Below the pieces are notes generated by a model that did not search any database, was not told the origin of the DNA, and saw nothing but the letters and a program-made list of their open reading frames with translations. Shown here one piece after another: positions 1 to 64,000 of a stretch of DNA of 64,000 nt; the stretch's first letter is position 1; each line of letters begins with the position of its first letter. This stretch comes from a virus (lineage: Duplodnaviria; Caudoviricetes). A program made the translations under genes and the position numbers. The stretch spans positions 1 through 64,000 of the IMG/VR virus record IMGVR_UViG_3300031555_001441, one strand, 5' to 3'.

Positions 1-10
1 CCTTAATCAT
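1..10 (-). CDS. 5' end of a gene running off the left edge of the window
   Basis: ATG at 10..8, preceded on the minus strand by GAAGGAGG and by both promoter-like motifs (50-59, 76-85). Confidence 0.55.
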
Positions 11-75
11 AAGGTAACCTCCTTCATTATATGTAATGTGTACATATACATATAAGGTTAGAAATATCCATATTC

Positions 76-85
76 TATAACGATT
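76..85 (-). promoter_or_regulatory. Motif A AATCGTTATA, copy 1 of 6 (also 28342, 31496, 34805, 38549, 59178)
   Basis: Exact 10-mer repeated in intergenic positions upstream of an RBS and start codon. Confidence 0.75.
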
Positions 86-90
86 CTACA

Positions 91-134
91 AAAAAAAATA
101 AAAAAAAAGAAAAGCTCGCATTTTGTTGCGAGCT
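91..134 (-). terminator. Rho-independent terminator after the major capsid gene
   Basis: 8-bp stem AGCTCGCA (113-120) / TGCGAGCT (127-134) followed on the minus strand by a long U-rich run. Confidence 0.8.
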
Positions 135-192
135 GAATTTTCTTTTACAATGTAACAAGAGGGTGAGAGATTCTTGTTTCTTTGTTGTGAGA

Positions 193-1635
193 TCAGAACG
201 TGCCGAGGATCTTGCCAGATACGACCGTGGCGGGGTTGACTACCTTCATCGCAAACATGCTGCAAACGCCCTGCTGGACCGAGCTATTCGCAAGACCAAT
301 CGCATCGGTATTCGTAAGAGGCATGTACTCGCCGAACAGCGCAGAGTTACGTCTGATGTCGTTCGACTTCGCAGCCATGACCCAAGTATCCGGATTGTAA
401 GAAGGCTCGCAGTAGATCTCGAACTGATCAAGTTTACCGAGCTTGTACGGACCGACTGTTTCAGCAGCACCGTCAGCTACGAAGCCCTGAACCATGGACA
501 GATAGGAAGCAACATTGCTACCGACGATAAGACGGTTCGGTCTGGTGAGTCTGGTGGCCTGATATACAGAAGCAGAAGCCTGAGCAAGTTTTAGCTTGAA
601 CATGTTGAGGTAATCAGAAGGAACTACAGAACCCTGGAGTACAGGAGACGCATCCCAGTTGAACTGAGGTCTGTAAGAAGCAGCTTTCGCAAGTTCCTGG
701 AAGCCCTTGGTGTTGATTTCAGCGGTAAGCTCGGAGAACGCAGCCTCTTTCGCTATATCACCGATGTTGGCGCCGTATTCCTGCTGAGCAGCGAACGCGG
801 AGTAGATGGACCAGTAGCAAGCGAGCTGATGAGCTTCAGCAACGAGGTTGATTTCATCCAGCTGGAGGTAACCCTTGCCCATCTGAGCGCCGTAGTCGTA
901 ACCGAACTGACCATTGTCATGAGCACGAGGACCGACGTTTTCATTGTCGTACTGATAGGTGGATCTGACGTCACCTGTTATCGCCGAAACGGTAACTTGA
1001 CCGGTGGTGTAGTCTATTGCACCGACAGCAGTCGTGAGATCCGACGCAGCAAAGATACTACCGTCTTTATCAACATAGATCTTTGTTACATCAGCAACTT
1101 CCTGAATAGAAACGGAACCCGGAAGAACCGGCGTGTACATGAGTCTGAAATTACCGCCCGTAGCAGCTGTATTCAGCTCATTCTTTACAAGTCTGCCACC
1201 GAAGTTCGGGTCTATACCCTGGCGGTTAGCAAACGGGCTCGACATGATGTCACCCGCTTCGGTTTCACCCTTCGTGTTCTCAGCAGTGAATTTGAAGAAC
1301 GGGATCAGCTGTTGACGCGACTTCATCGCTACAGAACCATATACATCAAGTATAAGAAGTTTCTGCACGAACAGCGGAAGCAGTTCAAGGAAATCAGGAC
1401 GAGCCATTATGTTGGTGGTGTTAGTCGCAGCCATGACCGAAGTCTTGCGAGCATTGGCCTGCAGCTGACGGACAAACGCTTTTTGCTCAACAGTCAGATT
1501 GACGTTGGCAGTGATGGAAGTTTTGTTGTTGCGGTTCTGAACGCCGGCCGTTATACGTGTATTCGTCATCACAGGACGAGATACTCTCGGACGAGCAGAA
1601 ACAGGAGCAACAGTACGAGTCGTTTTGGTAATCAT
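193..1635 (-). CDS. Major capsid protein, T4 gp23-like, with N-terminal propeptide
   Basis: 480 aa; gp23-like segments (AAQQEYG, ELTAEIN, GKLDQFEIYCEP, ALFGEYMPL); high-expression codon bias; follows the prohead protease; AGGAGA RBS. Confidence 0.9.
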   Translation of the reverse strand: MITKTTRTVAPVSARPRVSRPVMTNTRITAGVQNRNNKTSITANVNLTVEQKAFVRQLQANARKTSVMAATNTTNIMARPDFLELLPLFVQKLLILDVYGSVAMKSRQQLIPFFKFTAENTKGETEAGDIMSSPFANRQGIDPNFGGRLVKNELNTAATGGNFRLMYTPVLPGSVSIQEVADVTKIYVDKDGSIFAASDLTTAVGAIDYTTGQVTVSAITGDVRSTYQYDNENVGPRAHDNGQFGYDYGAQMGKGYLQLDEINLVAEAHQLACYWSIYSAFAAQQEYGANIGDIAKEAAFSELTAEINTKGFQELAKAASYRPQFNWDASPVLQGSVVPSDYLNMFKLKLAQASASVYQATRLTRPNRLIVGSNVASYLSMVQGFVADGAAETVGPYKLGKLDQFEIYCEPSYNPDTWVMAAKSNDIRRNSALFGEYMPLTNTDAIGLANSSVQQGVCSMFAMKVVNPATVVSGKILGTF

Positions 1636-1681
1636 AAGTCATCTTTCTCCTATTTAATTACTTATAAAATTTTGGTTGTGT

Positions 1682-3082
1682 TTATAGAGTGACAAGATTT
1701 AATCCATCATCTTCATCAACTATATCCATTCCTGAATCAACTTCTGTTGAAGCTGTTATGCGGGTTCTACCGTTGACGATAGTACCTCTTATTAAGGATT
1801 GAATTTCAGATACCGATGTAGATGCTGTTACTTGTACACCCGAAAGTTCGACGCCAATAGCATTCGCATACAGCGAAGCATATGCATCTTGGTATTCTTG
1901 TATCAGTTTATCTGCTGTATCGAGGCGCTGAGTAAGCTTCTTGTTAATTGCATCCAGGTTAGATGATCTAGTGTTGGTCTCAGTAGCTGCGTTGACGGTT
2001 TCAGCGAGCTCTAGACGCAACTTCGATATAACAGAATCTTTCTCTTTTGACTTTTTATCAACAGATAAGATACTTTGTTTATATTTAAGGTTTGATTGCT
2101 GAGCTGCTTCAATTTCAGACTTTAATTTTTTATTTGAAGCTTTCAATGTTTCATAAGAAGCGGTTATCTTATCAAAACTAGCAATCAAATCAGATTGTTG
2201 TGCAGAAGTTATTCTTTCAATGGACTTGAGTTTACGTTGTAACTGATGATTTTCAACTTTTTCAGCAGATTCAACTTTTTGAAGTTCTCGGAGAGCAGAA
2301 GATGCTTCTATATATAGCTGTGTCATTCCGGCAAGTTTCTGAGAAAGCACTTCAGCAGTCAACTTATCATCTTCAGGTTCAGTTGCAGAAAGTATCTCAG
2401 CTTTATGCGCCTGTAGTTTCTTATATTGTTCAGATTGTGCTGCAAACTGAGATGCAACTATATCAATCGATTCTACAGTATTAAGACCTTCTAAGTTCTT
2501 ATCAACAGTTGCACATATTGCTTTGTACTTCGCTTGTGAATCAGCATCTGTTGAAGCAGCGATTGCAGTGAATGTAGGAATAGATTCTGGAAATGCTGGA
2601 AATGCAACTAAATCAAATCCTCTGAATACAAATGTTTCAGGATCAACTGAATTGTTGATTATATCACCGGCACCTCGGACTGATATTCCGAATCGTACAC
2701 CTGCCGCTTGGAATGTCTTTACAATGCGTCCAACAGGGGTATCAATAAGATTAAACTTACCATACACTTTACCATTGTCATCAATGTGACATTCTGTCAT
2801 TACTATACAAGCGTGTTCAAAATCCATACAGTTTGGATCTTCAGGATGTCCTAAGAACCCGATGTACCAACCCATATTTAGAGCTTGCTTGTATTCTTCT
2901 GAACTGAATACAGCTTCCCAAACTTCTCTAGTTATATCTAATCCGTTTAGATTAGTGATATTGGAATCAGCACATTCGCCGTCGTATGTTCCTAATATTG
3001 CAGGAGTTTTATAACCTTCAGGAAAATCAGCCGCGTTGATGTGTTTAAGTGGACTCATCTTATTATTTCCCACTTCAGTCAC
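1682..3082 (-). CDS. Prohead maturation protease (gp21-like) fused to a coiled-coil scaffold-like C-terminus
   Basis: GFLGHP (His), GISVRGAG (Ser) and FDLVAFP motifs; long coiled coil; directly upstream of the capsid gene. Confidence 0.85.
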   Translation of the reverse strand: MTEVGNNKMSPLKHINAADFPEGYKTPAILGTYDGECADSNITNLNGLDITREVWEAVFSSEEYKQALNMGWYIGFLGHPEDPNCMDFEHACIVMTECHIDDNGKVYGKFNLIDTPVGRIVKTFQAAGVRFGISVRGAGDIINNSVDPETFVFRGFDLVAFPAFPESIPTFTAIAASTDADSQAKYKAICATVDKNLEGLNTVESIDIVASQFAAQSEQYKKLQAHKAEILSATEPEDDKLTAEVLSQKLAGMTQLYIEASSALRELQKVESAEKVENHQLQRKLKSIERITSAQQSDLIASFDKITASYETLKASNKKLKSEIEAAQQSNLKYKQSILSVDKKSKEKDSVISKLRLELAETVNAATETNTRSSNLDAINKKLTQRLDTADKLIQEYQDAYASLYANAIGVELSGVQVTASTSVSEIQSLIRGTIVNGRTRITASTEVDSGMDIVDEDDGLNLVTL

Positions 3083-3453
3083 CTCTTATCTTGATTTTGT
3101 CTATCTTTGCCAAGCAACTTATTAGTTAATCTAACAAGCCCTCCAACAAACAATGTTTTTGCAATCTCTTTTAGTATACCCGATTCTACGTCTTCAAGAT
3201 CTTCAACTATAACATCATCCGAAGATAATTCATCATAAGCATCGGTATTGACGTCAGCTATTTCCTCTATAACATCTGAAGAAACTTGAACATCTTCGGC
3301 ACTTGATGTATCAATGGTGTAGGAAGACTCACCAATTTGTAGTTGTATCGACTGCCCAGGTACTTCTTCAAGAGAAATGTTTTTATCTTTTAGTTCATCT
3401 ATCTGCCGAAGCACATCTAGTAATGCGGCAGGTGTAAAAACAAACTCGTTCAT
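3079..3453 (-). CDS. Acidic hypothetical protein, likely head/core component
   Basis: 124 aa, AGGAGA RBS, overlaps the protease start. Confidence 0.6.
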   Translation of the reverse strand: MNEFVFTPAALLDVLRQIDELKDKNISLEEVPGQSIQLQIGESSYTIDTSSAEDVQVSSDVIEEIADVNTDAYDELSSDDVIVEDLEDVESGILKEIAKTLFVGGLVRLTNKLLGKDRQNQDKR

Positions 3454-3468
3454 GTTTTATTTCTCCTA

Positions 3469-4524
3469 TCAATTCCAAGTAGGCGATTCATAATCGCTTG
3501 CATTTCGATTAACTGTTCCTTGTATATGCCATAAGAACGAATTTACTACAGGTTGAACAGGACCATCTGACGGAAACTCATCAATTCCACCAATTTGTAT
3601 TTTCCATATAACTTGGACTACTTGATTAACTCCTACACGTAAAATGTTCTTCTGTAATATTTCTCTATTAGCAGGATCACTCATATCCCAGTTATCGCTA
3701 TCAGGAGGAAGTATTCGGTATCCGGCCAATAGTCCGTTGTCAATTGACATACTTCCGGACCAGTCGGGTCTAGCCCAAAGTCCGGCTTCTGTGATAAACA
3801 CATAATCGTTATCACCTCTGAATTGAGCAAGAGCGCCTGTAGAAATCATTGCACTATATACAATATCAAGCGTTTTTGCTTTTTCAGCATATATTTCAGG
3901 AACAACATCTCTGAATGCTATCTTAGCTCTAGGAAATGATGGAGACATCACTTCAAAACCAGATGTTGAAAGATCTAAAATAGCATTCCATTTGTTGATA
4001 TCAAACGGTCCTAATTCTGTAGGTGAAATACACTTGTACAATACGCCCTGATATGTTACAATATCGTCTACACTATACCGTTGTGTAGTTTGATATGTAG
4101 TATAAGGATAACCTAATCCGAAGTATGGGCGATTGTTATTGTAACTTGCATCGTAGCCATCAGCACCGTAACCTGGTCGCTCATTCATATATTTGGTGTA
4201 ACAAGTTTCGGGATCATAATCAGGATCAGATGCTACACCACCGATATCAACCGGAAGTCCGGATTCAGTTTGATGCTGACCCTCGAGGCCCATTGTACCT
4301 AATGATATGTATTGAGGTAGATATGGCTTCAAAGCAGCAGTACCTTGATTAAGAACACCTTCGCCTACTAAATAATATCCAATACCAGATAGCAATGAAT
4401 TAGTAGCCGAATTGTGACCGGTGTGTTCGCATACTACTTTTCTAGTATACTTATCTATTACACGCAATGAGACATTGTGTGATATTCTCATTCGACGTGC
4501 TACATCAACATGATTATTCAACAC
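3469..4524 (-). CDS. Baseplate/tail-associated structural protein
   Basis: GTG start with AAGGAGG; ITEAGLW and QVIWKIQI segments typical of baseplate/tail-fibre-attachment proteins; internal YSVDDIVTYQGVLYKC carbohydrate-binding-like module. Confidence 0.55.
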   Translation of the reverse strand: MLNNHVDVARRMRISHNVSLRVIDKYTRKVVCEHTGHNSATNSLLSGIGYYLVGEGVLNQGTAALKPYLPQYISLGTMGLEGQHQTESGLPVDIGGVASDPDYDPETCYTKYMNERPGYGADGYDASYNNNRPYFGLGYPYTTYQTTQRYSVDDIVTYQGVLYKCISPTELGPFDINKWNAILDLSTSGFEVMSPSFPRAKIAFRDVVPEIYAEKAKTLDIVYSAMISTGALAQFRGDNDYVFITEAGLWARPDWSGSMSIDNGLLAGYRILPPDSDNWDMSDPANREILQKNILRVGVNQVVQVIWKIQIGGIDEFPSDGPVQPVVNSFLWHIQGTVNRNASDYESPTWN

Positions 4525-4535
4525 AAGCCTCCTTA

Positions 4536-4802
4536 TTAAGGAATTTCAGATACAATAGAATCCTCATCATGTGTAAATATCTTTGTAAGACGAAATGAAT
4601 GTTTACTTATTATCTTAAATGTATATCTCCTCGGAGCTACCTCGTCGCCTGTAGGCGGTTGAGGATTCACTCTACGATGGAGATCTGGGCTAGTAAACCT
4701 ATTTCGATCTTTTCGATATTCTACTGAATCAGATGTTATTAGTTTGGGTGTAGAATCACCACTCAAACTATTGTAAGTATCAATATCAAATTCATTGTTC
4801 AT
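4536..4802 (-). CDS. Hypothetical protein (start revised to ATG 4802)
   Basis: ORF 4536..4853; the ATG at 4802 follows AGGA and a promoter-like motif at 4832-4841. Confidence 0.5.
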   Translation of the reverse strand: MNNEFDIDTYNSLSGDSTPKLITSDSVEYRKDRNRFTSPDLHRRVNPQPPTGDEVAPRRYTFKIISKHSFRLTKIFTHDEDSIVSEIP

Positions 4803-4849
4803 ATTATTTATATTATTCCTATATATGTTGTATACAAGGTTCAGATCAA

Positions 4850-6091
4850 TCAATTCTGCGTTCCCGGTTTGTTCGGATAATATGTATCATTATCAGGATC
4901 TGTTGAAATTGCTTCACCTATGTTAAACATAACGGGATTTACCGCAGGAGTTGTATATGGCAGAACGGTTGTACCACCTTCGGTAGGAGTACGAGATTCA
5001 GTTACATACACATCATAATTGAAATCAGAACTATAAGTATATTTTTCATCTGTTTCCTTATCATAAACTAAGTTCGCATGATGTACAGTTGTGATTGCGG
5101 GAGGAGGATTAACTGATACAGCATTAACTGGAATGCTAAATATCGGATCTAGTTCATAAGGATGATCAGGGTCTTCTGCATCTCGGATAAGAGATCTTAT
5201 GATGTGATCGTTGTTGCACAGTTGCAAAGAATACAATGCTCTGTATCCAGGATTTATTGCATCAGACGTTGCTTCTGTTTGATGCTGTGGATCTGTAACA
5301 GTAGTGTTTTCTTCTGAAATTGAATTTCGATACCATATGTTTCTTCGTGTATGGTCTAAATCAATTCCACCTTTGATGACGCCATCATCGTTATACATGC
5401 CCGAACCTTTTTGAAGTCGTGCATAATCTTCTCGTGTATAATGAGCAACACTAGACGATTTGAGAAACTGAGTCGGATCTACTTTAGCTGTATATCCTAA
5501 TGTATGATATAAATCAGTCTCACGACTATCTGTTAGACGCGCATCAATTGAAATCTTAGACCGTGCATCATATCGAGCTCCGGCGTAATCAAATACATAC
5601 ATACCTAAAGGACGCACATACTCTGTACATACGTCTATAGGCTTATCTGTACTGAAATATACAACTTCTATGTAACCTTCATCTGTATGTGGATTAACAT
5701 ATACAGAATTAACAGGAAGCGACGTATCTTCTAATCGATCATAAAGTATTGAATTTTCTTTACCGTAATCATTTATGTTAAACTGAGCTAAGTTAGTCTC
5801 AGCAGCTAACATCATTCCGTCTCGACTGCCTTTCAACCGGATCATATTCATAAAATAAAGTATGACCATTCTATTGAACGCTATACATACTCTATCATCA
5901 TATGTATAACCGATTGTATCACCCAGCATCCACAATAGGTCTGATGGACAGCGTAAGCAATCGTATAAATCATAGAAGTTCTCAATATCGTACTGTGTTT
6001 TAGATAACGCTGTCGAGAACCAATCTACAAAGAAGCGAAAATCCGCGCTAGACATATATATTTCAGGTAGAGATACATCTTTTATATTCAT
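4850..6091 (-). CDS. Baseplate wedge protein (gpI/gp7-like)
   Basis: CPSDLLWMLGDTIG..IRLKGS..EYVRPLG pattern of phage tail protein I-like families; baseplate synteny. Confidence 0.6.
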   Translation of the reverse strand: MNIKDVSLPEIYMSSADFRFFVDWFSTALSKTQYDIENFYDLYDCLRCPSDLLWMLGDTIGYTYDDRVCIAFNRMVILYFMNMIRLKGSRDGMMLAAETNLAQFNINDYGKENSILYDRLEDTSLPVNSVYVNPHTDEGYIEVVYFSTDKPIDVCTEYVRPLGMYVFDYAGARYDARSKISIDARLTDSRETDLYHTLGYTAKVDPTQFLKSSSVAHYTREDYARLQKGSGMYNDDGVIKGGIDLDHTRRNIWYRNSISEENTTVTDPQHQTEATSDAINPGYRALYSLQLCNNDHIIRSLIRDAEDPDHPYELDPIFSIPVNAVSVNPPPAITTVHHANLVYDKETDEKYTYSSDFNYDVYVTESRTPTEGGTTVLPYTTPAVNPVMFNIGEAISTDPDNDTYYPNKPGTQN

Positions 6092-6173
6092 AGCTCGCTC
6101 CTATACCTTTCTATACAATTATAAAAGGTCCATACATAGAAAGAGACCTGCGTGAGCAAGTCTCTCGTATGTG

Positions 6174-7298
6174 TCAGTTATGTTTCTTAATTATTTGAAG
6201 ATCTTTACGATTAACAGCAGTATTCAGCTCATTGTTGCGTGCTTCATTTTCACCTAGAACAATCCGATTAGTATCTGAAGGAGCTTTTGAAACGTACCAG
6301 TTTTCTTTCAATACCCAATTCGGAATTGTTTGTCCTGAATAATATTTGTCACCTGTAATTCTTACAAGGTCTCCTTTTTCAACAACTTGAACTATCGGAG
6401 CCGGTCTGACTAACAGCAGGTCTTTTGCGTAGAATGGGCTGTTTAGATCATTGTTTCTAGCTTCGTTCTGTCCTAAAACAATTCTATCACTACCTTCTGG
6501 AGCAGATCTAACATACCAGTTCTGTTTCAAGACCCACTTTGGAACAGCTTTACCTGAGTAGTATTTACTACCTATTATCTTTACAAGGTCACCTTTATGA
6601 AAAACAGTTGCTGGTTGCGGATTAAGTATCTCTTCAACACGTTTCTTGACATCATCAAATGTCTTTCCGAACTTCTTGAACCACTCGAGTGTATCGTCGT
6701 GATCGCTTCCTAGATTATATTGATAACTATCTTGATGACATAATATGGTAGGAACTTTGATTCCAGCGAACTCAACTGTTCCCCATGGATCAATGTTGAA
6801 TGTTTTACAGAGATACGCAGTTAGCTGACACGCTTCTTCAAATATAGCATCAAAATATGCTTTAGACTTGTATTTATCATCACAGATTTCAAATTGAATC
6901 CAATGACGATTGACCCAAATGAGGCTCTTACCTTGATATACATAACCGTTACACGAACCTAAATCACCATGTCCACATCCCCAAGGTGCCATAGTCCATT
7001 CACCGACTTGAACTGTTGTTATGGTACCATCGGCAAGTTTTCCTATAAATGCATTAACGCCAGCATCACGAGCTGCATGATTCCAGTCATTTCCATATCT
7101 GTTTTTACCTAGAACTTTCATCAGCTCATCGTAATTAGCATCACCTGCGTACGGTTGCACATAACGTTTCAAATTTACGTTACCTGCGGCTGTATCGTGC
7201 CATAGTATTCCGATAGGTTTACTGTTTTCGACCGCCCCATTCCACCAAGTACTATGTGTCATAAAGCATCTCATCGGTCCTGTTGCATCATATTTCAT
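6174..7298 (-). CDS. N-acetylmuramoyl-L-alanine amidase (endolysin) with two C-terminal cell-wall-binding repeats
   Basis: ILWHDTA, QFEIC, ILCHQD, DHDD amidase_2-type motifs; duplicated KGDLV(K/R)I.G.KYYSG..P.WVLK.NWYV repeat. Confidence 0.8.
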   Translation of the reverse strand: MKYDATGPMRCFMTHSTWWNGAVENSKPIGILWHDTAAGNVNLKRYVQPYAGDANYDELMKVLGKNRYGNDWNHAARDAGVNAFIGKLADGTITTVQVGEWTMAPWGCGHGDLGSCNGYVYQGKSLIWVNRHWIQFEICDDKYKSKAYFDAIFEEACQLTAYLCKTFNIDPWGTVEFAGIKVPTILCHQDSYQYNLGSDHDDTLEWFKKFGKTFDDVKKRVEEILNPQPATVFHKGDLVKIIGSKYYSGKAVPKWVLKQNWYVRSAPEGSDRIVLGQNEARNNDLNSPFYAKDLLLVRPAPIVQVVEKGDLVRITGDKYYSGQTIPNWVLKENWYVSKAPSDTNRIVLGENEARNNELNTAVNRKDLQIIKKHN

Positions 7299-7320
7299 AT
7301 TTGCTTCCTCCTATATGAGT

Positions 7321-9297
7321 TTATTTTATAAGATAATCTGGAGCAATTCTAATAGCCGTTCCAGTTGTCTTTGGTTCATATTTTGCAACGCTGATAGGAT
7401 TGAAATAGTCGATATCGCACTGCGTGTAGTTGATTATAGGATTTCTTAAGCTACCTGCATCAAAATACGCTATTCTGCTATCTGCTGATTGTACAACTTT
7501 AACAACTTCCATCACAGTCGGTTTTTGTCCTACAGCCCGATTAGACGGATCAAAATATATTGAAAGCGCTTCATTAACTGCGGAGATAATGTTATTACCT
7601 ACATCAACACTTACAGGACGTTTTGGATATATTTCGCCCACTATGTAGAATGGAAATACTCTCAACCAACCGAATGCTAATTCAACAGTCATGGCCTGTA
7701 GAGGTTTGTAATCACGAATCACATTTGCAATGAATTGCTTTGGTGGTTTGTATTGTACAAAATTAACTGCGTTGTTTATCTGTGCCCGAGCCACTTGTCC
7801 TTGACCCCAGCTACTATCTTGAAAACCATTGTGTACTGCAAAGCACATTGCTGTATATCGTTTGAAGTTCGCTGCAAATACATACTTGTTAGGATCTTCA
7901 GGATTAAAACCTAATCCTAATACAGATGACCAGTCATATATAGGATCACCTGCCGGAAAATCTTGATTAGTGATATACATCTTCATTTTCTGAGCATCTG
8001 TAAGATTCGGATTGTTATAGATCGCTAAGTTGATCTCAAGTGCTTTCTGACAGTCAAGAACGGTACCACAATCTACACCTGGTTCACGATTAAGAAATCG
8101 AATGAAGTCTGGGAGTGTTACTAAGCTGTCAAATGTGTTGATATAGTTACGACTGTTAATGTATGCTTCTTTAGCAGTTTCCGGACTCTTGCCTGTAACG
8201 GCATATGTATGAGGTAGTTCTACTACATTTGACAAATTGTAAATAGATATATCTCCGCCAGCTTCTGAAAAAGCATTTACAGTGCCTGACTCAGGAATCG
8301 CAGTTAGTAGATTAGACAATGCATTCTCACTTACACATCCTATAACTCCTGAACAGTCTATCCAATAGACGGTAAGCCAGTTGTCCGAATAGTTTTCAAG
8401 CTGATTCAAGTAGTTACTTATCTGTATTTGAGCATTAGAGTACACATCGTATGTTACAGCAAATCTAGGTTCAGGTGCAATGAATTCAGAAGGACTGTTG
8501 CACTGTATCCATTGGACTTGATCAAAATCACCTGATTCACTTACACGCCCTTTGACCCAAACAGCTGTAGTGTCTACATGTTGAGAAGGCAACGATATAA
8601 TTAGATTCTGTTTCTTGATCTGCTCAACAGAAAAACTTGCCCAGCGCAATTCACCTTCAATAGCAACTCGAGTTACAGATTCACCGGGAGCTAATGTCAC
8701 TCTGTCTTGAGAAGCAAATACATCGACAGAATCAGATATCAACGACCGACGGCTTCTTGTTTGTTGATCTCCATATGAATTTGTCAATGGAAGTATATTA
8801 TATGTAATAACTCTAGATTGATTTGTTATATCTGTATATGCGTTGAGTGTTGAGAAGTTAGATCCATTGAACCCAAAATCAATTGTAATGTTGTTACCAG
8901 CACTATTAGTGTTCTTTATCGTCACCTCGGTACGAGCTGCAGTATACCAACCCAACTTATATCCAATGAGTGCAAACAATCTTTCTGCATTCTTTCGTTG
9001 AGATACCGAAGGTGCAAACACTTCGTTAGCAAGCCAATCTATATTAACTCCTAGCATATCTGCTACAGAAGCTAAAAATTTACTCAAAACTACACCCGGA
9101 TCGGCATCAGCTTCCGGCTTCCATAATTCAGTCATCTGAGGGACAATGTCCCAAAAATCACGCATTATAGATTCGTAGTCCCTAGAAGTGTATTTGACCA
9201 TACCTCTGCTAAACTCGGAAGCATCAGTATCAACTGCACCTAGGTTAGTTACATTTGTGATATTTCCTGTTACTAGACTCATTACTTTGATCTCCAT
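7321..9297 (-). CDS. Baseplate wedge subunit (gp6/baseplate J-like)
   Basis: KYTSRDYESI, ADPGVVL, LFALIGYKL, LVTLPDF motifs; follows the gp25-like gene. Confidence 0.8.
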   Translation of the reverse strand: MEIKVMSLVTGNITNVTNLGAVDTDASEFSRGMVKYTSRDYESIMRDFWDIVPQMTELWKPEADADPGVVLSKFLASVADMLGVNIDWLANEVFAPSVSQRKNAERLFALIGYKLGWYTAARTEVTIKNTNSAGNNITIDFGFNGSNFSTLNAYTDITNQSRVITYNILPLTNSYGDQQTRSRRSLISDSVDVFASQDRVTLAPGESVTRVAIEGELRWASFSVEQIKKQNLIISLPSQHVDTTAVWVKGRVSESGDFDQVQWIQCNSPSEFIAPEPRFAVTYDVYSNAQIQISNYLNQLENYSDNWLTVYWIDCSGVIGCVSENALSNLLTAIPESGTVNAFSEAGGDISIYNLSNVVELPHTYAVTGKSPETAKEAYINSRNYINTFDSLVTLPDFIRFLNREPGVDCGTVLDCQKALEINLAIYNNPNLTDAQKMKMYITNQDFPAGDPIYDWSSVLGLGFNPEDPNKYVFAANFKRYTAMCFAVHNGFQDSSWGQGQVARAQINNAVNFVQYKPPKQFIANVIRDYKPLQAMTVELAFGWLRVFPFYIVGEIYPKRPVSVDVGNNIISAVNEALSIYFDPSNRAVGQKPTVMEVVKVVQSADSRIAYFDAGSLRNPIINYTQCDIDYFNPISVAKYEPKTTGTAIRIAPDYLIK

Positions 9298-10271
9298 TCA
9301 TATATTGCTGAACTGCAATCATGTATAGGCACATAGCCATGCTCTAACATGATGCTTAAATTTTGTGCGCATTTAGAATAATTTTCAAGTCGCTTGGGCT
9401 TAAGCGCTGCAACAAAACGAGCACCATCAGTCAACCTGTCACTGTTCTTTGCCCAATACTTTCGGGGAACTGTATAGGACACTAAATGAAATCCCATCTC
9501 CAAATAAGGAGCTTGATACATCTTTGAAATATCTCGTAGAGCAATAACAGATTCAGGTTGATAAAGTGATAAGTATGTATCAAATAATGCACGCCATCCA
9601 CCGACAACAGTGAACTCGGGATTACTGCATATCCTATATATTTCAGATGTGTATGATTTATTATATTTAGGTTTTCCTACTGTGATAAGATAAATCAATT
9701 CATCGCCTTTGTATATGCCTAAATGAGCATACCCTGCATCGAATGCAGTATCTATGTGATCTCGGCAATGATACATATCTAAGAATAAAAACATTTCACC
9801 TTGTTCTACTTCAGATATTGTACATTCTGATAGTTGCAGGACTGTTTTAGGCAAGAACTGTAAAGACATCTTGAATAAGCTATCCCAATCGAAAATATGA
9901 ATGCACTCCCATCCGAGTCTGTTTGCATTCAAAGCTGACTCTTGATGATAAGTCATGTGTTTTCCTATGTTGCAAGTATGAGATAGTGCACTCAACATAT
10001 CAACACCCGAACTATCTGATAAGTTGTGTGCTAAGTTTATCACTACTTTTTGAGAGGGAATAGCATATGTATAAGTGAAGTCTCCTAATTCAAAATTGCA
10101 TTTCACTTCCAAGCCCATAGCTTCAAGTACAGCAAGGAATGATTTATCTATCACTGGATACGTTTTATTCAGCAGCACATTACACTCGGCAACCGAATAA
10201 TACCAATCAATATGCTCTGCTTCTTTGAGTCGTAACGCTTGTCGCAGCGTACCACGCATTTGTCCTGGCAT
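9282..10271 (-). CDS. Putative homing endonuclease (Hef-like/DUF559-like) inside the baseplate operon
   Basis: GWECIHIFDWD segment, then FLDMYH..EIYRICS..VVGG..Y.EMGF..IHDC pattern. Confidence 0.55.
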   Translation of the reverse strand: MPGQMRGTLRQALRLKEAEHIDWYYSVAECNVLLNKTYPVIDKSFLAVLEAMGLEVKCNFELGDFTYTYAIPSQKVVINLAHNLSDSSGVDMLSALSHTCNIGKHMTYHQESALNANRLGWECIHIFDWDSLFKMSLQFLPKTVLQLSECTISEVEQGEMFLFLDMYHCRDHIDTAFDAGYAHLGIYKGDELIYLITVGKPKYNKSYTSEIYRICSNPEFTVVGGWRALFDTYLSLYQPESVIALRDISKMYQAPYLEMGFHLVSYTVPRKYWAKNSDRLTDGARFVAALKPKRLENYSKCAQNLSIMLEHGYVPIHDCSSAIYEWRSK

Positions 10272-10273
10272 TT

Positions 10274-10684
10274 TTATAATTCAGCTCCATTTAGAATCAA
10301 CTCTGGAACATCTCCAAAAGTTGTTGAAAGTTTAACAGTCATCTTAAGTTGATTAAATTGAGAAGTTGCTGTTGAATGCTGCCCTTCGGTAAAGAGAAGA
10401 CCATCAGCAAATTCAGTCAACTGTGAATATACACAAGGTTCCCACATATTTAATTGATTCTTGATCTTATCACAAATAATACTACGTTCTGTATCTGTAT
10501 TGTATTTCCACAGATGTTCTTTTAATCCAACACCGAAATTAGGTTCATTGTAAAGTTCAGTAGGATCAGACAGTATCAGCAGTCGTGTTCTGTTTACGAC
10601 AGATGCACTATCTTCTACAACATTAACAGTATTACGTGCTGGATCAAACATATTTGGAAATCTGATAGATGATGTTTTTGCCAT
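10274..10684 (-). CDS. Baseplate protein gp25-like
   Basis: ELYNEPNFGVGL and WEP motifs. Confidence 0.8.
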   Translation of the reverse strand: MAKTSSIRFPNMFDPARNTVNVVEDSASVVNRTRLLILSDPTELYNEPNFGVGLKEHLWKYNTDTERSIICDKIKNQLNMWEPCVYSQLTEFADGLLFTEGQHSTATSQFNQLKMTVKLSTTFGDVPELILNGAEL

Positions 10685-10695
10685 GTGTATTCTCC

Positions 10696-10986
10696 TTATA
10701 TCAGAGGAGCCGATCCGTAACTGCTGCCGGTGTATCCTAAAACTAACCAGTTACTAGGGCTGTCCCCTGTTGTAGCTATAGCAAGTATTTCACCGTTTAC
10801 AGGCTCATGTGGAAGTATGAGTGATGCAAAATAGGGAAGGTCTTCATCACTAACGTAGTTTCGTACTCGGCTACCTTTGTATTCTTTTTGAGTCATCGGA
10901 CCATGAATTGATGGTATTCTCACCTTTATCTTGAATTCACCTGATGATTCATATTTACTATCAATTGCGTACCCATAAACTATCAT
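10696..10986 (-). CDS. Baseplate spike N-terminal OB-like protein (gp5/gpV-like), short
   Basis: KIKVRIPSIHG..DLP..P..GE..VLG pattern; baseplate synteny. Confidence 0.55.
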   Translation of the reverse strand: MIVYGYAIDSKYESSGEFKIKVRIPSIHGPMTQKEYKGSRVRNYVSDEDLPYFASLILPHEPVNGEILAIATTGDSPSNWLVLGYTGSSYGSAPLI

Positions 10987-12503
10987 TCTTCAATCACCTC
11001 TGTACAGCTCCATAATAATTCTGCAACTTTAACACGTTCTGAAACATCTGAAGGAGCCTTATCATAATAAGTTGAAGCAAATCGCCTTGTAGCAGACTGC
11101 GGACTATCTGTCCCTTTCAAATATTCATATAGCCCCAGATACTTATTAGCGGTTCGTAATTCATTTATCAAAAATTGTATCTGACTTGATATAGTAGACC
11201 AATCGGAATTCTTCTGTAACTGTTTAGCTCTACCACCAGACCACAAACATAATCCAAATTGTATTGGAGTACCTCTATCATCTCTAATGATCATGTCAGC
11301 ACTTAACTTACTATCAACATACATATTAGCACATATTGCAATGCTACCTGCAATAGACAGATTGTAGTACATCAGATATGTTATAATGATCCTAGGAACA
11401 GACATCATCATAGTTATGATTCGACGTTTTGTTTCTTCAGGATCTTTGCCGGAGATAGCTTGAACAAAATTATATGCTGATTCATAATTTATTAAAGACA
11501 GCTTAACAGTAGATGATACATTTATAGAAGGTTCATATCTGTCATTTAAATTTGCGAATTCTCTGACCATTGCGTCATCACGTGTATATGTTATAGCATT
11601 GCCGAAAGTAGGTCTGTATACTCCGATTACACGTTCATCTGAAAAAGAAATCGATGTTTGATAGTTTCGATAATCTCGAGTTTCGGGTCGATATCGTGTA
11701 GTGACAACTCTAACATCTCTAGATAAAACTTCAATCACTACTGCGAGTTTATCTATCATTCGGTTACCTTTAGGATTGTTTTGAATGAGCAAGATATCAC
11801 AAGGCTGTGCTACTTGAATAGAATATTGATCTAAGATGCGTCCTAGACCTAGACGTACACTGTTAAGAATAACTCCGTTACAATCTCCTCCGGCTGCAAG
11901 TACAGATGTATTGAGAACAGAAGCGCAACGTTGTATGTACTCTACCGGTGTTATACAAATAGTTTCAATATCAGTTTCAATCTGTTTAATGAATTCATTA
12001 CTGATGTTCTTGTTAGAACTTGATACATAAGGATTATAAATAAATCCTTGAAAATTCGCATAGGGAGTTGGATATTCACCATTCTTACATTTTATTATTT
12101 GAGTTTTCCAATGTCGACTGTTGCTTGGATCATATACAACATCATCTCCACAGTGAGCTGATTCTGAAATAAGTACGGAGTTATCTGAATATACTTCTTC
12201 AACGATAGCAACATGACCGTATTCACCCCGAGTTCTCCAACACATTACGGCACCAACCTGAGGTATCAACCCTCTGGAATATCCGTCAGATCTATTTGGA
12301 TACCAATCTTTAGCGTTACTTCGTGATAGCGTACATGTTGTTACACCTCCCAGTTCCATGAATCTGCCCCATGCGTATCCAACGCAATTTGGTAAACAAG
12401 ATCCGTTAACATACGTCACGCATCTGTTGTATCCTGGACCAGGAGCTTTCTTCCATCCTGTAGAAATGTAATATTTATTTGTTTTAGACGGTGCGGTTAA
12501 CAT
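10983..12503 (-). CDS. Tail-associated peptidoglycan hydrolase: N-terminal CHAP plus C-terminal phage tail lysozyme-like domain
   Basis: PNCVGYAWGR and YGHVAIVE CHAP dyad; FGLCLWSGGR..QIQFLINEL lysozyme-like motif. Confidence 0.75.
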   Translation of the reverse strand: MLTAPSKTNKYYISTGWKKAPGPGYNRCVTYVNGSCLPNCVGYAWGRFMELGGVTTCTLSRSNAKDWYPNRSDGYSRGLIPQVGAVMCWRTRGEYGHVAIVEEVYSDNSVLISESAHCGDDVVYDPSNSRHWKTQIIKCKNGEYPTPYANFQGFIYNPYVSSSNKNISNEFIKQIETDIETICITPVEYIQRCASVLNTSVLAAGGDCNGVILNSVRLGLGRILDQYSIQVAQPCDILLIQNNPKGNRMIDKLAVVIEVLSRDVRVVTTRYRPETRDYRNYQTSISFSDERVIGVYRPTFGNAITYTRDDAMVREFANLNDRYEPSINVSSTVKLSLINYESAYNFVQAISGKDPEETKRRIITMMMSVPRIIITYLMYYNLSIAGSIAICANMYVDSKLSADMIIRDDRGTPIQFGLCLWSGGRAKQLQKNSDWSTISSQIQFLINELRTANKYLGLYEYLKGTDSPQSATRRFASTYYDKAPSDVSERVKVAELLWSCTEVIEE

Positions 12504-13080
12504 TATCTACCTCAAAAAATTGTTGCGGAACTATATCATGTTCTACAAGATTAACTAGCTCTATGTTGTTTCTAATATGATTATCTATCCACAAGAGCCA
12601 TCTATCCTTGTGCATACTCCAAGTTATGTTATTCAAATCGTTGTTAGACAAATACAATCCTATCTGATTCTCATACTTTCGAGCAGATAAGATGTTAAAA
12701 CTTCTCTGAATCATTGCATCATTTGTGGTCTTAGTAGACTGTGTGAACATACGCTTGACCCAAATACCTATTTGGGGTTTGATGTATTGTGCTACATTGA
12801 AGAATGCATTGAACTCTACATTGACTTCTGAAACATTTCTAGCACGCAATGTAAGATACAATCCGAATGGAACATCATACTTAATTAGAGCTTCTAGTTG
12901 AGATTGCAGTCGAGCATTGTATATGATAGAATTTGGTCGATGAGTAATAATATCAAAATAATCGCTTACTTCAACAATTGCTCCTGAAATACGCTGCTGA
13001 TTAAAAACAGTTGCAGGAGGTACGTTTGATAAGCGATTCAGTGTAATCAAATAAGGTTTAGTTTCTGTTGTATTCATCAT
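12484..13080 (-). CDS. Degenerate GH25-like (muramidase-fold) protein
   Basis: VPFGLY..ARNVSE...E, IGLY and LWI segments resembling GH25; catalytic acids not evident. Confidence 0.4.
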   Translation of the reverse strand: MMNTTETKPYLITLNRLSNVPPATVFNQQRISGAIVEVSDYFDIITHRPNSIIYNARLQSQLEALIKYDVPFGLYLTLRARNVSEVNVEFNAFFNVAQYIKPQIGIWVKRMFTQSTKTTNDAMIQRSFNILSARKYENQIGLYLSNNDLNNITWSMHKDRWLLWIDNHIRNNIELVNLVEHDIVPQQFFEVDNVNRTV

Positions 13081-14540
13081 GCAATATTATGTAAATTAGT
13101 TGTCCAGAGATAAGTGAAATCTGGATAGATATCTCCAAAATTAACTTCATAAGGTGATACTACATTTGGAGTTGTGTTACCTATGTTGTGCAACCATGAT
13201 TTGCCTCCTGGAGCATATATACCTTGTGATGCAGCAACTTGATTTGCCGAACTCATTGTAAATCGTTGTAACTTAAGCGTTGTTACAAATGAATTTGATA
13301 GTTTATGTGATACAGATACTATATTATATATCCCTGTTATAGGAGATAATGTATTACCTGACATCACTAACAACGAAACCGGCTGTGCTATCTGATATCG
13401 TCTTGTAGATCCGGGAATGTCGACACTGAAATCTCCGCTGAATTGCGAAGCAATTGCATTAACATCATTTATGATATTAGCAGTTTGATAAACATCTCCA
13501 ACATCAGCACTCCAGCTGTTGACAACTTTAGCGTTATTCAATATGGTCTCGCCACTGGGATCTAGGTTGAATCCTACATCAGCAAAATTCATATCAGTCA
13601 TGTTGTAAGCAACACCATTGTACGAACCTGATATAGATAACACATTTGTATGTGCAGTTCCGAACTCTAATACGTCAGAAGCTCGATTGTTAAGTAAGCC
13701 TGCATCACTCTTGTAGTGAATAACACCTCTACGCGTCATTGTAGGCTCATCTATCCAGAATGAAAATGATGTACATTGTATAGCATTATCTGTTAAGGAT
13801 TTTTTCAAATACGCAGGACGGGTTTGATATGTTGTATGATCGACAATACTACGTAGTGAAAGCCCATCAACTACACCGGCTGCCTCTCGTGAACTATTAT
13901 ATGACTTCGACAATCTAAGAAGTCCTGGGAACGTATCATAATCATCTCCCGAATAGCTTCCACGGACATAGTTAATGAAGCTTGTATTAAGATCCCCATG
14001 TTGCACAAATGTAACTGCATCATTGCGATCGACATCCAGCTCATAATAATTTGTGATCTTTGAAGCTTTAGCAAATCCTATGAATACAGCTGACGGCTGA
14101 ACCCAACCAGTTACAGATGGAACATTCAACACAGGTGCTGTCAAAGATGTAACTAATGATGCATATCCGGTAACAACATACGTAAGATATCGTCCGCTTG
14201 TACTCACTTTAAACTGTATTGTAAATCCCTGATATGAAACATGTTCTTCAATCTGCCCATTTGTACCGCACCATCCAAACGCAAATGATACTGGAATACC
14301 ACTTGCATTCTTGTATCGAGACGCTGCTTGAGCAGCAGAATACAACAGAGCTTCAAACGCAGAAGCATTTACACGTCGTGTATCATCACCGCCTACAATA
14401 CATGTTAGCGTCCACGACGTAACTGATGTTATTTCACTGTTTGATAGCTCCAATGTACAAAACGGTGATGGAACTATCATACCGAATTCTGTGATAGACA
14501 CTCCTGCAAGAGTGAACGAAACCCACGCCTGACGTTTCAT
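13077..14540 (-). CDS. Baseplate hub-like structural protein
   Basis: 487 aa; C-terminal GIYNIVSVSHKLSNSFVTTLKL typical of hub/gpD-like proteins; synteny. Confidence 0.6.
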   Translation of the reverse strand: MKRQAWVSFTLAGVSITEFGMIVPSPFCTLELSNSEITSVTSWTLTCIVGGDDTRRVNASAFEALLYSAAQAASRYKNASGIPVSFAFGWCGTNGQIEEHVSYQGFTIQFKVSTSGRYLTYVVTGYASLVTSLTAPVLNVPSVTGWVQPSAVFIGFAKASKITNYYELDVDRNDAVTFVQHGDLNTSFINYVRGSYSGDDYDTFPGLLRLSKSYNSSREAAGVVDGLSLRSIVDHTTYQTRPAYLKKSLTDNAIQCTSFSFWIDEPTMTRRGVIHYKSDAGLLNNRASDVLEFGTAHTNVLSISGSYNGVAYNMTDMNFADVGFNLDPSGETILNNAKVVNSWSADVGDVYQTANIINDVNAIASQFSGDFSVDIPGSTRRYQIAQPVSLLVMSGNTLSPITGIYNIVSVSHKLSNSFVTTLKLQRFTMSSANQVAASQGIYAPGGKSWLHNIGNTTPNVVSPYEVNFGDIYPDFTYLWTTNLHNIA

Positions 14541-14555
14541 GTTGTGTGACCTCTT

Positions 14556-14610
14556 CAGCTCAGCCTTCGCAGCTTCGCAGCTTTGCAGCTTTGCAGCCTT
14601 CGCAGCTTCG
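14556..14610. repeat. Short tandem repeat of CAGC(C)TT(C/T)G, 6 units of 8-9 bp plus a partial unit
   Basis: cagccttcg-cagcttcg-cagctttg-cagctttg-cagccttcg-cagcttcg read directly from an intergenic region. Confidence 0.9.
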
Positions 14611-14721
14611 CCGTTCTTAATCGTAATTTAATATCTTATTTATATTTCTACCTAGATTTTTTTCACCCATATATATATTGTGTGTATAGTATGTGGTGTA
14701 TGTGATATGTATGTGTATGTT

Positions 14722-15147
14722 TTATTCTTCACCTAAGTTTAGTGCAAACGGGTTTATTGATGAGAGTACTTCTCCTGCGGTGAAGAGTGATGTTGGTGAT
14801 ACAGGATGTTTGAGGATTTGTCCTTGGTATGTTGAGAATCCGTCCTCTATGTTGTTGAAGTATGCGAGTATCCATCCGTAGGTTGGATCTCCGAATAGTT
14901 TTTGAGAAATTAGATCCAACCGATTTACTTCTGTAGCTTGTACTTCGTAGTATTTTATTTCAATATTAGATGAGATCGCATTAGGTGTTTCAAGAGCTAC
15001 AAATCGAGTGGTTGGATCATTAGGATTGTGAGTTACTTGACGAAGTTTGCGATAGCGAGATATGTGTTGATAATCTCGACATACACCATACTGTATTCCG
15101 CCATGCGGAAGTACTTTATAAGGAATTGTTGTATTGTAAAATTTCAT
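14722..15147 (-). CDS. Baseplate wedge gp53-like / LysM-like protein
   Basis: NRLDLISQKLFGDPTYGWILAYFNNI motif. Confidence 0.75.
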   Translation of the reverse strand: MKFYNTTIPYKVLPHGGIQYGVCRDYQHISRYRKLRQVTHNPNDPTTRFVALETPNAISSNIEIKYYEVQATEVNRLDLISQKLFGDPTYGWILAYFNNIEDGFSTYQGQILKHPVSPTSLFTAGEVLSSINPFALNLGEE

Positions 15148-15518
15148 TGTAATTTCTCTTTGTTTATCTTTGGACGTTCTAGACGTAGTCCGCAGTCTTC
15201 ACAATACTGCACCGGTTGTATTTCTTTGTGTCCACATTGCGGACACACATATGTGAAACGTTTATATCTTTTGTTGTTTTTAGACGTTTCGATAACTTTA
15301 ACAACCCAGTTTTGTGTACGAATGACAGATTCTACTCCTATTTTTGCAATTGCAGCTTCTGTTGCAGATAACTTTACAGATCTACACCGATGTGCAGCAG
15401 TACTGAGTTTCTGCAATACTTCCATTGGCGTTGATTCATGCGATTTGAACATCATTGGATTCACCCTCCCACTATATGTATTTAGTTTATAGATAAGGCT
15501 TTGCCTTAACATAATCAT
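15144..15518 (-). CDS. Zinc-ribbon hypothetical protein (start uncertain)
   Basis: CPQCG...YCEDCG. Confidence 0.5.
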   Translation of the reverse strand: MIMLRQSLIYKLNTYSGRVNPMMFKSHESTPMEVLQKLSTAAHRCRSVKLSATEAAIAKIGVESVIRTQNWVVKVIETSKNNKRYKRFTYVCPQCGHKEIQPVQYCEDCGLRLERPKINKEKLQ

Positions 15519-16488
15519 AATTTAGAGGTTCTTTAGAAACTTCTGCAATTGTAAGTGTTAATACACAATGCAAATAATAATCATCTAGTCCGATAGGACC
15601 ATCCCACTCTTCTGATACATCTTTGAGCACACCATGAATGATTTGATGCCCACCTATGTAGAGCGTAACAAAAGACGTGTTAACTAATGAGCCATTGTAA
15701 CTCGGATAACAGTTTGCTTTGCAAAACTGTATAAGTTTAAAAGCGTAACCGTCTCGATGATCTCCTGTCCACATATCTCGATGAAAGTTAAATTTGTAGG
15801 AGTTCTCACGAGGTCCTGAGCTCTTATACAAGTACCAAGGTTCATATTGATATAGCATATCAGGCATCTCGTCATAAGAAGCAACAGTCTTATCTGAGAT
15901 GGTTTCAGGATACACAGGAAAATCCATGTATTCATTCGACAGTGCAGAATACAAAGATATCTTTCCCCAAGGTATTCTGAACCACTGAAATACATTAGGT
16001 GTTTCTGGTGACGGTACATAGCCGATATTAGTTGCAGGCAACTGACTGTATGTTATAAACAACGCTGGTTCTACTCTACCATATAGTTGCATTTGTTCCA
16101 CAGCAGCATTTCCAACAGATGCTGTGATCTGTTGTTGATTTCCTAGTAAGGTAGATTGATCTACAAGATGGATATCATCAGGAACGAGCAACGTATCTTG
16201 AAATGATCCTGTGGTATCTAGCACACGCCATTCAGAGTCGCTCATCAAAGCAGCGCGTTCGAATAAGTCTGCATCGCCGCGTAGCTTATTTAGCATACTG
16301 ACCTTACGTTGATTGGTAACTTCAATATTTGTATCAGATGCAATCTGTTCGCATCTATCATGCAGAGCTTGACCTACTTTATTAACTCGAGGTACTCTAT
16401 TGATACCTAACAACTTAGATACCTGTTGACCTACGATTCTTGTAAGTTGAGTTAAAGTTGTATCTTTAGATACAGGCAGCATCTTCAT
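15487..16488 (-). CDS. Baseplate/tube-initiator-like structural protein
   Basis: FPVYPETISD..YKSSGPR..F.FHRD..LYIGG pattern of contractile-tail tube initiator proteins; synteny. Confidence 0.55.
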   Translation of the reverse strand: MKMLPVSKDTTLTQLTRIVGQQVSKLLGINRVPRVNKVGQALHDRCEQIASDTNIEVTNQRKVSMLNKLRGDADLFERAALMSDSEWRVLDTTGSFQDTLLVPDDIHLVDQSTLLGNQQQITASVGNAAVEQMQLYGRVEPALFITYSQLPATNIGYVPSPETPNVFQWFRIPWGKISLYSALSNEYMDFPVYPETISDKTVASYDEMPDMLYQYEPWYLYKSSGPRENSYKFNFHRDMWTGDHRDGYAFKLIQFCKANCYPSYNGSLVNTSFVTLYIGGHQIIHGVLKDVSEEWDGPIGLDDYYLHCVLTLTIAEVSKEPLNYDYVKAKPYL

Positions 16489-16499
16489 AGAATGTCTCC

Positions 16500-17096
16500 T
16501 TATAATTGCCCTTGTAATTGTAATCGTAGACTTTTGATGACATGAGGCTCCCCAAATATTGTAACAGGACGTCGTTCATACAGAGGTAATTTTGCTATCC
16601 ATTGCTCAGAAATTTGTTTACACTTAGTAGCAGCAGACAGCGTAAATTCATCTACCATATTAGGTGTTTGAAGAAGTTCTAACAGATCATGTTTATCTCG
16701 TTGATTGCTACTATCACATATAACAGAATGTAACATGTATGAATATATCCAATTAGGTAACTCATCTCTGACTAACTGATATGTTACATTATCAATTGTG
16801 ACTTCTGTTGAATTCACAGATGATTTATTGAGTTTCTTCCACTCAAACAGCAGTCTTTGAATCGTGTTATGTAATACATCGTAAACAGATTGTAAACTTT
16901 CAAAACCATCTGGAAGAAAATAATTTTGATGAAAATAATCATTAGGATTGATAATAAATTCATCATTTGAGTCTTGTGAAGTTGAAAAGAAAGCATCAAT
17001 TAGTTCATCACGTGAAATCAAATAATAAGGGAAATCAGGTAGATACCCTTCTTGAATATATTTGATTTTCATGACACTTTCGATAAATTCACTCAT
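16500..17096 (-). CDS. Hypothetical protein in the tail module
   Basis: 198 aa ORF, translationally coupled to its neighbours. Confidence 0.6.
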   Translation of the reverse strand: MSEFIESVMKIKYIQEGYLPDFPYYLISRDELIDAFFSTSQDSNDEFIINPNDYFHQNYFLPDGFESLQSVYDVLHNTIQRLLFEWKKLNKSSVNSTEVTIDNVTYQLVRDELPNWIYSYMLHSVICDSSNQRDKHDLLELLQTPNMVDEFTLSAATKCKQISEQWIAKLPLYERRPVTIFGEPHVIKSLRLQLQGQL

Positions 17097-19834
17097 GATA
17101 TAACCCTTCCACTAAATGTATAAACACTACCGCTTTCAAGCCCAGGTATTACATATCCTATAGGAGACGGTGAACCTGTAGAATCATATATTATAGGAGT
17201 TACTTCGCTGAAAGTTGTACGAATCGCAAGTGTGCATTTAACAGCTTGTTCTGAATACGTATCGTCATACGATTCTGTAGTTAATGTAAATGTGTTTGTA
17301 TGCACATGATGTGTCGGATCTGAGCCATTGCTAGTTACAGGATAGGCTGTCATGAACTCACCTGATACTTTTATCTTCTTGTTCATCTTCTTATAAGGAT
17401 ATACAAGTTGAGCTCCATGTGGCAATGCAAATTGAGATACGATAAATGATTCGACATCTGAATTATTAGAGGTAATACTATCAGATATCTTTATACCTAG
17501 CCCTACAACACTACCGTATTCATCAAGTGTTACGGAATCTAGTCCTAATGCGTAGTGAAGGTCATTAGCACTATCAGGTGCAAATGCATCTATGTCTTGT
17601 GCAGCTAATGGAACATTTTTCTGATATACAGTCATACCGTCAACATATATCTGAGGAGCTGATGCTTGATCGGCTGCTGTAGTATTCTGCATTCCATCTA
17701 GTTGATACCACAACTTCAATCCTACTATAGAAGTTGCATAATTGATAACTGTTGCATCATAGAATAGTTCACAGTTGTCAAGAATAATATTAGGTGTTCC
17801 ACTTATGTTATTATCTACACGAATTCTTTGACAGTTCTTGATAGAAACTGTAGTGTTTGTCGTAGCAGATCCAAGTATATGTAGATAAACCGATGCACCG
17901 AAACGACTGTCAATATCATGAATCAGCAATTCTCTGCTAGATGCAGATGTATCATCTGGCAGCTGGATTGTTATATTGATAACGTTGAAATCTGTTGTCT
18001 CACCTTGTGCGAATAATTCAAGTTGTTCAATATCAGGAAACGCTACGCGTTCATTCACATATGCATCTAATTGATTTTGAAGTTCATCAAATGTAAGATT
18101 CAAGAACGACTGATCATGTCCTAATTGATATGCAAGAGCGCCACTTGCAAGCTTTTCATAATCTAGCACTCTCAAGTGTCCTTCAGAATCCATGAAAACA
18201 TATCCTGAACCTAGTTGAGTATCGGAAACATTTCTAAATCCACCGACAGTTGTTTCTGTTGCTAGTGGAATTGAATATGTTAGCCAGACCGGATCTGAGT
18301 AATCTCGATTGTACGGATCAGAATAAGTAACTATCCAATACGTAGTTGCATTTGTATATTTAACTGTGATATAGTCACCCGGTAATCCGGTAGGTAGCGG
18401 TGACATCAAATTCAACTGCGCTACAATATCAGGAATATCATTTAAGTAGAGTGTAGTAAACGCTCTATCTAACTCTACTTGTGCAATGGATTTACCTGAA
18501 ACTGGTTTATTCATCTGTGGAGTGTTAGAAAATCTGTCCGCAGATGTAATTGCAGCAGGCTTTGGAACTATAACATATATAGTAGCCGGTGCTGTAGATA
18601 CATCGCCGCCAGTTTGTGTAGCATCACGACCTACAAGTATGAAATCATATGTTTCCCATGTAGTAGGTATAGTTGGAAGCTCATCTACAGATGTTAACAC
18701 AGGCATAAACATACGTTCTGTATGATTTCCACCGTACATGTAGAATATAGAATTGCTTATGTATTGAAGCCGATCTTCAATAGCTGAGGTGTATTTAGGA
18801 GTAACCAACCCATATGACTCTAGATTGTCAAAATCAGCAGACGGCAGAGATAACACCTTAGGATAATACTTATATCTAGTAGTCGAATTTGGATCGTTGA
18901 CATTCATCATACCGCCGTCTATTTGCTTATGTGGTATGACAAAATCAAGCTGATCTGTCTGATCATTCCAATGAAACGAAGCTTCATCTACCTGACCATA
19001 TTCACTATCATCTACATCAGTAGCAGGGTCAGATTGTGGTGATTTGTCCCAAACCATGATACTATCAGTAGAATCACACCATGTATCTTCTCCAGATGCA
19101 GATACTTCCCCATATTGATCTACAATAGGCTTTCCGGCAAATACATAGATTTTATTTGGTTGAATTCCTTGTTTTGTAACAAATCTATCACCAACAATAC
19201 TGTCTATGTCGCCGATACGAGACGCATCTAGCACAGTTGATTGTTCAGTGTAGGCTACATTTTCGATGTTGCCTCGAATACTGCCATTAACAAATCGAAA
19301 ATTAGCAAGTTTAAGATGCGCACTTACTGATGCTTCAGACGTTGGAACATCTTTAGGCAGTTTAAACTGTGATGTAGGAAGAATAACAAACTGTAGTCCT
19401 TTATACATCTGTGTGTCATCATCTTCAGGTAACAGCGCACCTGCATATGCATTTGCAGATAATGTAGAACCGGATAACGCTGTATCCGCATATATCATTC
19501 GGATGCCGATAGTAAGATCACCCGAAAGTTGTTCAGACGTCGCTGCGATTGCAGCTATGAGGTCAATCGAAATATCAGAAAGTGTTTGTACAAAGTGTCC
19601 ATTGATAACAGCTTTGCCTGCACTTATTACTAGTGTTGTGTTATCAGAACTAGATACGTGAAAATCTCGAGACGAATGAACATATGTAGGTCCAACATCA
19701 TATTCTATTTCAGGAGACGTAGCAACACTTTCTCGGCTCCGCATGTTGAACTCTGTAGCAAGCTGACCACCATTAGTTGAGTTTGCCATCGGAAATACAT
19801 TAGTAATCGCTACTGGAAACAATGGAATGTTCAT
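17093..19834 (-). CDS. Large virion structural protein (tail/baseplate), function unknown
   Basis: 913 aa; beta-rich and acidic; ISAGKAVINGH motif; GAGGT RBS; promoter-like motif at 19871-19880. Confidence 0.6.
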   Translation of the reverse strand: MNIPLFPVAITNVFPMANSTNGGQLATEFNMRSRESVATSPEIEYDVGPTYVHSSRDFHVSSSDNTTLVISAGKAVINGHFVQTLSDISIDLIAAIAATSEQLSGDLTIGIRMIYADTALSGSTLSANAYAGALLPEDDDTQMYKGLQFVILPTSQFKLPKDVPTSEASVSAHLKLANFRFVNGSIRGNIENVAYTEQSTVLDASRIGDIDSIVGDRFVTKQGIQPNKIYVFAGKPIVDQYGEVSASGEDTWCDSTDSIMVWDKSPQSDPATDVDDSEYGQVDEASFHWNDQTDQLDFVIPHKQIDGGMMNVNDPNSTTRYKYYPKVLSLPSADFDNLESYGLVTPKYTSAIEDRLQYISNSIFYMYGGNHTERMFMPVLTSVDELPTIPTTWETYDFILVGRDATQTGGDVSTAPATIYVIVPKPAAITSADRFSNTPQMNKPVSGKSIAQVELDRAFTTLYLNDIPDIVAQLNLMSPLPTGLPGDYITVKYTNATTYWIVTYSDPYNRDYSDPVWLTYSIPLATETTVGGFRNVSDTQLGSGYVFMDSEGHLRVLDYEKLASGALAYQLGHDQSFLNLTFDELQNQLDAYVNERVAFPDIEQLELFAQGETTDFNVINITIQLPDDTSASSRELLIHDIDSRFGASVYLHILGSATTNTTVSIKNCQRIRVDNNISGTPNIILDNCELFYDATVINYATSIVGLKLWYQLDGMQNTTAADQASAPQIYVDGMTVYQKNVPLAAQDIDAFAPDSANDLHYALGLDSVTLDEYGSVVGLGIKISDSITSNNSDVESFIVSQFALPHGAQLVYPYKKMNKKIKVSGEFMTAYPVTSNGSDPTHHVHTNTFTLTTESYDDTYSEQAVKCTLAIRTTFSEVTPIIYDSTGSPSPIGYVIPGLESGSVYTFSGRVIS

Positions 19835-19882
19835 TTACATACCTCTCATAATTTATTTATTCATATATTTATACAAGGTGAA

Positions 19883-22800
19883 TTATCGTGACGTACCACC
19901 AAGCGCAAGTCCAAGTAATGAAGACTCTAACGAAGTTGACGGAGATGCTGAAGGTAATGCACCTTGTTGTACTAGCTGAGTCAATAACAGCAGTATCTGC
20001 GCAAGGATTGTATTTGTTTGCACAGTTGGATCAGCAATATCAGTTACACCATTTGTCAATGCTAGTGCTAACTTTTGAATAGCTGATGCTGTTGCATCTT
20101 TTTCTGTACTCAATATACTTGCATAATCAATATCTTTGAAAGCACTATGATAAACAGTTCTAGATATGTAATAGTCGGTCCAAGCTTTCTGCCACTCTGT
20201 GATATGATTATCAACACTAGCAAACAATTCAATCACTTGATTTTGATATTCATCTTGAGCGCGAGCCCTATCTTCAGCTGCTGCGGCTTGCTGTCTCTGC
20301 ATTTCAATACCACGTTGTGTTTGCATAGTAGCAAAAACATTTTGAATAGACTGTTCGGAATATCCGGCATCTTCAATAGCTTGTTTAAGATCTTGTATTC
20401 CTTTTGATTTAGCCGATGCTGCCCATTCATCATATGTATTGAATCCTAACATGTAAGTTTCATCAATCATTTCCTGGAACTTACGAACAGCAGCTTGATC
20501 CGTAGCTGAAGGTGTAACAGATGAAAGTGCATATCCGGAACCAACTGAAGGAGTTGAAGATGCAGACATACCACCACCTGAAAGCTTTCGACCTAATGCG
20601 ATTCCAGCTTTGCTTGCTAACCATCCTACAGTGTCAACTCTACCAGCGAAATTCTGTATATTGTTAACTTTTCGCATCCAATCATATCCGCTTCTCACAG
20701 ATCTACCTGAAACAAGTGTAGCATAATCCGATATCAGATTCAGATCTTTATTTCGTGTAATCATATTATACAACTGATTACCATAGTTATTACCAACAGC
20801 AGTAGCTGTAAGTGACTTACTCAGATCTACTTGCAATGCAACATCATCTGCGATTGTTTGCATCAGGTTGAATCCCTTCTTGAGGGCTGACATAGGATTC
20901 AGCAAATCTAGTATGTTTGTAATAGTTTGCTTAATTCCTTCAAGAAACTGCAAAGCAGCTCCTTTTAAGCTAACAGCATACTCGGCATCCATCAGCTCAC
21001 GAGCAAGCTGTTCGTCCCACATATGCTGTTGAACTGCTCTACCTACATCGCTATCAAGTACAAGCGAAAGACCTTCTTCTAGCATGTACTTGTTTATTTG
21101 CTGATTTCTCAGCTGTTCACGTGTAAGAGTTGTCTGTCCTGAGGAAAGTAATTCTAGATTAGCATTCAACGCATCATCAGAAACTTTCATTTCTGAAATA
21201 GCTTTTGCTAAGTAATTGAAATCAATTCTTGCAAACGCATCACGAGATAATCCGAATACTTGTGAAACCTGATCAGCGACCTCCATATAAGCTCCAGGCG
21301 CCATACCTTGCATACTTGCTAAGTTAGTGAATAGCTGACTAAATACACGTCTCGGGTTTTGCGCAAGCTGACGCAAGAATTCTGTGTTGGATGCGTTGAT
21401 ACCTGCAAGAGATCTGAGTGCTACCGTAGAGGGTTCATTACCTCCAACAGCTGCTTGATAAACAGCATCTGTAATCGAAGTTGCAAGATCTGGAGCAATT
21501 GCCCCTACAATTCCGGCAACTGCAGTCATCACGCCAGATATCTGTCCAATGTTACCTGTACGGCTTGCTTGAGAAATTCGTACTGATTGTTCAAATAATG
21601 ATTGTGCATTCTTCAAGCCTGTAGAAAATCCACCAGATAGTTGACGACTAGAATACAGTATGTTGCTAGCAAATTGACGAAGTTGCTTATTAGCTTCTTC
21701 TATTGCTTCAGATTGAGATTTACCTTGTTTAACTGCATTAGCTACAATAGATGAATAAGATGCAGCATATCCGAAAAAGTCATGTGTTGGAATTGCAGCG
21801 CCTAACACAGATGCTTGATATGCAAATTCTTCTGCAATAGGACCGACAAGACCTTCTCTGAGAACATCCGGAATCTTTTCAAGAATAGCTGAACCACTGA
21901 TAACATCGGTCAATCCTTCTTGACGAAGTCTCTCCGCAAGAACAGCCATCAAATCTTGAGTTTGTCCTTTGGTATATCCTTGTGTCTGACCTATAGTTCT
22001 AAGAGTGCTGTCCCAAGCTGCTTCAACTTTTTCAGCAGATTCTTGGAGTATCTTAAAAGGCTCAGTGACTAGAGATTCAATATCAGCTTGGAATCGCTTC
22101 TTTTCAAGCTCAAGAAATTTCTTGCGCTCATCTTGATAGCGATTTCCCGACGCTTTTAAAGCATTAAATAACGTTGTAACGCCTTCTATAGCAGGACCTA
22201 AAGCTTCTATAGTTTTCTTTATTGCTATGATAGCAGCAATTGCTATTAATATGACATATGGATTTCCAGTCGATGCTGCTTTACCTACAACAGAAGTTCC
22301 TACGTTAGTCATGGCTGTAGAAGAAACGCCGCTGGCTACAGCAGTAGTTGTACCTTTAGCAGCTGCAGCTCCCGCAGCACTTCCTGCACCGCCTGCCATA
22401 CCTTTGAAAATATTAAACGCTTGACCGGCACCTTTTCCGCCTTTGGTAAACATCTTAATAAAATCAGGACCTAGCTCTGAAATGAGTTTTGATTTCATTT
22501 CATTTATTTTGTCCATCATTTGCTTACCGGCACTTGTCTTCTTAAATGCATCGAGTGCATTTTTAGTAAGCTGCTTTCCTAAAAGACCAGGAATATCTTC
22601 GAGTTCTACTCCTAGCTCCTTTGCAAAGTTATTCAAGCCTTTGGCGAGCGCATCTTTCCAGTTAAAACCAAGCAGACCTTCTGAAAGACCTTCAAAAATA
22701 CCTTCTTCAAACGTTTTAGCCGATCTACGACGAAATCCGCTACTCGATGCCGATCGTGGATCGTCGTTTCGAAAGGAATCGTTGTCGTATTGATCACCTC

Positions 22801-23038
22801 GTCTATATCGTGCATCGTTTCTGAATTGACTGTATCGATCACGAAACTGACGAGAAGTGTTGTTGTAATCAAAACCGCCACCTCGGCCTTGAGAACGCAG
22901 TAACTGGGCTACATTTGCATCAATATTTTTAACATGCGTAAGCAACTCCGCAGAAGAAGCTGCTTGATTTTTAAATACATCAAACGCACCGTCGGATCTA
23001 GTTCCAGCGGTATTTTGTGTTTGATCATTATCCGGCAT
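19883..23038 (-). CDS. Tape measure protein
   Basis: 1051 aa, Ala/Gly/Gln-rich helical sequence with a hydrophobic stretch; lies downstream of the chaperone pair. Confidence 0.75.
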   Translation of the reverse strand: MPDNDQTQNTAGTRSDGAFDVFKNQAASSAELLTHVKNIDANVAQLLRSQGRGGGFDYNNTSRQFRDRYSQFRNDARYRRGDQYDNDSFRNDDPRSASSSGFRRRSAKTFEEGIFEGLSEGLLGFNWKDALAKGLNNFAKELGVELEDIPGLLGKQLTKNALDAFKKTSAGKQMMDKINEMKSKLISELGPDFIKMFTKGGKGAGQAFNIFKGMAGGAGSAAGAAAAKGTTTAVASGVSSTAMTNVGTSVVGKAASTGNPYVILIAIAAIIAIKKTIEALGPAIEGVTTLFNALKASGNRYQDERKKFLELEKKRFQADIESLVTEPFKILQESAEKVEAAWDSTLRTIGQTQGYTKGQTQDLMAVLAERLRQEGLTDVISGSAILEKIPDVLREGLVGPIAEEFAYQASVLGAAIPTHDFFGYAASYSSIVANAVKQGKSQSEAIEEANKQLRQFASNILYSSRQLSGGFSTGLKNAQSLFEQSVRISQASRTGNIGQISGVMTAVAGIVGAIAPDLATSITDAVYQAAVGGNEPSTVALRSLAGINASNTEFLRQLAQNPRRVFSQLFTNLASMQGMAPGAYMEVADQVSQVFGLSRDAFARIDFNYLAKAISEMKVSDDALNANLELLSSGQTTLTREQLRNQQINKYMLEEGLSLVLDSDVGRAVQQHMWDEQLARELMDAEYAVSLKGAALQFLEGIKQTITNILDLLNPMSALKKGFNLMQTIADDVALQVDLSKSLTATAVGNNYGNQLYNMITRNKDLNLISDYATLVSGRSVRSGYDWMRKVNNIQNFAGRVDTVGWLASKAGIALGRKLSGGGMSASSTPSVGSGYALSSVTPSATDQAAVRKFQEMIDETYMLGFNTYDEWAASAKSKGIQDLKQAIEDAGYSEQSIQNVFATMQTQRGIEMQRQQAAAAEDRARAQDEYQNQVIELFASVDNHITEWQKAWTDYYISRTVYHSAFKDIDYASILSTEKDATASAIQKLALALTNGVTDIADPTVQTNTILAQILLLLTQLVQQGALPSASPSTSLESSLLGLALGGTSR

Positions 23039-23058
23039 ATCTGTACCTCATAATAACA

Positions 23059-23101
23059 ATGCGAAATGACTCTTGTCTCATTAGACAATTCCATTTCGCA
23101 T
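23059..23101 (-). promoter_or_regulatory. Hairpin between the chaperone ORFs and the tape measure RBS
   Basis: ATGCGAAATG/CATTTCGCAT outer stem and TTGTCT/AGACAA inner stem; no U-tract. Confidence 0.55.
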
Positions 23102-23105
23102 CAAT

Positions 23106-23366
23106 CTATCGCTTTTGTTTGGATTTAAGAAGCTGTTCGCGCTCCTTAAGCTCTTTAGAAAGAGATTCAACATACTTTTTCCGAATGAATATAGGCTGAT
23201 TCATAACCCATTCAGCTGAAACTGCCCCTTCGGAAGCTCTTGATACAAATAGAACTTCATCTAATACATTCTCATAAAGCTGTTGGCGAAGCTCCTGCTC
23301 AGTTTTGAGCTGGCCGTTTACGTTTATCAGCTCGCCAGGCGGCAAGGTCGCCCAAGGTTGGACGAA
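23106..23366 (-). CDS. Tail chaperone C-terminal extension (gpT-like), probably reached by frameshifting
   Basis: Overlaps the chaperone 3' end in the +1 frame; no convincing RBS; lies before the tape measure gene. Confidence 0.55.
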   Translation of the reverse strand, partial: FVQPWATLPPGELINVNGQLKTEQELRQQLYENVLDEVLFVSRASEGAVSAEWVMNQPIFIRKKYVESLSKELKEREQLLKSKQKR

Positions 23367-24093
23367 AGAAGCGATCATCGACCAGAGCCATGAATGTTCC
23401 AGACATTGATTGACATTTAGGACACTGCGTAGCCCCACCTAGTCTCAATCCGTAATTCGTACGCTCTGTGATGCTTTCCTTCAATATAGTATAATCAGCT
23501 GCACTCAACTCATTTTGAATAACTAATTTCTTATCAATCGGCGTCATCATTGTGTTGCCTTTGATAGAAGTTATCATGTAGCACATGCGTGCTAAATCAG
23601 CATTACGATTCTTTCCGTCTGCTGATTGGAAAGCTGTGTCCTTGCGAGCATTCAGCATATCTTGAATTGTAGGAAGTTTAATGTGAACATCACCTTCAAA
23701 ATCAATGAATTCATCTTTGCTGATGATGATATCGTTTTTGAAATTCTCCGGTAACGGACGACATTCGATAGATCGTAGATCTACCTTAAACTCGCCATAT
23801 GAAGCTTGACCACAATTACTACAGAGAATTGTATTTGTAGTATGGTAAGGTCCATAATTAAGAATACGAAGACATCTACAGATCCAATGATAATCAATCT
23901 CGAGAAGTTGCTTGAAATTAACGTGCTCTTTAACGGCAGCCGGTAGTATTGTTTCAAGCATAGTGTTGTCAAAATCTTCCGAACCTACATAATCAAGTTC
24001 AGATGCTGTGGGAATGCTAGAAAGTGTTAGTACATCAGGAATATCGGTATATAAACCTTTACCTAACAGTTCTACTTGTTCAGAAATTGCCAT
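23299..24093 (-). CDS. Tail assembly chaperone / gp26-like baseplate hub assembly protein with CxxC motifs
   Basis: LRILNYG..CSNCG..KLPT..CPKC..FFRP architecture; upstream of the tape measure gene. Confidence 0.7.
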   Translation of the reverse strand: MAISEQVELLGKGLYTDIPDVLTLSSIPTASELDYVGSEDFDNTMLETILPAAVKEHVNFKQLLEIDYHWICRCLRILNYGPYHTTNTILCSNCGQASYGEFKVDLRSIECRPLPENFKNDIIISKDEFIDFEGDVHIKLPTIQDMLNARKDTAFQSADGKNRNADLARMCYMITSIKGNTMMTPIDKKLVIQNELSAADYTILKESITERTNYGLRLGGATQCPKCQSMSGTFMALVDDRFFRPTLGDLAAWRADKRKRPAQN

Positions 24094-24142
24094 ATGTTCT
24101 CTCCTAACAGTTTTAGTAAGAATTTTATTTATGTAAAAATAT

Positions 24143-24175
24143 AAAAGGTTCTACAAACTATAAGAATGTAGAACC
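24143..24175 (-). terminator. Terminator overlapping a promoter-like motif
   Basis: 9-bp stem GGTTCTACA/TGTAGAACC followed by TTTT on the minus strand. Confidence 0.65.
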
Positions 24176-24199
24176 AAATTTGATGTTGTGTTCACTCGA

Positions 24200-25501
24200 T
24201 TAAGTTGTTGCTGCGTAGAACATGTTGAAAGCTTCATCTACTGCAGATGTATCTGCCTCGATGTATTTGACTTCTTTCGGATCCGGTCTTCTGTCCGTCA
24301 CCTTGCAGCGAGTCAACTGCGTTTCCTTGACATCTTCGTAAGTTGTGTGAGCCTTGACTGTACCGACGAGCTTAGAAACACGTTCAATATTCGCTATCGG
24401 AGAAGATGCAAACCATGTGCAGATGTCGTCGTTCACGGTTGTGAACTTGTAGAGGAATGTGGTACCATACATCGTATCAAATGTTGTTGCCAGATACGCC
24501 TGCGAGACCTCGATCTCTACACGAGATCCAATAACGCCTATCCAATTACTCTTAAGTGCTTTTTCGTGTGCAGCTTGGCGCTCGCGGGCGATCTCAAGAT
24601 CTCTCAAATGTCTGTGATAAGCAGTAACGGCAGAAGCAACGATACTGATTTCATTTATTTTGCAGAACTTAGACTTGATGATCGTCTGAAGATTGTTGAT
24701 GTAAGACGAACCGTCTGCTGTTTCCGGATCAAGCAGCCATGTGATGATATCAGAAACCTGCTGAAGGTTTTCAGATCTTTCAGCATCAAAATCAACAGAA
24801 GCGATCTTTTTCTCAGTGGTGGTGGGAATTCTCTGACCGAACTCATACCCTTCAATGAGATCTTCTGTTAAGGCGCCAGTCGCCCAAGGCTCACCTGAGC
24901 GAACATATCCGAAATGTCTAACGCACTCACCTGCATACTTGAGAACTGTCGCAACGTTGAGCCATGTCGGACCTTTACTGAGTTCGAGCATATCAGCATC
25001 GGCAGCTCTTTCAACTTGCTCGATGAAAGATGAAATCATTGCAGCATGTTCAGCTGTAAGCGTTCCTGTGAATTCCTGGAGGCAAGACTTACCAACTTGC
25101 TTCCAAGCATTCTGATTCGCATTATAGAGCAGACACGTTTCAGTTCTGTATCTATGCGTGTTGCAATGTTCGCATATGCAAGATGTAGTGAAATACTTCT
25201 GCGGGACTTCAACAGAAGTGTCGAACTGACGAATGACGTTACCTTCGTCGCGATGCGAAATGACAGCTACAAACTGCCATCCGCTTTCGGCAAGAGCTGT
25301 GCCGCTGACTTCGACTTCGATGTACTTGATGAAAACAGTCTTCGATGCTCCTTCACCGAGATCAATACGAGTTTTGATCACTTGTTCGCCGAGCTTCTTG
25401 TAAGAGAAGTTGCAGTTGTATTTGTTGCACTTCTTTTCGATAACTTTCAGCTTCGCCTCAAGCTTCGCTATGTTTATTTCGGGAATGAGATACTTAGACA
25501 T
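24200..25501 (-). CDS. Phage hypothetical protein with CxxC motif and C-terminal OB-fold-like region
   Basis: CEHCNTHR..QVGKSCL; C-terminal GTVKAH..Y..VKETQLTRCK; AAGGAG RBS; GC-richer codon usage. Confidence 0.65.
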   Translation of the reverse strand: MSKYLIPEINIAKLEAKLKVIEKKCNKYNCNFSYKKLGEQVIKTRIDLGEGASKTVFIKYIEVEVSGTALAESGWQFVAVISHRDEGNVIRQFDTSVEVPQKYFTTSCICEHCNTHRYRTETCLLYNANQNAWKQVGKSCLQEFTGTLTAEHAAMISSFIEQVERAADADMLELSKGPTWLNVATVLKYAGECVRHFGYVRSGEPWATGALTEDLIEGYEFGQRIPTTTEKKIASVDFDAERSENLQQVSDIITWLLDPETADGSSYINNLQTIIKSKFCKINEISIVASAVTAYHRHLRDLEIARERQAAHEKALKSNWIGVIGSRVEIEVSQAYLATTFDTMYGTTFLYKFTTVNDDICTWFASSPIANIERVSKLVGTVKAHTTYEDVKETQLTRCKVTDRRPDPKEVKYIEADTSAVDEAFNMFYAATT

Positions 25502-25613
25502 AATATGGACTCCTTCTCTTGAAGAATTGATGTTTGATTTTTACAAGTATATTATAAGCCCTTATGATTATGTCAGTATTATATATTTATTAAATTTTTA
25601 TAAATTTTAGAGA

Positions 25614-25853
25614 CTACTGTTTTGCTATTGGAACTACTAGAGCCTCAAAAGAAGTTTTGCATCTTGGGCATATCAGTATCGACAAAGATACGGTGGGTGC
25701 AGCAAATATGCGCGAAACATCAGGATCTTCTGTCAGATCACTTGATATTAGATTTATTGTTTTACCGGCTCTGATTTCATCTTCATTTAATATCAGACGT
25801 CCACAGTTTCCGCAACGAGGTATAAATACAATCTTGTCTGTAAGGTCAATCAT
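25614..25853 (-). CDS. Small zinc-binding hypothetical protein
   Basis: CGNCG..CPRC; AAAGGA RBS. Confidence 0.55.
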   Translation of the reverse strand: MIDLTDKIVFIPRCGNCGRLILNEDEIRAGKTINLISSDLTEDPDVSRIFAAPTVSLSILICPRCKTSFEALVVPIAKQ

Positions 25854-25874
25854 TTATATATGTTCCTTTCTAGT

Positions 25875-26225
25875 TTATAATAATGAACCATGATAGAGTT
25901 TTGCATTGTGTAATGCATTTAGCATACGCGACTGAGGCTCTGTAACTGTGTTGTAGATAATGAACTCATTCCATACAGCTACAGCACCAGTTTGGATACA
26001 CAGCCACGTCATAAAATCACCATAGTATTCAACAGGGCAGCGCTTCATCAGTTCGTCACGTGTAATATTGTGTTGATTACACGCAAGCTTGATTAAATAT
26101 TCTTGATGAGATGGAATCGCATACTCAACAGTTCCATCTCTCAGAATTATCACTTCAAGATAATCCACATAATGTTTCTTATGCTGCTCTATGTCAAATT
26201 TAGAATATAAGTTATAATCATCCAT
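25875..26225 (-). CDS. Hypothetical protein
   Basis: 116 aa ORF in a tightly packed run. Confidence 0.6.
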   Translation of the reverse strand: MDDYNLYSKFDIEQHKKHYVDYLEVIILRDGTVEYAIPSHQEYLIKLACNQHNITRDELMKRCPVEYYGDFMTWLCIQTGAVAVWNEFIIYNTVTEPQSRMLNALHNAKLYHGSLL

Positions 26226-26430
26226 ATAAGTTTGCTATCAGATGTATCAAATACATACCTACAAGTATCGTTGCTACAAATGCTACAATCGCTCCGAAAG
26301 TACCTGCACCTAATCGTAAACTACGTGGCTGTGTTTTGAAATACTTAGTTATCATTATTATGGGAAACATTGCAGAGCCGATTGTTAATAGGCTCACTAG
26401 GACATACAACACATCTTGCGTTGACATCAT
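26218..26430 (-). CDS. Small membrane protein (2 predicted TM segments)
   Basis: Two hydrophobic segments; GGAGGT RBS. Confidence 0.6.
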   Translation of the reverse strand: MMSTQDVLYVLVSLLTIGSAMFPIIMITKYFKTQPRSLRLGAGTFGAIVAFVATILVGMYLIHLIANLYG

Positions 26431-26656
26431 CGCGTACCTCCTTATATAATTTAGTTAGTTCTAGAGCTGCAAAATATTCGTACCCGGTAGGACCTTCGTT
26501 CATATACACATCAACTAGATTATGTTCTAACAGGTAATGTGCAAGATTATGTGCTAATTCTGATTTAATCGTCAACCACATAGGATCACTATCAGATTTG
26601 GGAGCTTCAAAGGGCAGCAACAAAGCTGATCCAATCACTTTCACATCACGTATCAT
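26345..26656 (-). CDS. Hypothetical protein
   Basis: 103 aa; AGGAGA RBS. Confidence 0.5.
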   Translation of the reverse strand: MIRDVKVIGSALLLPFEAPKSDSDPMWLTIKSELAHNLAHYLLEHNLVDVYMNEGPTGYEYFAALELTKLYKEVRDDVNARCVVCPSEPINNRLCNVSHNNDN

Positions 26657-26921
26657 CGTACAGTTTCTCCTGAATGATATATATTTTACTTATTGTTTTG
26701 TATGTAAAATGATCTACAAGTTCGATGATACTCTCAATATCATCTGCCTCAAAACTAGTTAAGCATTTATCAAGCAATTTGGTATAGTCACCTAAAAATG
26801 TTAATACCTCTCGAATTGCATGCTTAAAACAAGTACAAGCCGATGTTTGATATAGCGAATCATCTGAAAATATAAATAAATACATCTGTTTCATAACAGT
26901 TGACGTATCGTCTGTGTTCAT
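26646..26921 (-). CDS. Hypothetical protein
   Basis: 91 aa; GAGGTG RBS. Confidence 0.6.
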   Translation of the reverse strand: MNTDDTSTVMKQMYLFIFSDDSLYQTSACTCFKHAIREVLTFLGDYTKLLDKCLTSFEADDIESIIELVDHFTYKTISKIYIIQEKLYDDT

Positions 26922-26936
26922 TAGTTTTCACCTCTT

Positions 26937-27323
26937 CTATAAAATATACTGTAGAAATGTATTACAGTCATTGTTCTTAATCTTCTTATCGTCTGCACTT
27001 GCAATAAGCAATGCAGTGCCCCAATCAAGTTCTGCACCGCAGTTACTGCAGAACCGCTGATGACATACATAGCTGTTACACTCGGCACATCTGAAAACAG
27101 TCTTATTATCAACATTATCTGCTATCACATGCGAAGATACATGATGATCACATTTAGAAATTTCTTTCAAGATTGCAAACAATATATGACAACACTTATC
27201 AGCATACTCTAGTACTGTTTCACATTCATTTGCAGAATCTATCAGATGATCTAATTCTGCAGTTTCTACTGCAGTAGGTAGTCGTAATTCGTCCCCTTTG
27301 AAATTTATAGTTTCAATTTTCAT
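26937..27323 (-). CDS. Zinc-ribbon hypothetical protein
   Basis: CAEC..FCSNCGAELDW. Confidence 0.6.
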   Translation of the reverse strand: MKIETINFKGDELRLPTAVETAELDHLIDSANECETVLEYADKCCHILFAILKEISKCDHHVSSHVIADNVDNKTVFRCAECNSYVCHQRFCSNCGAELDWGTALLIASADDKKIKNNDCNTFLQYIL

Positions 27324-27522
27324 CTTTCATTTCTCCTGCGCATACAACTCGAATTCCAAACGGGCGAATCGGATTAGCTATCTTACTTGAATCAAGAAGT
27401 GATTTTGCAAGAGCATATGCTGCATCTTTGGCTGATTCCACATCAGGTGCTTCAATGTCTTCTAGATATGCAGATAAATTGATGCTAACATCTGCCCAAT
27501 ACAGTTTCTTCTCATCAGACAT
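27313..27522 (-). CDS. Hypothetical protein
   Basis: 69 aa; AAGGAG RBS. Confidence 0.6.
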   Translation of the reverse strand: MSDEKKLYWADVSINLSAYLEDIEAPDVESAKDAAYALAKSLLDSSKIANPIRPFGIRVVCAGEMKDEN

Positions 27523-27577
27523 ATTATTTTATCTCCTTATGTAATATTTACGATATAACACTCACAAGATAATGACT

Positions 27578-27913
27578 TCATTTAACATCATAGACCTCTG
27601 TGTTCCATCTATCAACTGCAAGTGAATTGACCTTGATTTCATCTTCAAAATAAGGTCTAAGAAATTCTTTTTGATATTCAGTTAAAAACTTGGTCCAGCC
27701 TATACGCCATTCATGGCATAGAAAACAAGAGATTCCAATATACACCCAACCGTGTTGTAGTAATATATCATCGTCAGGAATTGTCCTAAGTTTGTCATCT
27801 AAACCGCATGCTATGTTAAATCTATCAATTATCTCGTGTGCAGTTGATACATGATCATAGCTGCTACATTCATAAAGTTCTCCGTCAGGAGATAACCATC
27901 CTGTTTTAAGCAT
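27578..27913 (-). CDS. Hypothetical protein (GWLSPDG..H motif)
   Basis: 111 aa ORF with a motif common in small phage genes. Confidence 0.6.
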   Translation of the reverse strand: MLKTGWLSPDGELYECSSYDHVSTAHEIIDRFNIACGLDDKLRTIPDDDILLQHGWVYIGISCFLCHEWRIGWTKFLTEYQKEFLRPYFEDEIKVNSLAVDRWNTEVYDVK

Positions 27914-27914
27914 A

Positions 27915-28316
27915 TTATGATTTATCAGCTAGATCTGCATTTAATTGTGCAGCTTTTGCTGCTGCCTCCTCTCGAGTTTTGAAGATACTTGTTCCATACA
28001 CATAATCATCATGTGCGTTCCAAGAATATATGTGAGGTCGAACATAGAAGGCTGTTTTTCTATATTTGCAACCTTCGCAGTCATCAACATACATATATTG
28101 TTGCGGACATTTCTCGTCACTCTTATCAGTACAGATACTGTGTTCAGTTACTATGTAACTAGTTACACCTTCAGGAAGAAAATGCGGTTCAACGCCATGT
28201 TCAACTAAGTAAGCTACAATCGCATCTAGATCAGCTGAATCAAAATTGATTGCTCTGAATTGAAATATTTCTATAAGGAGCTGCTTCAAGTTATCTATCA
28301 TTGCACTAGTTGTCAT
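27915..28316 (-). CDS. Hypothetical protein (start revised to ATG 28316)
   Basis: GAGGAGG RBS and AATCGTTATA motif directly upstream. Confidence 0.65.
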   Translation of the reverse strand: MTTSAMIDNLKQLLIEIFQFRAINFDSADLDAIVAYLVEHGVEPHFLPEGVTSYIVTEHSICTDKSDEKCPQQYMYVDDCEGCKYRKTAFYVRPHIYSWNAHDDYVYGTSIFKTREEAAAKAAQLNADLADKS

Positions 28317-28385
28317 AAATGTTACCTCCTCTGTTACTATATATAACGATTCAACTTTTAACCGCAATCATGATGATTTTAGTTT

Positions 28386-28784
28386 TCATTTCTCCCAATC
28401 TCTGTACCTCTTCCAGTTATCTCCTAATGAAATTTCAGGTTCATATTTAATATTTTCTAACTCAACATAAACCTCACCTTTATTAACAGATATGTGAAAG
28501 TCAGAAATAATTTCATCTGCATTGTTCTCTATAAACTCGTCTATCTGTTTATCAAACAATGGAGTATAATATACTCTACCATATTCAAAATCCCTTCTAT
28601 CACTATAGATTAATACTTGAGGCTTTTCTTCCGGATACTGACTGGTGATTTTATCCCAGAAATTACCTAGAGTCATTGATTCTTCAAGCACTTTAATCGC
28701 TTCGCATAAAGCAATGTTATTCTCTGTCTTTTGCTGATACAGAAGTAGTGACTTGATAACTTCTAACGCTTCTTTATAGGTCAT
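28386..28784 (-). CDS. Hypothetical protein
   Basis: MTYKEALE start overlapping the upstream stop (ATGA). Confidence 0.55.
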   Translation of the reverse strand: MTYKEALEVIKSLLLYQQKTENNIALCEAIKVLEESMTLGNFWDKITSQYPEEKPQVLIYSDRRDFEYGRVYYTPLFDKQIDEFIENNADEIISDFHISVNKGEVYVELENIKYEPEISLGDNWKRYRDWEK

Positions 28785-29416
28785 TCTTCTTTCTCCGTAT
28801 TTAATGGACCACAAGACGTATTTTTATTTGCTATCCTCATTATAGTAGGTATAACAACAGTATCTATGCAAACAACAAAACTATCATCTTCACCGTGTTG
28901 TTTTACAAGTTCTTGTCTCTGTCTTTCAAAATCTTTGATTAAATCGTCAATATATTGGTCTGTGGACATTTCAATTCTTTTTAATTGTACATCTACATCT
29001 GCCGCAACAATTGCCGAAGTTTTCATTGTTAGCAGCTCTTCATCAGAATACCCTGATGTTAACCAGTCAGCAGATTTAGTAACTTTTTTCATTTGCTTTC
29101 TTCTTATAATATGATCTTGATATTTGTCGCAGATATCGGAAGCATAACAACTGGCACATTTTTCATAATCAATCTCTACACAAGCCCAACCGTGTTCAAC
29201 AAGAAATCTGCGGTCAGAAGAGTTCTGCCAGTCCATTTCGTGCAATCCACGATATTGCGAATCGGCTTCTCTAAATCTTCTTGGTTTAATTTGAAGATAC
29301 TCCATATCCCCGCAAGTATCTGTGCGCATCGCTTCAAGCTTTGCTTTATTTCGTGTTTCTGCAAACACTACAGTTGCATATTCTTCATATTCGTCATGTA
29401 CAACCCACGCTTTCAT
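28781..29416 (-). CDS. Hypothetical protein
   Basis: MKAWVV start overlapping the upstream stop; GGAGG RBS. Confidence 0.55.
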   Translation of the reverse strand: MKAWVVHDEYEEYATVVFAETRNKAKLEAMRTDTCGDMEYLQIKPRRFREADSQYRGLHEMDWQNSSDRRFLVEHGWACVEIDYEKCASCYASDICDKYQDHIIRRKQMKKVTKSADWLTSGYSDEELLTMKTSAIVAADVDVQLKRIEMSTDQYIDDLIKDFERQRQELVKQHGEDDSFVVCIDTVVIPTIMRIANKNTSCGPLNTEKEE

Positions 29417-29718
29417 TCTTTCCCTCCATCCATTCTCGTACCACAATGGCAATAAGGGTATAATTCTCTTAAAAGTTCGGTTTCATTTTCATCTGCTACG
29501 TTTAGACCTTCAAGATAAACACTTCGTTTGCAACAAGAACATTCATATACTTGATACCGCATCTTGATCCACTTCCCGTGCCGGACTTCTTCAACATCGG
29601 TGGTCGATATTTGTTTTTCAAGGACTTCAATTGCTTTGTCAACTGCTTCTCTTAACTGAGAATAACAAGCATCAGGATAATTTGCTTTTAATATTTCAAT
29701 TGCTTCTTCGTTTGTCAT
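29413..29718 (-). CDS. Zinc-ribbon hypothetical protein
   Basis: RHGKW..CSCC..YCHCGTRMD. Confidence 0.6.
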   Translation of the reverse strand: MTNEEAIEILKANYPDACYSQLREAVDKAIEVLEKQISTTDVEEVRHGKWIKMRYQVYECSCCKRSVYLEGLNVADENETELLRELYPYCHCGTRMDGGKE

Positions 29719-29963
29719 TCTTTGTTCTCCTCTGGTTTCATTTTTTCAAGTATTCTGAATGTAGTTTCATCAAAGCACGCGCCATGATGGATAACCTCAT
29801 AAAAGATATATAGCTGTCTGCGTATTTCGTATAAACGCTTGTCTATCTTGTCAGGATTATATTCTTCAAAATACTCGTAGAGAGCATTACACAGAACATT
29901 AAGTTCTTCTTCAGATATATCTATCTCCGCATATCCGTTTCTATTAAATGATTTTAGATTCAT
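29715..29963 (-). CDS. Hypothetical protein
   Basis: 82 aa, coupled to neighbours. Confidence 0.6.
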   Translation of the reverse strand: MNLKSFNRNGYAEIDISEEELNVLCNALYEYFEEYNPDKIDKRLYEIRRQLYIFYEVIHHGACFDETTFRILEKMKPEENKE

Positions 29964-30295
29964 TTCTCTTTCACCTCATATATCAGCCCGTCTTGTTTTA
30001 TGATTTCGTACTTCTCATTAAATTCTTTAAAAGAAACATCATCATCTATTGTTACTTTATAAACTGTATAAGGCTTGTCTGAAAGATGCACCATTCCAAT
30101 TGCACCGAAAGCAACACCTGCGATTATTATTACAGCTGAAACTATTACAAGTGATGCTGCTCCCTCGCGGATACTTAGTATAATACATATAATACCTACG
30201 ACAAGAAATATAACTCCTATACAGATTAGCACTATACATCCAAAAATAGACATATCTCGTGTTACTGTTTCAGATAAAATTGTTACACCTTCCAT
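29960..30295 (-). CDS. Membrane protein (2 predicted TM segments)
   Basis: Two hydrophobic helices, then YKVTIDDDVSFKEFNEKYEII. Confidence 0.65.
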   Translation of the reverse strand: MEGVTILSETVTRDMSIFGCIVLICIGVIFLVVGIICIILSIREGAASLVIVSAVIIIAGVAFGAIGMVHLSDKPYTVYKVTIDDDVSFKEFNEKYEIIKQDGLIYEVKEK

Positions 30296-30297
30296 TG

Positions 30298-30648
30298 TTA
30301 GTCCTCCTGAATTGATTTAAAGTATTCTCTTATATTGAACCACTGGTCAGACATAAGATTTCCTATCTCATCTATTGTGCTACCCCACCCGTTATCTATT
30401 ACTCTTATATATTGACCTTTGAGTTTCTCCCAACTGTCAACACCCACCGTTTCAAGAATGCGTGAGATTGCTTCCATACTTTCGTTGCAAACATATCTTT
30501 TATCTTTTTCTTTATCATACGTGTCAAGAGCATAACCGCCTATTCCACAGCCATATCCACCGAATTCTACAAAGATGTAAAACGTGAATATTCCGTGATC
30601 TTCTCGACCGAAAAAAGTATCTGTTATTCTTGCATTTCGTATCTCCAT
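30298..30648 (-). CDS. Phage hypothetical protein (start revised to 30648)
   Basis: MEIRNARIT..EDHGIFT..VGVDSWEKLKG; GGAGG RBS. Confidence 0.65.
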   Translation of the reverse strand: MEIRNARITDTFFGREDHGIFTFYIFVEFGGYGCGIGGYALDTYDKEKDKRYVCNESMEAISRILETVGVDSWEKLKGQYIRVIDNGWGSTIDEIGNLMSDQWFNIREYFKSIQED

Positions 30649-30715
30649 GAAAAGGACCTCCATATTGAAATTTCTTAGTTTAAATTCAAGTTTAACATAA
30701 GATGTTTCATTGATT

Positions 30716-30928
30716 TCACTTCCCATATGGTGTACTACTTAACAGTGACGCTGAAATGGCCAGTGCATCTAAATGATCTTTCAACCGCTTGCGTAGTTCT
30801 TTTTGTTCTTTTTCATATTCTATGCGCTCTTCGGGTGTCATATTTGCAATTCGTTCTTGTTCTAATTTGCGTTCTTGTTCAGCAAGATCAGCTAGATGAC
30901 GATTATGAGCTTTAAGAGCATTCATCAT
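30716..30928 (-). CDS. Small coiled-coil hypothetical protein
   Basis: GAGGAGG RBS before ATG 30928. Confidence 0.55.
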   Translation of the reverse strand: MMNALKAHNRHLADLAEQERKLEQERIANMTPEERIEYEKEQKELRKRLKDHLDALAISASLLSSTPYGK

Positions 30929-31448
30929 TGACCTCCTCGTCCATTGTTGCTCCACAATAAGGACAATGTTTGTAGGATACTAACGTAGAAGAACCTTCTT
31001 CATATCGACAATGCGAACAGCAGTAGCCACTGAGCAACCCGTGGATATTTATAAGACGTTTCCAATGGGCATGAATTTCTGTTTTACTGTTGTGCATTCT
31101 CATATTTTCTATAACGAGTGGACAATCATATGGAGGTGTATCAAGTGTTGTTCTATGAAGAAGTTTACAGTTACCATTTTCATGATCATGTAGCAAACAA
31201 TCAAAACAATCACTTGGAACATGTGAATGTAGTAGTTGTTCTATCTCAGTAATTATATCATGATGTTCTATGTGCATACGATACCAGCTCTCTGCTTCAA
31301 TAGCTGCGAGCTGTGATGTCGATGCGTATCCAAATCCATCAAGACACTCATCCCATACACCGACGCGTACAAGTTCCTGTACAACCCACATCCAGTGTCC
31401 CTCAGGACCATCAAATGGAAGTATCATTATTCGATATCTATTGTCCAT
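30912..31448 (-). CDS. Zinc-ribbon hypothetical protein
   Basis: CFDC..C..CPL and CSHC..CPYCGATMD; GGAGG RBS. Confidence 0.6.
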   Translation of the reverse strand: MDNRYRIMILPFDGPEGHWMWVVQELVRVGVWDECLDGFGYASTSQLAAIEAESWYRMHIEHHDIITEIEQLLHSHVPSDCFDCLLHDHENGNCKLLHRTTLDTPPYDCPLVIENMRMHNSKTEIHAHWKRLINIHGLLSGYCCSHCRYEEGSSTLVSYKHCPYCGATMDEEVNDECS

Positions 31449-31465
31449 ATAACAGCCTCCAATAT

Positions 31466-31498
31466 AAAAAATAGAAGATGTATTTCTACATCTTCTAT
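31466..31498 (-). terminator. Rho-independent terminator
   Basis: 12-bp stem ATAGAAGATGTA-GAAA-TACATCTTCTAT followed by a U run on the minus strand. Confidence 0.8.
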
Positions 31499-31513
31499 AA
31501 CGATTCTTTCTTT

Positions 31514-31894
31514 TTAATCTTTGGGTGTTGCGGTATAGCCTGCTTTATACGTTGCATCCTTGTCCACTAGCTGCTGCGGAGGTACCCAACCTGCAAATGT
31601 ATAAGTATATTCATCGTCATCAGGTCGTGTCGGTGTTTTAACTTCAGGCGGATACACTGTAGGGTCTTCACCTTTAGGAACATACTTAGATTGTATTAAT
31701 GTGTCGTCATAATCTAAAAATGTTATTTTAAATATCTGTACAAATTCAACAATGTGACCTTCGGGTTCATTCTCATACACTCTCACAAATGCTGGATCAT
31801 TGATGTAACCAGGTACTTCCTTTTCAGCGTTAGGAGTAAACTCAACATCATAATATGTTTTAGTACTATTGCCGTAGTTTTTATATTTATACAT
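31514..31894 (-). CDS. Small virion-accessory protein with InlB B-repeat-like C-terminus; paralog of 44743..45000
   Basis: N-terminal YKNYG..VP.YINDPAF.R shared with the 44743 ORF; ITFLDYDDT..PTRPDD..YTFAGW..YKA. Confidence 0.65.
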   Translation of the reverse strand: MYKYKNYGNSTKTYYDVEFTPNAEKEVPGYINDPAFVRVYENEPEGHIVEFVQIFKITFLDYDDTLIQSKYVPKGEDPTVYPPEVKTPTRPDDDEYTYTFAGWVPPQQLVDKDATYKAGYTATPKD

Positions 31895-31921
31895 GATCAG
31901 AATCTCCTCTGGACTTATAGC

Positions 31922-32815
31922 TTAGAGTATCTCGTCATATCCTCTCAACGACTGCGCCGCAAAATAAAGTATCTCTTGCGCTTGGTCAAGTATACTCAAA
32001 TCATCATCGCTTATATGACCCTCGGCATCTGGTACTTCTATGAATTCAGACAACCACTCTTCTAGATCATCTGCAATCTTTTCAGCTACTCTGCTCAACC
32101 GAGACAGCTCACTTGCGGAAGCACTCTTTATGTTGCAACCTTCGATATCTTCGTCATCAACACCGTCTGCAAATCTCTCTTCCTCGCCGTCATCGCATAC
32201 AGGGCAACTGCCCATATCTGTGAGCTTACGGCCACATTTCTTGCAGCAACCTTCTTCATCATAGTCATCTTCATCAGATGCTTTGATTTTCTTCTTGCCA
32301 CAGCCGGACTTGATATCTTTCTTGTCTTCACGATCTTTGACGAAATCGGGATCTCTTTCGGCATCTTCGTCGTAGTAGTCGACTTTCTTATTTGTCTTCT
32401 CAAGCTCCTCTACGACAGCTCTCGCAAGTTTGCTATCACGATGTTTCTTTGTTATCTCGTTCCAGATAGTTGAGAGCGGCTTGCCTCTGACATAATCATC
32501 TTCATAATCTTTGACGAGTTTGTCGATGAGTTTGTAATCAGTTGAAGCTTTGATCGATGATTTGACATCATCACCTCCATGAGAACACTCATCATACATG
32601 TCCCAGTACTTTCGAAAATCTTCTTCAGTTACACTGTAACCATCATCTGAAGCAAGCTGTCTAAATTCATCAAAATCGTTTACAGGTAGTCCATTCTGTG
32701 CATCGGTACAAGCCCATTCGTGCAAAAATTCAAACGGAATAGAATCTACTGCAGCCTTGACTGAAGATGCAGCTTTGATTTGATTCTTCGGCTGAACTAT
32801 AAAGTTCTTTTTCAT
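31922..32815 (-). CDS. Acidic modular protein with repeated I/V-K-A/S-S linkers; putative internal head protein
   Basis: QIKAASSVKAA, VKSSIKAST, IKSG, IKASD, IKSAS; CKKCG..CPVC. Confidence 0.6.
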   Translation of the reverse strand: MKKNFIVQPKNQIKAASSVKAAVDSIPFEFLHEWACTDAQNGLPVNDFDEFRQLASDDGYSVTEEDFRKYWDMYDECSHGGDDVKSSIKASTDYKLIDKLVKDYEDDYVRGKPLSTIWNEITKKHRDSKLARAVVEELEKTNKKVDYYDEDAERDPDFVKDREDKKDIKSGCGKKKIKASDEDDYDEEGCCKKCGRKLTDMGSCPVCDDGEEERFADGVDDEDIEGCNIKSASASELSRLSRVAEKIADDLEEWLSEFIEVPDAEGHISDDDLSILDQAQEILYFAAQSLRGYDEIL

Positions 32816-32842
32816 ACTTTTATGTTACCTTTCTACTGTGTT

Positions 32843-33736
32843 TTATAATGTAGGCGAATTAAACGCATCGTCAAATCGCTGTGTTTCATTTTGAAGATAT
32901 TCAGCAACTTTCTTCTTTGCTCTTTGTATGTTGTTAAAGCAGTCATGTAAGATGCCGAGCACATCTGTTTCATATGTTTCTTGAAGCATCCCGACTGTAT
33001 CACCGTTTTCATCTACCAGGAGATATGCTGTCTCTGTTGGACCATATGGATCATTCTTTGTTGTCCACTCTTGGATGCGATATCCTAGCATCTTTGCAGC
33101 TTCTCTCAAGAGATATTCGACCTTCTCGTCAACATGTAATTCGTGATCAGGTAAATGCTTGTATTTATATGGATCATGTTCACATACAATGTCCTTCGTT
33201 CCTTCAACATCTGCGAATACTTTATATGTAGAATCATCTATCTCACGAGCTCTACCCTGATAGCAGAGTCCTTCGAGCGCACGTAGAAGATCCCACATAT
33301 CTATACCGATACGATCTGCTTCAAATATGAGGCCGCCAGGCTCTTCTGCTGTATCACGTCTCTTAGATACGGTCTTTCCTGCAAGCTTTTTGACAATGAG
33401 ATCACCATATTGATCTGCTTCTTCTTTGCCGAAGTACCAATCAGAAGCAGCTTTTACCGAAGTATTCGCTTTAATTTTATATTTACCTTCGAGCATCTTA
33501 GATAACTCGTCTAACGATGTCTGTGGAACTAGAGTTTCTATAATTGCATCAAGCTTCTTCTTTGCATCACGAGCAAGCTCCTTATCGCCATCTTTCTTAT
33601 ACTGAACATAATTATCAGCATATTGATTGACCATACGCCGCCAATCATTGTTGAAATACTTAGTTAACTTTGTTGTCAGATCACGAACTAACTTATCGGA
33701 AGCAGCTGTTATCTTCGTGTTCTTTGTTATCTTCAT
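32843..33736 (-). CDS. Modular hypothetical protein with leader MKITKNTKITAAS; putative internal head protein
   Basis: ITAAS and IKANTSVKAAS linkers. Confidence 0.6.
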   Translation of the reverse strand: MKITKNTKITAASDKLVRDLTTKLTKYFNNDWRRMVNQYADNYVQYKKDGDKELARDAKKKLDAIIETLVPQTSLDELSKMLEGKYKIKANTSVKAASDWYFGKEEADQYGDLIVKKLAGKTVSKRRDTAEEPGGLIFEADRIGIDMWDLLRALEGLCYQGRAREIDDSTYKVFADVEGTKDIVCEHDPYKYKHLPDHELHVDEKVEYLLREAAKMLGYRIQEWTTKNDPYGPTETAYLLVDENGDTVGMLQETYETDVLGILHDCFNNIQRAKKKVAEYLQNETQRFDDAFNSPTL

Positions 33737-33748
33737 ATTCGCTCACTC

Positions 33749-34120
33749 TTATCCTTTATATCCAGTAGCGTACATCGCTCTGCGTTGAGCATCTGCTTCT
33801 TTCTTTGTATCAAATTCACCGTGTTCTTTGCCGGTGTCTCCTCTGTTGACCCATTTGCCGTTGTTCTTCTTAACGGTATCGGCTTTAACATTGCAGCTTT
33901 CTTCAATGTCGTTAGATACGCTCATCGTATTCGCACGCTTGCGGGATAGTTTGATATATCTGATTATGCTGTTGATACGTCTCTGAGTCTCTGTCGGCGT
34001 TAGTGTCCAAAACTGATCACTGAGATGTGCCAGTTTATCCTCGGCATCTTGTAGAATATCGTACGATTCTGTGCTACCAGTGGCTGACGCTTCTGCTGCT
34101 CTTATTATTCTTCTTTTCAT
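33749..34120 (-). CDS. Hypothetical protein with leader MKRRIIRAA
   Basis: AAGGAG RBS; internal VKADT. Confidence 0.6.
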   Translation of the reverse strand: MKRRIIRAAEASATGSTESYDILQDAEDKLAHLSDQFWTLTPTETQRRINSIIRYIKLSRKRANTMSVSNDIEESCNVKADTVKKNNGKWVNRGDTGKEHGEFDTKKEADAQRRAMYATGYKG

Positions 34121-34162
34121 ATTCTCTCCTTGATCTTTTCATTACTCTTTATCAACATGATC

Positions 34163-34390
34163 TTAATTGTATCCTTTAAGAGAATCTATGCACTTGATAG
34201 CTTTATCAACAGCTTTCAGTGCATTATCTATTCTGTGATAATCTAAGCTATCGCTGAAAACAGATTCAGTCAGCTGTTTCAGACAACGCTTGCTCTCATT
34301 TAATTTATCTTTTACTTCTTTTACATCTTCAGCAGTGTAGTCACCAGCTACTTCCATATATTGTTTGGCTGCTCTTATGTATCTCTTCAT
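34163..34390 (-). CDS. Hypothetical protein with leader MKRYIRAA
   Basis: AAGGAG RBS; ATGA overlap with the upstream gene. Confidence 0.6.
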   Translation of the reverse strand: MKRYIRAAKQYMEVAGDYTAEDVKEVKDKLNESKRCLKQLTESVFSDSLDYHRIDNALKAVDKAIKCIDSLKGYN

Positions 34391-34737
34391 ACATTTCTCC
34401 TTAAATATTCTACTTGTTTCATCGACAGATGTTCTCCATTGACGATAAACAATTTTATCTCATCTCTGTAGTAATCTTGTTTACCCCAGATGATTGTATG
34501 ATCTTTGCCATATCTTCTTATCGGTGACGGGCAACTGTCGATCATATCTGCATGAGTTATGATACGATCTTCACTCTCATGCGTATATTTATTGTATTTG
34601 TATGTTGTTGTGTAAAAGTATCCACGAAGTACATTGTCGTAATTCTCTGAATATTCTTCGAGTTTCGGCATCTGTATGAGTATGAATTTACTCAGTAGTA
34701 TGTCTCCGGCAGATGCTGATTTGATATATCGTTTCAT
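34387..34737 (-). CDS. Hypothetical protein with leader MKRYIKSAS (start revised to 34737)
   Basis: GGAG RBS; both promoter-like motifs upstream. Confidence 0.6.
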   Translation of the reverse strand: MKRYIKSASAGDILLSKFILIQMPKLEEYSENYDNVLRGYFYTTTYKYNKYTHESEDRIITHADMIDSCPSPIRRYGKDHTIIWGKQDYYRDEIKLFIVNGEHLSMKQVEYLRRNV

Positions 34738-34821
34738 TTCTGCTCCGCATAACAAATATTTATGTATATATCAATAATATGTAAGGTTATTCTCTTATAT
34801 ATGTTATAACGATTTTTCTTC

Positions 34822-36202
34822 TTATAGTGTGGCCATGTTTTCTTCGGATGTGATAACAGGTATGCCGTATTTGTCTGCGTATTCAAGAGCTATTGGATTG
34901 TCTGAATATATCACAACATTCCGGCAACCTCTGAAGATGCCGCTGTTCATACTGCGAACACTCATCGGAATGTTTATTCTTTCTAGTTTAGTGCATCCTT
35001 CAAATACAGCAGAATCGATTGAAAATACACCTTCCTCAATGCGAACATATTTTAGTTCTCGACATCTGCTGAATGCATCCCACGATATATGTTGAACACT
35101 TCCTGGAATTACTATCTGTTCTAAGCTCTCACACTCTATGAATGCATGACCTCCGATATATTCAAGACCTGACGGAAATACTACATTGGTTAATCTGTGA
35201 CAATATGCGAAAGCTCCTTGGTCTATGAAGGTAACACTGTCAGAAAAGTCAACCTGCTGTAAACTGACGCAATCATAGAAGGCTTCAGATTCAATTTCTA
35301 TAACAGTATCAAGTATCTTAAGAGTTTCAAGATGTCTGCACTCTCTGAATGCGTTTCGGTCAATGCTGTCTACGCCAGATACTACTGCATGTTTGATATG
35401 TGAACGAATTGCATCTGGAATGTAATCACCTATATATTCATATATTGAATTTTCTGTATCGCTGATATCAATTATTTGTGTTGGATCTATCTTCATGAAG
35501 AAATCTCTTAGGCCTCTACTGTCATCAAGAAATTCATTTACATCAATCGGATCGTCATTTCTGTCCATGAATTGTTCAGATTCAAAATGGAACTGGTACT
35601 TTATGCTAGGCACATGTTTGTTGATAATTACATACAATGGACCTTGCTTGGTATAATATTTGTAATAGTAATCATCTTCTGTTGAAGCTGTACACCATGT
35701 TGTACCTTCGCCTAGCTTACATGCAGCTGCATATGTCTTTGGAACATAAACTATCCACTCGCTATCTTCATACACCCTATCTGCATCTTTTTCAAGATCA
35801 ACATCGCGTCTATTCTTCTGACGCTCTCTCACCTCTTGACGATGCGTTTTATTCTTGTAAGACGAATCATCGTTCAGCATATTTTCGACGTCAGCGATAG
35901 ATTTGTATTTCATTATATCGCGATTGACAAGATTCTGCTTCTCAGATTCAAATCGAGTGAGGACATCAGTGAGATGACCTTCATTCACTATGGGGACCTC
36001 TATTAGCAAGTGTGAGTATCCATCTACCATAAGTTCCTAACTGCTTGCTTCCTTCTTTGTATGTTGGATCTAATTCAATCAGACGCTTTATATTAGTTGG
36101 TTCAACGTTCGGATAATATTTGTTTGTCATCTCATCGAACTCAGGAGTGCCGATCGCAGCTGCAAATATTTCTGACTGAGGATATTTGATAAATTTTTTC
36201 AT
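34822..36202 (-). pseudogene. WCTA-motif domain plus BspA-like leucine-rich repeat protein, split by one extra C at 35992-35995
   Basis: ORFs 35981..36202 and 34822..36030 join to match the paralog (LANKGPIVNEGHLTDVL); LRR_5-type repeats (IPGSVQHISWDAFSRC). Confidence 0.8.
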
Positions 36203-36228
36203 GCGGAACTAGCTCCTTTACGCAATTA

Positions 36229-37536
36229 TTATAGTGTTACCAGATCTTCATCTAAAGGAACAACAGGTATTCCTTCCTGTTCTGCATATTCAATTGCTAT
36301 TGGATTGTTTGTGTGTATTGTAAGATGATCACAAGCAGCGAACGCACCTTCGTCTATTGACGTTACGATGTCCGGTATCGTAACGCTTGTAAGACTGCTG
36401 CAGTCAAAGAACGCCCTCCAGCCTATACTCGTAACACCGTCAGGTATCGTTATGCTCGTAAGATTGGTGCAACCGGAGAACGTCTTATCACTTATTTTCT
36501 TCACGCCGTCCAGTATGTTTATACTTGCAAGACTTTCGCAGCCGGAGAACGCTCGATCACCTATACTAGTAACACTGTCAGGTATCATAATGCTTGTAAG
36601 ACTGCTGCACAAGGAGAACGCATATTGACCTATTTCAGTTACGCTGTCCGGTATCGTTACGCTCTTAAGATTAGTGCAGCCGTTGAACGCATGATCGCCT
36701 ATACGTTTAACTCGGTTAGAAATAGTAACCTTTTTGATGTATGATCTCACATTTTGTGGTATTGACTTGCCATCATATTCATATTTAACATATTTGCTGA
36801 TATCAATAACTTCTTCTGGATGTTTCTTCATGAAGAAATCACGGAGCGCATGATCTTTGTCTAAAAATGAATTTAAATTGATCTTTTTGTCGTTCTTGTT
36901 CACAAACTGCTTTGACTCAAAATGAAATTGATATTTTTCACTTGGATCTTTTTTGTTTATTACGATATAGTATTCTCCACCATATCTTGATTTATAATCA
37001 TTATAGTAGAAGTCACTTTCTGTTGAAGCAGTGCATCATTTTGTGCCTTGACCCAGCTTGCAAGAAGCCGCATACGTGTGAGGTACCCACGCCTCCCACT
37101 CGCTATCTTCGAAGACTTTCTCTGCATCCTTATCTAAGTCTGCATTCTTTCTATCTTTTTGTCTCTGCCTTACTTCCTGTCTATGAGATAAATCTTTATA
37201 AGAATTGTCGTCATTCAACATGTTTTCGACATCATCTACAGATTTGTATTTCATTATGTCTTTATCTTTGAGGTTCTTTTTCTCGTCCTCAAATCGGATA
37301 AGGACGTCTGTGAGATGTCCCTCGTTCACTATTGGACCCTTATTCGCCAGGTTGAGTATCCAACGTCCGTAAGTACCTATCTGATTACTACCCTCTTTAT
37401 ATGTCGGATCCATCTGTATATATTTCATTACATCTTCTACATTTGGATAGTATTTTTTGAATATGGCCTCAGCTTCAGGCGTGTTAAGGGCAGCAGCTTG
37501 TATGTATGATTGTGGATACTTTACAAAATGATGCAT
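36229..37536 (-). pseudogene. Paralogous WCTA-motif plus BspA-like LRR protein interrupted by an in-frame TGA at 37036-37038
   Basis: KLGQGTK-TGA-CTASTE versus paralog KLGEGTT-W-CTASTE; frame stays open into ORF 36229..36903 with IPDSVTSIG..AF.GC.SL repeats. Confidence 0.85.
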
Positions 37537-37617
37537 ATTGTCACCTCTATGAGTACAGTTACTAGTATATACATTATAGAAGGTTATAACATGTAAAAAG
37601 AACATTTAAGATTAACA

Positions 37618-37645
37618 ATAAAATGAGCTAGTAGACACTAGCTCA
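37618..37645 (-). terminator. Probable terminator
   Basis: 9-bp stem TGAGCTAGT/ACTAGCTCA followed by TTTTAT on the minus strand. Confidence 0.65.
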
Positions 37646-37697
37646 ATTTAACTTGCGGAATAAATGATTCTCCACGTTGATCTAATCAGCGACTGAG

Positions 37698-38351
37698 CTA
37701 ATCAGTAGAAGATGCACTCGTTTTGCCAAGTTCACTCATAGTTTGATGCAATGTGTTGAAGTAGTCATTAAACCATCTGTCAGACTTCACAAGTTCAACT
37801 GTAAGCTGTTTCATTATTTCACAAAGTTCAGATACACTGAAATTCAAACAACTATTTGAAATTACATTCGGTATGGAAGGAGTTCTAAAAATCTGTCCAT
37901 GATACACACTGTTAGATTTCACTTTCATATTTTTCATCTCAATATCTGAGATGTCGAACATAGATTGTAAAGATGAATATCGAATGTGGCATCGCAGCTC
38001 AACATTTTTACAGCTCAGTGTTTGATTTTCAATTGTCCACAGATTTGTCCATCTGTGATCAAATAAATCAGATAAAGGATGAACAACATCTACTCCCATA
38101 TCTGCTGGACGTACATTTACAAACGTAATAACGTCATCTGTATGATGTTTGACATAGTGCGAAGCTAGCGCTTGATTCATAGCGTATTCTAATGTAGGCA
38201 GCTGAATGTTGTAGTAGTGCATAACAGCATCTGTAAGCTGATCCAGATATTCATTGTCCTCCTCTGTGAGATCATCTGCTGTGATTTTGTTTGTGCTGCT
38301 ATTAACTATTCGCAGTACATTTGCCCATACATCATTCATACTAGTATTCAT
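37698..38351 (-). CDS. Hypothetical protein
   Basis: 217 aa; AAGGAG RBS; N-terminal IVNSS..KITAD. Confidence 0.6.
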   Translation of the reverse strand: MNTSMNDVWANVLRIVNSSTNKITADDLTEEDNEYLDQLTDAVMHYYNIQLPTLEYAMNQALASHYVKHHTDDVITFVNVRPADMGVDVVHPLSDLFDHRWTNLWTIENQTLSCKNVELRCHIRYSSLQSMFDISDIEMKNMKVKSNSVYHGQIFRTPSIPNVISNSCLNFSVSELCEIMKQLTVELVKSDRWFNDYFNTLHQTMSELGKTSASSTD

Positions 38352-38518
38352 ACTTTATATTTCTCCTTATCTCTGATATAATTACTTATAATTTCCGCAA
38401 CAGCATACAAAGTAGGCACACAGTGCTCCTCAACAGTGAGACGATCATTTGATTCTATTCTTACACGATACTTTTGATTCAGGTTATCAACATGTATTGT
38501 TAGATCTGAAGCTGTCAT
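38348..38518 (-). CDS. 56-aa hypothetical protein not in the ORF track (MTASDLTIHVDNLNQKY...)
   Basis: AAGGAG RBS, AATCGTTATA motif upstream, ATGA overlap with the next gene. Confidence 0.6.
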   Translation of the reverse strand: MTASDLTIHVDNLNQKYRVRIESNDRLTVEEHCVPTLYAVAEIISNYIRDKEKYKV

Positions 38519-38561
38519 AGGCCATCTCCTTATTTGTGTTACATATTATATAACGATTCAT

Positions 38562-38593
38562 AAAAATAGTTGAGGATTTCTCCTCAACTATTT
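38562..38593 (-). terminator. Terminator after the tail sheath gene
   Basis: 13-bp stem AAATAGTTGAGGA-GAAA-TCCTCAACTATTT plus U run. Confidence 0.8.
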
Positions 38594-38605
38594 GTTATAA
38601 TCTGA

Positions 38606-40486
38606 TCACGAAATGAACTGATCAAGAGATACTGTGGGCGGAAGTGCAATCAGATCTATGTAGATATCATTGATCACACCAGGCACTACAAGATATATCT
38701 TTCCGATAACTGTATTAGCAGCAACTTGATCTTCTGCATTGATATCAGCAGACATCTTGATGTACCAATCCAATATAGCACCTTGATTCTTCATTGTATC
38801 AAGAAGTGGTGCACATCCTGCATAGAATTTATCATAAGCTTGCGAATTATTGTACTGGAATGTAATTGCAATCCCGCATCTGTATGCAATATCTTTAACA
38901 GCATTGACGAGATATCTAGTAGACATATTTGCAAGCGCTTGATATGTTGCGGGAGGTAGATCAAACAATGTTGAATTACCCCATATGACTGTGCCTATAT
39001 CAGGTATAGGTGTAAGAATATTCACACCAACACCTTCTTGTTTCTGCCACTTATCAAGAATAGACTTTGTTATTGTATAATCAAATTTTGTTATCTTGAC
39101 ATTGTGTTTCTTGTTACTAGGAATAAGCCATTCATACTGAGCAGCTTGATTCAATATCTGCGCTCTACTTATTATCAACGATAAGAACGACGGTGGCATA
39201 TGAACAGCTTTTGTCATGGTCACTAATGTAAAATATGCCCAGTTGAAGAGAATGCCCGAATTAGTATTAAACAATATTCCGTTGACATCATTTCCGCCTG
39301 CAGCTTGAAACTTGGACAGCTGTTGAACATAACCGCCCTCTGCTGTCTCTTCGTTGTAGAACCATACAGGCGGGCAGCTGCGAGGCGCATCGAGCATACC
39401 AGCACCGCATCTGCTGTAATATGCAACTTCCATTATCTTTTTATGAAGAGGTGATACTTCAAGAGGCGATACTGCAGATGTTTCCTCAGATGGATCTTCG
39501 TACTCAAACAAATCTTGATCATCCCAACCCGGAGAGATGATTCTCTGAGGATTATAAGACAACTTGTCTTTCAAAAGATCATATACTCTATAAGCTGCTG
39601 TGTAAACCCACTCAGTATAATATATCTTTGCAAGTTTAGATTCATTAGTGGCATAAGCTGCTTTCAATTCTGTAACTTTAGCATTTACTTTCGTCACATA
39701 CTTTGCTGTACTATTTGAACCATATCTAGATGTAAGAAGAGCACTAACTGCATTTGATATATCGGCTGCCTCAGGAGTTGCAGGCCAATCTTCACCACCT
39801 ATAAGAGATAGTTTATCTGAACCTGAAGCGGGTGCATAAGTATCGTCATCACTGATACTACCCGAAACGGTAAGATCTACAAATTTAGATTCTACTTCGG
39901 ATACAAGTGGAATGTTAGTTTCAACTTCCGGAACATTGAATGTAAAAGAAAGATTTTCAACAGCATTAGATACACCTGTTAGAGGATCTTCTACACGGAT
40001 GATAAGATTCCAATAGTGCGAAGTACCTAGCGGCTTTTGAGATAAGTAGCATCTTAGTGTATTGCCGAAGGTGCCAGGATACTTGGCCTTGACTGCAAGA
40101 CTGCCTTGATCTCCTATTTGAAATACGCCATCAGCTTTTGCTCCAGGAGCGAGACGACACACTAATACGTCATATCCAACAGATAAGAGGGTCAATGCCA
40201 TCTGATACGAATAGTCGTTTGCTAATCTATAGTTAGCAGCTGGACCTCTATATGTAGCTATAAATTGCTCCATACCTGCTTGATTAGACGAGAATCTGCT
40301 CCAAGCTACATCGGCAAGGTCAGCATCTGTTTCCGAAGCAAGTGTCTGAATGCCTGATAACGTAGCTGGATCAACATAACCGGGTCCCCAACATGCTGTA
40401 ATAGGTAACGCTATCGTTGCATAAGCATTGTTACCTATTGCATATGTGTAATTTTGAGAAATTTCGTTGATTACTATGTTTGCCAC
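38606..40486 (-). CDS. Tail sheath protein
   Basis: INEIS, CWGP, AKYPGTFGN, VIWGNSTL, RYLVN and INDIYIDL sheath motifs; GTG start with AGGAGG. Confidence 0.9.
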   Translation of the reverse strand: MANIVINEISQNYTYAIGNNAYATIALPITACWGPGYVDPATLSGIQTLASETDADLADVAWSRFSSNQAGMEQFIATYRGPAANYRLANDYSYQMALTLLSVGYDVLVCRLAPGAKADGVFQIGDQGSLAVKAKYPGTFGNTLRCYLSQKPLGTSHYWNLIIRVEDPLTGVSNAVENLSFTFNVPEVETNIPLVSEVESKFVDLTVSGSISDDDTYAPASGSDKLSLIGGEDWPATPEAADISNAVSALLTSRYGSNSTAKYVTKVNAKVTELKAAYATNESKLAKIYYTEWVYTAAYRVYDLLKDKLSYNPQRIISPGWDDQDLFEYEDPSEETSAVSPLEVSPLHKKIMEVAYYSRCGAGMLDAPRSCPPVWFYNEETAEGGYVQQLSKFQAAGGNDVNGILFNTNSGILFNWAYFTLVTMTKAVHMPPSFLSLIISRAQILNQAAQYEWLIPSNKKHNVKITKFDYTITKSILDKWQKQEGVGVNILTPIPDIGTVIWGNSTLFDLPPATYQALANMSTRYLVNAVKDIAYRCGIAITFQYNNSQAYDKFYAGCAPLLDTMKNQGAILDWYIKMSADINAEDQVAANTVIGKIYLVVPGVINDIYIDLIALPPTVSLDQFIS

Positions 40487-40555
40487 GTATGTGTACCTCC
40501 TAAGAATATACAGTGGTTATTTTCTTTTCTTATTGTGATTATCTACTATGTTTTT

Positions 40556-40565
40556 ATACAAGGTT
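40556..40565 (-). promoter_or_regulatory. Motif B AACCTTGTAT upstream of the sheath gene (family at 50, 4832, 6121, 19871, 24141, 34779, 37576, 45038, 55887; possibly 48683)
   Basis: Consensus (A/G/C)ACCTTnnAT recurring at the start of AT-rich leaders of mostly structural genes. Confidence 0.7.
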
Positions 40566-40579
40566 ATTATTTTTTTTTA

Positions 40580-40981
40580 TTATGAAATCAAATTCAATAT
40601 GTATTTAAGGTCTTCAATCGAAGCATTGTAGAAATCATGATTCCATATCCAAAAGTCCTCGTGTTCTTTACGTCTGAAGCGATGAAGTGATTCATCTGCC
40701 CAAATGAGTTTCCAACGACGTTTATATTTACGCGCTGAATTTTTCTCATTATCTGACCTCAGCTTATCTTTGATCTTAGTGATGAGTTTGCCACGTTCAA
40801 GTCCACATCCATCATCATCTCGTGCAAAGTATGTGTAAGCGATTTCAGATGTTGTTAAACAGATCGGCTCATTGTTGATAGCGATTATATTTTTGTACGT
40901 ATATGCTTGTGTACCACGAGTGAGATGTGTTTCTCCCCGTAGTACTAGCGCATTCATATCTTTATGAACAACATAATCCAT
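40580..40981 (-). CDS. Hypothetical protein immediately downstream of the DGR reverse transcriptase
   Basis: 133 aa; YFARDDDG.GLERGKL..EHEDFWIWNHDFYNA; 18 bp after the RT stop. Confidence 0.7.
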   Translation of the reverse strand: MDYVVHKDMNALVLRGETHLTRGTQAYTYKNIIAINNEPICLTTSEIAYTYFARDDDGCGLERGKLITKIKDKLRSDNEKNSARKYKRRWKLIWADESLHRFRRKEHEDFWIWNHDFYNASIEDLKYILNLIS

Positions 40982-40999
40982 AAATACTATGTTATTATC

Positions 41000-42130
41000 C
41001 TACCCTTTCACAAAAGTTTTATGAAACACGTTGTGACCAAATCTATGCAATTTGAGCCACTTGTGGTGATCATCATAATTGTTATAGTATGCAAATGAAC
41101 TCTGTATAGAATCACGAATATATTTCTGTTGCGAATCGTCTGACCATTTCTGTACATATATAAGAATACGCCTTCGAAAACGACGTACACTGTCTCGATT
41201 TCCGTGTGACACTACATAGGACGATTTGGTTGCGATGAAAGTAGCTTTGCAGAATCTTATTGGACGCACAATTGATTGTATTATACATTTGCTCGAATTG
41301 ATTGTGAATCCAAGTTCGGCTGCTTTCTTAATTATACGCTCTAGCATCTGTTTTACATCTCTATGCGGTGGTACAAACACAATGTAGTCATCCATGTAAT
41401 GTCCACATCCTGCAAGATGCAGTTGACAAGCGATGTAATGATCTAACTTTGATGGAGCTGCAACCATCTCGGCTTGACTTGGCTCTACCCCAATAGGCAT
41501 TCCACATTCACTAGATGTAGATTGAACTATTAGATCTACTAAATGACGAATTCTATCATTCTGAAATACATATCTATGCTGATTATACAATAACGAATGT
41601 GGAGCTGTCGGAAAGAACTGCTTCAGATCAAGTAGAATTACACTACCTTCATCATTGTACTTTCTCTGAAATTTCTGTATGTTTGTTTTAACTTGCCGAA
41701 ACGTGAAGTGTAGTCCTTTACCTTTGAGGCTTGCTCCGTTGTTATATAACAGATACTTCTTGTATCCCTTGAGCAGTATATCTTGAGTAATGACCTTTTC
41801 AACTTGTCGGTCACGTACATCTGGAGATTCAATGTGACGCAGTTTACCACGTTCATGTATCCAGAATGATTTTCGCTTTCTCGGTTTCCATGTATCTGTC
41901 AGCACTCTGAATAGTGCAACTGCAGTTATTGAGAATAAGTGACGTTCAAAATTCTGAATGCTGTACTTCCATCTGACGTTTCTACAGCATTGTTTTCCCG
42001 ATCTAAATAGACGATGATATGTGAATATTTCCTCAATTGTACCAATTGCATCTGAATTTTGCTTTCGTTTCAGCTCTCTGCGAAGTCGTCTTCGTTGATA
42101 TCTTTGCTCATGTCGTTCTGAACTTGTAAT
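41000..42130 (-). CDS. DGR reverse transcriptase (376 aa if started at ATT 42130)
   Basis: ERGKLR.I..RDR, LDLKQFF, MPIGVEPSQ and YMDD motifs; frame open 75 codons upstream of the tracked GTG to an ATT with GAGGTG RBS. Confidence 0.93.
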   Translation of the reverse strand: MTSSERHEQRYQRRRLRRELKRKQNSDAIGTIEEIFTYHRLFRSGKQCCRNVRWKYSIQNFERHLFSITAVALFRVLTDTWKPRKRKSFWIHERGKLRHIESPDVRDRQVEKVITQDILLKGYKKYLLYNNGASLKGKGLHFTFRQVKTNIQKFQRKYNDEGSVILLDLKQFFPTAPHSLLYNQHRYVFQNDRIRHLVDLIVQSTSSECGMPIGVEPSQAEMVAAPSKLDHYIACQLHLAGCGHYMDDYIVFVPPHRDVKQMLERIIKKAAELGFTINSSKCIIQSIVRPIRFCKATFIATKSSYVVSHGNRDSVRRFRRRILIYVQKWSDDSQQKYIRDSIQSSFAYYNNYDDHHKWLKLHRFGHNVFHKTFVKG

Positions 42131-42354
42131 AGATATTCACCTCGTGCATAACTTATTTACTACATCGGTAAGTTACATAACAGTCAACACATGAAATAGA
42201 AATGATGCAGAAGTTTCTACCATGCAAGAAGCGTCCGTGCTGCTGTGTCACGAAGTCATTTTGGATTGATAGCATCACTATCAATCTCAGGAAGCATTTC
42301 TCCTTTTGTAAATGGTCATATATCCGCACGCATACAGATATGTTCAACCTATGC

Positions 42355-42481
42355 AAAATCGGGGAGCACCCATACGAATTGTTGGCGTTGTTATTGTTGG
42401 CGTTGCCGCTGTTGTTGACATTGCAGAAATTGTTCGTGTTAGAAGCATTTGGCGAACGAAGCCACCAGTTGACAGCAGAAT
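42355..42481 (-). ncRNA. DGR template repeat (TR)
   Basis: 127-bp gapless match to 43141..43267; rich in AAC/AAT triplets; lies between Avd and RT. Confidence 0.95.
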
Positions 42482-42516
42482 GCTATACAGAAATACACCT
42501 GAATTAACTTACCTAG

Positions 42517-43047
42517 TTAGATCAGAACATTGTTCGGATCATAGTCAGGCAAGTTGACTCCGTTTAGAATTGATGAGAGTTTCTCCATATCTGAACGAAT
42601 TACGCCATTAAGCAAATTGAGGAGCTTTTCATATGCAAGACCACAGTCTGTTGAGAGCTTATCTAACTTTTTAATGGCGTCATCTGCTGATAGAGAGTCA
42701 CCATGAGAATTGCTGAAACAACCTTGAGGATTATTTACCAAAACTTCAAAACATATGCCGAGCTGCACATCTAATGAGAGCAACTTACCACGTGCTTCCA
42801 ACAGATGTGTTCGGCGTTGTAGCATGTCCTGTTTAAATGCTACAGATTTAGTTGATGGGACAATTGAGTTTGCTTGTTCACATTCCGATATTACTGCTAC
42901 AGATAATGATTTGATGTCATCCGCAAGTAGCCGAGAGTACCGTGCTGACAGCCGCGATATCAACTCCAATACATGATTGTTGAGCATATATGCGGCATTG
43001 ACATATTCGGCTTTACTCTCATGACGCTTGTAATAAGGAACAGACAT
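42517..43047 (-). CDS. avd: DGR accessory variability determinant (Avd-like four-helix bundle)
   Basis: 176 aa helical protein (MSV...R.ESK.EY..EQANSI..R...L..A...L..LD.QL) between target and TR. Confidence 0.8.
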   Translation of the reverse strand: MSVPYYKRHESKAEYVNAAYMLNNHVLELISRLSARYSRLLADDIKSLSVAVISECEQANSIVPSTKSVAFKQDMLQRRTHLLEARGKLLSLDVQLGICFEVLVNNPQGCFSNSHGDSLSADDAIKKLDKLSTDCGLAYEKLLNLLNGVIRSDMEKLSSILNGVNLPDYDPNNVLI

Positions 43048-43080
43048 AATTCATCCTCTGTGACAGTAAGTTATTATCTA

Positions 43081-43125
43081 GGTGCGGCCCACTCGGGGAG
43101 ACTTTCGTCTCCCCTAAGCCGCACC
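43081..43125 (-). promoter_or_regulatory. DGR target-recognition hairpin/cruciform downstream of VR
   Basis: GGGGAGAC-GAAA-GTCTCCCC (43095-43114) nested in GGTGCGGC/GCCGCACC, 5 bp after the target stop. Confidence 0.85.
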
Positions 43126-43130
43126 GGAAA

Positions 43131-44483
43131 TCAGACGACAAAAAGCGGGGAGCACCCATACGAATAGCCGGCGCTGCTACCGGCGGCGTTGCCGCTGCTG
43201 TTGACATAGCAGAAACTGGTCGCGGTAGAAGCACTTGGCGAACGAAGCCACCAGGTGACAGCAGAATTGGGTGATGACACATTGTACTTTTTCGTTGATC
43301 CACCATTGATATAATATTGATATTGCGCTTGATGATTTTGCTCTTCGGCATTAGCATAAGTTCGTGTGCCAAAGACTTCTTGTTCTGCAAGGAGCGGCAG
43401 ATAATCAACAAGAGCAGATACATTTCCGGCAATACTAGAAGAACCGCCGACATTATCTGTCCACTTGATTACAGGTTTCATCACTGCCCGAAGTGCAGCA
43501 GGTAAAGCAGCCATGAATGTATTCGCAGCAGGTGAAGTTGCAGTTGTCGATGATGCATCACTCTGTGCTGTATCTGTTGAACCAAGCAGATTATATCTCA
43601 TTCTTGAATCCTTCCAACCACCTGCGTTGCTGTTAGTGTTGTTCATGCTGAAATATGTATCTGCAGACACACTGCTTCCACCTTTTGAATCGTACAGAGT
43701 TATGTCAATACTTCCTGGATTTGCAGTTTTAAAAGTGCCGAAGGTGATGCTGTGCGAGTAACCAGACGCTTCAACTGCGATGTTGTGATCAAATCCCATT
43801 ATAAATGTGTATAGAGTTGTATCTGACGAAAATGTCAAACCGTCTCCAATCTTGGTTCCAGAAGGAATTATGATTGATTTAACATCGCCTACTGACCACA
43901 ACGACGAAGCTGTTCCAGCATCTGACGCAGCACGAACAACATTCCAAGAAGCTGTTTCAAGATCTACGAAATCAACGTAAGCTGCCCAAGCCGACAGGTC
44001 TGTTGACGGCGTAAATGGGAATACTAATCTTGTCGAAGCATCACCTTTTGTAGTATCCCATCCGACGAAGTGGTAATCTTGTTTAGTGGGTGAATCTGGT
44101 GCGACAACACGCTCACCCGATTTAACTTGATGTATTGCATACATCGAATCGTCGTCATCGTAGAATGTTAATGTCTTACCACCAGGTATTGTCGACCCTG
44201 TTTCTAATGATCCAACAACACCGCCGATGTTGACATCTTTTTTGATGTTTCCTGCAATCAGTGTATCTGGTTTAGTGATTGTTACTTGAGTCAATACCTT
44301 TCCAGAATCGGGAGTTATTGTTTGATCTCCAGAAGCCATATTCAATGCAGTCGTCTTTGTTTGTTCAGGTTTCTCAGAACCTAGAGTAAATGCAACATAC
44401 TCACCGGGAGTATCTGCATTTTCAATTTGCACAGTTTCGACGCCTTCAATAACATCGTTACCGAGTTTTACCTTTGCGCTCAT
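43131..44483 (-). CDS. DGR target: fibre/adhesin-like protein with InlB B-repeat and C-terminal CLec-type (DUF6273-like) domain
   Basis: PTKQDYHFVGW repeat; GGWKDSRMR, LLAEQEVFG and WWLRSP..FC.V...G..SP.F motifs; VR at the 3' end. Confidence 0.9.
   Translation of the reverse strand: MSAKVKLGNDVIEGVETVQIENADTPGEYVAFTLGSEKPEQTKTTALNMASGDQTITPDSGKVLTQVTITKPDTLIAGNIKKDVNIGGVVGSLETGSTIPGGKTLTFYDDDDSMYAIHQVKSGERVVAPDSPTKQDYHFVGWDTTKGDASTRLVFPFTPSTDLSAWAAYVDFVDLETASWNVVRAASDAGTASSLWSVGDVKSIIIPSGTKIGDGLTFSSDTTLYTFIMGFDHNIAVEASGYSHSITFGTFKTANPGSIDITLYDSKGGSSVSADTYFSMNNTNSNAGGWKDSRMRYNLLGSTDTAQSDASSTTATSPAANTFMAALPAALRAVMKPVIKWTDNVGGSSSIAGNVSALVDYLPLLAEQEVFGTRTYANAEEQNHQAQYQYYINGGSTKKYNVSSPNSAVTWWLRSPSASTATSFCYVNSSGNAAGSSAGYSYGCSPLFVV
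43141..43267 (-). repeat. DGR variable repeat (VR)
   Basis: 18 mismatches to TR, all at TR adenines on the coding strand. Confidence 0.95.
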
Positions 44484-44521
44484 AACTATCTGATTATTAT
44501 CTCCTTAAAAATTGATATGTG

Positions 44522-44746
44522 TTATAATATTGTTATTGTCGAGTTTTCAAATGAATAAGGTGCTTTAAAAAGTCGAACTGTAGATCCTAACACTTCATAA
44601 CTATATGGATTCTCGGGCTGTCCTCCAGAAGAGTGTCCTGTAAATGCAGGGCTATCTACGTATGACATCTGTCTAACAAAATAGTTTGGAATTTCATATT
44701 TTGTTTTTCTTGCTTTTACTTTTACTTTTCCATAGAATTCTCTCAT
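44522..44746 (-). CDS. Small hypothetical protein of the DGR target operon
   Basis: C-terminus YSYEVLGSTVRLFKAPY resembles that of the upstream ORF. Confidence 0.6.
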   Translation of the reverse strand: MREFYGKVKVKARKTKYEIPNYFVRQMSYVDSPAFTGHSSGGQPENPYSYEVLGSTVRLFKAPYSFENSTITIL

Positions 44747-45000
44747 GTTATTTTCAATTGACCTCCTACTGTTTCATATGGTGCTTTTATCAATGTTAAT
44801 ACAGATCCTAATACACGATAAATGTAAGCACGAACAATATAAAATATTACAATGTGTTTAGATTCCTGTTCAGGATTGTCAAATATCCGAATGAACGCTG
44901 GATCATTTATATAATTAGGAACTGTAATAGTACCACCAGGATCAACTGTTTGCCCATAATACTGTTTTGTTACAGCACCATAGTTCTTATACGTGATCAT
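44743..45000 (-). CDS. Small hypothetical protein, paralog of 31514..31894
   Basis: Shared N-terminal domain; GAGGT RBS; promoter-like motif at 45038-45047. Confidence 0.65.
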   Translation of the reverse strand: MITYKNYGAVTKQYYGQTVDPGGTITVPNYINDPAFIRIFDNPEQESKHIVIFYIVRAYIYRVLGSVLTLIKAPYETVGGQLKIT

Positions 45001-45045
45001 TAAAAATACCTCACCTACTAGTTGTATTATTATTAATATGTAAGG

Positions 45046-45648
45046 TTATTTTATTATAAATGTAGGATCTTCAACAGCTTTAAGTCTTACCGGAGTATAC
45101 TCAACAAGTACAGCACCTTCGCACTTCAATGAAAGTATTGTTTGATATAGTTGACCTCCCTCGAGATATTCAGTTACACCTGATTTTCTTTCGATACTTG
45201 CGTCCCTATCAAGAGCAACTCCAAATCGAACTTTACGTTTTGCTTCATAAGGAAGTGTTATTGTCAAGAAATACATGTCTGAATATTTGAACATCAGTTC
45301 TCGAATCATTTCATCCATATCTGCGACATTTGTAGTCATTACAGTAACATGATATCCAAGATGAATTGGAATTATTTTTTCGTGATACAAATAATTAGAA
45401 GTGGGATCTATAACAGCAGCCACACCTCTATGTGTCCATGTGAAGTTTGATCGAGATGTATCAATAGAAGTATCTGAATCTCTAGCAACGGCTACAAGTG
45501 GAAACTGAATATCATCGTTTTGCAACTGAGCTGCAAGTCCTATTATCTGATCAGGCTCGACTATCTTAACAACAGGATTAGAAAGAGCATCTGGATTAAA
45601 AGATTTTCTTAGATCATCGCAAAATGATTTATCATATACATATATCAT
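45046..45648 (-). CDS. Tail completion/terminator-like protein (gp15-like)
   Basis: FPLVAVAR..IPIHLGYHV pattern; between neck and sheath genes. Confidence 0.55.
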   Translation of the reverse strand: MIYVYDKSFCDDLRKSFNPDALSNPVVKIVEPDQIIGLAAQLQNDDIQFPLVAVARDSDTSIDTSRSNFTWTHRGVAAVIDPTSNYLYHEKIIPIHLGYHVTVMTTNVADMDEMIRELMFKYSDMYFLTITLPYEAKRKVRFGVALDRDASIERKSGVTEYLEGGQLYQTILSLKCEGAVLVEYTPVRLKAVEDPTFIIK

Positions 45649-46190
45649 TTCCCGTCCTCCTGAGTAGTATGATAGTGTCCTCTATAATCAGTCTGCGGTT
45701 TCAAAAAATAATTAGAACTATTAAATTTCTTCTCTATTTCTTTATCTGTTTGCCCTACAGGTTTCTTGTCATATACGGGAACAACTTGGCATACTAAATG
45801 ATCAGGGGCAACCATGTCGTATGTAATTTCAGTCACTCTGAAAAGTCTATCAGGGAGTTCACTATATTTACCAGCTATTCTGAACAACGAATCTTTCTGA
45901 ACATAAGGGAGATTGAAGCTGCAATGAATAAGAAACGGAAGATTTTTATCATTTTCAACAACCCATCCATAGCGTTTGAACGTTTTTATCTTAGGATTTC
46001 CATCAAAGAAAATATGCGTTTCTATAAAATCAGAGTAGCCATCAACAACAGATTCACCTTGATCATTACTAGCAGCAAGATTTGGATATTGATATGTAAC
46101 AGGTATTCCACGCATCTGTAAAGCTTCATCATATCGAGCGCGCATCAGCTTTATATCTTCACCAATTAAGTTTATGGACATCAATGTCAC
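45645..46190 (-). CDS. Neck/head-closure protein (gp14-like)
   Basis: RGIPVTYQYP..FRVTEI pattern; synteny after portal. Confidence 0.5.
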   Translation of the reverse strand: MTLMSINLIGEDIKLMRARYDEALQMRGIPVTYQYPNLAASNDQGESVVDGYSDFIETHIFFDGNPKIKTFKRYGWVVENDKNLPFLIHCSFNLPYVQKDSLFRIAGKYSELPDRLFRVTEITYDMVAPDHLVCQVVPVYDKKPVGQTDKEIEKKFNSSNYFLKPQTDYRGHYHTTQEDGK

Positions 46191-46191
46191 C

Positions 46192-46842
46192 TCATATACT
46201 ATAGGAATAATCGGGACGTATGCTAGAATTATCTCGAATTATATCATCGATGTTAGCTACAAAATCAAGCCAAGACCAATCATAATGCTGAGTCTCAGAT
46301 ATCTCTGAAATATTGATAGCTGTTCCATGATACAATGCATACTCTAACTCTTTCTTACGGATCAAGTATTTGTTGTCCAACCATTGCGGATTTGACTCGA
46401 TCTTAAAAGCTATGACGATTGTTTTTCTGTCTGTTTCAGATCCCTTAACTGATTCTATTGAAACTCTGCGCAGTTTATCAAAGTGCAGATCTCTTAAGGT
46501 CATTAAATACTGTATCTGTTGTCCAGACAGATTAGAATGCTGCGCAACCGTAACATAAAATCCGAACTTAGCTATCTCATTCAAAATAGTAGCAGGCGTT
46601 ATTGCATCTTCAGTATGCACATAATCTGGAACAACTATGTCTCCAGACGGATCTATTATCGTTGCAAATAAAGTTCCAAAATCTGTGTGCACAACTGCAA
46701 TTCGTAGGCCACGCAACTTATCATTTTGAATAAAGTTTGTAACTTCGATACGCAGATCTCTGCTAGCATTTGATTTGCAATTTACAAGTTGCGTCCAATT
46801 TGATATTCGATATCTAAGAGGCAACTGATTCATTGATATCAC
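46192..46842 (-). CDS. Hypothetical protein
   Basis: 216 aa ORF in the head module. Confidence 0.6.
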   Translation of the reverse strand: MISMNQLPLRYRISNWTQLVNCKSNASRDLRIEVTNFIQNDKLRGLRIAVVHTDFGTLFATIIDPSGDIVVPDYVHTEDAITPATILNEIAKFGFYVTVAQHSNLSGQQIQYLMTLRDLHFDKLRRVSIESVKGSETDRKTIVIAFKIESNPQWLDNKYLIRKKELEYALYHGTAINISEISETQHYDWSWLDFVANIDDIIRDNSSIRPDYSYSI

Positions 46843-47179
46843 CTCTACATTCTCTTACATATTGTTTTAACTCTAGCTGAAATGCTTCGAGTAACTTAAG
46901 ATTGACGTCAGGATATTCTGAAAAATATCGTGCGATCATATCTATCTTTAGTTTAAAATACAGTATACGTTTATCTGCATCAGATATCTCCGGATGTCGT
47001 TCTGCAAATATAAAGTATCGAGTTACTACAGACGAAAACGCCTTATGAACAGTTGCATCATCTTTAGAAAGATCAGCACGCTCTATAGTTTTAAAATTTG
47101 TGCTGTTATAGTTCTTTAGATCATGGAAAAATAAGCGTGTAAGCTCTAAACTAGATAGCACCTTGATCACCACCTTCAC
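46814..47179 (-). CDS. Hypothetical protein (start uncertain)
   Basis: ORF overlapping the portal stop. Confidence 0.55.
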   Translation of the reverse strand: MKVVIKVLSSLELTRLFFHDLKNYNSTNFKTIERADLSKDDATVHKAFSSVVTRYFIFAERHPEISDADKRILYFKLKIDMIARYFSEYPDVNLKLLEAFQLELKQYVRECRGDINESVAS

Positions 47180-48650
47180 TAGAACTCAAGTCAATATCCC
47201 AACTCATTGCATCTGCACCCATCTGAGGAAATACTTCTGTTAATATTTCAGTCAATGCTTTATGATAAGATTCCTCATCTTTCATACCCATTTCTTTCAT
47301 CAGAGCTACAAGCGCAGTAGCTTGATTGAGTGCTGCATCTCGTTTATCAAATTGAACAGTTGACTGCACTGTAAGTATTGGATTCATATGAAGCTGGAAT
47401 TTATCAATAAATCCTGACATATTTCGCATCTGGAAGTAATTATTCAAACCTGATCTCCAGCCTTCCATGTATGCAGTTTCAAGTCTCTGTAACTTGTTAG
47501 CATATACAATAGAACGTTGAGATAAAACAGCTCCGGCACCTCCTAGACCTTCATTCGACGAGTAGTTCAAATTTTCTTTAGGTACGCCTAATACCGAAAG
47601 CTTTTTATTTTCATAGTGTTCGAGTAACTTGTATTCGGCTTCTGTAGCTTCTGCCATGTTGAGGTCTGTTATCTCAATCGGAACTGTGCCATTAACTTTC
47701 GGTAAATAAATCAAATTGTTAGGACTTTGCGGATTTACAAAGCTTTGAACATCTCCTGTTTGTGTATTGAGAGAAAGTTGCTGCTCAACAGAATCTTTTA
47801 GCTGCTGTAAATTATCTCGAATCTCATCTTCTTCAGTACCTGCTTCAGCTGAAATGAACTTAATAGTTCTAGATAACGAAGAAAGCAGAAGAGCATCTTC
47901 TAACAGACTAAGAGTCTGAGTTGGCTGTGTAGCTTGTTCAAGCAACGGTTGCGCAAACTGAATATCATATGTAGATACAGTTCCGTCTTTATCAGCACCA
48001 TCTATTGTATATGTTCCTAGCAACCCACCTAACGAAAAATGGATAACAGCTGCATTTGGAAGAATGAGCGTTTCATTCAATCGCTTGTCATCAATGTCCA
48101 TTATATATCCTTTAGGTTCACCCTGTTGCCATAGATGTATAATAGTTTCAGGAGGTATCTTGTATGACGGTATGATGTCATAATCAGGTTCCGCTATCGT
48201 ATTGTTATCAAGCACAATACCTTTCTTCGAGAAGGTATCACTAGATTCTTTATAGAGATAAGTTGTTGGAAGATATAAGTTACCAATAGTCGCTAACTCT
48301 AATATGTGCTCCCGTACATATTTGTTTATCTCCCAACGCTTAAACAAAGCGTTTACAACTTCTGCAACATCTGCATATTTATCTTCAGTTGCAGTTGCCC
48401 AAATAATATCACCTGTTGTATTTGGTGTAGTTGCATCTGTGGCAAAATAATCAAGTGCTGTGCTTATTTGAGAATCACGTGCAAGAGCACGCATTGTGTC
48501 AATCTGTGTTTGTATATCAGAAACACTAGTATTGCCTCGTATATCAGATACTTTGTACAACGAACCTGTTACAACATATCTGAGAAACGACATTGCTTTT
48601 TGTACTTTGCCGCCTCGAGGAACTAGCCGATTTAACCATCTGTTGGCCAT
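47151..48650 (-). CDS. Portal protein (T4 gp20-like)
   Basis: DSQISTALD..ATDAT, VIHF, LLEDALL, LSVLGVPK..L motifs; downstream of terminase. Confidence 0.85.
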   Translation of the reverse strand: MANRWLNRLVPRGGKVQKAMSFLRYVVTGSLYKVSDIRGNTSVSDIQTQIDTMRALARDSQISTALDYFATDATTPNTTGDIIWATATEDKYADVAEVVNALFKRWEINKYVREHILELATIGNLYLPTTYLYKESSDTFSKKGIVLDNNTIAEPDYDIIPSYKIPPETIIHLWQQGEPKGYIMDIDDKRLNETLILPNAAVIHFSLGGLLGTYTIDGADKDGTVSTYDIQFAQPLLEQATQPTQTLSLLEDALLLSSLSRTIKFISAEAGTEEDEIRDNLQQLKDSVEQQLSLNTQTGDVQSFVNPQSPNNLIYLPKVNGTVPIEITDLNMAEATEAEYKLLEHYENKKLSVLGVPKENLNYSSNEGLGGAGAVLSQRSIVYANKLQRLETAYMEGWRSGLNNYFQMRNMSGFIDKFQLHMNPILTVQSTVQFDKRDAALNQATALVALMKEMGMKDEESYHKALTEILTEVFPQMGADAMSWDIDLSSSEGGDQGAI

Positions 48651-48683
48651 TTAAGGATTCACCTCCATCATTTACCAAATATA

Positions 48684-50276
48684 TTAAAGGTCCTGCTTAA
48701 GATCCGAATCAATATCAAATTTGTCAAAGAACTCTTGTTCTCTTATTACAGGAATACCTAACTGTCGAGCTTGCTGAATTATTCTAGCATCTACCTCTTC
48801 ATTCAAATCGCCTACTACAACACATGTAGTCTTGTCACTGATAGCTACTGTAACATCTGCGGAGTAGCTTCTAAGTATCATTGCAATTTCAGTATTAGTT
48901 CCATGCGAAAATCTACCTGTCAAGCAAATAGAGTCGTTTCTCAATATAGGAAGTCCATTAAATTTTCTTTCGGAAACTACAATAGTAATATTACTGAAAT
49001 GAAAACTAGAAATCAAATCAACAGTATTAGCCGGTTCAGATGCCCACATGACAAAATCAACAATGTCAGATTCTTGTATATGTAGCTGCTTAGAAATCAA
49101 TTCAGGATGAACTAAATAATATTCAAGAGTAGTCACCGAATTATTGCACTCATTGCACAGCCGACGAATTGTATCTTCTGTGATAGAAAGATTCGCAGGT
49201 ACAAAAGCTTCTATGAGCTTCGAAAATGTTGTTGATACCTTAGTATCTTGATATTCAGGATATGAAAATAAATCTAGCACAGAAAATAATGACTTAGTAG
49301 TGCGAACAATTTCTTTATATCTATCATAAGAAATTGTCGGAAGATCTAACACTTCTAGGAAATGAATAACTTCCGGATATCTATGAGAAACGCATTGTGG
49401 GTCGTCGCAAACAAATTGCCCGAAGGTAGGAACCGGTACTACTTTGTGACAGATCGGACACGTTATCATAGTAGGCTGAGAACCATACACATCAGTCAGT
49501 TTAATTTGTTGATCGTTCGTCATTTCTACATAAGAATGAACGACTCTAACTATCGTATCAAATCGGTTGTAAATCAGCAGGCTATTAGGCTGAATGTTAA
49601 ATTTTACTACATCCACCCATGAGGTATCAAATATCTTTTCACCGCAGGTTATTTTACCTCTGAAAAATCCACCTATAGATTGATACATCTCAATGTTAGT
49701 TACAATCGTAGATTTGAGTTCTAATGACGGACACTTGAACTGATTTCCTCTAAATATCCAATAATGAGATGGAACGCTGAAAAGATATTTGCTATTTTGA
49801 ACTGTTTGTAAATTAAATGTTGCTTCTGACGTAGCCGCCGATACTAGCGTAGCAGGAAGTAGCTCAAAGCCTGCCATCTTTAACCACTGACGAGCTGGAT
49901 GACCTCCGCGGAACATTGTAGCATAACTAAATATATTACCAGCATAAAATTGAATATCATTTGAATTGTCCTTAATACATTGCTTTATGAGTGAATAACA
50001 TGCATCAGGAATATCTCCAACACACTTTATATTTTCAGAAATACAGAACACACCTGTTATAAGAGTTGTTCCTTGTTTAACTGTAATATGAAGGGGCACT
50101 AACAGATGCTCACGAATAGCTGGTAAAATATCTACAGATATATCTTTACCAGTGTCTTCGTATCCTTCTGTAATACGATGCAATCTTCCTTCTTCGTCAT
50201 ACTGAAGAATAACAGGAAGGCCTGTGGGGACTACAGATACTAAATCGCCTGCGTTCAAAAGGTTTTTGACGTACAT
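48684..50276 (-). CDS. NAD-dependent DNA ligase-like protein (adenylation-like, Zn finger, BRCT) lacking the KxDG motif
   Basis: VPTGLPVILQYDEEGRL..GKDIS aligns by eye to KxDGLA.SL.Y..G.L..GEDIT; CPIC..C.DPQC; ICLTGRF..ARQLGIPVI.E BRCT. Confidence 0.7.
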   Translation of the reverse strand: MYVKNLLNAGDLVSVVPTGLPVILQYDEEGRLHRITEGYEDTGKDISVDILPAIREHLLVPLHITVKQGTTLITGVFCISENIKCVGDIPDACYSLIKQCIKDNSNDIQFYAGNIFSYATMFRGGHPARQWLKMAGFELLPATLVSAATSEATFNLQTVQNSKYLFSVPSHYWIFRGNQFKCPSLELKSTIVTNIEMYQSIGGFFRGKITCGEKIFDTSWVDVVKFNIQPNSLLIYNRFDTIVRVVHSYVEMTNDQQIKLTDVYGSQPTMITCPICHKVVPVPTFGQFVCDDPQCVSHRYPEVIHFLEVLDLPTISYDRYKEIVRTTKSLFSVLDLFSYPEYQDTKVSTTFSKLIEAFVPANLSITEDTIRRLCNECNNSVTTLEYYLVHPELISKQLHIQESDIVDFVMWASEPANTVDLISSFHFSNITIVVSERKFNGLPILRNDSICLTGRFSHGTNTEIAMILRSYSADVTVAISDKTTCVVVGDLNEEVDARIIQQARQLGIPVIREQEFFDKFDIDSDLKQDL

Positions 50277-50319
50277 AATGATTACCTCATTTCTTTATAT
50301 TTATTCAATATTTAATGTG

Positions 50320-52662
50320 CTAAAATTTTCGAATGTTTCCGAACATATTGTACTTACTATTATTTAGAGTATTAGATTTTGGTGTATTTACTGCAGATAT
50401 TGCAGATACTACTGATTTAGGAGTTGTAGGAAGTACTTGTGTATTTAACATAGCATTCCACATCGCACCAATGAATGAGTCAGAAGCATCTTTACTTTCG
50501 CCTTCAACATGGTCAACTTTACCTGTTGAAGCATCTCGCTGCAAATGAGTCAACTCGCGTTCAAGTAGCTCGTTATGAAGCATCTCAACACGATCTTCAA
50601 TCAAAATAGCCCTACCAGCAATATATCCGTCTGGAGTTCGGTCTAGTGATATTTTATCACAAGGAAAACCTTGTGCTTCAAGTAGCTGACCTAGATATTC
50701 ACTTTGAAATTGGTCTCGACTGATACGTGATATGTTGAAATGTTGACGTCTCAACCAACAGATGAATCTCAGTATTTTATCATATGCAATTTTATCACCA
50801 CGAGGTGCTTGAATTGCAACTGTGAATACATGAGCATAAACAGGAAGAGATATTTTCTTACCAGTTTCATCTGCAATATCTTTACGACCTACTATAGATA
50901 CTCCAGAGATACCAGTTCGGTCTGTAGTAAGAGACAAGTCTAGATGTATGTACATAGGAGCTTTTCGGACAACATCAGGCGTAGCTTCCATATGATAAAA
51001 TTCTTCTATGGAGAGCGAATCTTTTGTACCAATGGATATAATATCGGTATAAAACGGATTTCGTCTTGTATTTGTTATACACTTGTCCAGTACATCTTGT
51101 GTAATAAATGAAAATGTACCTGGAACAGAAATGCCAGCGATATCACGCAAAGCAATATCTATATCAGCTAAGAACCTTGTTTTGTTATCTTCAGGTACAT
51201 CTAATATCTTGAATCCTTGAGCTTCAATATCTGCAAGACTTTGAGGATCTGTTTGATCATCAGGAACAACAAAGCTGCGAAGATGCTTTCCACCTAGAGC
51301 TAACTTGAATTTCTTATCTGAAGTATACTTAGACGCCGGCCAGACCTCCCACTGCGGCTTATCAAACACATACATGTGCTCGTTACCGGCTTCTTTTTGT
51401 GTAGCAATGTACTCTTCCATGAAGTCTGAATCGCTATTCTTAGAGCTGATAACATACAAGCGACCAAATACTTCACCATGTTTAACAAAAGTACCGGTTA
51501 CACGAGCAACGAGTGTGTCATATTTTGCTTTCATGCGGACTTTTGCTTTATTGATATCTTTAATACCCGCTGCTGCAAAGTTACACTCATCAAAAACAAC
51601 ACAGTTATGCGCAACTAGCTGACTGGGTCCATTTACTACAATAAAATTATGATATGGTTCTGCATTTACAACATCGAATACTGGAATCTCGTGCTCATAA
51701 TGACATCTAACTTTATTTGAAAGATAAATAGGTCCAGGATATGATGGATCTAGTATCTTAGATTCATACGTGATGTTTTGAAGCTCTTCATACGAACCAT
51801 CATACAGCTGTATCTTGTGATCTGGTGTGCCTTCTATGTAAGTATAATTATTAAATTCTAGCTTCAATGTGTCTTTAACATATTTTGTTAAAACTACACG
51901 AGCATCTGAATACATCATACCAGTCCCTGACCATTGACAAACACGACACGGTCCAGTACACGATGCAATGCGTCGTATACCACGATCAGTTAGAATCTTC
52001 GTATCTCCTACTAAACAGAATGTTGCCTTACCTAATGCGTGCGATGCATCAGATCCATATTCAATGGTGATTAGACCACCGTCCGGAATATATGTAGGGA
52101 CAGCCTCGCTGTCATTCATATGACCATGTTTAAGAAACCATGGACTATTCGCCATAAGAGAATTGAACTCTTTAAAAGCAACACCGCGAGCGAGTGTTTG
52201 TGTTATGTTGAAGAAAAAGATTGAAATGTTAGTGATTGATTTCAAGCCGAAATAAGATTGCGGATCACGTAAACACATTAACCAATAAAACATGTATGCA
52301 GCATCAGAAACAGCAGTACTAGTTTTACCTGTACGAGTAGCTCCCGTAAATACAATCTCAGTGTATTGGTTACCTGCCTTCTCAAGCTCTAACATAGTAT
52401 TCATCCATGCAGGATAAATAGACTCACCATTGTTGTTTGTCTGCCCTAAGTAATAAGGATCTGTTAAAAATGTATACTTATCAACAGGAATCTCTTTGAA
52501 ATCTGTCATCCATATGTTTTCATATGTAGGTGAATATCCGTAATCTGCGATCTCTTTGACAATATTTCGAAGCGTAACTTGTTCTTCTGTTGAAAACTTA
52601 TCATATCTAGCTTTTATACGTGATAAAACATCTTCCCAATCAGTCATCAGTTTTGTCCTCAT
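50320..52662 (-). CDS. terL: Terminase large subunit with mini-intein
   Basis: Walker A GATRTGKT; Walker B ATF/CVVFDE after splicing; nuclease HLDLS, DQFQS, KVDH..SKDASD. Confidence 0.92.
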   Translation of the reverse strand: MRTKLMTDWEDVLSRIKARYDKFSTEEQVTLRNIVKEIADYGYSPTYENIWMTDFKEIPVDKYTFLTDPYYLGQTNNNGESIYPAWMNTMLELEKAGNQYTEIVFTGATRTGKTSTAVSDAAYMFYWLMCLRDPQSYFGLKSITNISIFFFNITQTLARGVAFKEFNSLMANSPWFLKHGHMNDSEAVPTYIPDGGLITIEYGSDASHALGKATFCLVGDTKILTDRGIRRIASCTGPCRVCQWSGTGMMYSDARVVLTKYVKDTLKLEFNNYTYIEGTPDHKIQLYDGSYEELQNITYESKILDPSYPGPIYLSNKVRCHYEHEIPVFDVVNAEPYHNFIVVNGPSQLVAHNCVVFDECNFAAAGIKDINKAKVRMKAKYDTLVARVTGTFVKHGEVFGRLYVISSKNSDSDFMEEYIATQKEAGNEHMYVFDKPQWEVWPASKYTSDKKFKLALGGKHLRSFVVPDDQTDPQSLADIEAQGFKILDVPEDNKTRFLADIDIALRDIAGISVPGTFSFITQDVLDKCITNTRRNPFYTDIISIGTKDSLSIEEFYHMEATPDVVRKAPMYIHLDLSLTTDRTGISGVSIVGRKDIADETGKKISLPVYAHVFTVAIQAPRGDKIAYDKILRFICWLRRQHFNISRISRDQFQSEYLGQLLEAQGFPCDKISLDRTPDGYIAGRAILIEDRVEMLHNELLERELTHLQRDASTGKVDHVEGESKDASDSFIGAMWNAMLNTQVLPTTPKSVVSAISAVNTPKSNTLNNSKYNMFGNIRKF
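51604..52017 (-). mobile_element. Mini-intein (138 aa) in TerL
   Basis: Begins CLVGDTKI, block B GTPDHKI, ends VFDV..HNF..VAHN followed by Cys+1; no endonuclease domain. Confidence 0.92.
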
Positions 52663-53137
52663 CTAGCATAAGAAGTAACTCTTGAGCTGCTTTTCGAACA
52701 TTGTCTCTAGATGTTCTATCTAACAAGGACGGAGGTGCATCTGTAGCTACAGTTTCAATCCCTTCAATATTCATCTCAGGTGTGGCTCCGATGTAAGGCT
52801 CCAACAACTTATGCGATTTTATCATATTATCTTGAAGTCGTTCTTGAATTGATATTAAGACCATCCACGTTGTAGGATCCATAGTATCTTGTGTAAGCAC
52901 TGTATTCTCGATTGATTCATAGAGTTTGTTTTCTATTTTATCCATCAACTCCGTATATCTTACAATACGTGTAAGCTGATGATATATTCGCTTTATAGTA
53001 AGTTCACGCACTGCTTGAGCGGGATTATCAGAACATGCTAATAAGGACGTCCGCATCTCTGCGACGCCCTCATTCTGCTTTCTTAGTAGCGGATCTTTCT
53101 CGCGGATCTCACCTTCAACAGTTTTGAAGTCGTCCAT
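52640..53137 (-). CDS. Hypothetical protein, candidate terminase small subunit
   Basis: 165 aa helical protein overlapping the terL start; position only. Confidence 0.4.
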   Translation of the reverse strand: MDDFKTVEGEIREKDPLLRKQNEGVAEMRTSLLACSDNPAQAVRELTIKRIYHQLTRIVRYTELMDKIENKLYESIENTVLTQDTMDPTTWMVLISIQERLQDNMIKSHKLLEPYIGATPEMNIEGIETVATDAPPSLLDRTSRDNVRKAAQELLLMLDEDKTDD

Positions 53138-53150
53138 ATCAATTCTCCGA

Positions 53151-53348
53151 TTATTTATTCAGGTCTAAAAGTACTACTCCTAAATTTGCAATTGATTCTT
53201 GAGCTAATATATCATCTTTTGCGTCTTTACCTAGTTCATCAATTGCAGCTCTTATGCATTTAATGGCCTTAGTGTAGCTAGAAGATTCAACAGCTTCACT
53301 CACTTTGTTTTGCTGTATCTGTGTTTTCGGCGACTTTGCGACTTTCAT
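53151..53348 (-). CDS. Small hypothetical protein (start revised to 53348)
   Basis: GAGGAGG RBS before MKVAKS. Confidence 0.55.
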   Translation of the reverse strand: MKVAKSPKTQIQQNKVSEAVESSSYTKAIKCIRAAIDELGKDAKDDILAQESIANLGVVLLDLNK

Positions 53349-53643
53349 TAGGTACCTCCTCATTGACTTTCAAAAGTTTAACATATGTAGATTCTTCATC
53401 TTTTAAAAGATCATAGAAACTATCAAACGCTTTTTTAAGATCTTCATCATTCTTGATTACATCTCGAGCATACATATTAAGCTTATCTAAACATGTACGA
53501 ACTTTATTGATATCCGCACATGCTTCATAAGAAGCGATTTCTAGATCGGCAAGGGCATTAGCTGCGTCAAATCCCCAGATGTATCTACGAAATTCTGTGT
53601 ACAATGTATTATATGCATTTTGCAGCGCAGAAGAACTTATCAT
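53296..53643 (-). CDS. Hypothetical protein
   Basis: 115 aa; GAGGGTG RBS. Confidence 0.6.
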   Translation of the reverse strand: MISSSALQNAYNTLYTEFRRYIWGFDAANALADLEIASYEACADINKVRTCLDKLNMYARDVIKNDEDLKKAFDSFYDLLKDEESTYVKLLKVNEEVPNESRKVAENTDTAKQSE

Positions 53644-53653
53644 TTTATCACCC

Positions 53654-54349
53654 TCATTCTATAATTTCTTTAGCTTCATTGCTCTTTGAAATTTCAAACA
53701 CAATTGCATTATCAGTGCGAGCTAATCTATTAAATGATAAACTTGCATATCCAGATAATTCTAGAAGCTGAATCACCTGTTCCATCACGTTATTAAGGTT
53801 GATGTTATCATTGTAATATATCCATAACTCGTTGTTCTTAATAGATACCCGAGATACTCCCATACAATCTGTTCGATTATTAAGTGTGCCTTTGATAACA
53901 TCAGGTGATATCTGAGGTTCATCATCAAGATAAGTAGTACCGATCATCGCTTGTATCTTGACCGACTCGGATACAGGTTCTTCTGAAGTTGATTCTTCAG
54001 CAACAGGCTCCTCAGATTCTGTTTCCTCATCAAGAGTTTGCTCTTCATCAGGAAGAGGTTCTTCTTCTAAAGAATCATCAGGCAAGCTTGATGGCATTGA
54101 AGGGGCTGACCTAGGTGCAAATTCAGGACCACCTTCAAATAAAACATCGGTTTGACCCTTCTCATCTGGCGTTTTCTCTTTCTTTTGGTCACTTTCACGC
54201 AAGACATATTCAGGCTTGAGATATTCTTTATCAAGATACCTACGCAGTTGTTGAACTAACTCTGTGTTGATAGGATTTTCAATTGCAGCTTTCAACGCAT
54301 CTTTACGTGGACTTGTTTTGAATAATTTACTGCTATATATTGCTTCCAT
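53654..54349 (-). CDS. Hypothetical protein with acidic low-complexity linker
   Basis: 231 aa; AAGGAG RBS. Confidence 0.6.
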   Translation of the reverse strand: MEAIYSSKLFKTSPRKDALKAAIENPINTELVQQLRRYLDKEYLKPEYVLRESDQKKEKTPDEKGQTDVLFEGGPEFAPRSAPSMPSSLPDDSLEEEPLPDEEQTLDEETESEEPVAEESTSEEPVSESVKIQAMIGTTYLDDEPQISPDVIKGTLNNRTDCMGVSRVSIKNNELWIYYNDNINLNNVMEQVIQLLELSGYASLSFNRLARTDNAIVFEISKSNEAKEIIE

Positions 54350-54361
54350 CTATGTTACTCC

Positions 54362-55420
54362 TTAGTAATCATATCCAAATCGACTGAAATCTGTACGATA
54401 CCTTTCCATATCATGTTTAAGTTCTGTAAGTGTATCTGCCCTGAATTCTACTTCTGTATTTTCGTCATATCGAGGATCTCCTTCGAGGGCATCCATGTAC
54501 ACTACAAAAGGATCTTCGTATATAGGATTACCACCATCTCTGAAGTAACTGACGAGTGATCGACTCCATTCAGGGAGCTTCATCAACTTGGCCTTATCGC
54601 CTCTGAAATATGGATTAGCTACAATCTTCGCAGAAGCAATATCATCCTCTATCTCTTTACGAATGTTGTACCACCAGTCATATATTTTCTGGCGCATAGA
54701 TTTAGATAATCTAGGTATATCAGATTCGGTTGTTGTAGGAGATATTTTCAAAACAAATTGATGTGACACTTTAGATTGATAATGAACATAATATGCAGGC
54801 ATATCAGGGCGCTGAGTATTTAGCTCAATATCTATTCTGAACTTTTCAGTAAACGTATCCGTCTGTTTACAACCTGTCATATATGCTGAAAGTATAAGAT
54901 CTGAATATTTAGCGGTCAAAGCATCTAAGTAATCATCTATATCATTGTGAACTGTTGGCCACATATCAGCGATGTTAACTTCATAAATATTTGGAGTATT
55001 TGGCACAGTTGCGACATATCCGACAATAGAATTTCTTGAATCCCAGCTATCGTATAGATCTCCATCTATAACACAGCACATGTGATCCATTACAAGGTTC
55101 TCTGCTTCTTTTGCATGTTTGCGAGAATCTGTTAATAACAGATACGTTCCGCTAGAATGCGTTTCATAGAATTCACGAGTTGTCAAACGCTCCGATGTCT
55201 TTGCAAATTGAATTCCGCGTGTTTTAAGGTATGCTTCAAATACTCGAGGAACGTTATACTTAATAGCACCTAAATTACGTTTAGTTGCATTCAAATCAGA
55301 TCTAATGATGTCGTATGGCTCACCTAACGCAAGCGATATACTACGAACAACACAATCACCTACGTTATTATCATGTGTATTAGCATTGTAGTACTTAATA
55401 TCAGCGAATACATTCTTCAT
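54362..55420 (-). CDS. Protein with N-terminal Cys/His peptidase-like motif
   Basis: GDCVVRSIS..Y and DHMCCVIDGDLYDSWDS. Confidence 0.5.
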   Translation of the reverse strand: MKNVFADIKYYNANTHDNNVGDCVVRSISLALGEPYDIIRSDLNATKRNLGAIKYNVPRVFEAYLKTRGIQFAKTSERLTTREFYETHSSGTYLLLTDSRKHAKEAENLVMDHMCCVIDGDLYDSWDSRNSIVGYVATVPNTPNIYEVNIADMWPTVHNDIDDYLDALTAKYSDLILSAYMTGCKQTDTFTEKFRIDIELNTQRPDMPAYYVHYQSKVSHQFVLKISPTTTESDIPRLSKSMRQKIYDWWYNIRKEIEDDIASAKIVANPYFRGDKAKLMKLPEWSRSLVSYFRDGGNPIYEDPFVVYMDALEGDPRYDENTEVEFRADTLTELKHDMERYRTDFSRFGYDY

Positions 55421-55884
55421 GACTTATCCTTCGACGCTTGACACCCTTGATCAAAATATTCACGAATTGTCTTCATATAATCATAAGGCCTATCAGGATT
55501 ATCATTTTGAATGATATAGCTGAAATAAAGAGAAACTACATCATCTGTAAATCTATTTACAAGTTCTATTTTATATAGATGAAATCCTACAGTTTGATTT
55601 ATCTTATCGGTAAGTATCTTTATCCAAGGACGATTCTTTTCTCGTGTGACAAATTCTGTAATATCACAATCACTGGGTGCTTTATCGTAATCATCGCACA
55701 TCTCAAATACGCCGACAAGACGAAAATCGCGACTCATATAATCCGGTATTTTGACCCACAAGAAGTATTCAATTGTTCTGAAATTGATAACCTTTCCGTG
55801 CTCCGGCAGCTTATCATATGTATCGGCTACTAAACCGAACACTGGATATTCCATAGAAACAGACCTCATATACTTTATACACAT
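55417..55884 (-). CDS. Hypothetical protein (start uncertain)
   Basis: 155 aa ORF; promoter-like motif at 55887-55896. Confidence 0.6.
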   Translation of the reverse strand: MCIKYMRSVSMEYPVFGLVADTYDKLPEHGKVINFRTIEYFLWVKIPDYMSRDFRLVGVFEMCDDYDKAPSDCDITEFVTREKNRPWIKILTDKINQTVGFHLYKIELVNRFTDDVVSLYFSYIIQNDNPDRPYDYMKTIREYFDQGCQASKDKS

Positions 55885-55917
55885 GTATACAAGGTTGTTT
55901 ATATTTATTCAATAATA

Positions 55918-56589
55918 TTAGTTAAACGCAACTAACACGTCTTCATACTGAATATCTTGCTGTTCTGGTTTATTTTGTTGCGTCCAAATTGCTCCGAAGA
56001 TGTTCCACAAACACGCACGAATATGAGGTTCATCGTTATCTCCTCTACGTGCTTTCAGATAATGCCGAATTGCGCTATCAATGAAACTATGAAGCGGAAT
56101 ACCTTTTTCCCAGTTGTGCTCACCATATTTAACTGCTCCGCCTTCATATTGTTTTGCGGCATCAAGCACAGCCGACCACTTGTCTGGATAGAAAAGTTCA
56201 GTGAATCTATCTGCTGCAGAATATAACGCGTGGATATCACCTAGCTTCATATATTCTGCAAATTTACTGAGCACAGGATCGTCGTTTAGGAAAGTTTTTA
56301 TAACACTCAAAGGCATCAAATCACATCTACCTTTGCCTTCAACAATATCGCGAACAGCACCGCTTTCAAATACTCTGCGTTGCCCGCTATCTTTTATCTG
56401 GTTGACTCCATCAACAGACTCAGCAATATTTGAAAGTTCAGCTTCCGTAGCTTTAAAATCTTTGCAGAATTCTTCAACAGTACCATTCAGAAAATTTTTG
56501 TTTGCGTATATCGTCTCCATTGGATTAAATGTGCACGTATGTTTACATTCTTCCGTTTGATACTTTATGCAATCCAAACATTTCATCAA
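55918..56589 (-). CDS. DUF5664-type dATP/dGTP diphosphohydrolase-domain protein
   Basis: F.SGAVRD...KGR.DL and GAVKYGEHNWEKG..DSAIRH..DEPH..AC.WN. Confidence 0.75.
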   Translation of the reverse strand: MMKCLDCIKYQTEECKHTCTFNPMETIYANKNFLNGTVEEFCKDFKATEAELSNIAESVDGVNQIKDSGQRRVFESGAVRDIVEGKGRCDLMPLSVIKTFLNDDPVLSKFAEYMKLGDIHALYSAADRFTELFYPDKWSAVLDAAKQYEGGAVKYGEHNWEKGIPLHSFIDSAIRHYLKARRGDNDEPHIRACLWNIFGAIWTQQNKPEQQDIQYEDVLVAFN

Positions 56590-56631
56590 TTGTATCTCCT
56601 CAAAATAAATATCTGTATGTATGTTTATGTA

Positions 56632-57810
56632 TTAAAAATGTGATTTCACTAGTCCGTTAACATTGAATATTTTCGCTTTGTTACCTTTGTTGAGTGTCAC
56701 TTGATTTGCAGTTATCTTCAATAACTTTTCAGGAACTGAACGCATACGTCCTTTGGGATGAGTGTATGCAACTTGACGGGCTACACTTTTAACACGGCCT
56801 AAATTCGATACCTGATACAGTCCCTCATACTCAACAACATCTTTCCAAATTTCGTTTGGAAGATTCAAAACAGTGCCGATATCATAATCAGGCTGAGAAC
56901 TTTCTACAAAATGTACACCTGCACATATGGTATGATTACGCACTGATGTAGATACATCTATTGTAGACACTCCGAAATGCGAAGCTGCAGCAGACTGCGA
57001 ATCAAACTCTTCTTGAGTCTCAATACAGCGTACTCTGACTTTTTGCTTTTCATTTGATACTGCGTTCCATCGAATGATATCTTCCTGTGTCCAATTAGTA
57101 CGAGTTCGGAGTCCCAACTGAATTGCATGCGCAACATTCTCTTTTGGTGTAACCCATTCGAGATTTTCAACACGATTGTTCTTCTTATTTCCATCTTTGT
57201 GATTGACTTGTGTTTTATTGTCAGGATTAGGAATGAACGCTTTAGCAACTAAGACATGCACCATCTTCATTTTTCCAAGATGTGTATTCTGACTTTCGCT
57301 ATCATACAAGCCTACTTGCAAATATCCATCTTTAGTTTCATCAAATGCTCGCATTATACCTCTAACGAGTCGATAACTGTTATTTTTAGCAGATACATAA
57401 TGATCTAAAGACCGAACGTCGCCATATCTAGATACTTGATAAATACCTTCATATCCTTCAATGTCCTTCCACGCAGGATCACTATAGTATTCGGACGATA
57501 ACATGAGATTGTCAGCTCTATTGTTATGATAGTCGCCGTCTATATGTGATACACATCTGTCTACTGGAATATTCAAAAAGAGAAGTGCAACTAACGGAGC
57601 AATATAGACGTTTGTATACTTGCCGTCTTTATGTAAAACAACATAATCTAACGAAGTTGATTCTGTATGCACTTTGATATACATTGAAGGTACTTTGGTG
57701 TGAGCCCCAGAAACATTAGTAAAATGTCGTTCACAGCTCTGCACTGTGCCGTAATTACTGATCATGTACAGACCTTCATATCCTGGTATAGATCGCCAAA
57801 TAATATCCAT
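56632..57810 (-). CDS. NUMOD4-HNH homing endonuclease (three NUMOD4, two HNH-like units)
   Basis: [14 protein letters not shown] repeats; [20 protein letters not shown]. Confidence 0.88.
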
Positions 57811-57819
57811 CTACTCACC

Positions 57820-58779
57820 TCATAGATCGAATAGTTTTCTAGGTCTCTTCACTCGATTTTCATTGTATTTGTATCGAGTAGCCAACAACTTCTGAATGTT
57901 ACGCATTGTTACAACTACTCGAGCTGCTGACGATTCTTGAATCTGTTCAAGTGTAAATCCTAGAGCTTCTATCTCTTCCGTTAGTTTCTTGATGTTGTAT
58001 TCGTCAGCAGTCTCTAGAAAACTCATGTTTGATTTGCTTTTTGACGTTCGGTCTCGTTTAGATACCGAAATCACGCCGAATTGTGAAGACAATATCTTGC
58101 AGTATCCGGAAATAAGTCGATGGCTTATACTGTCCGCCGAATAGCACGGATACTTAGACAATGCATCCAGACTGGTCATACCATATAAGTGTGTCTTGAC
58201 ATCCGGATTAGAAGATTTCGCTATGTGATCAGCAACTTCTCTTAGATATATGTTCTTTTCAGCTTGAGAAACATCATTAGCAGGTGATATTCCACAGTAA
58301 TCCAGTTTCTCATTGTTGGAGCTCCTCCAATTTAACATGTTCTCAAGAGCTGAGAATGATTCCCCAAAATGGAAAACAGGCATCAACTTGTTAGGGGATT
58401 TGACTCGCTCTCTCATGTACAGATAGTTTTCCCACGATTTACGAGCTGACTCTTCGTAGTCTTCCTTACTTTTGGGCTGTCCGAATTTACCTGGGATAGT
58501 ATCCAGCTGAGCAAATATATCAATATCAGCATCAATGCTGTTTACATATTCAATATATTCATCAACAGTTGTATTTGCGTTTCCTGTATGGATACTAAAT
58601 GCTCCCGAATCAATGAAAAGAGATCTGCAGAATCCTTCGTGCTTCCATTGAATAGCTCTAGGAATAGCACTGCGATCTAACTGCGATATCAGTATGTCAA
58701 TCGGCTGAAAATCCGGCATCGCAAGCAGCATATCATGCATCTCTTGTGTTAATGATCCGCTAAAATAATATCTCTCCAT
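57820..58779 (-). CDS. tRNA-guanine transglycosylase-fold protein, DpdA-like
   Basis: LFIDSGAFS, QLDTIPG, PVFHFGE, HLYGMT and SADSIS motifs. Confidence 0.65.
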   Translation of the reverse strand: MERYYFSGSLTQEMHDMLLAMPDFQPIDILISQLDRSAIPRAIQWKHEGFCRSLFIDSGAFSIHTGNANTTVDEYIEYVNSIDADIDIFAQLDTIPGKFGQPKSKEDYEESARKSWENYLYMRERVKSPNKLMPVFHFGESFSALENMLNWRSSNNEKLDYCGISPANDVSQAEKNIYLREVADHIAKSSNPDVKTHLYGMTSLDALSKYPCYSADSISHRLISGYCKILSSQFGVISVSKRDRTSKSKSNMSFLETADEYNIKKLTEEIEALGFTLEQIQESSAARVVVTMRNIQKLLATRYKYNENRVKRPRKLFDL

Positions 58780-59141
58780 TAGTATCTAACTCCTTGACGT
58801 TGATATGTAACATTTGTAGGTATAAGTCGTAATCTGAGATTATCAATACGATTGTTCCATATGTTGCCATCTATGTGATCAACCTGCGGAAAATAATAAA
58901 TACTTATCTCAGGATATCTAAAAGCTTGCATAACTAAATGCGATACGCTCGCATCGAATGAATGTCCTTTACGGTATAAAACAACGCTTACTGATCCTTT
59001 AGTATATTGAGGCTTCTTGATACCTTGAGGATCTTTACATCTGTGTGAACCACATAGACTTCTAACCTGTCCTAAATTTGATATTTCATATCGGTCCTCA
59101 AATCCGGGTATAGGTCTCCATTCAACTGCAACTTCAAACAT
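58779..59141 (-). CDS. NUMOD4-HNH endonuclease
   Basis: WRPIPGFEDRYEISNLGQVRS; VDHIDGNIWNNRIDNL. Confidence 0.85.
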   Translation of the reverse strand: MFEVAVEWRPIPGFEDRYEISNLGQVRSLCGSHRCKDPQGIKKPQYTKGSVSVVLYRKGHSFDASVSHLVMQAFRYPEISIYYFPQVDHIDGNIWNNRIDNLRLRLIPTNVTYQRQGVRY

Positions 59142-59186
59142 AATTGATCTCCTTGATATTTATTGATATGTACATTCTATAACGAT

Positions 59187-59966
59187 TCAAGATTTATATT
59201 TACAATTGAATACAAAATGAGCTAGAACTGCATGCGCTGCAACTCGGCTAGTATCAAGTTCAACTAAACATTGTAACGCATATTTTTTCACTAGTTCATT
59301 TCTAGTTGTTCCATATATGTATCTAATTACAAATATTGTAGGGCTCTCCGTATTGTCGTTGTAGTGCCCGAGTTTCCATGTTAAGTTAGATACATTATCT
59401 TTGAAGTTGATATTTGATAGATCATAGAAATAATCAAGCTGCGGTTGAGTCATCTGAAAAATAGCATCAATATCAGCAAATGATCGACACATTGTCCACA
59501 TGACAGAGTTCTTACGCAAAGCATAAAGTGTAGGATCTTTTTGAGCTCCGTAAGTCTCTAAATCAATCGGAGTAGGTTGACCTATACTTACACAAACACT
59601 TCGACTTAAAATAGTATCAGGAACACCTCGAATATTTCTGCAGGTAACTACAATATATACATTTGATTGAGGTTCTTCTAAAAATTTCAGAAGTGTATAT
59701 GCAGCTGCCGGCACACCAGTATCTAGATTCTCAATGCAGATAAGCATCGGATTTGACAAGTTCGCGACACTATTCATCATAGAACGAACCGCTGAAACAG
59801 TAGGCTCTACAAATGAAATGTCATCAATATTTAGCATTTTAGCATATTCACTTGCAAGATAAGATTTTCCGCAACCTGCCGGACCTTCTATCATAACGCT
59901 GTGACGATCCGAAGTCGCAACCTGACGTAATTCAGATACGGCTTCAGATTGATATATAAACTCCAT
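59187..59966 (-). CDS. DNA polymerase III delta'-like clamp loader subunit
   Basis: GPAGCGKS Walker A; LLKFLEEP; TILSR. Confidence 0.75.
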   Translation of the reverse strand: MEFIYQSEAVSELRQVATSDRHSVMIEGPAGCGKSYLASEYAKMLNIDDISFVEPTVSAVRSMMNSVANLSNPMLICIENLDTGVPAAAYTLLKFLEEPQSNVYIVVTCRNIRGVPDTILSRSVCVSIGQPTPIDLETYGAQKDPTLYALRKNSVMWTMCRSFADIDAIFQMTQPQLDYFYDLSNINFKDNVSNLTWKLGHYNDNTESPTIFVIRYIYGTTRNELVKKYALQCLVELDTSRVAAHAVLAHFVFNCKYKS

Positions 59967-60874
59967 CAAGATTCCTCCCACATCGGTATGTGTTGAAACT
60001 GTGTTAAACTGAACAAGTATATTAAACTATTGTATGGATCACCCACATTAGATCTAAGCTGACATAATTCGTGAAATGTATGCTCAAACATGTTGTAAAC
60101 ATCAGAACGAGTCCATCGGCTAGCGTATTCACGCAGCGGACTCGATGTGTATTTGTTATCTAATAGCTTATCTAATTCAATCAACATTGATAATATTGAA
60201 TAAAATATGTTATCAAGTTGAGGGCTATCCTCTAAGACCTTGATACATCTTTTGAAGCTTCGAGCAGCTACAGCTTGTTTTATCAGAGCATCAGAAGTTT
60301 CAGAAACTACACCAAATAAATGTGTTATATCTCTTTCATCAACTTTGAACAGATCTTGTTTATCTAAATATGTGAGTGATCGGCACATCATATTTGCTTG
60401 ATGATAATTGACTGCGTATTTAACTATATACGATATCAACATATCCGGAAGTTCGCTGTAATCACGTTTTAAGTATTTAGCTATAAAATGAGGAGCTACT
60501 GTATCAATACTCGTTGTTGTGTCTGGTAAGAATTTTTCCAGCTTAGCCGATTGTTTAGCATCGCTGTATATGCAAATCAGCGTACCCACTATCTTTAGTT
60601 TGCGTAACTTCTCAGCCACTATCTCATTTAGACCGGAAACAAACTCATCGTCATATCTTACAACATATACGCAAGGAATCAGCGGAACAAGATGCTTAAC
60701 AGACATCAAACTGATAACTTCAGACACTTTCTGCATCTCTTTGATGTCGCCATAATGTGTTTTTAATGCATCTATATATGCTGCTTTGATTCCATACTCA
60801 GGACCTGTAAGTATGTATAACGAATGCGGCTTACCTGTGAGTATCTCCGTTCCTACTTCTTGTAGTGATTTCAT
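59966..60874 (-). CDS. DNA polymerase III delta-like clamp loader subunit
   Basis: LYILTGPEYG N-terminus typical of HolA; adjacent to the delta'-like gene. Confidence 0.55.
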   Translation of the reverse strand: MKSLQEVGTEILTGKPHSLYILTGPEYGIKAAYIDALKTHYGDIKEMQKVSEVISLMSVKHLVPLIPCVYVVRYDDEFVSGLNEIVAEKLRKLKIVGTLICIYSDAKQSAKLEKFLPDTTTSIDTVAPHFIAKYLKRDYSELPDMLISYIVKYAVNYHQANMMCRSLTYLDKQDLFKVDERDITHLFGVVSETSDALIKQAVAARSFKRCIKVLEDSPQLDNIFYSILSMLIELDKLLDNKYTSSPLREYASRWTRSDVYNMFEHTFHELCQLRSNVGDPYNSLIYLFSLTQFQHIPMWEES

Positions 60875-61377
60875 TGCTGTTCTCCGAATAATTGTGCAAA
60901 ATGTGAAAATCTCAACAAATGACAGTGTTCGCCATGCCAAACAAGATCAATGTAATTGTACTCCCAGTTGTTTGAATCATTGTAATCATGAAGATATCTT
61001 CTGACGCAATTAGCGATGAATGACAAGTTTCTTCTTATCGAAAAATTATGTATATGTGGAATTTCAACAGCTGTTCCCTCGTGATCAAATGCAGGTATCA
61101 AACACCAGGTGTATTCTAGAAGTTGGGAGCCATCATCTACAAACAGTACAGGACGCTTAAATTTAGATGTTGCTTCCTCGCATATCTTCTTCCAATGATC
61201 ATACTGAAATACAACTTGAGGGATGCGCTTAACATGTGTTTTGCATTCGCCTAACCACTCCATGCCCTCCACGTCTCCGGGTAAACAGCTCCGAGCACCG
61301 CTTCCTGACACACGTTTCCAACCTAATGAGCCTGATATCTTGATTTCTTGTACTTCACTAAATGTCTTTGTATTCAT
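60871..61377 (-). CDS. Holliday junction resolvase-like PD-(D/E)xK nuclease
   Basis: QE...SGSGA..PGDV..LGECKT; follows recA. Confidence 0.7.
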   Translation of the reverse strand: MNTKTFSEVQEIKISGSLGWKRVSGSGARSCLPGDVEGMEWLGECKTHVKRIPQVVFQYDHWKKICEEATSKFKRPVLFVDDGSQLLEYTWCLIPAFDHEGTAVEIPHIHNFSIRRNLSFIANCVRRYLHDYNDSNNWEYNYIDLVWHGEHCHLLRFSHFAQLFGEQQ

Positions 61378-62542
61378 CTGACAGATCGTCTCCTTCTGCA
61401 TCTGATGCATCTTTTCCTGAAATATCTGCTAGTATGTAATCTGTAAGTTTCTGATAATAATCAGGATGTGATTGTACATACTCTAATACTTTTGCAAAAC
61501 CATTTATTTTCAGCGGTTTACCTGATTCATCTTCGAGTATCTCTCCGTTTGACGGATCAGTGAGTGTAAACCAAGCACCTGCTTTGCGAATGATGTTATA
61601 CTTGCTTGTAGCAAGCTGCGTCATGTCCATATCAACACGAATTCCGGAATGCGCCATTAAATAATAGGACCCGTTGCGTCTATCATTTGGCGCGCTCTTT
61701 TGTTTTACTATTTTTGCAGTAACTTTATAACCTGCCGGATTCTCTATGTTCGCAGGCAGCTCATTGCCTAAGAAGTCTACCGGAGCGCCTATCTTGAATA
61801 ATATCCTCAACGAAGCATAAAATTTAACAGCTCTACCTCCCGGAGTATTTACCACATAAGGATTGTCCATGTTATCTCGTGTCTGATTAATAAATATCAT
61901 AGTTGTATCGTATCGAGTAAGAAGCGGTACAATCTTTCGACAAAATGTGGTAAGAAGTCCAGCAACAGGTGCTACAGTTCTTTCACCATACTTTTTTTCT
62001 AGCTCACTTTGTGTGACCAGCGAAGGAATGGAATCTAGTACAACTAGTCCAATTTCACCTGTTTCTACTAACTCTTGCAGTGTTTGCAGAAGAGTTTCAG
62101 CGACAACATCAGGCGGCTGCATTATATCAATCGCCTCAGGTTCAATACCAAGCGTGCTCGCCCAAGCGCTATCAAATGAATGCTCAAGATCCAAATAGAG
62201 AACTCGCTTTGGACCACGTTCGATAAGATCATCAAGCTCAATTGCTGCTGCTTTACTTTCGGCTGCCTTCTTCTGCAGAGCTTGAATCTGAACATCGTGT
62301 TCGCGGACAAATAGATCGTGTGCGTTCTTGCAAATATCTACAGCTGTTGTTGACTTACCTCCTGAAGGTTCACCAAAGAACTCTGTAATAGCACGCCGCG
62401 GAATGCCTCCATATGTTGAATAGTTAAGAAGCGGACTAGAAAAGGGAATCTTATCCCCGCGCTTTGTCATTGCAGCATCCATGAGTGATTCACAATTCCA
62501 AGCTTTTTTCCTTGAATTTATTATATCGGTATATCTTGACAT
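61358..62542 (-). CDS. recA: RecA recombinase
   Basis: GGIPR..EFFGEPSGGKST, LDLEH, VVLDSI, FINQTR, TPGGRAVKFYASLR, KAGAWF. Confidence 0.93.
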   Translation of the reverse strand: MSRYTDIINSRKKAWNCESLMDAAMTKRGDKIPFSSPLLNYSTYGGIPRRAITEFFGEPSGGKSTTAVDICKNAHDLFVREHDVQIQALQKKAAESKAAAIELDDLIERGPKRVLYLDLEHSFDSAWASTLGIEPEAIDIMQPPDVVAETLLQTLQELVETGEIGLVVLDSIPSLVTQSELEKKYGERTVAPVAGLLTTFCRKIVPLLTRYDTTMIFINQTRDNMDNPYVVNTPGGRAVKFYASLRILFKIGAPVDFLGNELPANIENPAGYKVTAKIVKQKSAPNDRRNGSYYLMAHSGIRVDMDMTQLATSKYNIIRKAGAWFTLTDPSNGEILEDESGKPLKINGFAKVLEYVQSHPDYYQKLTDYILADISGKDASDAEGDDLSDEYKDI

Positions 62543-62551
62543 ATTTTACTC

Positions 62552-63151
62552 CTATTTAATATATACGTTAGTTGATTTAGATATTTCTTGATAATCAGGT
62601 AACTCGGTGCTGGGAACCACCTCACTTATAGGATTAACTGTTTCAGTAGCACGTCTGCCGTCCCATATTTTCTTAGCTCCCATTATAAGTTCACGACTCA
62701 TTGAGATTTCGTGTTCAATTCGATCAATGATTGTATCGTATGCGGATATAAGAACTTCATGATCTGTCATCTCAGCTGCAACACACTTAAGTATCCAATC
62801 TCGTTTATCAGTAGCTGATAATCTTACATTACCTAAGAGGACTTCACCTTCTGAAAGTTCTACAATACGTTTGTGCCGATGCTCCTTCATACGAAGTTTA
62901 ATAGTTTGTTGTTCTAGCTTAATTGCATTAAGATTCTCAGATACCTCAAATAACTTGAGAGGGAGCGTTGTGAGAATTTCTGTAAGTTCAGAATCTGTTA
63001 TCGGATTGCTATCAGATTGCATCCGTGCTTGCAACTGATAAACAAGTTCAAATGAACTCCTAAATCGAGAGTCATATACATCATTGCAGAATTGTGAAGT
63101 TTCGGAAATATCTTTCTCATAACTATTAAGTGCATCAAACAATGAACCCAT
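62552..63151 (-). CDS. Coiled-coil hypothetical protein next to recA (possible recombination mediator)
   Basis: 199 aa helical; position only. Confidence 0.5.
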   Translation of the reverse strand: MGSLFDALNSYEKDISETSQFCNDVYDSRFRSSFELVYQLQARMQSDSNPITDSELTEILTTLPLKLFEVSENLNAIKLEQQTIKLRMKEHRHKRIVELSEGEVLLGNVRLSATDKRDWILKCVAAEMTDHEVLISAYDTIIDRIEHEISMSRELIMGAKKIWDGRRATETVNPISEVVPSTELPDYQEISKSTNVYIK

Positions 63152-63152
63152 C

Positions 63153-64000
63153 TTAGTTACCTTCCTTCTTTATAGGTTGCTGACACAAATATGTAAGTGC
63201 TAACTCTTGCTGATATTGACTTACTTTTAACTCTGCGTTCATCTTAACAAGAATGTTTGCCAATCGCAAACAAATTGCAAGATGTGGTTCACTGTACTTG
63301 CTTATTTTATCAGCATAGTGAGCAGGTATCATTGTAGATTCAATGTCTTTCAACAAGATGTATTTAACAACATTCATGATGAACGAATGAAAACTTTCAA
63401 ACCATTTGACAAAGTTAACTCCTGAATTATAAACAACATTCAATATGCTTGCAACAGACTTGTTATCTCGCTTCGCATATGCAGTTAATAGTGCAAAACA
63501 ATCATCGTAATTAGGAAGATTGAGAGCAGCGGTTACATTCTCAGAAGTTAATTCATTGCTATAAGCGAGTGCCTTATCTAACAATGTGAGTGCATCTCGC
63601 ATACCGCCTGAAGCGAGTTTTGCAATTAAACTGATTGCATCTGGAACATACTCTATATTACGACCCTCAGCATTTTCACACTTGATAACGTGCAGAAGCC
63701 TGTTGTAAATACCCTCAGTACTTATTTTAGATAATTGAAATACCTGGACTCTGGATATGATGGTTGCAGGTATTTTCTCTGGGTTTGTAGTGGCAAACAT
63801 GAATACGCTCTTAGCCGGAGGGGCTTCGATAGTTGTAAGCATACTTTGCCAGGAAGCCGAACTGAACGCATGACAATTATGAACTAGCAGCTCATTTGCA
63901 AAATACGACGGATGTCCTGATATCTCCAGGTCATACATTGTTACATACTTTGAATGTAATTCTGAATCTTTGAAACAACTTCGGAACAATTCTTCATTAT
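63153..64000 (-). CDS. dnaX: DNA polymerase III gamma/tau-like clamp loader subunit, 5' truncated by the window, intein-containing
   Basis: CHAFS..MLTTIEAPP, FMFATTNPEKIPATIISR, GGMRDALTLLD; frame open to the window edge. Confidence 0.85.
   Translation of the reverse strand, partial: NEELFRSCFKDSELHSKYVTMYDLEISGHPSYFANELLVHNCHAFSSASWQSMLTTIEAPPAKSVFMFATTNPEKIPATIISRVQVFQLSKISTEGIYNRLLHVIKCENAEGRNIEYVPDAISLIAKLASGGMRDALTLLDKALAYSNELTSENVTAALNLPNYDDCFALLTAYAKRDNKSVASILNVVYNSGVNFVKWFESFHSFIMNVVKYILLKDIESTMIPAHYADKISKYSEPHLAICLRLANILVKMNAELKVSQYQQELALTYLCQQPIKKEGN
63876..64000 (-). mobile_element. C-terminal end of an intein in dnaX
   Basis: MYDLEISGHPSYFANELLVHN followed by Cys+1. Confidence 0.88.

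Follow-up and report, generated by a model that had tools for sequence, protein, structure and literature searches.

Seven consecutive minus-strand genes (31922-37536) of an uncultured gut or rumen phage encode proteins that begin with basic N-terminal leaders of 7-15 residues ending in [IV]-x-[AS]|[AS], where the bar marks the predicted cut. Based on sequence comparison and by analogy with T4, we consider it likely that these leaders are capsid-targeting propeptides, such that cargo would be loaded into the head and trimmed after Ala/Ser by a gp21-fold protease. The phage has a 144-kb genome and a T4-like head; the window analyzed here is a 64,000-nucleotide stretch of that genome. We sought a cultured member of the clade and a proteome but found neither, the nearest cultured capsid protein being ~25% identical. 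Clade-wide leader counts were taken from five complete related genomes, while capsid and protease junctions were aligned across 14-16 relatives drawn from 21 related loci. Comparison of these sequences revealed a common tag, a match between its end and the junction motifs, the fold of the protease, swapping of tag types, and module boundaries at the motif. The seven genes and their leaders are as follows.

31922-32815, minus strand: c31922, 297 aa, acidic, with a CxxC zinc-ribbon-like stretch
32771-32815, minus strand: long-form leader of c31922 (residues 1-15)
32843-33736, minus strand: c32843, 297 aa, C-terminus P-T-L
33704-33736, minus strand: leader of c32843 (residues 1-11)
33749-34120, minus strand: c33749, 123 aa, basic, with weak PHROG matches only
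34097-34120, minus strand: short leader of c33749 (residues 1-8)
34163-34390, minus strand: c34163, 75 aa
34370-34390, minus strand: short leader of c34163 (residues 1-7)
34387-34737, minus strand: c34387, 116 aa, first gene in the five-gene unit
34717-34737, minus strand: short leader of c34387 (residues 1-7)
34822-36202, minus strand: LRR1, LRR_5 match 7e-47
36161-36202, minus strand: long leader of LRR1 (residues 1-14), ending I-F-A-A
36229-37536, minus strand: LRR2, a paralogue of LRR1, LRR_5 match 4e-50, C-terminus L-V-T-L
37495-37536, minus strand: long leader of LRR2 (residues 1-14)
Genome positions 82251, 82648, 112381, 121864, 123035, 126600, 126882, 127906, 128133 and 141735: similar leaders beyond the seven genes

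A first-pass annotation of this DNA had quoted eight N-termini, all of which are present as given, and had described a leader shared by consecutive genes, which we confirmed for these seven. It had also called the protein bodies unrelated except for the LRR pair; in agreement, an all-against-all BLASTP without the first 20 residues matched only the LRR paralogues. Conservation of the leaders is at the peptide level. Codon choice for R, Y, I, A and S varies between leaders, and a ribosome-binding site is the only element common to the DNA 5' of the leader genes. Across the tagged set the leaders span 7-16 residues in several length classes, and those that differ in length and sequence converge on one end motif, where conservation stops. 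Leader class also differs between orthologues of tagged proteins. About 15 tagged families are present in the source phage genome, and of 67 leader proteins flagged in the five complete related genomes, the 61 that were aligned form 53 sequence clusters. Sec, Tat and lipoprotein signal peptides were considered and rejected, as leaders of this length lack the required hydrophobic stretch (~10 or more residues).

To the seven genes the first-pass annotation had added an eighth, which lies in the following arrangement.

37698-38351, minus strand: eighth gene, 217 aa, with K-I-T-A-D at residues 22-26
37624-37645, minus strand: terminator-like hairpin dividing the upstream unit (38348-38518 and 37698-38351) from the LRR unit
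37574-37585, minus strand: promoter-like motif B (RACCTT-N1-3-ATR), ~40 nt 5' of the LRR2 start
34805-34813, then 34777-34788, minus strand: motif A followed by motif B, 5' of the c34387 unit

The K-I-T-A-D letters are there, but the start of the protein is acidic or neutral rather than a basic leader, the gene belongs to a separate transcription unit, and promoter-like motif A stands alone upstream (38549-38557). We therefore left this gene out of the tagged set. Motif B is found 20-80 nt 5' of sheath, portal, head-operon and tail genes (34 occurrences on the minus strand, 6 on the plus), while replication genes have motif A only. None of the replication genes identified bears the tag. The earlier placement of the leader operons behind motif B is accurate for most units, but motif A accompanies motif B ahead of the c34387 operon, and the genes at 126600 and 126882 have only motif A nearby. 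Because motif A precedes the c34387 unit and stands alone at two leader genes, motif placement falls short of proving strictly late expression.

The leader pattern exceeds chance expectation. In the five related genomes, the short form M-[KR]-[KRL]-[YLVFRI]-[IV]-x-[AS]-[ASD] was found 24 times at N-termini versus once at 3,693 internal Met residues. The core motif has low information, and a matrix trained on capsid and protease sites alone enriched N-termini only modestly. The bodies of the cargo proteins as a group contain the core motif at 0.54 versus 0.46 per 100 residues (P = 0.15). Since they are neither enriched nor depleted, recognition must need context beyond the core motif.

The presumed reader of the tag lies next to the capsid gene at one end of the window.

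1682-3082, minus strand: head-maturation protease fused to a coiled-coil scaffold
193-1635, minus strand: major capsid protein, gp23 type (Pfam Gp23, 3.6e-14)

Together with a T4-type portal, these make up T4-like head machinery, with an S77/gp21-type protease. The protease matches phrog_207 (7e-24) and Peptidase_S77 (1e-5; 25.6 bits, just below the 27-bit Pfam cut-off), and its structure model matched T4 gp21 (5jbl) with a probability of 1.0 and a TM score of 0.52-0.60, herpesvirus proteases ranking next. The motifs G-H-P and S-x-R-G are invariant in 16 relatives, as are His71 and Ser126 in the alignment. Three sites are conserved: an N-terminal K-x-[IV]-x-[AS], [IV]-A-A|S-T immediately past the catalytic domain, and [IV]-T-[AS]|S-T-S-V ~45 residues before the C-terminal end, which is acidic and finishes in L-V-T-L. 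In total, 8-14 core motifs were observed in the protease-scaffold against ~2 expected. The capsid propeptide is basic, variable and ~69 residues long, yet conservation is retained at two sites: I-T-[AS]|G, around residue 30, and [IV]-[TM]-[AG]|A-T-N-T, where the conserved body begins. The claim that the leader end recurs in both proteins is thus borne out, with [IV]-x-[AS]|[ASG] at conserved junctions of each, and the head protease encoded by the phage itself probably cuts at the leader end.

The strongest evidence for the capsid-targeting reading is natural swapping of the tag, as judged from sequence. Among 75 homologues of the LRR N-domain, two have an Ala-type long leader versus at least 33 with a T4-type tag, M-R/K-F-x-L-V/I-E, ending [LIV]-[LIV]-E; the two Ala-type homologues are database entries 67-73% identical to the query and known without genomic context. 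In the one genome inspected for the Glu type (G006, complete), a Glu-type tag is common to unrelated neighboring genes, and the protease-scaffold has M-V-E and V-T-E in place of the source phage's I-A-A and I-T-A. G006 contains three Glu-type and no Ala-type leaders, versus none and 24 in the clade's five genomes, where the sites end in Ala, Ser or Gly rather than in the Glu of a (Leu/Ile)-x-Glu cut motif. This joint exchange of tag type and protease site type, along with module boundaries that match the motif, suggests that the head protease reads the tag.

The two larger proteins of the five-gene unit have extra internal sites. c32843 has an internal V-K-A-A|S joint (residues 94-98) abutting a mobile 78-residue module (98-175), and the majority of its 118 relatives align to residues 97-175 alone. 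In some proteins the module directly follows an Ala-type leader; in multidomain proteins it comes after internal [IV]-x-[AGS]-[AS] joints, and elsewhere it is leaderless. c31922 has seven [IV]-K-[AS]-[ASG] sites versus 0.10 expected (Poisson P ~2e-11) and is the sole predicted protein in the five genomes with three or more; neither Pfam nor PHROG gave a match to it. c34387 is an orphan for which a database search returned nothing besides itself, and its true ATG lies six codons into a TTG ORF. LRR1 consists of the leader, a conserved N-domain in which Cys, His and Asp residues are invariant, a BspA-type LRR and a C-terminal M-A-T-L.

Both LRR genes are interrupted. One extra C in a C4 run (35992-35995) breaks the LRR1 frame, and in LRR2 an in-frame TGA (37036-37038) replaces the conserved Trp codon of a W-C-T-A motif, at which LRR1 keeps Trp. 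That two of the seven genes are interrupted counts against the explanation we favor.

In the mechanism we propose, each cargo protein would be made with a basic N-terminal tag of 7-16 residues that, by analogy with T4, would steer it into the assembling prohead core. There the scaffold-fused gp21-fold protease would cut [IV]-x-[AS]|[AS] behind its small residue, and would process the capsid propeptide and its own scaffold at sites of this type too. Larger cargo such as c31922 and c32843, with extra internal sites, would probably be cut into separate modules. The trimmed cargo would remain in the head beside the DNA and probably enter the host on infection. For the cargo we infer that cleavage occurs and at which bond, and likewise packaging, copy number and injection.

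A bolder extension, which we put forward tentatively and hold to be rather doubtful, is a two-ended, exchangeable address code in which a protease-matched N-terminal tag and, on some cargo, a scaffold-like C-terminal tail would together load injected anti-defense enzymes. In this genome, acidic residues followed by an L-V-T-L tail occur only in the protease-scaffold and three LRR proteins, and the cargo tail would copy the capsid-binding end of the scaffold. The SAM methyltransferase encoded at genome 121864-122841, whose family is widespread (689 relatives), and the Cys-His-Asp domain fused to LRR would act as first-strike anti-defense effectors. If such a code exists, sequence alone could reveal which proteins an uncultured phage injects.

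Tagged proteins might instead be targeted and cut but serve mostly as scaffold-like or core components of the prohead, broken down or expelled when the DNA is packaged, rather than as effectors delivered to the host. The T4 core proteins gp22, gp67 and gp68, which are cut by the same protease as the internal proteins, offer a precedent. Some tagged proteins are clade-conserved and very acidic, such as that at genome 123035-123424 (pI 4.1) and its orthologues, and c31922 would end up in small pieces. However, most tagged proteins are lineage-specific, the 53 clusters among 61 proteins are unlike a structural core, and several carry enzyme or binding domains (SAM methyltransferase, LRR, the invariant Cys-His-Asp domain); we regard a core role for most of them as unlikely.

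It is very unlikely, in our view, that the leader stays on the protein as an interaction helix at the N-terminus or serves translation initiation (through second and third codons rich in A), its small-residue end arising by chance. AT-rich genomes commonly have M-K-K and M-K-R starts, and the information in the core motif is low, but synonymous codons vary, upstream DNA is unconserved, unlike leaders reach the same ending, that ending becomes Glu in lineages with Glu-type protease sites, and internal module joints bear the same motif. Trimming by a host enzyme seems the least plausible explanation of all. In Firmicutes, the protease Prp cuts after Phe-Ala both in ribosomal protein L27 and in the staphylococcal phage 80alpha capsid and scaffold proteins. 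Here the cut would come after a small residue, and the I-F-A-A end of the LRR1 leader slightly resembles the L27 site. Most leaders lack the Phe-Phe-Ala context, however, and the phage encodes its own protease, with the motif at that protease's domain junctions.

If this reading of the leaders is correct, capsid-borne proteins would be predictable by a simple sequence rule across a large group of phages of the gut and rumen that are not in culture, and candidate injected effectors, among them the tagged methyltransferase family, could be listed directly. The exchange of Glu- and Ala-type tags on the same cargo would amount to a portable tag, of use in packaging foreign proteins in phage heads. 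A gp21-family phage protease with herpesvirus-like Ala|Ser specificity would also narrow the gap between phage and herpesvirus capsid maturation.

Release and maturation sites in the herpesvirus UL26 protease-scaffold (assemblin) include Y-L-Q-A|T and V-Q-A|S (PMC4498786). Like UL26, the phage enzyme is a protease-scaffold fusion of related fold, with predicted hydrophobic-x-Ala|Ser sites, one past the protease domain and another near the C-terminus before a conserved tail (16 relatives). It differs in belonging to a bacteriophage and having a fold nearest T4 gp21, and a leader-tagged cargo set is not known in herpesviruses. The likeness is one of working, not of assemblin membership.

DarB of phage P1 has methyltransferase motifs, and one of the tagged proteins here is likewise a SAM methyltransferase. 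The P1 Dar proteins (DarA, Hdf, DarB) are capsid-packaged antirestriction factors (PMC9024508, PMC12810830), and the tagged proteins may similarly travel inside the head and enter the host together with the DNA. Unlike them, P1 loads through an ordered Dar set without a short shared cleavable leader, and the two groups have no homology. In the giant phages phiKZ and SPN3US, head and ejection protein propeptides are processed at an A-x-E motif by proteases gp175 and gp245 (PMC10052503, PMC5694885). There too, a gp21-type protease removes N-terminal propeptides from many proteins inside the head, and some substrates are multi-site, but the cut follows Glu, there is no comparable short shared leader, and genomes and heads are much larger.

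The closest parallel is T4, whose 10-residue capsid targeting sequence is removed by gp21 (Mullaney and Black 1996, as cited in PMC10052503). That tag occurs on internal proteins IPI-III and Alt, gp21 being the prohead protease (reviewed in PMC3012670 and PMC9958956). In both phages, unrelated proteins start with a short tag whose end is a cut motif of a gp21-family protease, with a hydrophobic residue two places before the cut, and the head has a gp23-type capsid protein and a T4-type portal. Here, in contrast to T4, the predicted cut follows Ala/Ser rather than Glu, the leaders are basic and of several length classes, far more families are tagged, some cargo has internal sites, and the protease is fused to the scaffold. 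The first-pass annotation had proposed an address tag with different chemistry in an undescribed system. The tag is real, apart from the eighth gene, but "undescribed" overstates its novelty, as the principle is that of T4 capsid targeting. What is new here is most likely a variant of that system in which the cut follows Ala/Ser, not Glu.

The first-pass annotation quoted N-termini from eight consecutive genes, all of which are present in the sequence as given. Basic leaders of 7-15 residues ending [IV]-x-[AS]↓[AS] (the arrow marks the presumed cut) occur on seven of the eight genes and fall into three classes:

M-K-R-(Y/R)-I-x-[AS]-A, short class: three genes
M-K-I-T start: one gene
M-K-K-F-[IV]-x-x-P-x-x-x-I-x-A-A, long class: LRR1 (window 34822-36202), LRR2 (window 36229-37536) and c31922, a minus-strand gene named, like others below, by its window coordinate

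A fourth long-class copy lies at genome position 141735. The eighth gene (37698-38351), previously counted as a member, was excluded from the set, since it carries K-I-T-A-D at residues 22-26 without a basic leader, has only motif A (see below) upstream, and is separated from the LRR unit by a terminator hairpin (37624-37645). After removal of the first 20 residues, the LRR paralogues alone matched each other, in line with the proposal that the bodies are otherwise unrelated. Because conserved leader residues are encoded by differing codons from gene to gene, and the DNA upstream of the leader genes has only a ribosome-binding site in common, selection acts on the leader peptide. The last gene of the cargo unit (window 31514-31894) and one adjoining a putative retroelement target gene (window 44743-45000) encode small paralogous proteins, both with an N-terminal Y-K-N-Y-G ... 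Y-I-N-D-P-A-F motif.

The window covers the first 64 kb of a 144,269 bp virus record in which the minus strand carries nearly all genes. Its head module is T4-like, as judged from predicted proteins:

window 193-1635: gp23-type capsid protein (Pfam 3.6e-14)
window 1682-3082: prohead protease (phrog_207 7e-24; Peptidase_S77 1e-5, slightly under the Pfam cut-off)
window 47151-48650: T4-type portal
window 38606-40486: tail sheath

Megablast of the region found no similar DNA in cultured phages. The closest cultured capsid proteins, about 25% identical, belong to Bacillus, Streptococcus and Listeria myophages, and the nearest cultured relative, Bacillus phage vB_BceM-HSE3, has no such leaders across the 41 kb inspected. 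Sequence and profile searches gave no PDB matches to the protease; by fold search, a protease-domain model built from 16 relatives matched T4 gp21 best (5jbl, probability 1.0, TM 0.52-0.60), followed by herpesvirus proteases.

Two strand-specific, promoter-like motifs were found, in tandem before several genes. Motif A (G-A-A-T-C-G-T-T-A-T-A-G; for example, window 38549-38557 and 34805-34813) precedes clamp loader, clamp, helicase and SbcC-like genes. Motif B (R-A-C-C-T-T, 1-3 bases, A-T-R; for example, window 40554-40565, 48681-48692 and 6119-6130) lies 20-80 nt ahead of the sheath, portal, head operon and tail genes, with 34 occurrences on the coding strand versus 6 on the opposite strand. 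The claim that the leader operons sit behind motif B held for LRR2 and LRR1, which have B only, while the five-gene unit c34387-c31922 has A followed by B. Elsewhere, B lies upstream of most leader genes and A upstream of two. No leader was found among identified replication genes, where its presence would have spoken against the proposal. This arrangement fits late or mixed expression. Separately, window 41000-41905 encodes a reverse transcriptase carrying Y-M-D-D, next to a 450-aa protein (window 43131-44483) that has DUF6273 at its C-terminus, contains a Listeria-Bacteroides repeat and gives a Hoc-like PHROG match; the pair looks like a diversity-generating retroelement targeting a head or tail decoration protein.

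A search of IMG/VR identified 21 relatives of the protease (40-57% identity), and four complete related genomes of 138-159 kb served for comparison. All four encode such leaders, one of them with about 17, eleven of which are consecutive. Across the five genomes, the eight-residue short form occurs at 24 N-termini versus 1 of 3,693 internal methionines. A screen flagged 67 leader proteins, of which the 61 that were aligned formed 53 BLAST clusters; Pfam families are rare among them and include SAM methyltransferase, LRR_5, DUF5662 and KTSC. Leader class can differ between orthologues: the LRR protein has a long leader here and a short one in relative G003, and in another orthologue group the G004 member has a short leader prefixed to a conserved P-A-S↓Q site.

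The claim that the leaders share their ending with the capsid propeptide and the protease tail was borne out in aligned relatives, where conserved junctions match. Although neither the length nor the sequence of the capsid propeptide is constant, it keeps I-T-[AS]↓G and [IV]-[TM]-[AG]↓A-T-N-T, the latter exactly at the start of the conserved capsid body. In the product of the protease gene, the catalytic domain is joined to a coiled-coil scaffold and an acidic tail with L-V-T-L at its end. Sites conserved in this product are the N-terminus, which resembles a leader, then [IV]-A-A↓S-T, directly behind the catalytic domain, and [IV]-T-[AS]↓S-T-S-V, about 45 residues before the C-terminus. By itself this match is weak evidence, since the shared core, [IV]-x-[AS]-[ASG], is low in information, a position matrix trained solely on capsid and protease sites (and over-fitted to Thr at flanking positions) enriches N-termini weakly, and internal site density in the cargo bodies as a group is no different from that of other proteins. 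Close to the terminase genes, window 53654-54349 encodes a conserved protein of 231 aa that is a possible further substrate with a longer propeptide; in its G002 and G003 orthologues, [IL]-x-A-A lies about 22-28 residues into the sequence.

At the level of sequence, two natural experiments make the case: tag swapping and module boundaries. The domain between leader and repeats in the LRR proteins (N-domain) has 75 database homologues. Two of these, 67-73% identical to the query, carry a long leader ending, as here, in a small residue (Ala-type), and one of the two also ends L-A-T-L; at least 33 others start M-(R/K)-F-x-L-(V/I)-E, a T4-type tag ending in Glu (Glu-type). In the one complete Glu-type genome inspected (G006, 123.5 kb), such a tag is common to unrelated adjacent genes, and in the neighbouring protease-scaffold M-V-E↓S and V-T-E↓A stand in place of I-A-A↓S and I-T-A↓S here. 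Glu-type leaders number 3 in that genome and 0 in the five genomes; for Ala-type leaders the counts are 0 and 24. Thus, with one Glu-type genome inspected, tag type co-varies with protease site type.

Module boundaries are best seen in c32843, for which an exhaustive search found 118 relatives, the majority matching residues 97-175 only. This module, directly preceded by V-K-A-A↓S in c32843, occurs straight behind Ala-type leaders, without a leader, or within multidomain proteins straight behind [IV]-x-[AGS]-[AS]. The motif therefore marks module joints, as expected of protease-cut cargo. In c31922, seven [IV]-K-[AS]-[ASG] sites were observed versus 0.10 expected (P about 2e-11), which is unique among proteins of the five genomes.

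The reading frame is broken in both LRR genes: LRR1 has one C too many in a C4 run (35992-35995), and LRR2 has an in-frame TGA (37036-37038) at a family-invariant Trp. Recoding of the TGA is unlikely, as none of the six tRNAs in the genome is a suppressor; the breaks may reflect genuine decay or faulty assembly. An exact-word scan found no further LRR1 copies. At genome 141203-141688, a third LRR gene forms an ORF of its own, preceded by a 102-aa ORF that bears a leader. The N-domain (residues 17-245 of the in-clade homologue P0007; residues 1-190 of window 34822-36030) defines a phage family with diverse C-terminal partners (LRR_5, LRR_8, WG repeats, HEAT, DUF285). Its invariant Trp, Cys (in W-C-T-A), His and Asp suggest that it could be a Cys-His-Asp enzyme. 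Fold-search matches to the full LRR protein were dominated by the repeats, and an atlas search with the N-domain yielded, apart from a single weak lead to PcfJ, nothing but viral hypothetical clusters. Within this genome, a C-terminal [LM]-[VA]-T-L occurs only on the protease-scaffold and three LRR proteins:

window 1682-1700: protease-scaffold
window 34822-34840: LRR1
window 36229-36247: LRR2
genome 141203-141220: third LRR gene

P0007 ends L-A-T-L. This ending may be a second address copying the capsid-binding end of the scaffold. When the capsid protein (alignment of 14 rows) was paired with the C-terminal 75 residues of LRR2, complex prediction scored 0.00, which is no evidence either way, and LRR relatives offered two loci, too few to judge co-variation with the protease tail.

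We propose that the tag would direct proteins into the prohead, where the head protease would cut behind the small residue; the trimmed proteins would remain in the head and be injected. Cleavage assays or metaproteomic N-termini would test this system directly. A SAM methyltransferase (Methyltransf_23; genome 121864-122841, L063:11864-12841) encoded outside the window is also tagged, and among the 120 listed of its 689 database relatives, 60 have a strict Ala-type leader of many classes and a few begin with an apparent Glu-type tag; it recalls DarB of phage P1, which is packaged.

The system would work like the T4 capsid targeting sequence, but with a motif unlike that of T4: the T4 head protease recognizes (L/I)-x-E and cuts after Glu, whereas the cut here would follow Ala or Ser. 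To our knowledge, the phage head proteases studied so far cut after Glu. The SPN3US protease, for instance, does so at A-x-E (PMC10052503). Our literature search found no published Ala/Ser-type phage head protease or such leader. The suggestion of an undescribed system nevertheless goes too far: the principle is that of T4, with another cut-site chemistry. In layout and site chemistry, the protease-scaffold recalls the herpesvirus UL26 protein, whose sites for release and maturation include V-Q-A↓S (PMC4498786).
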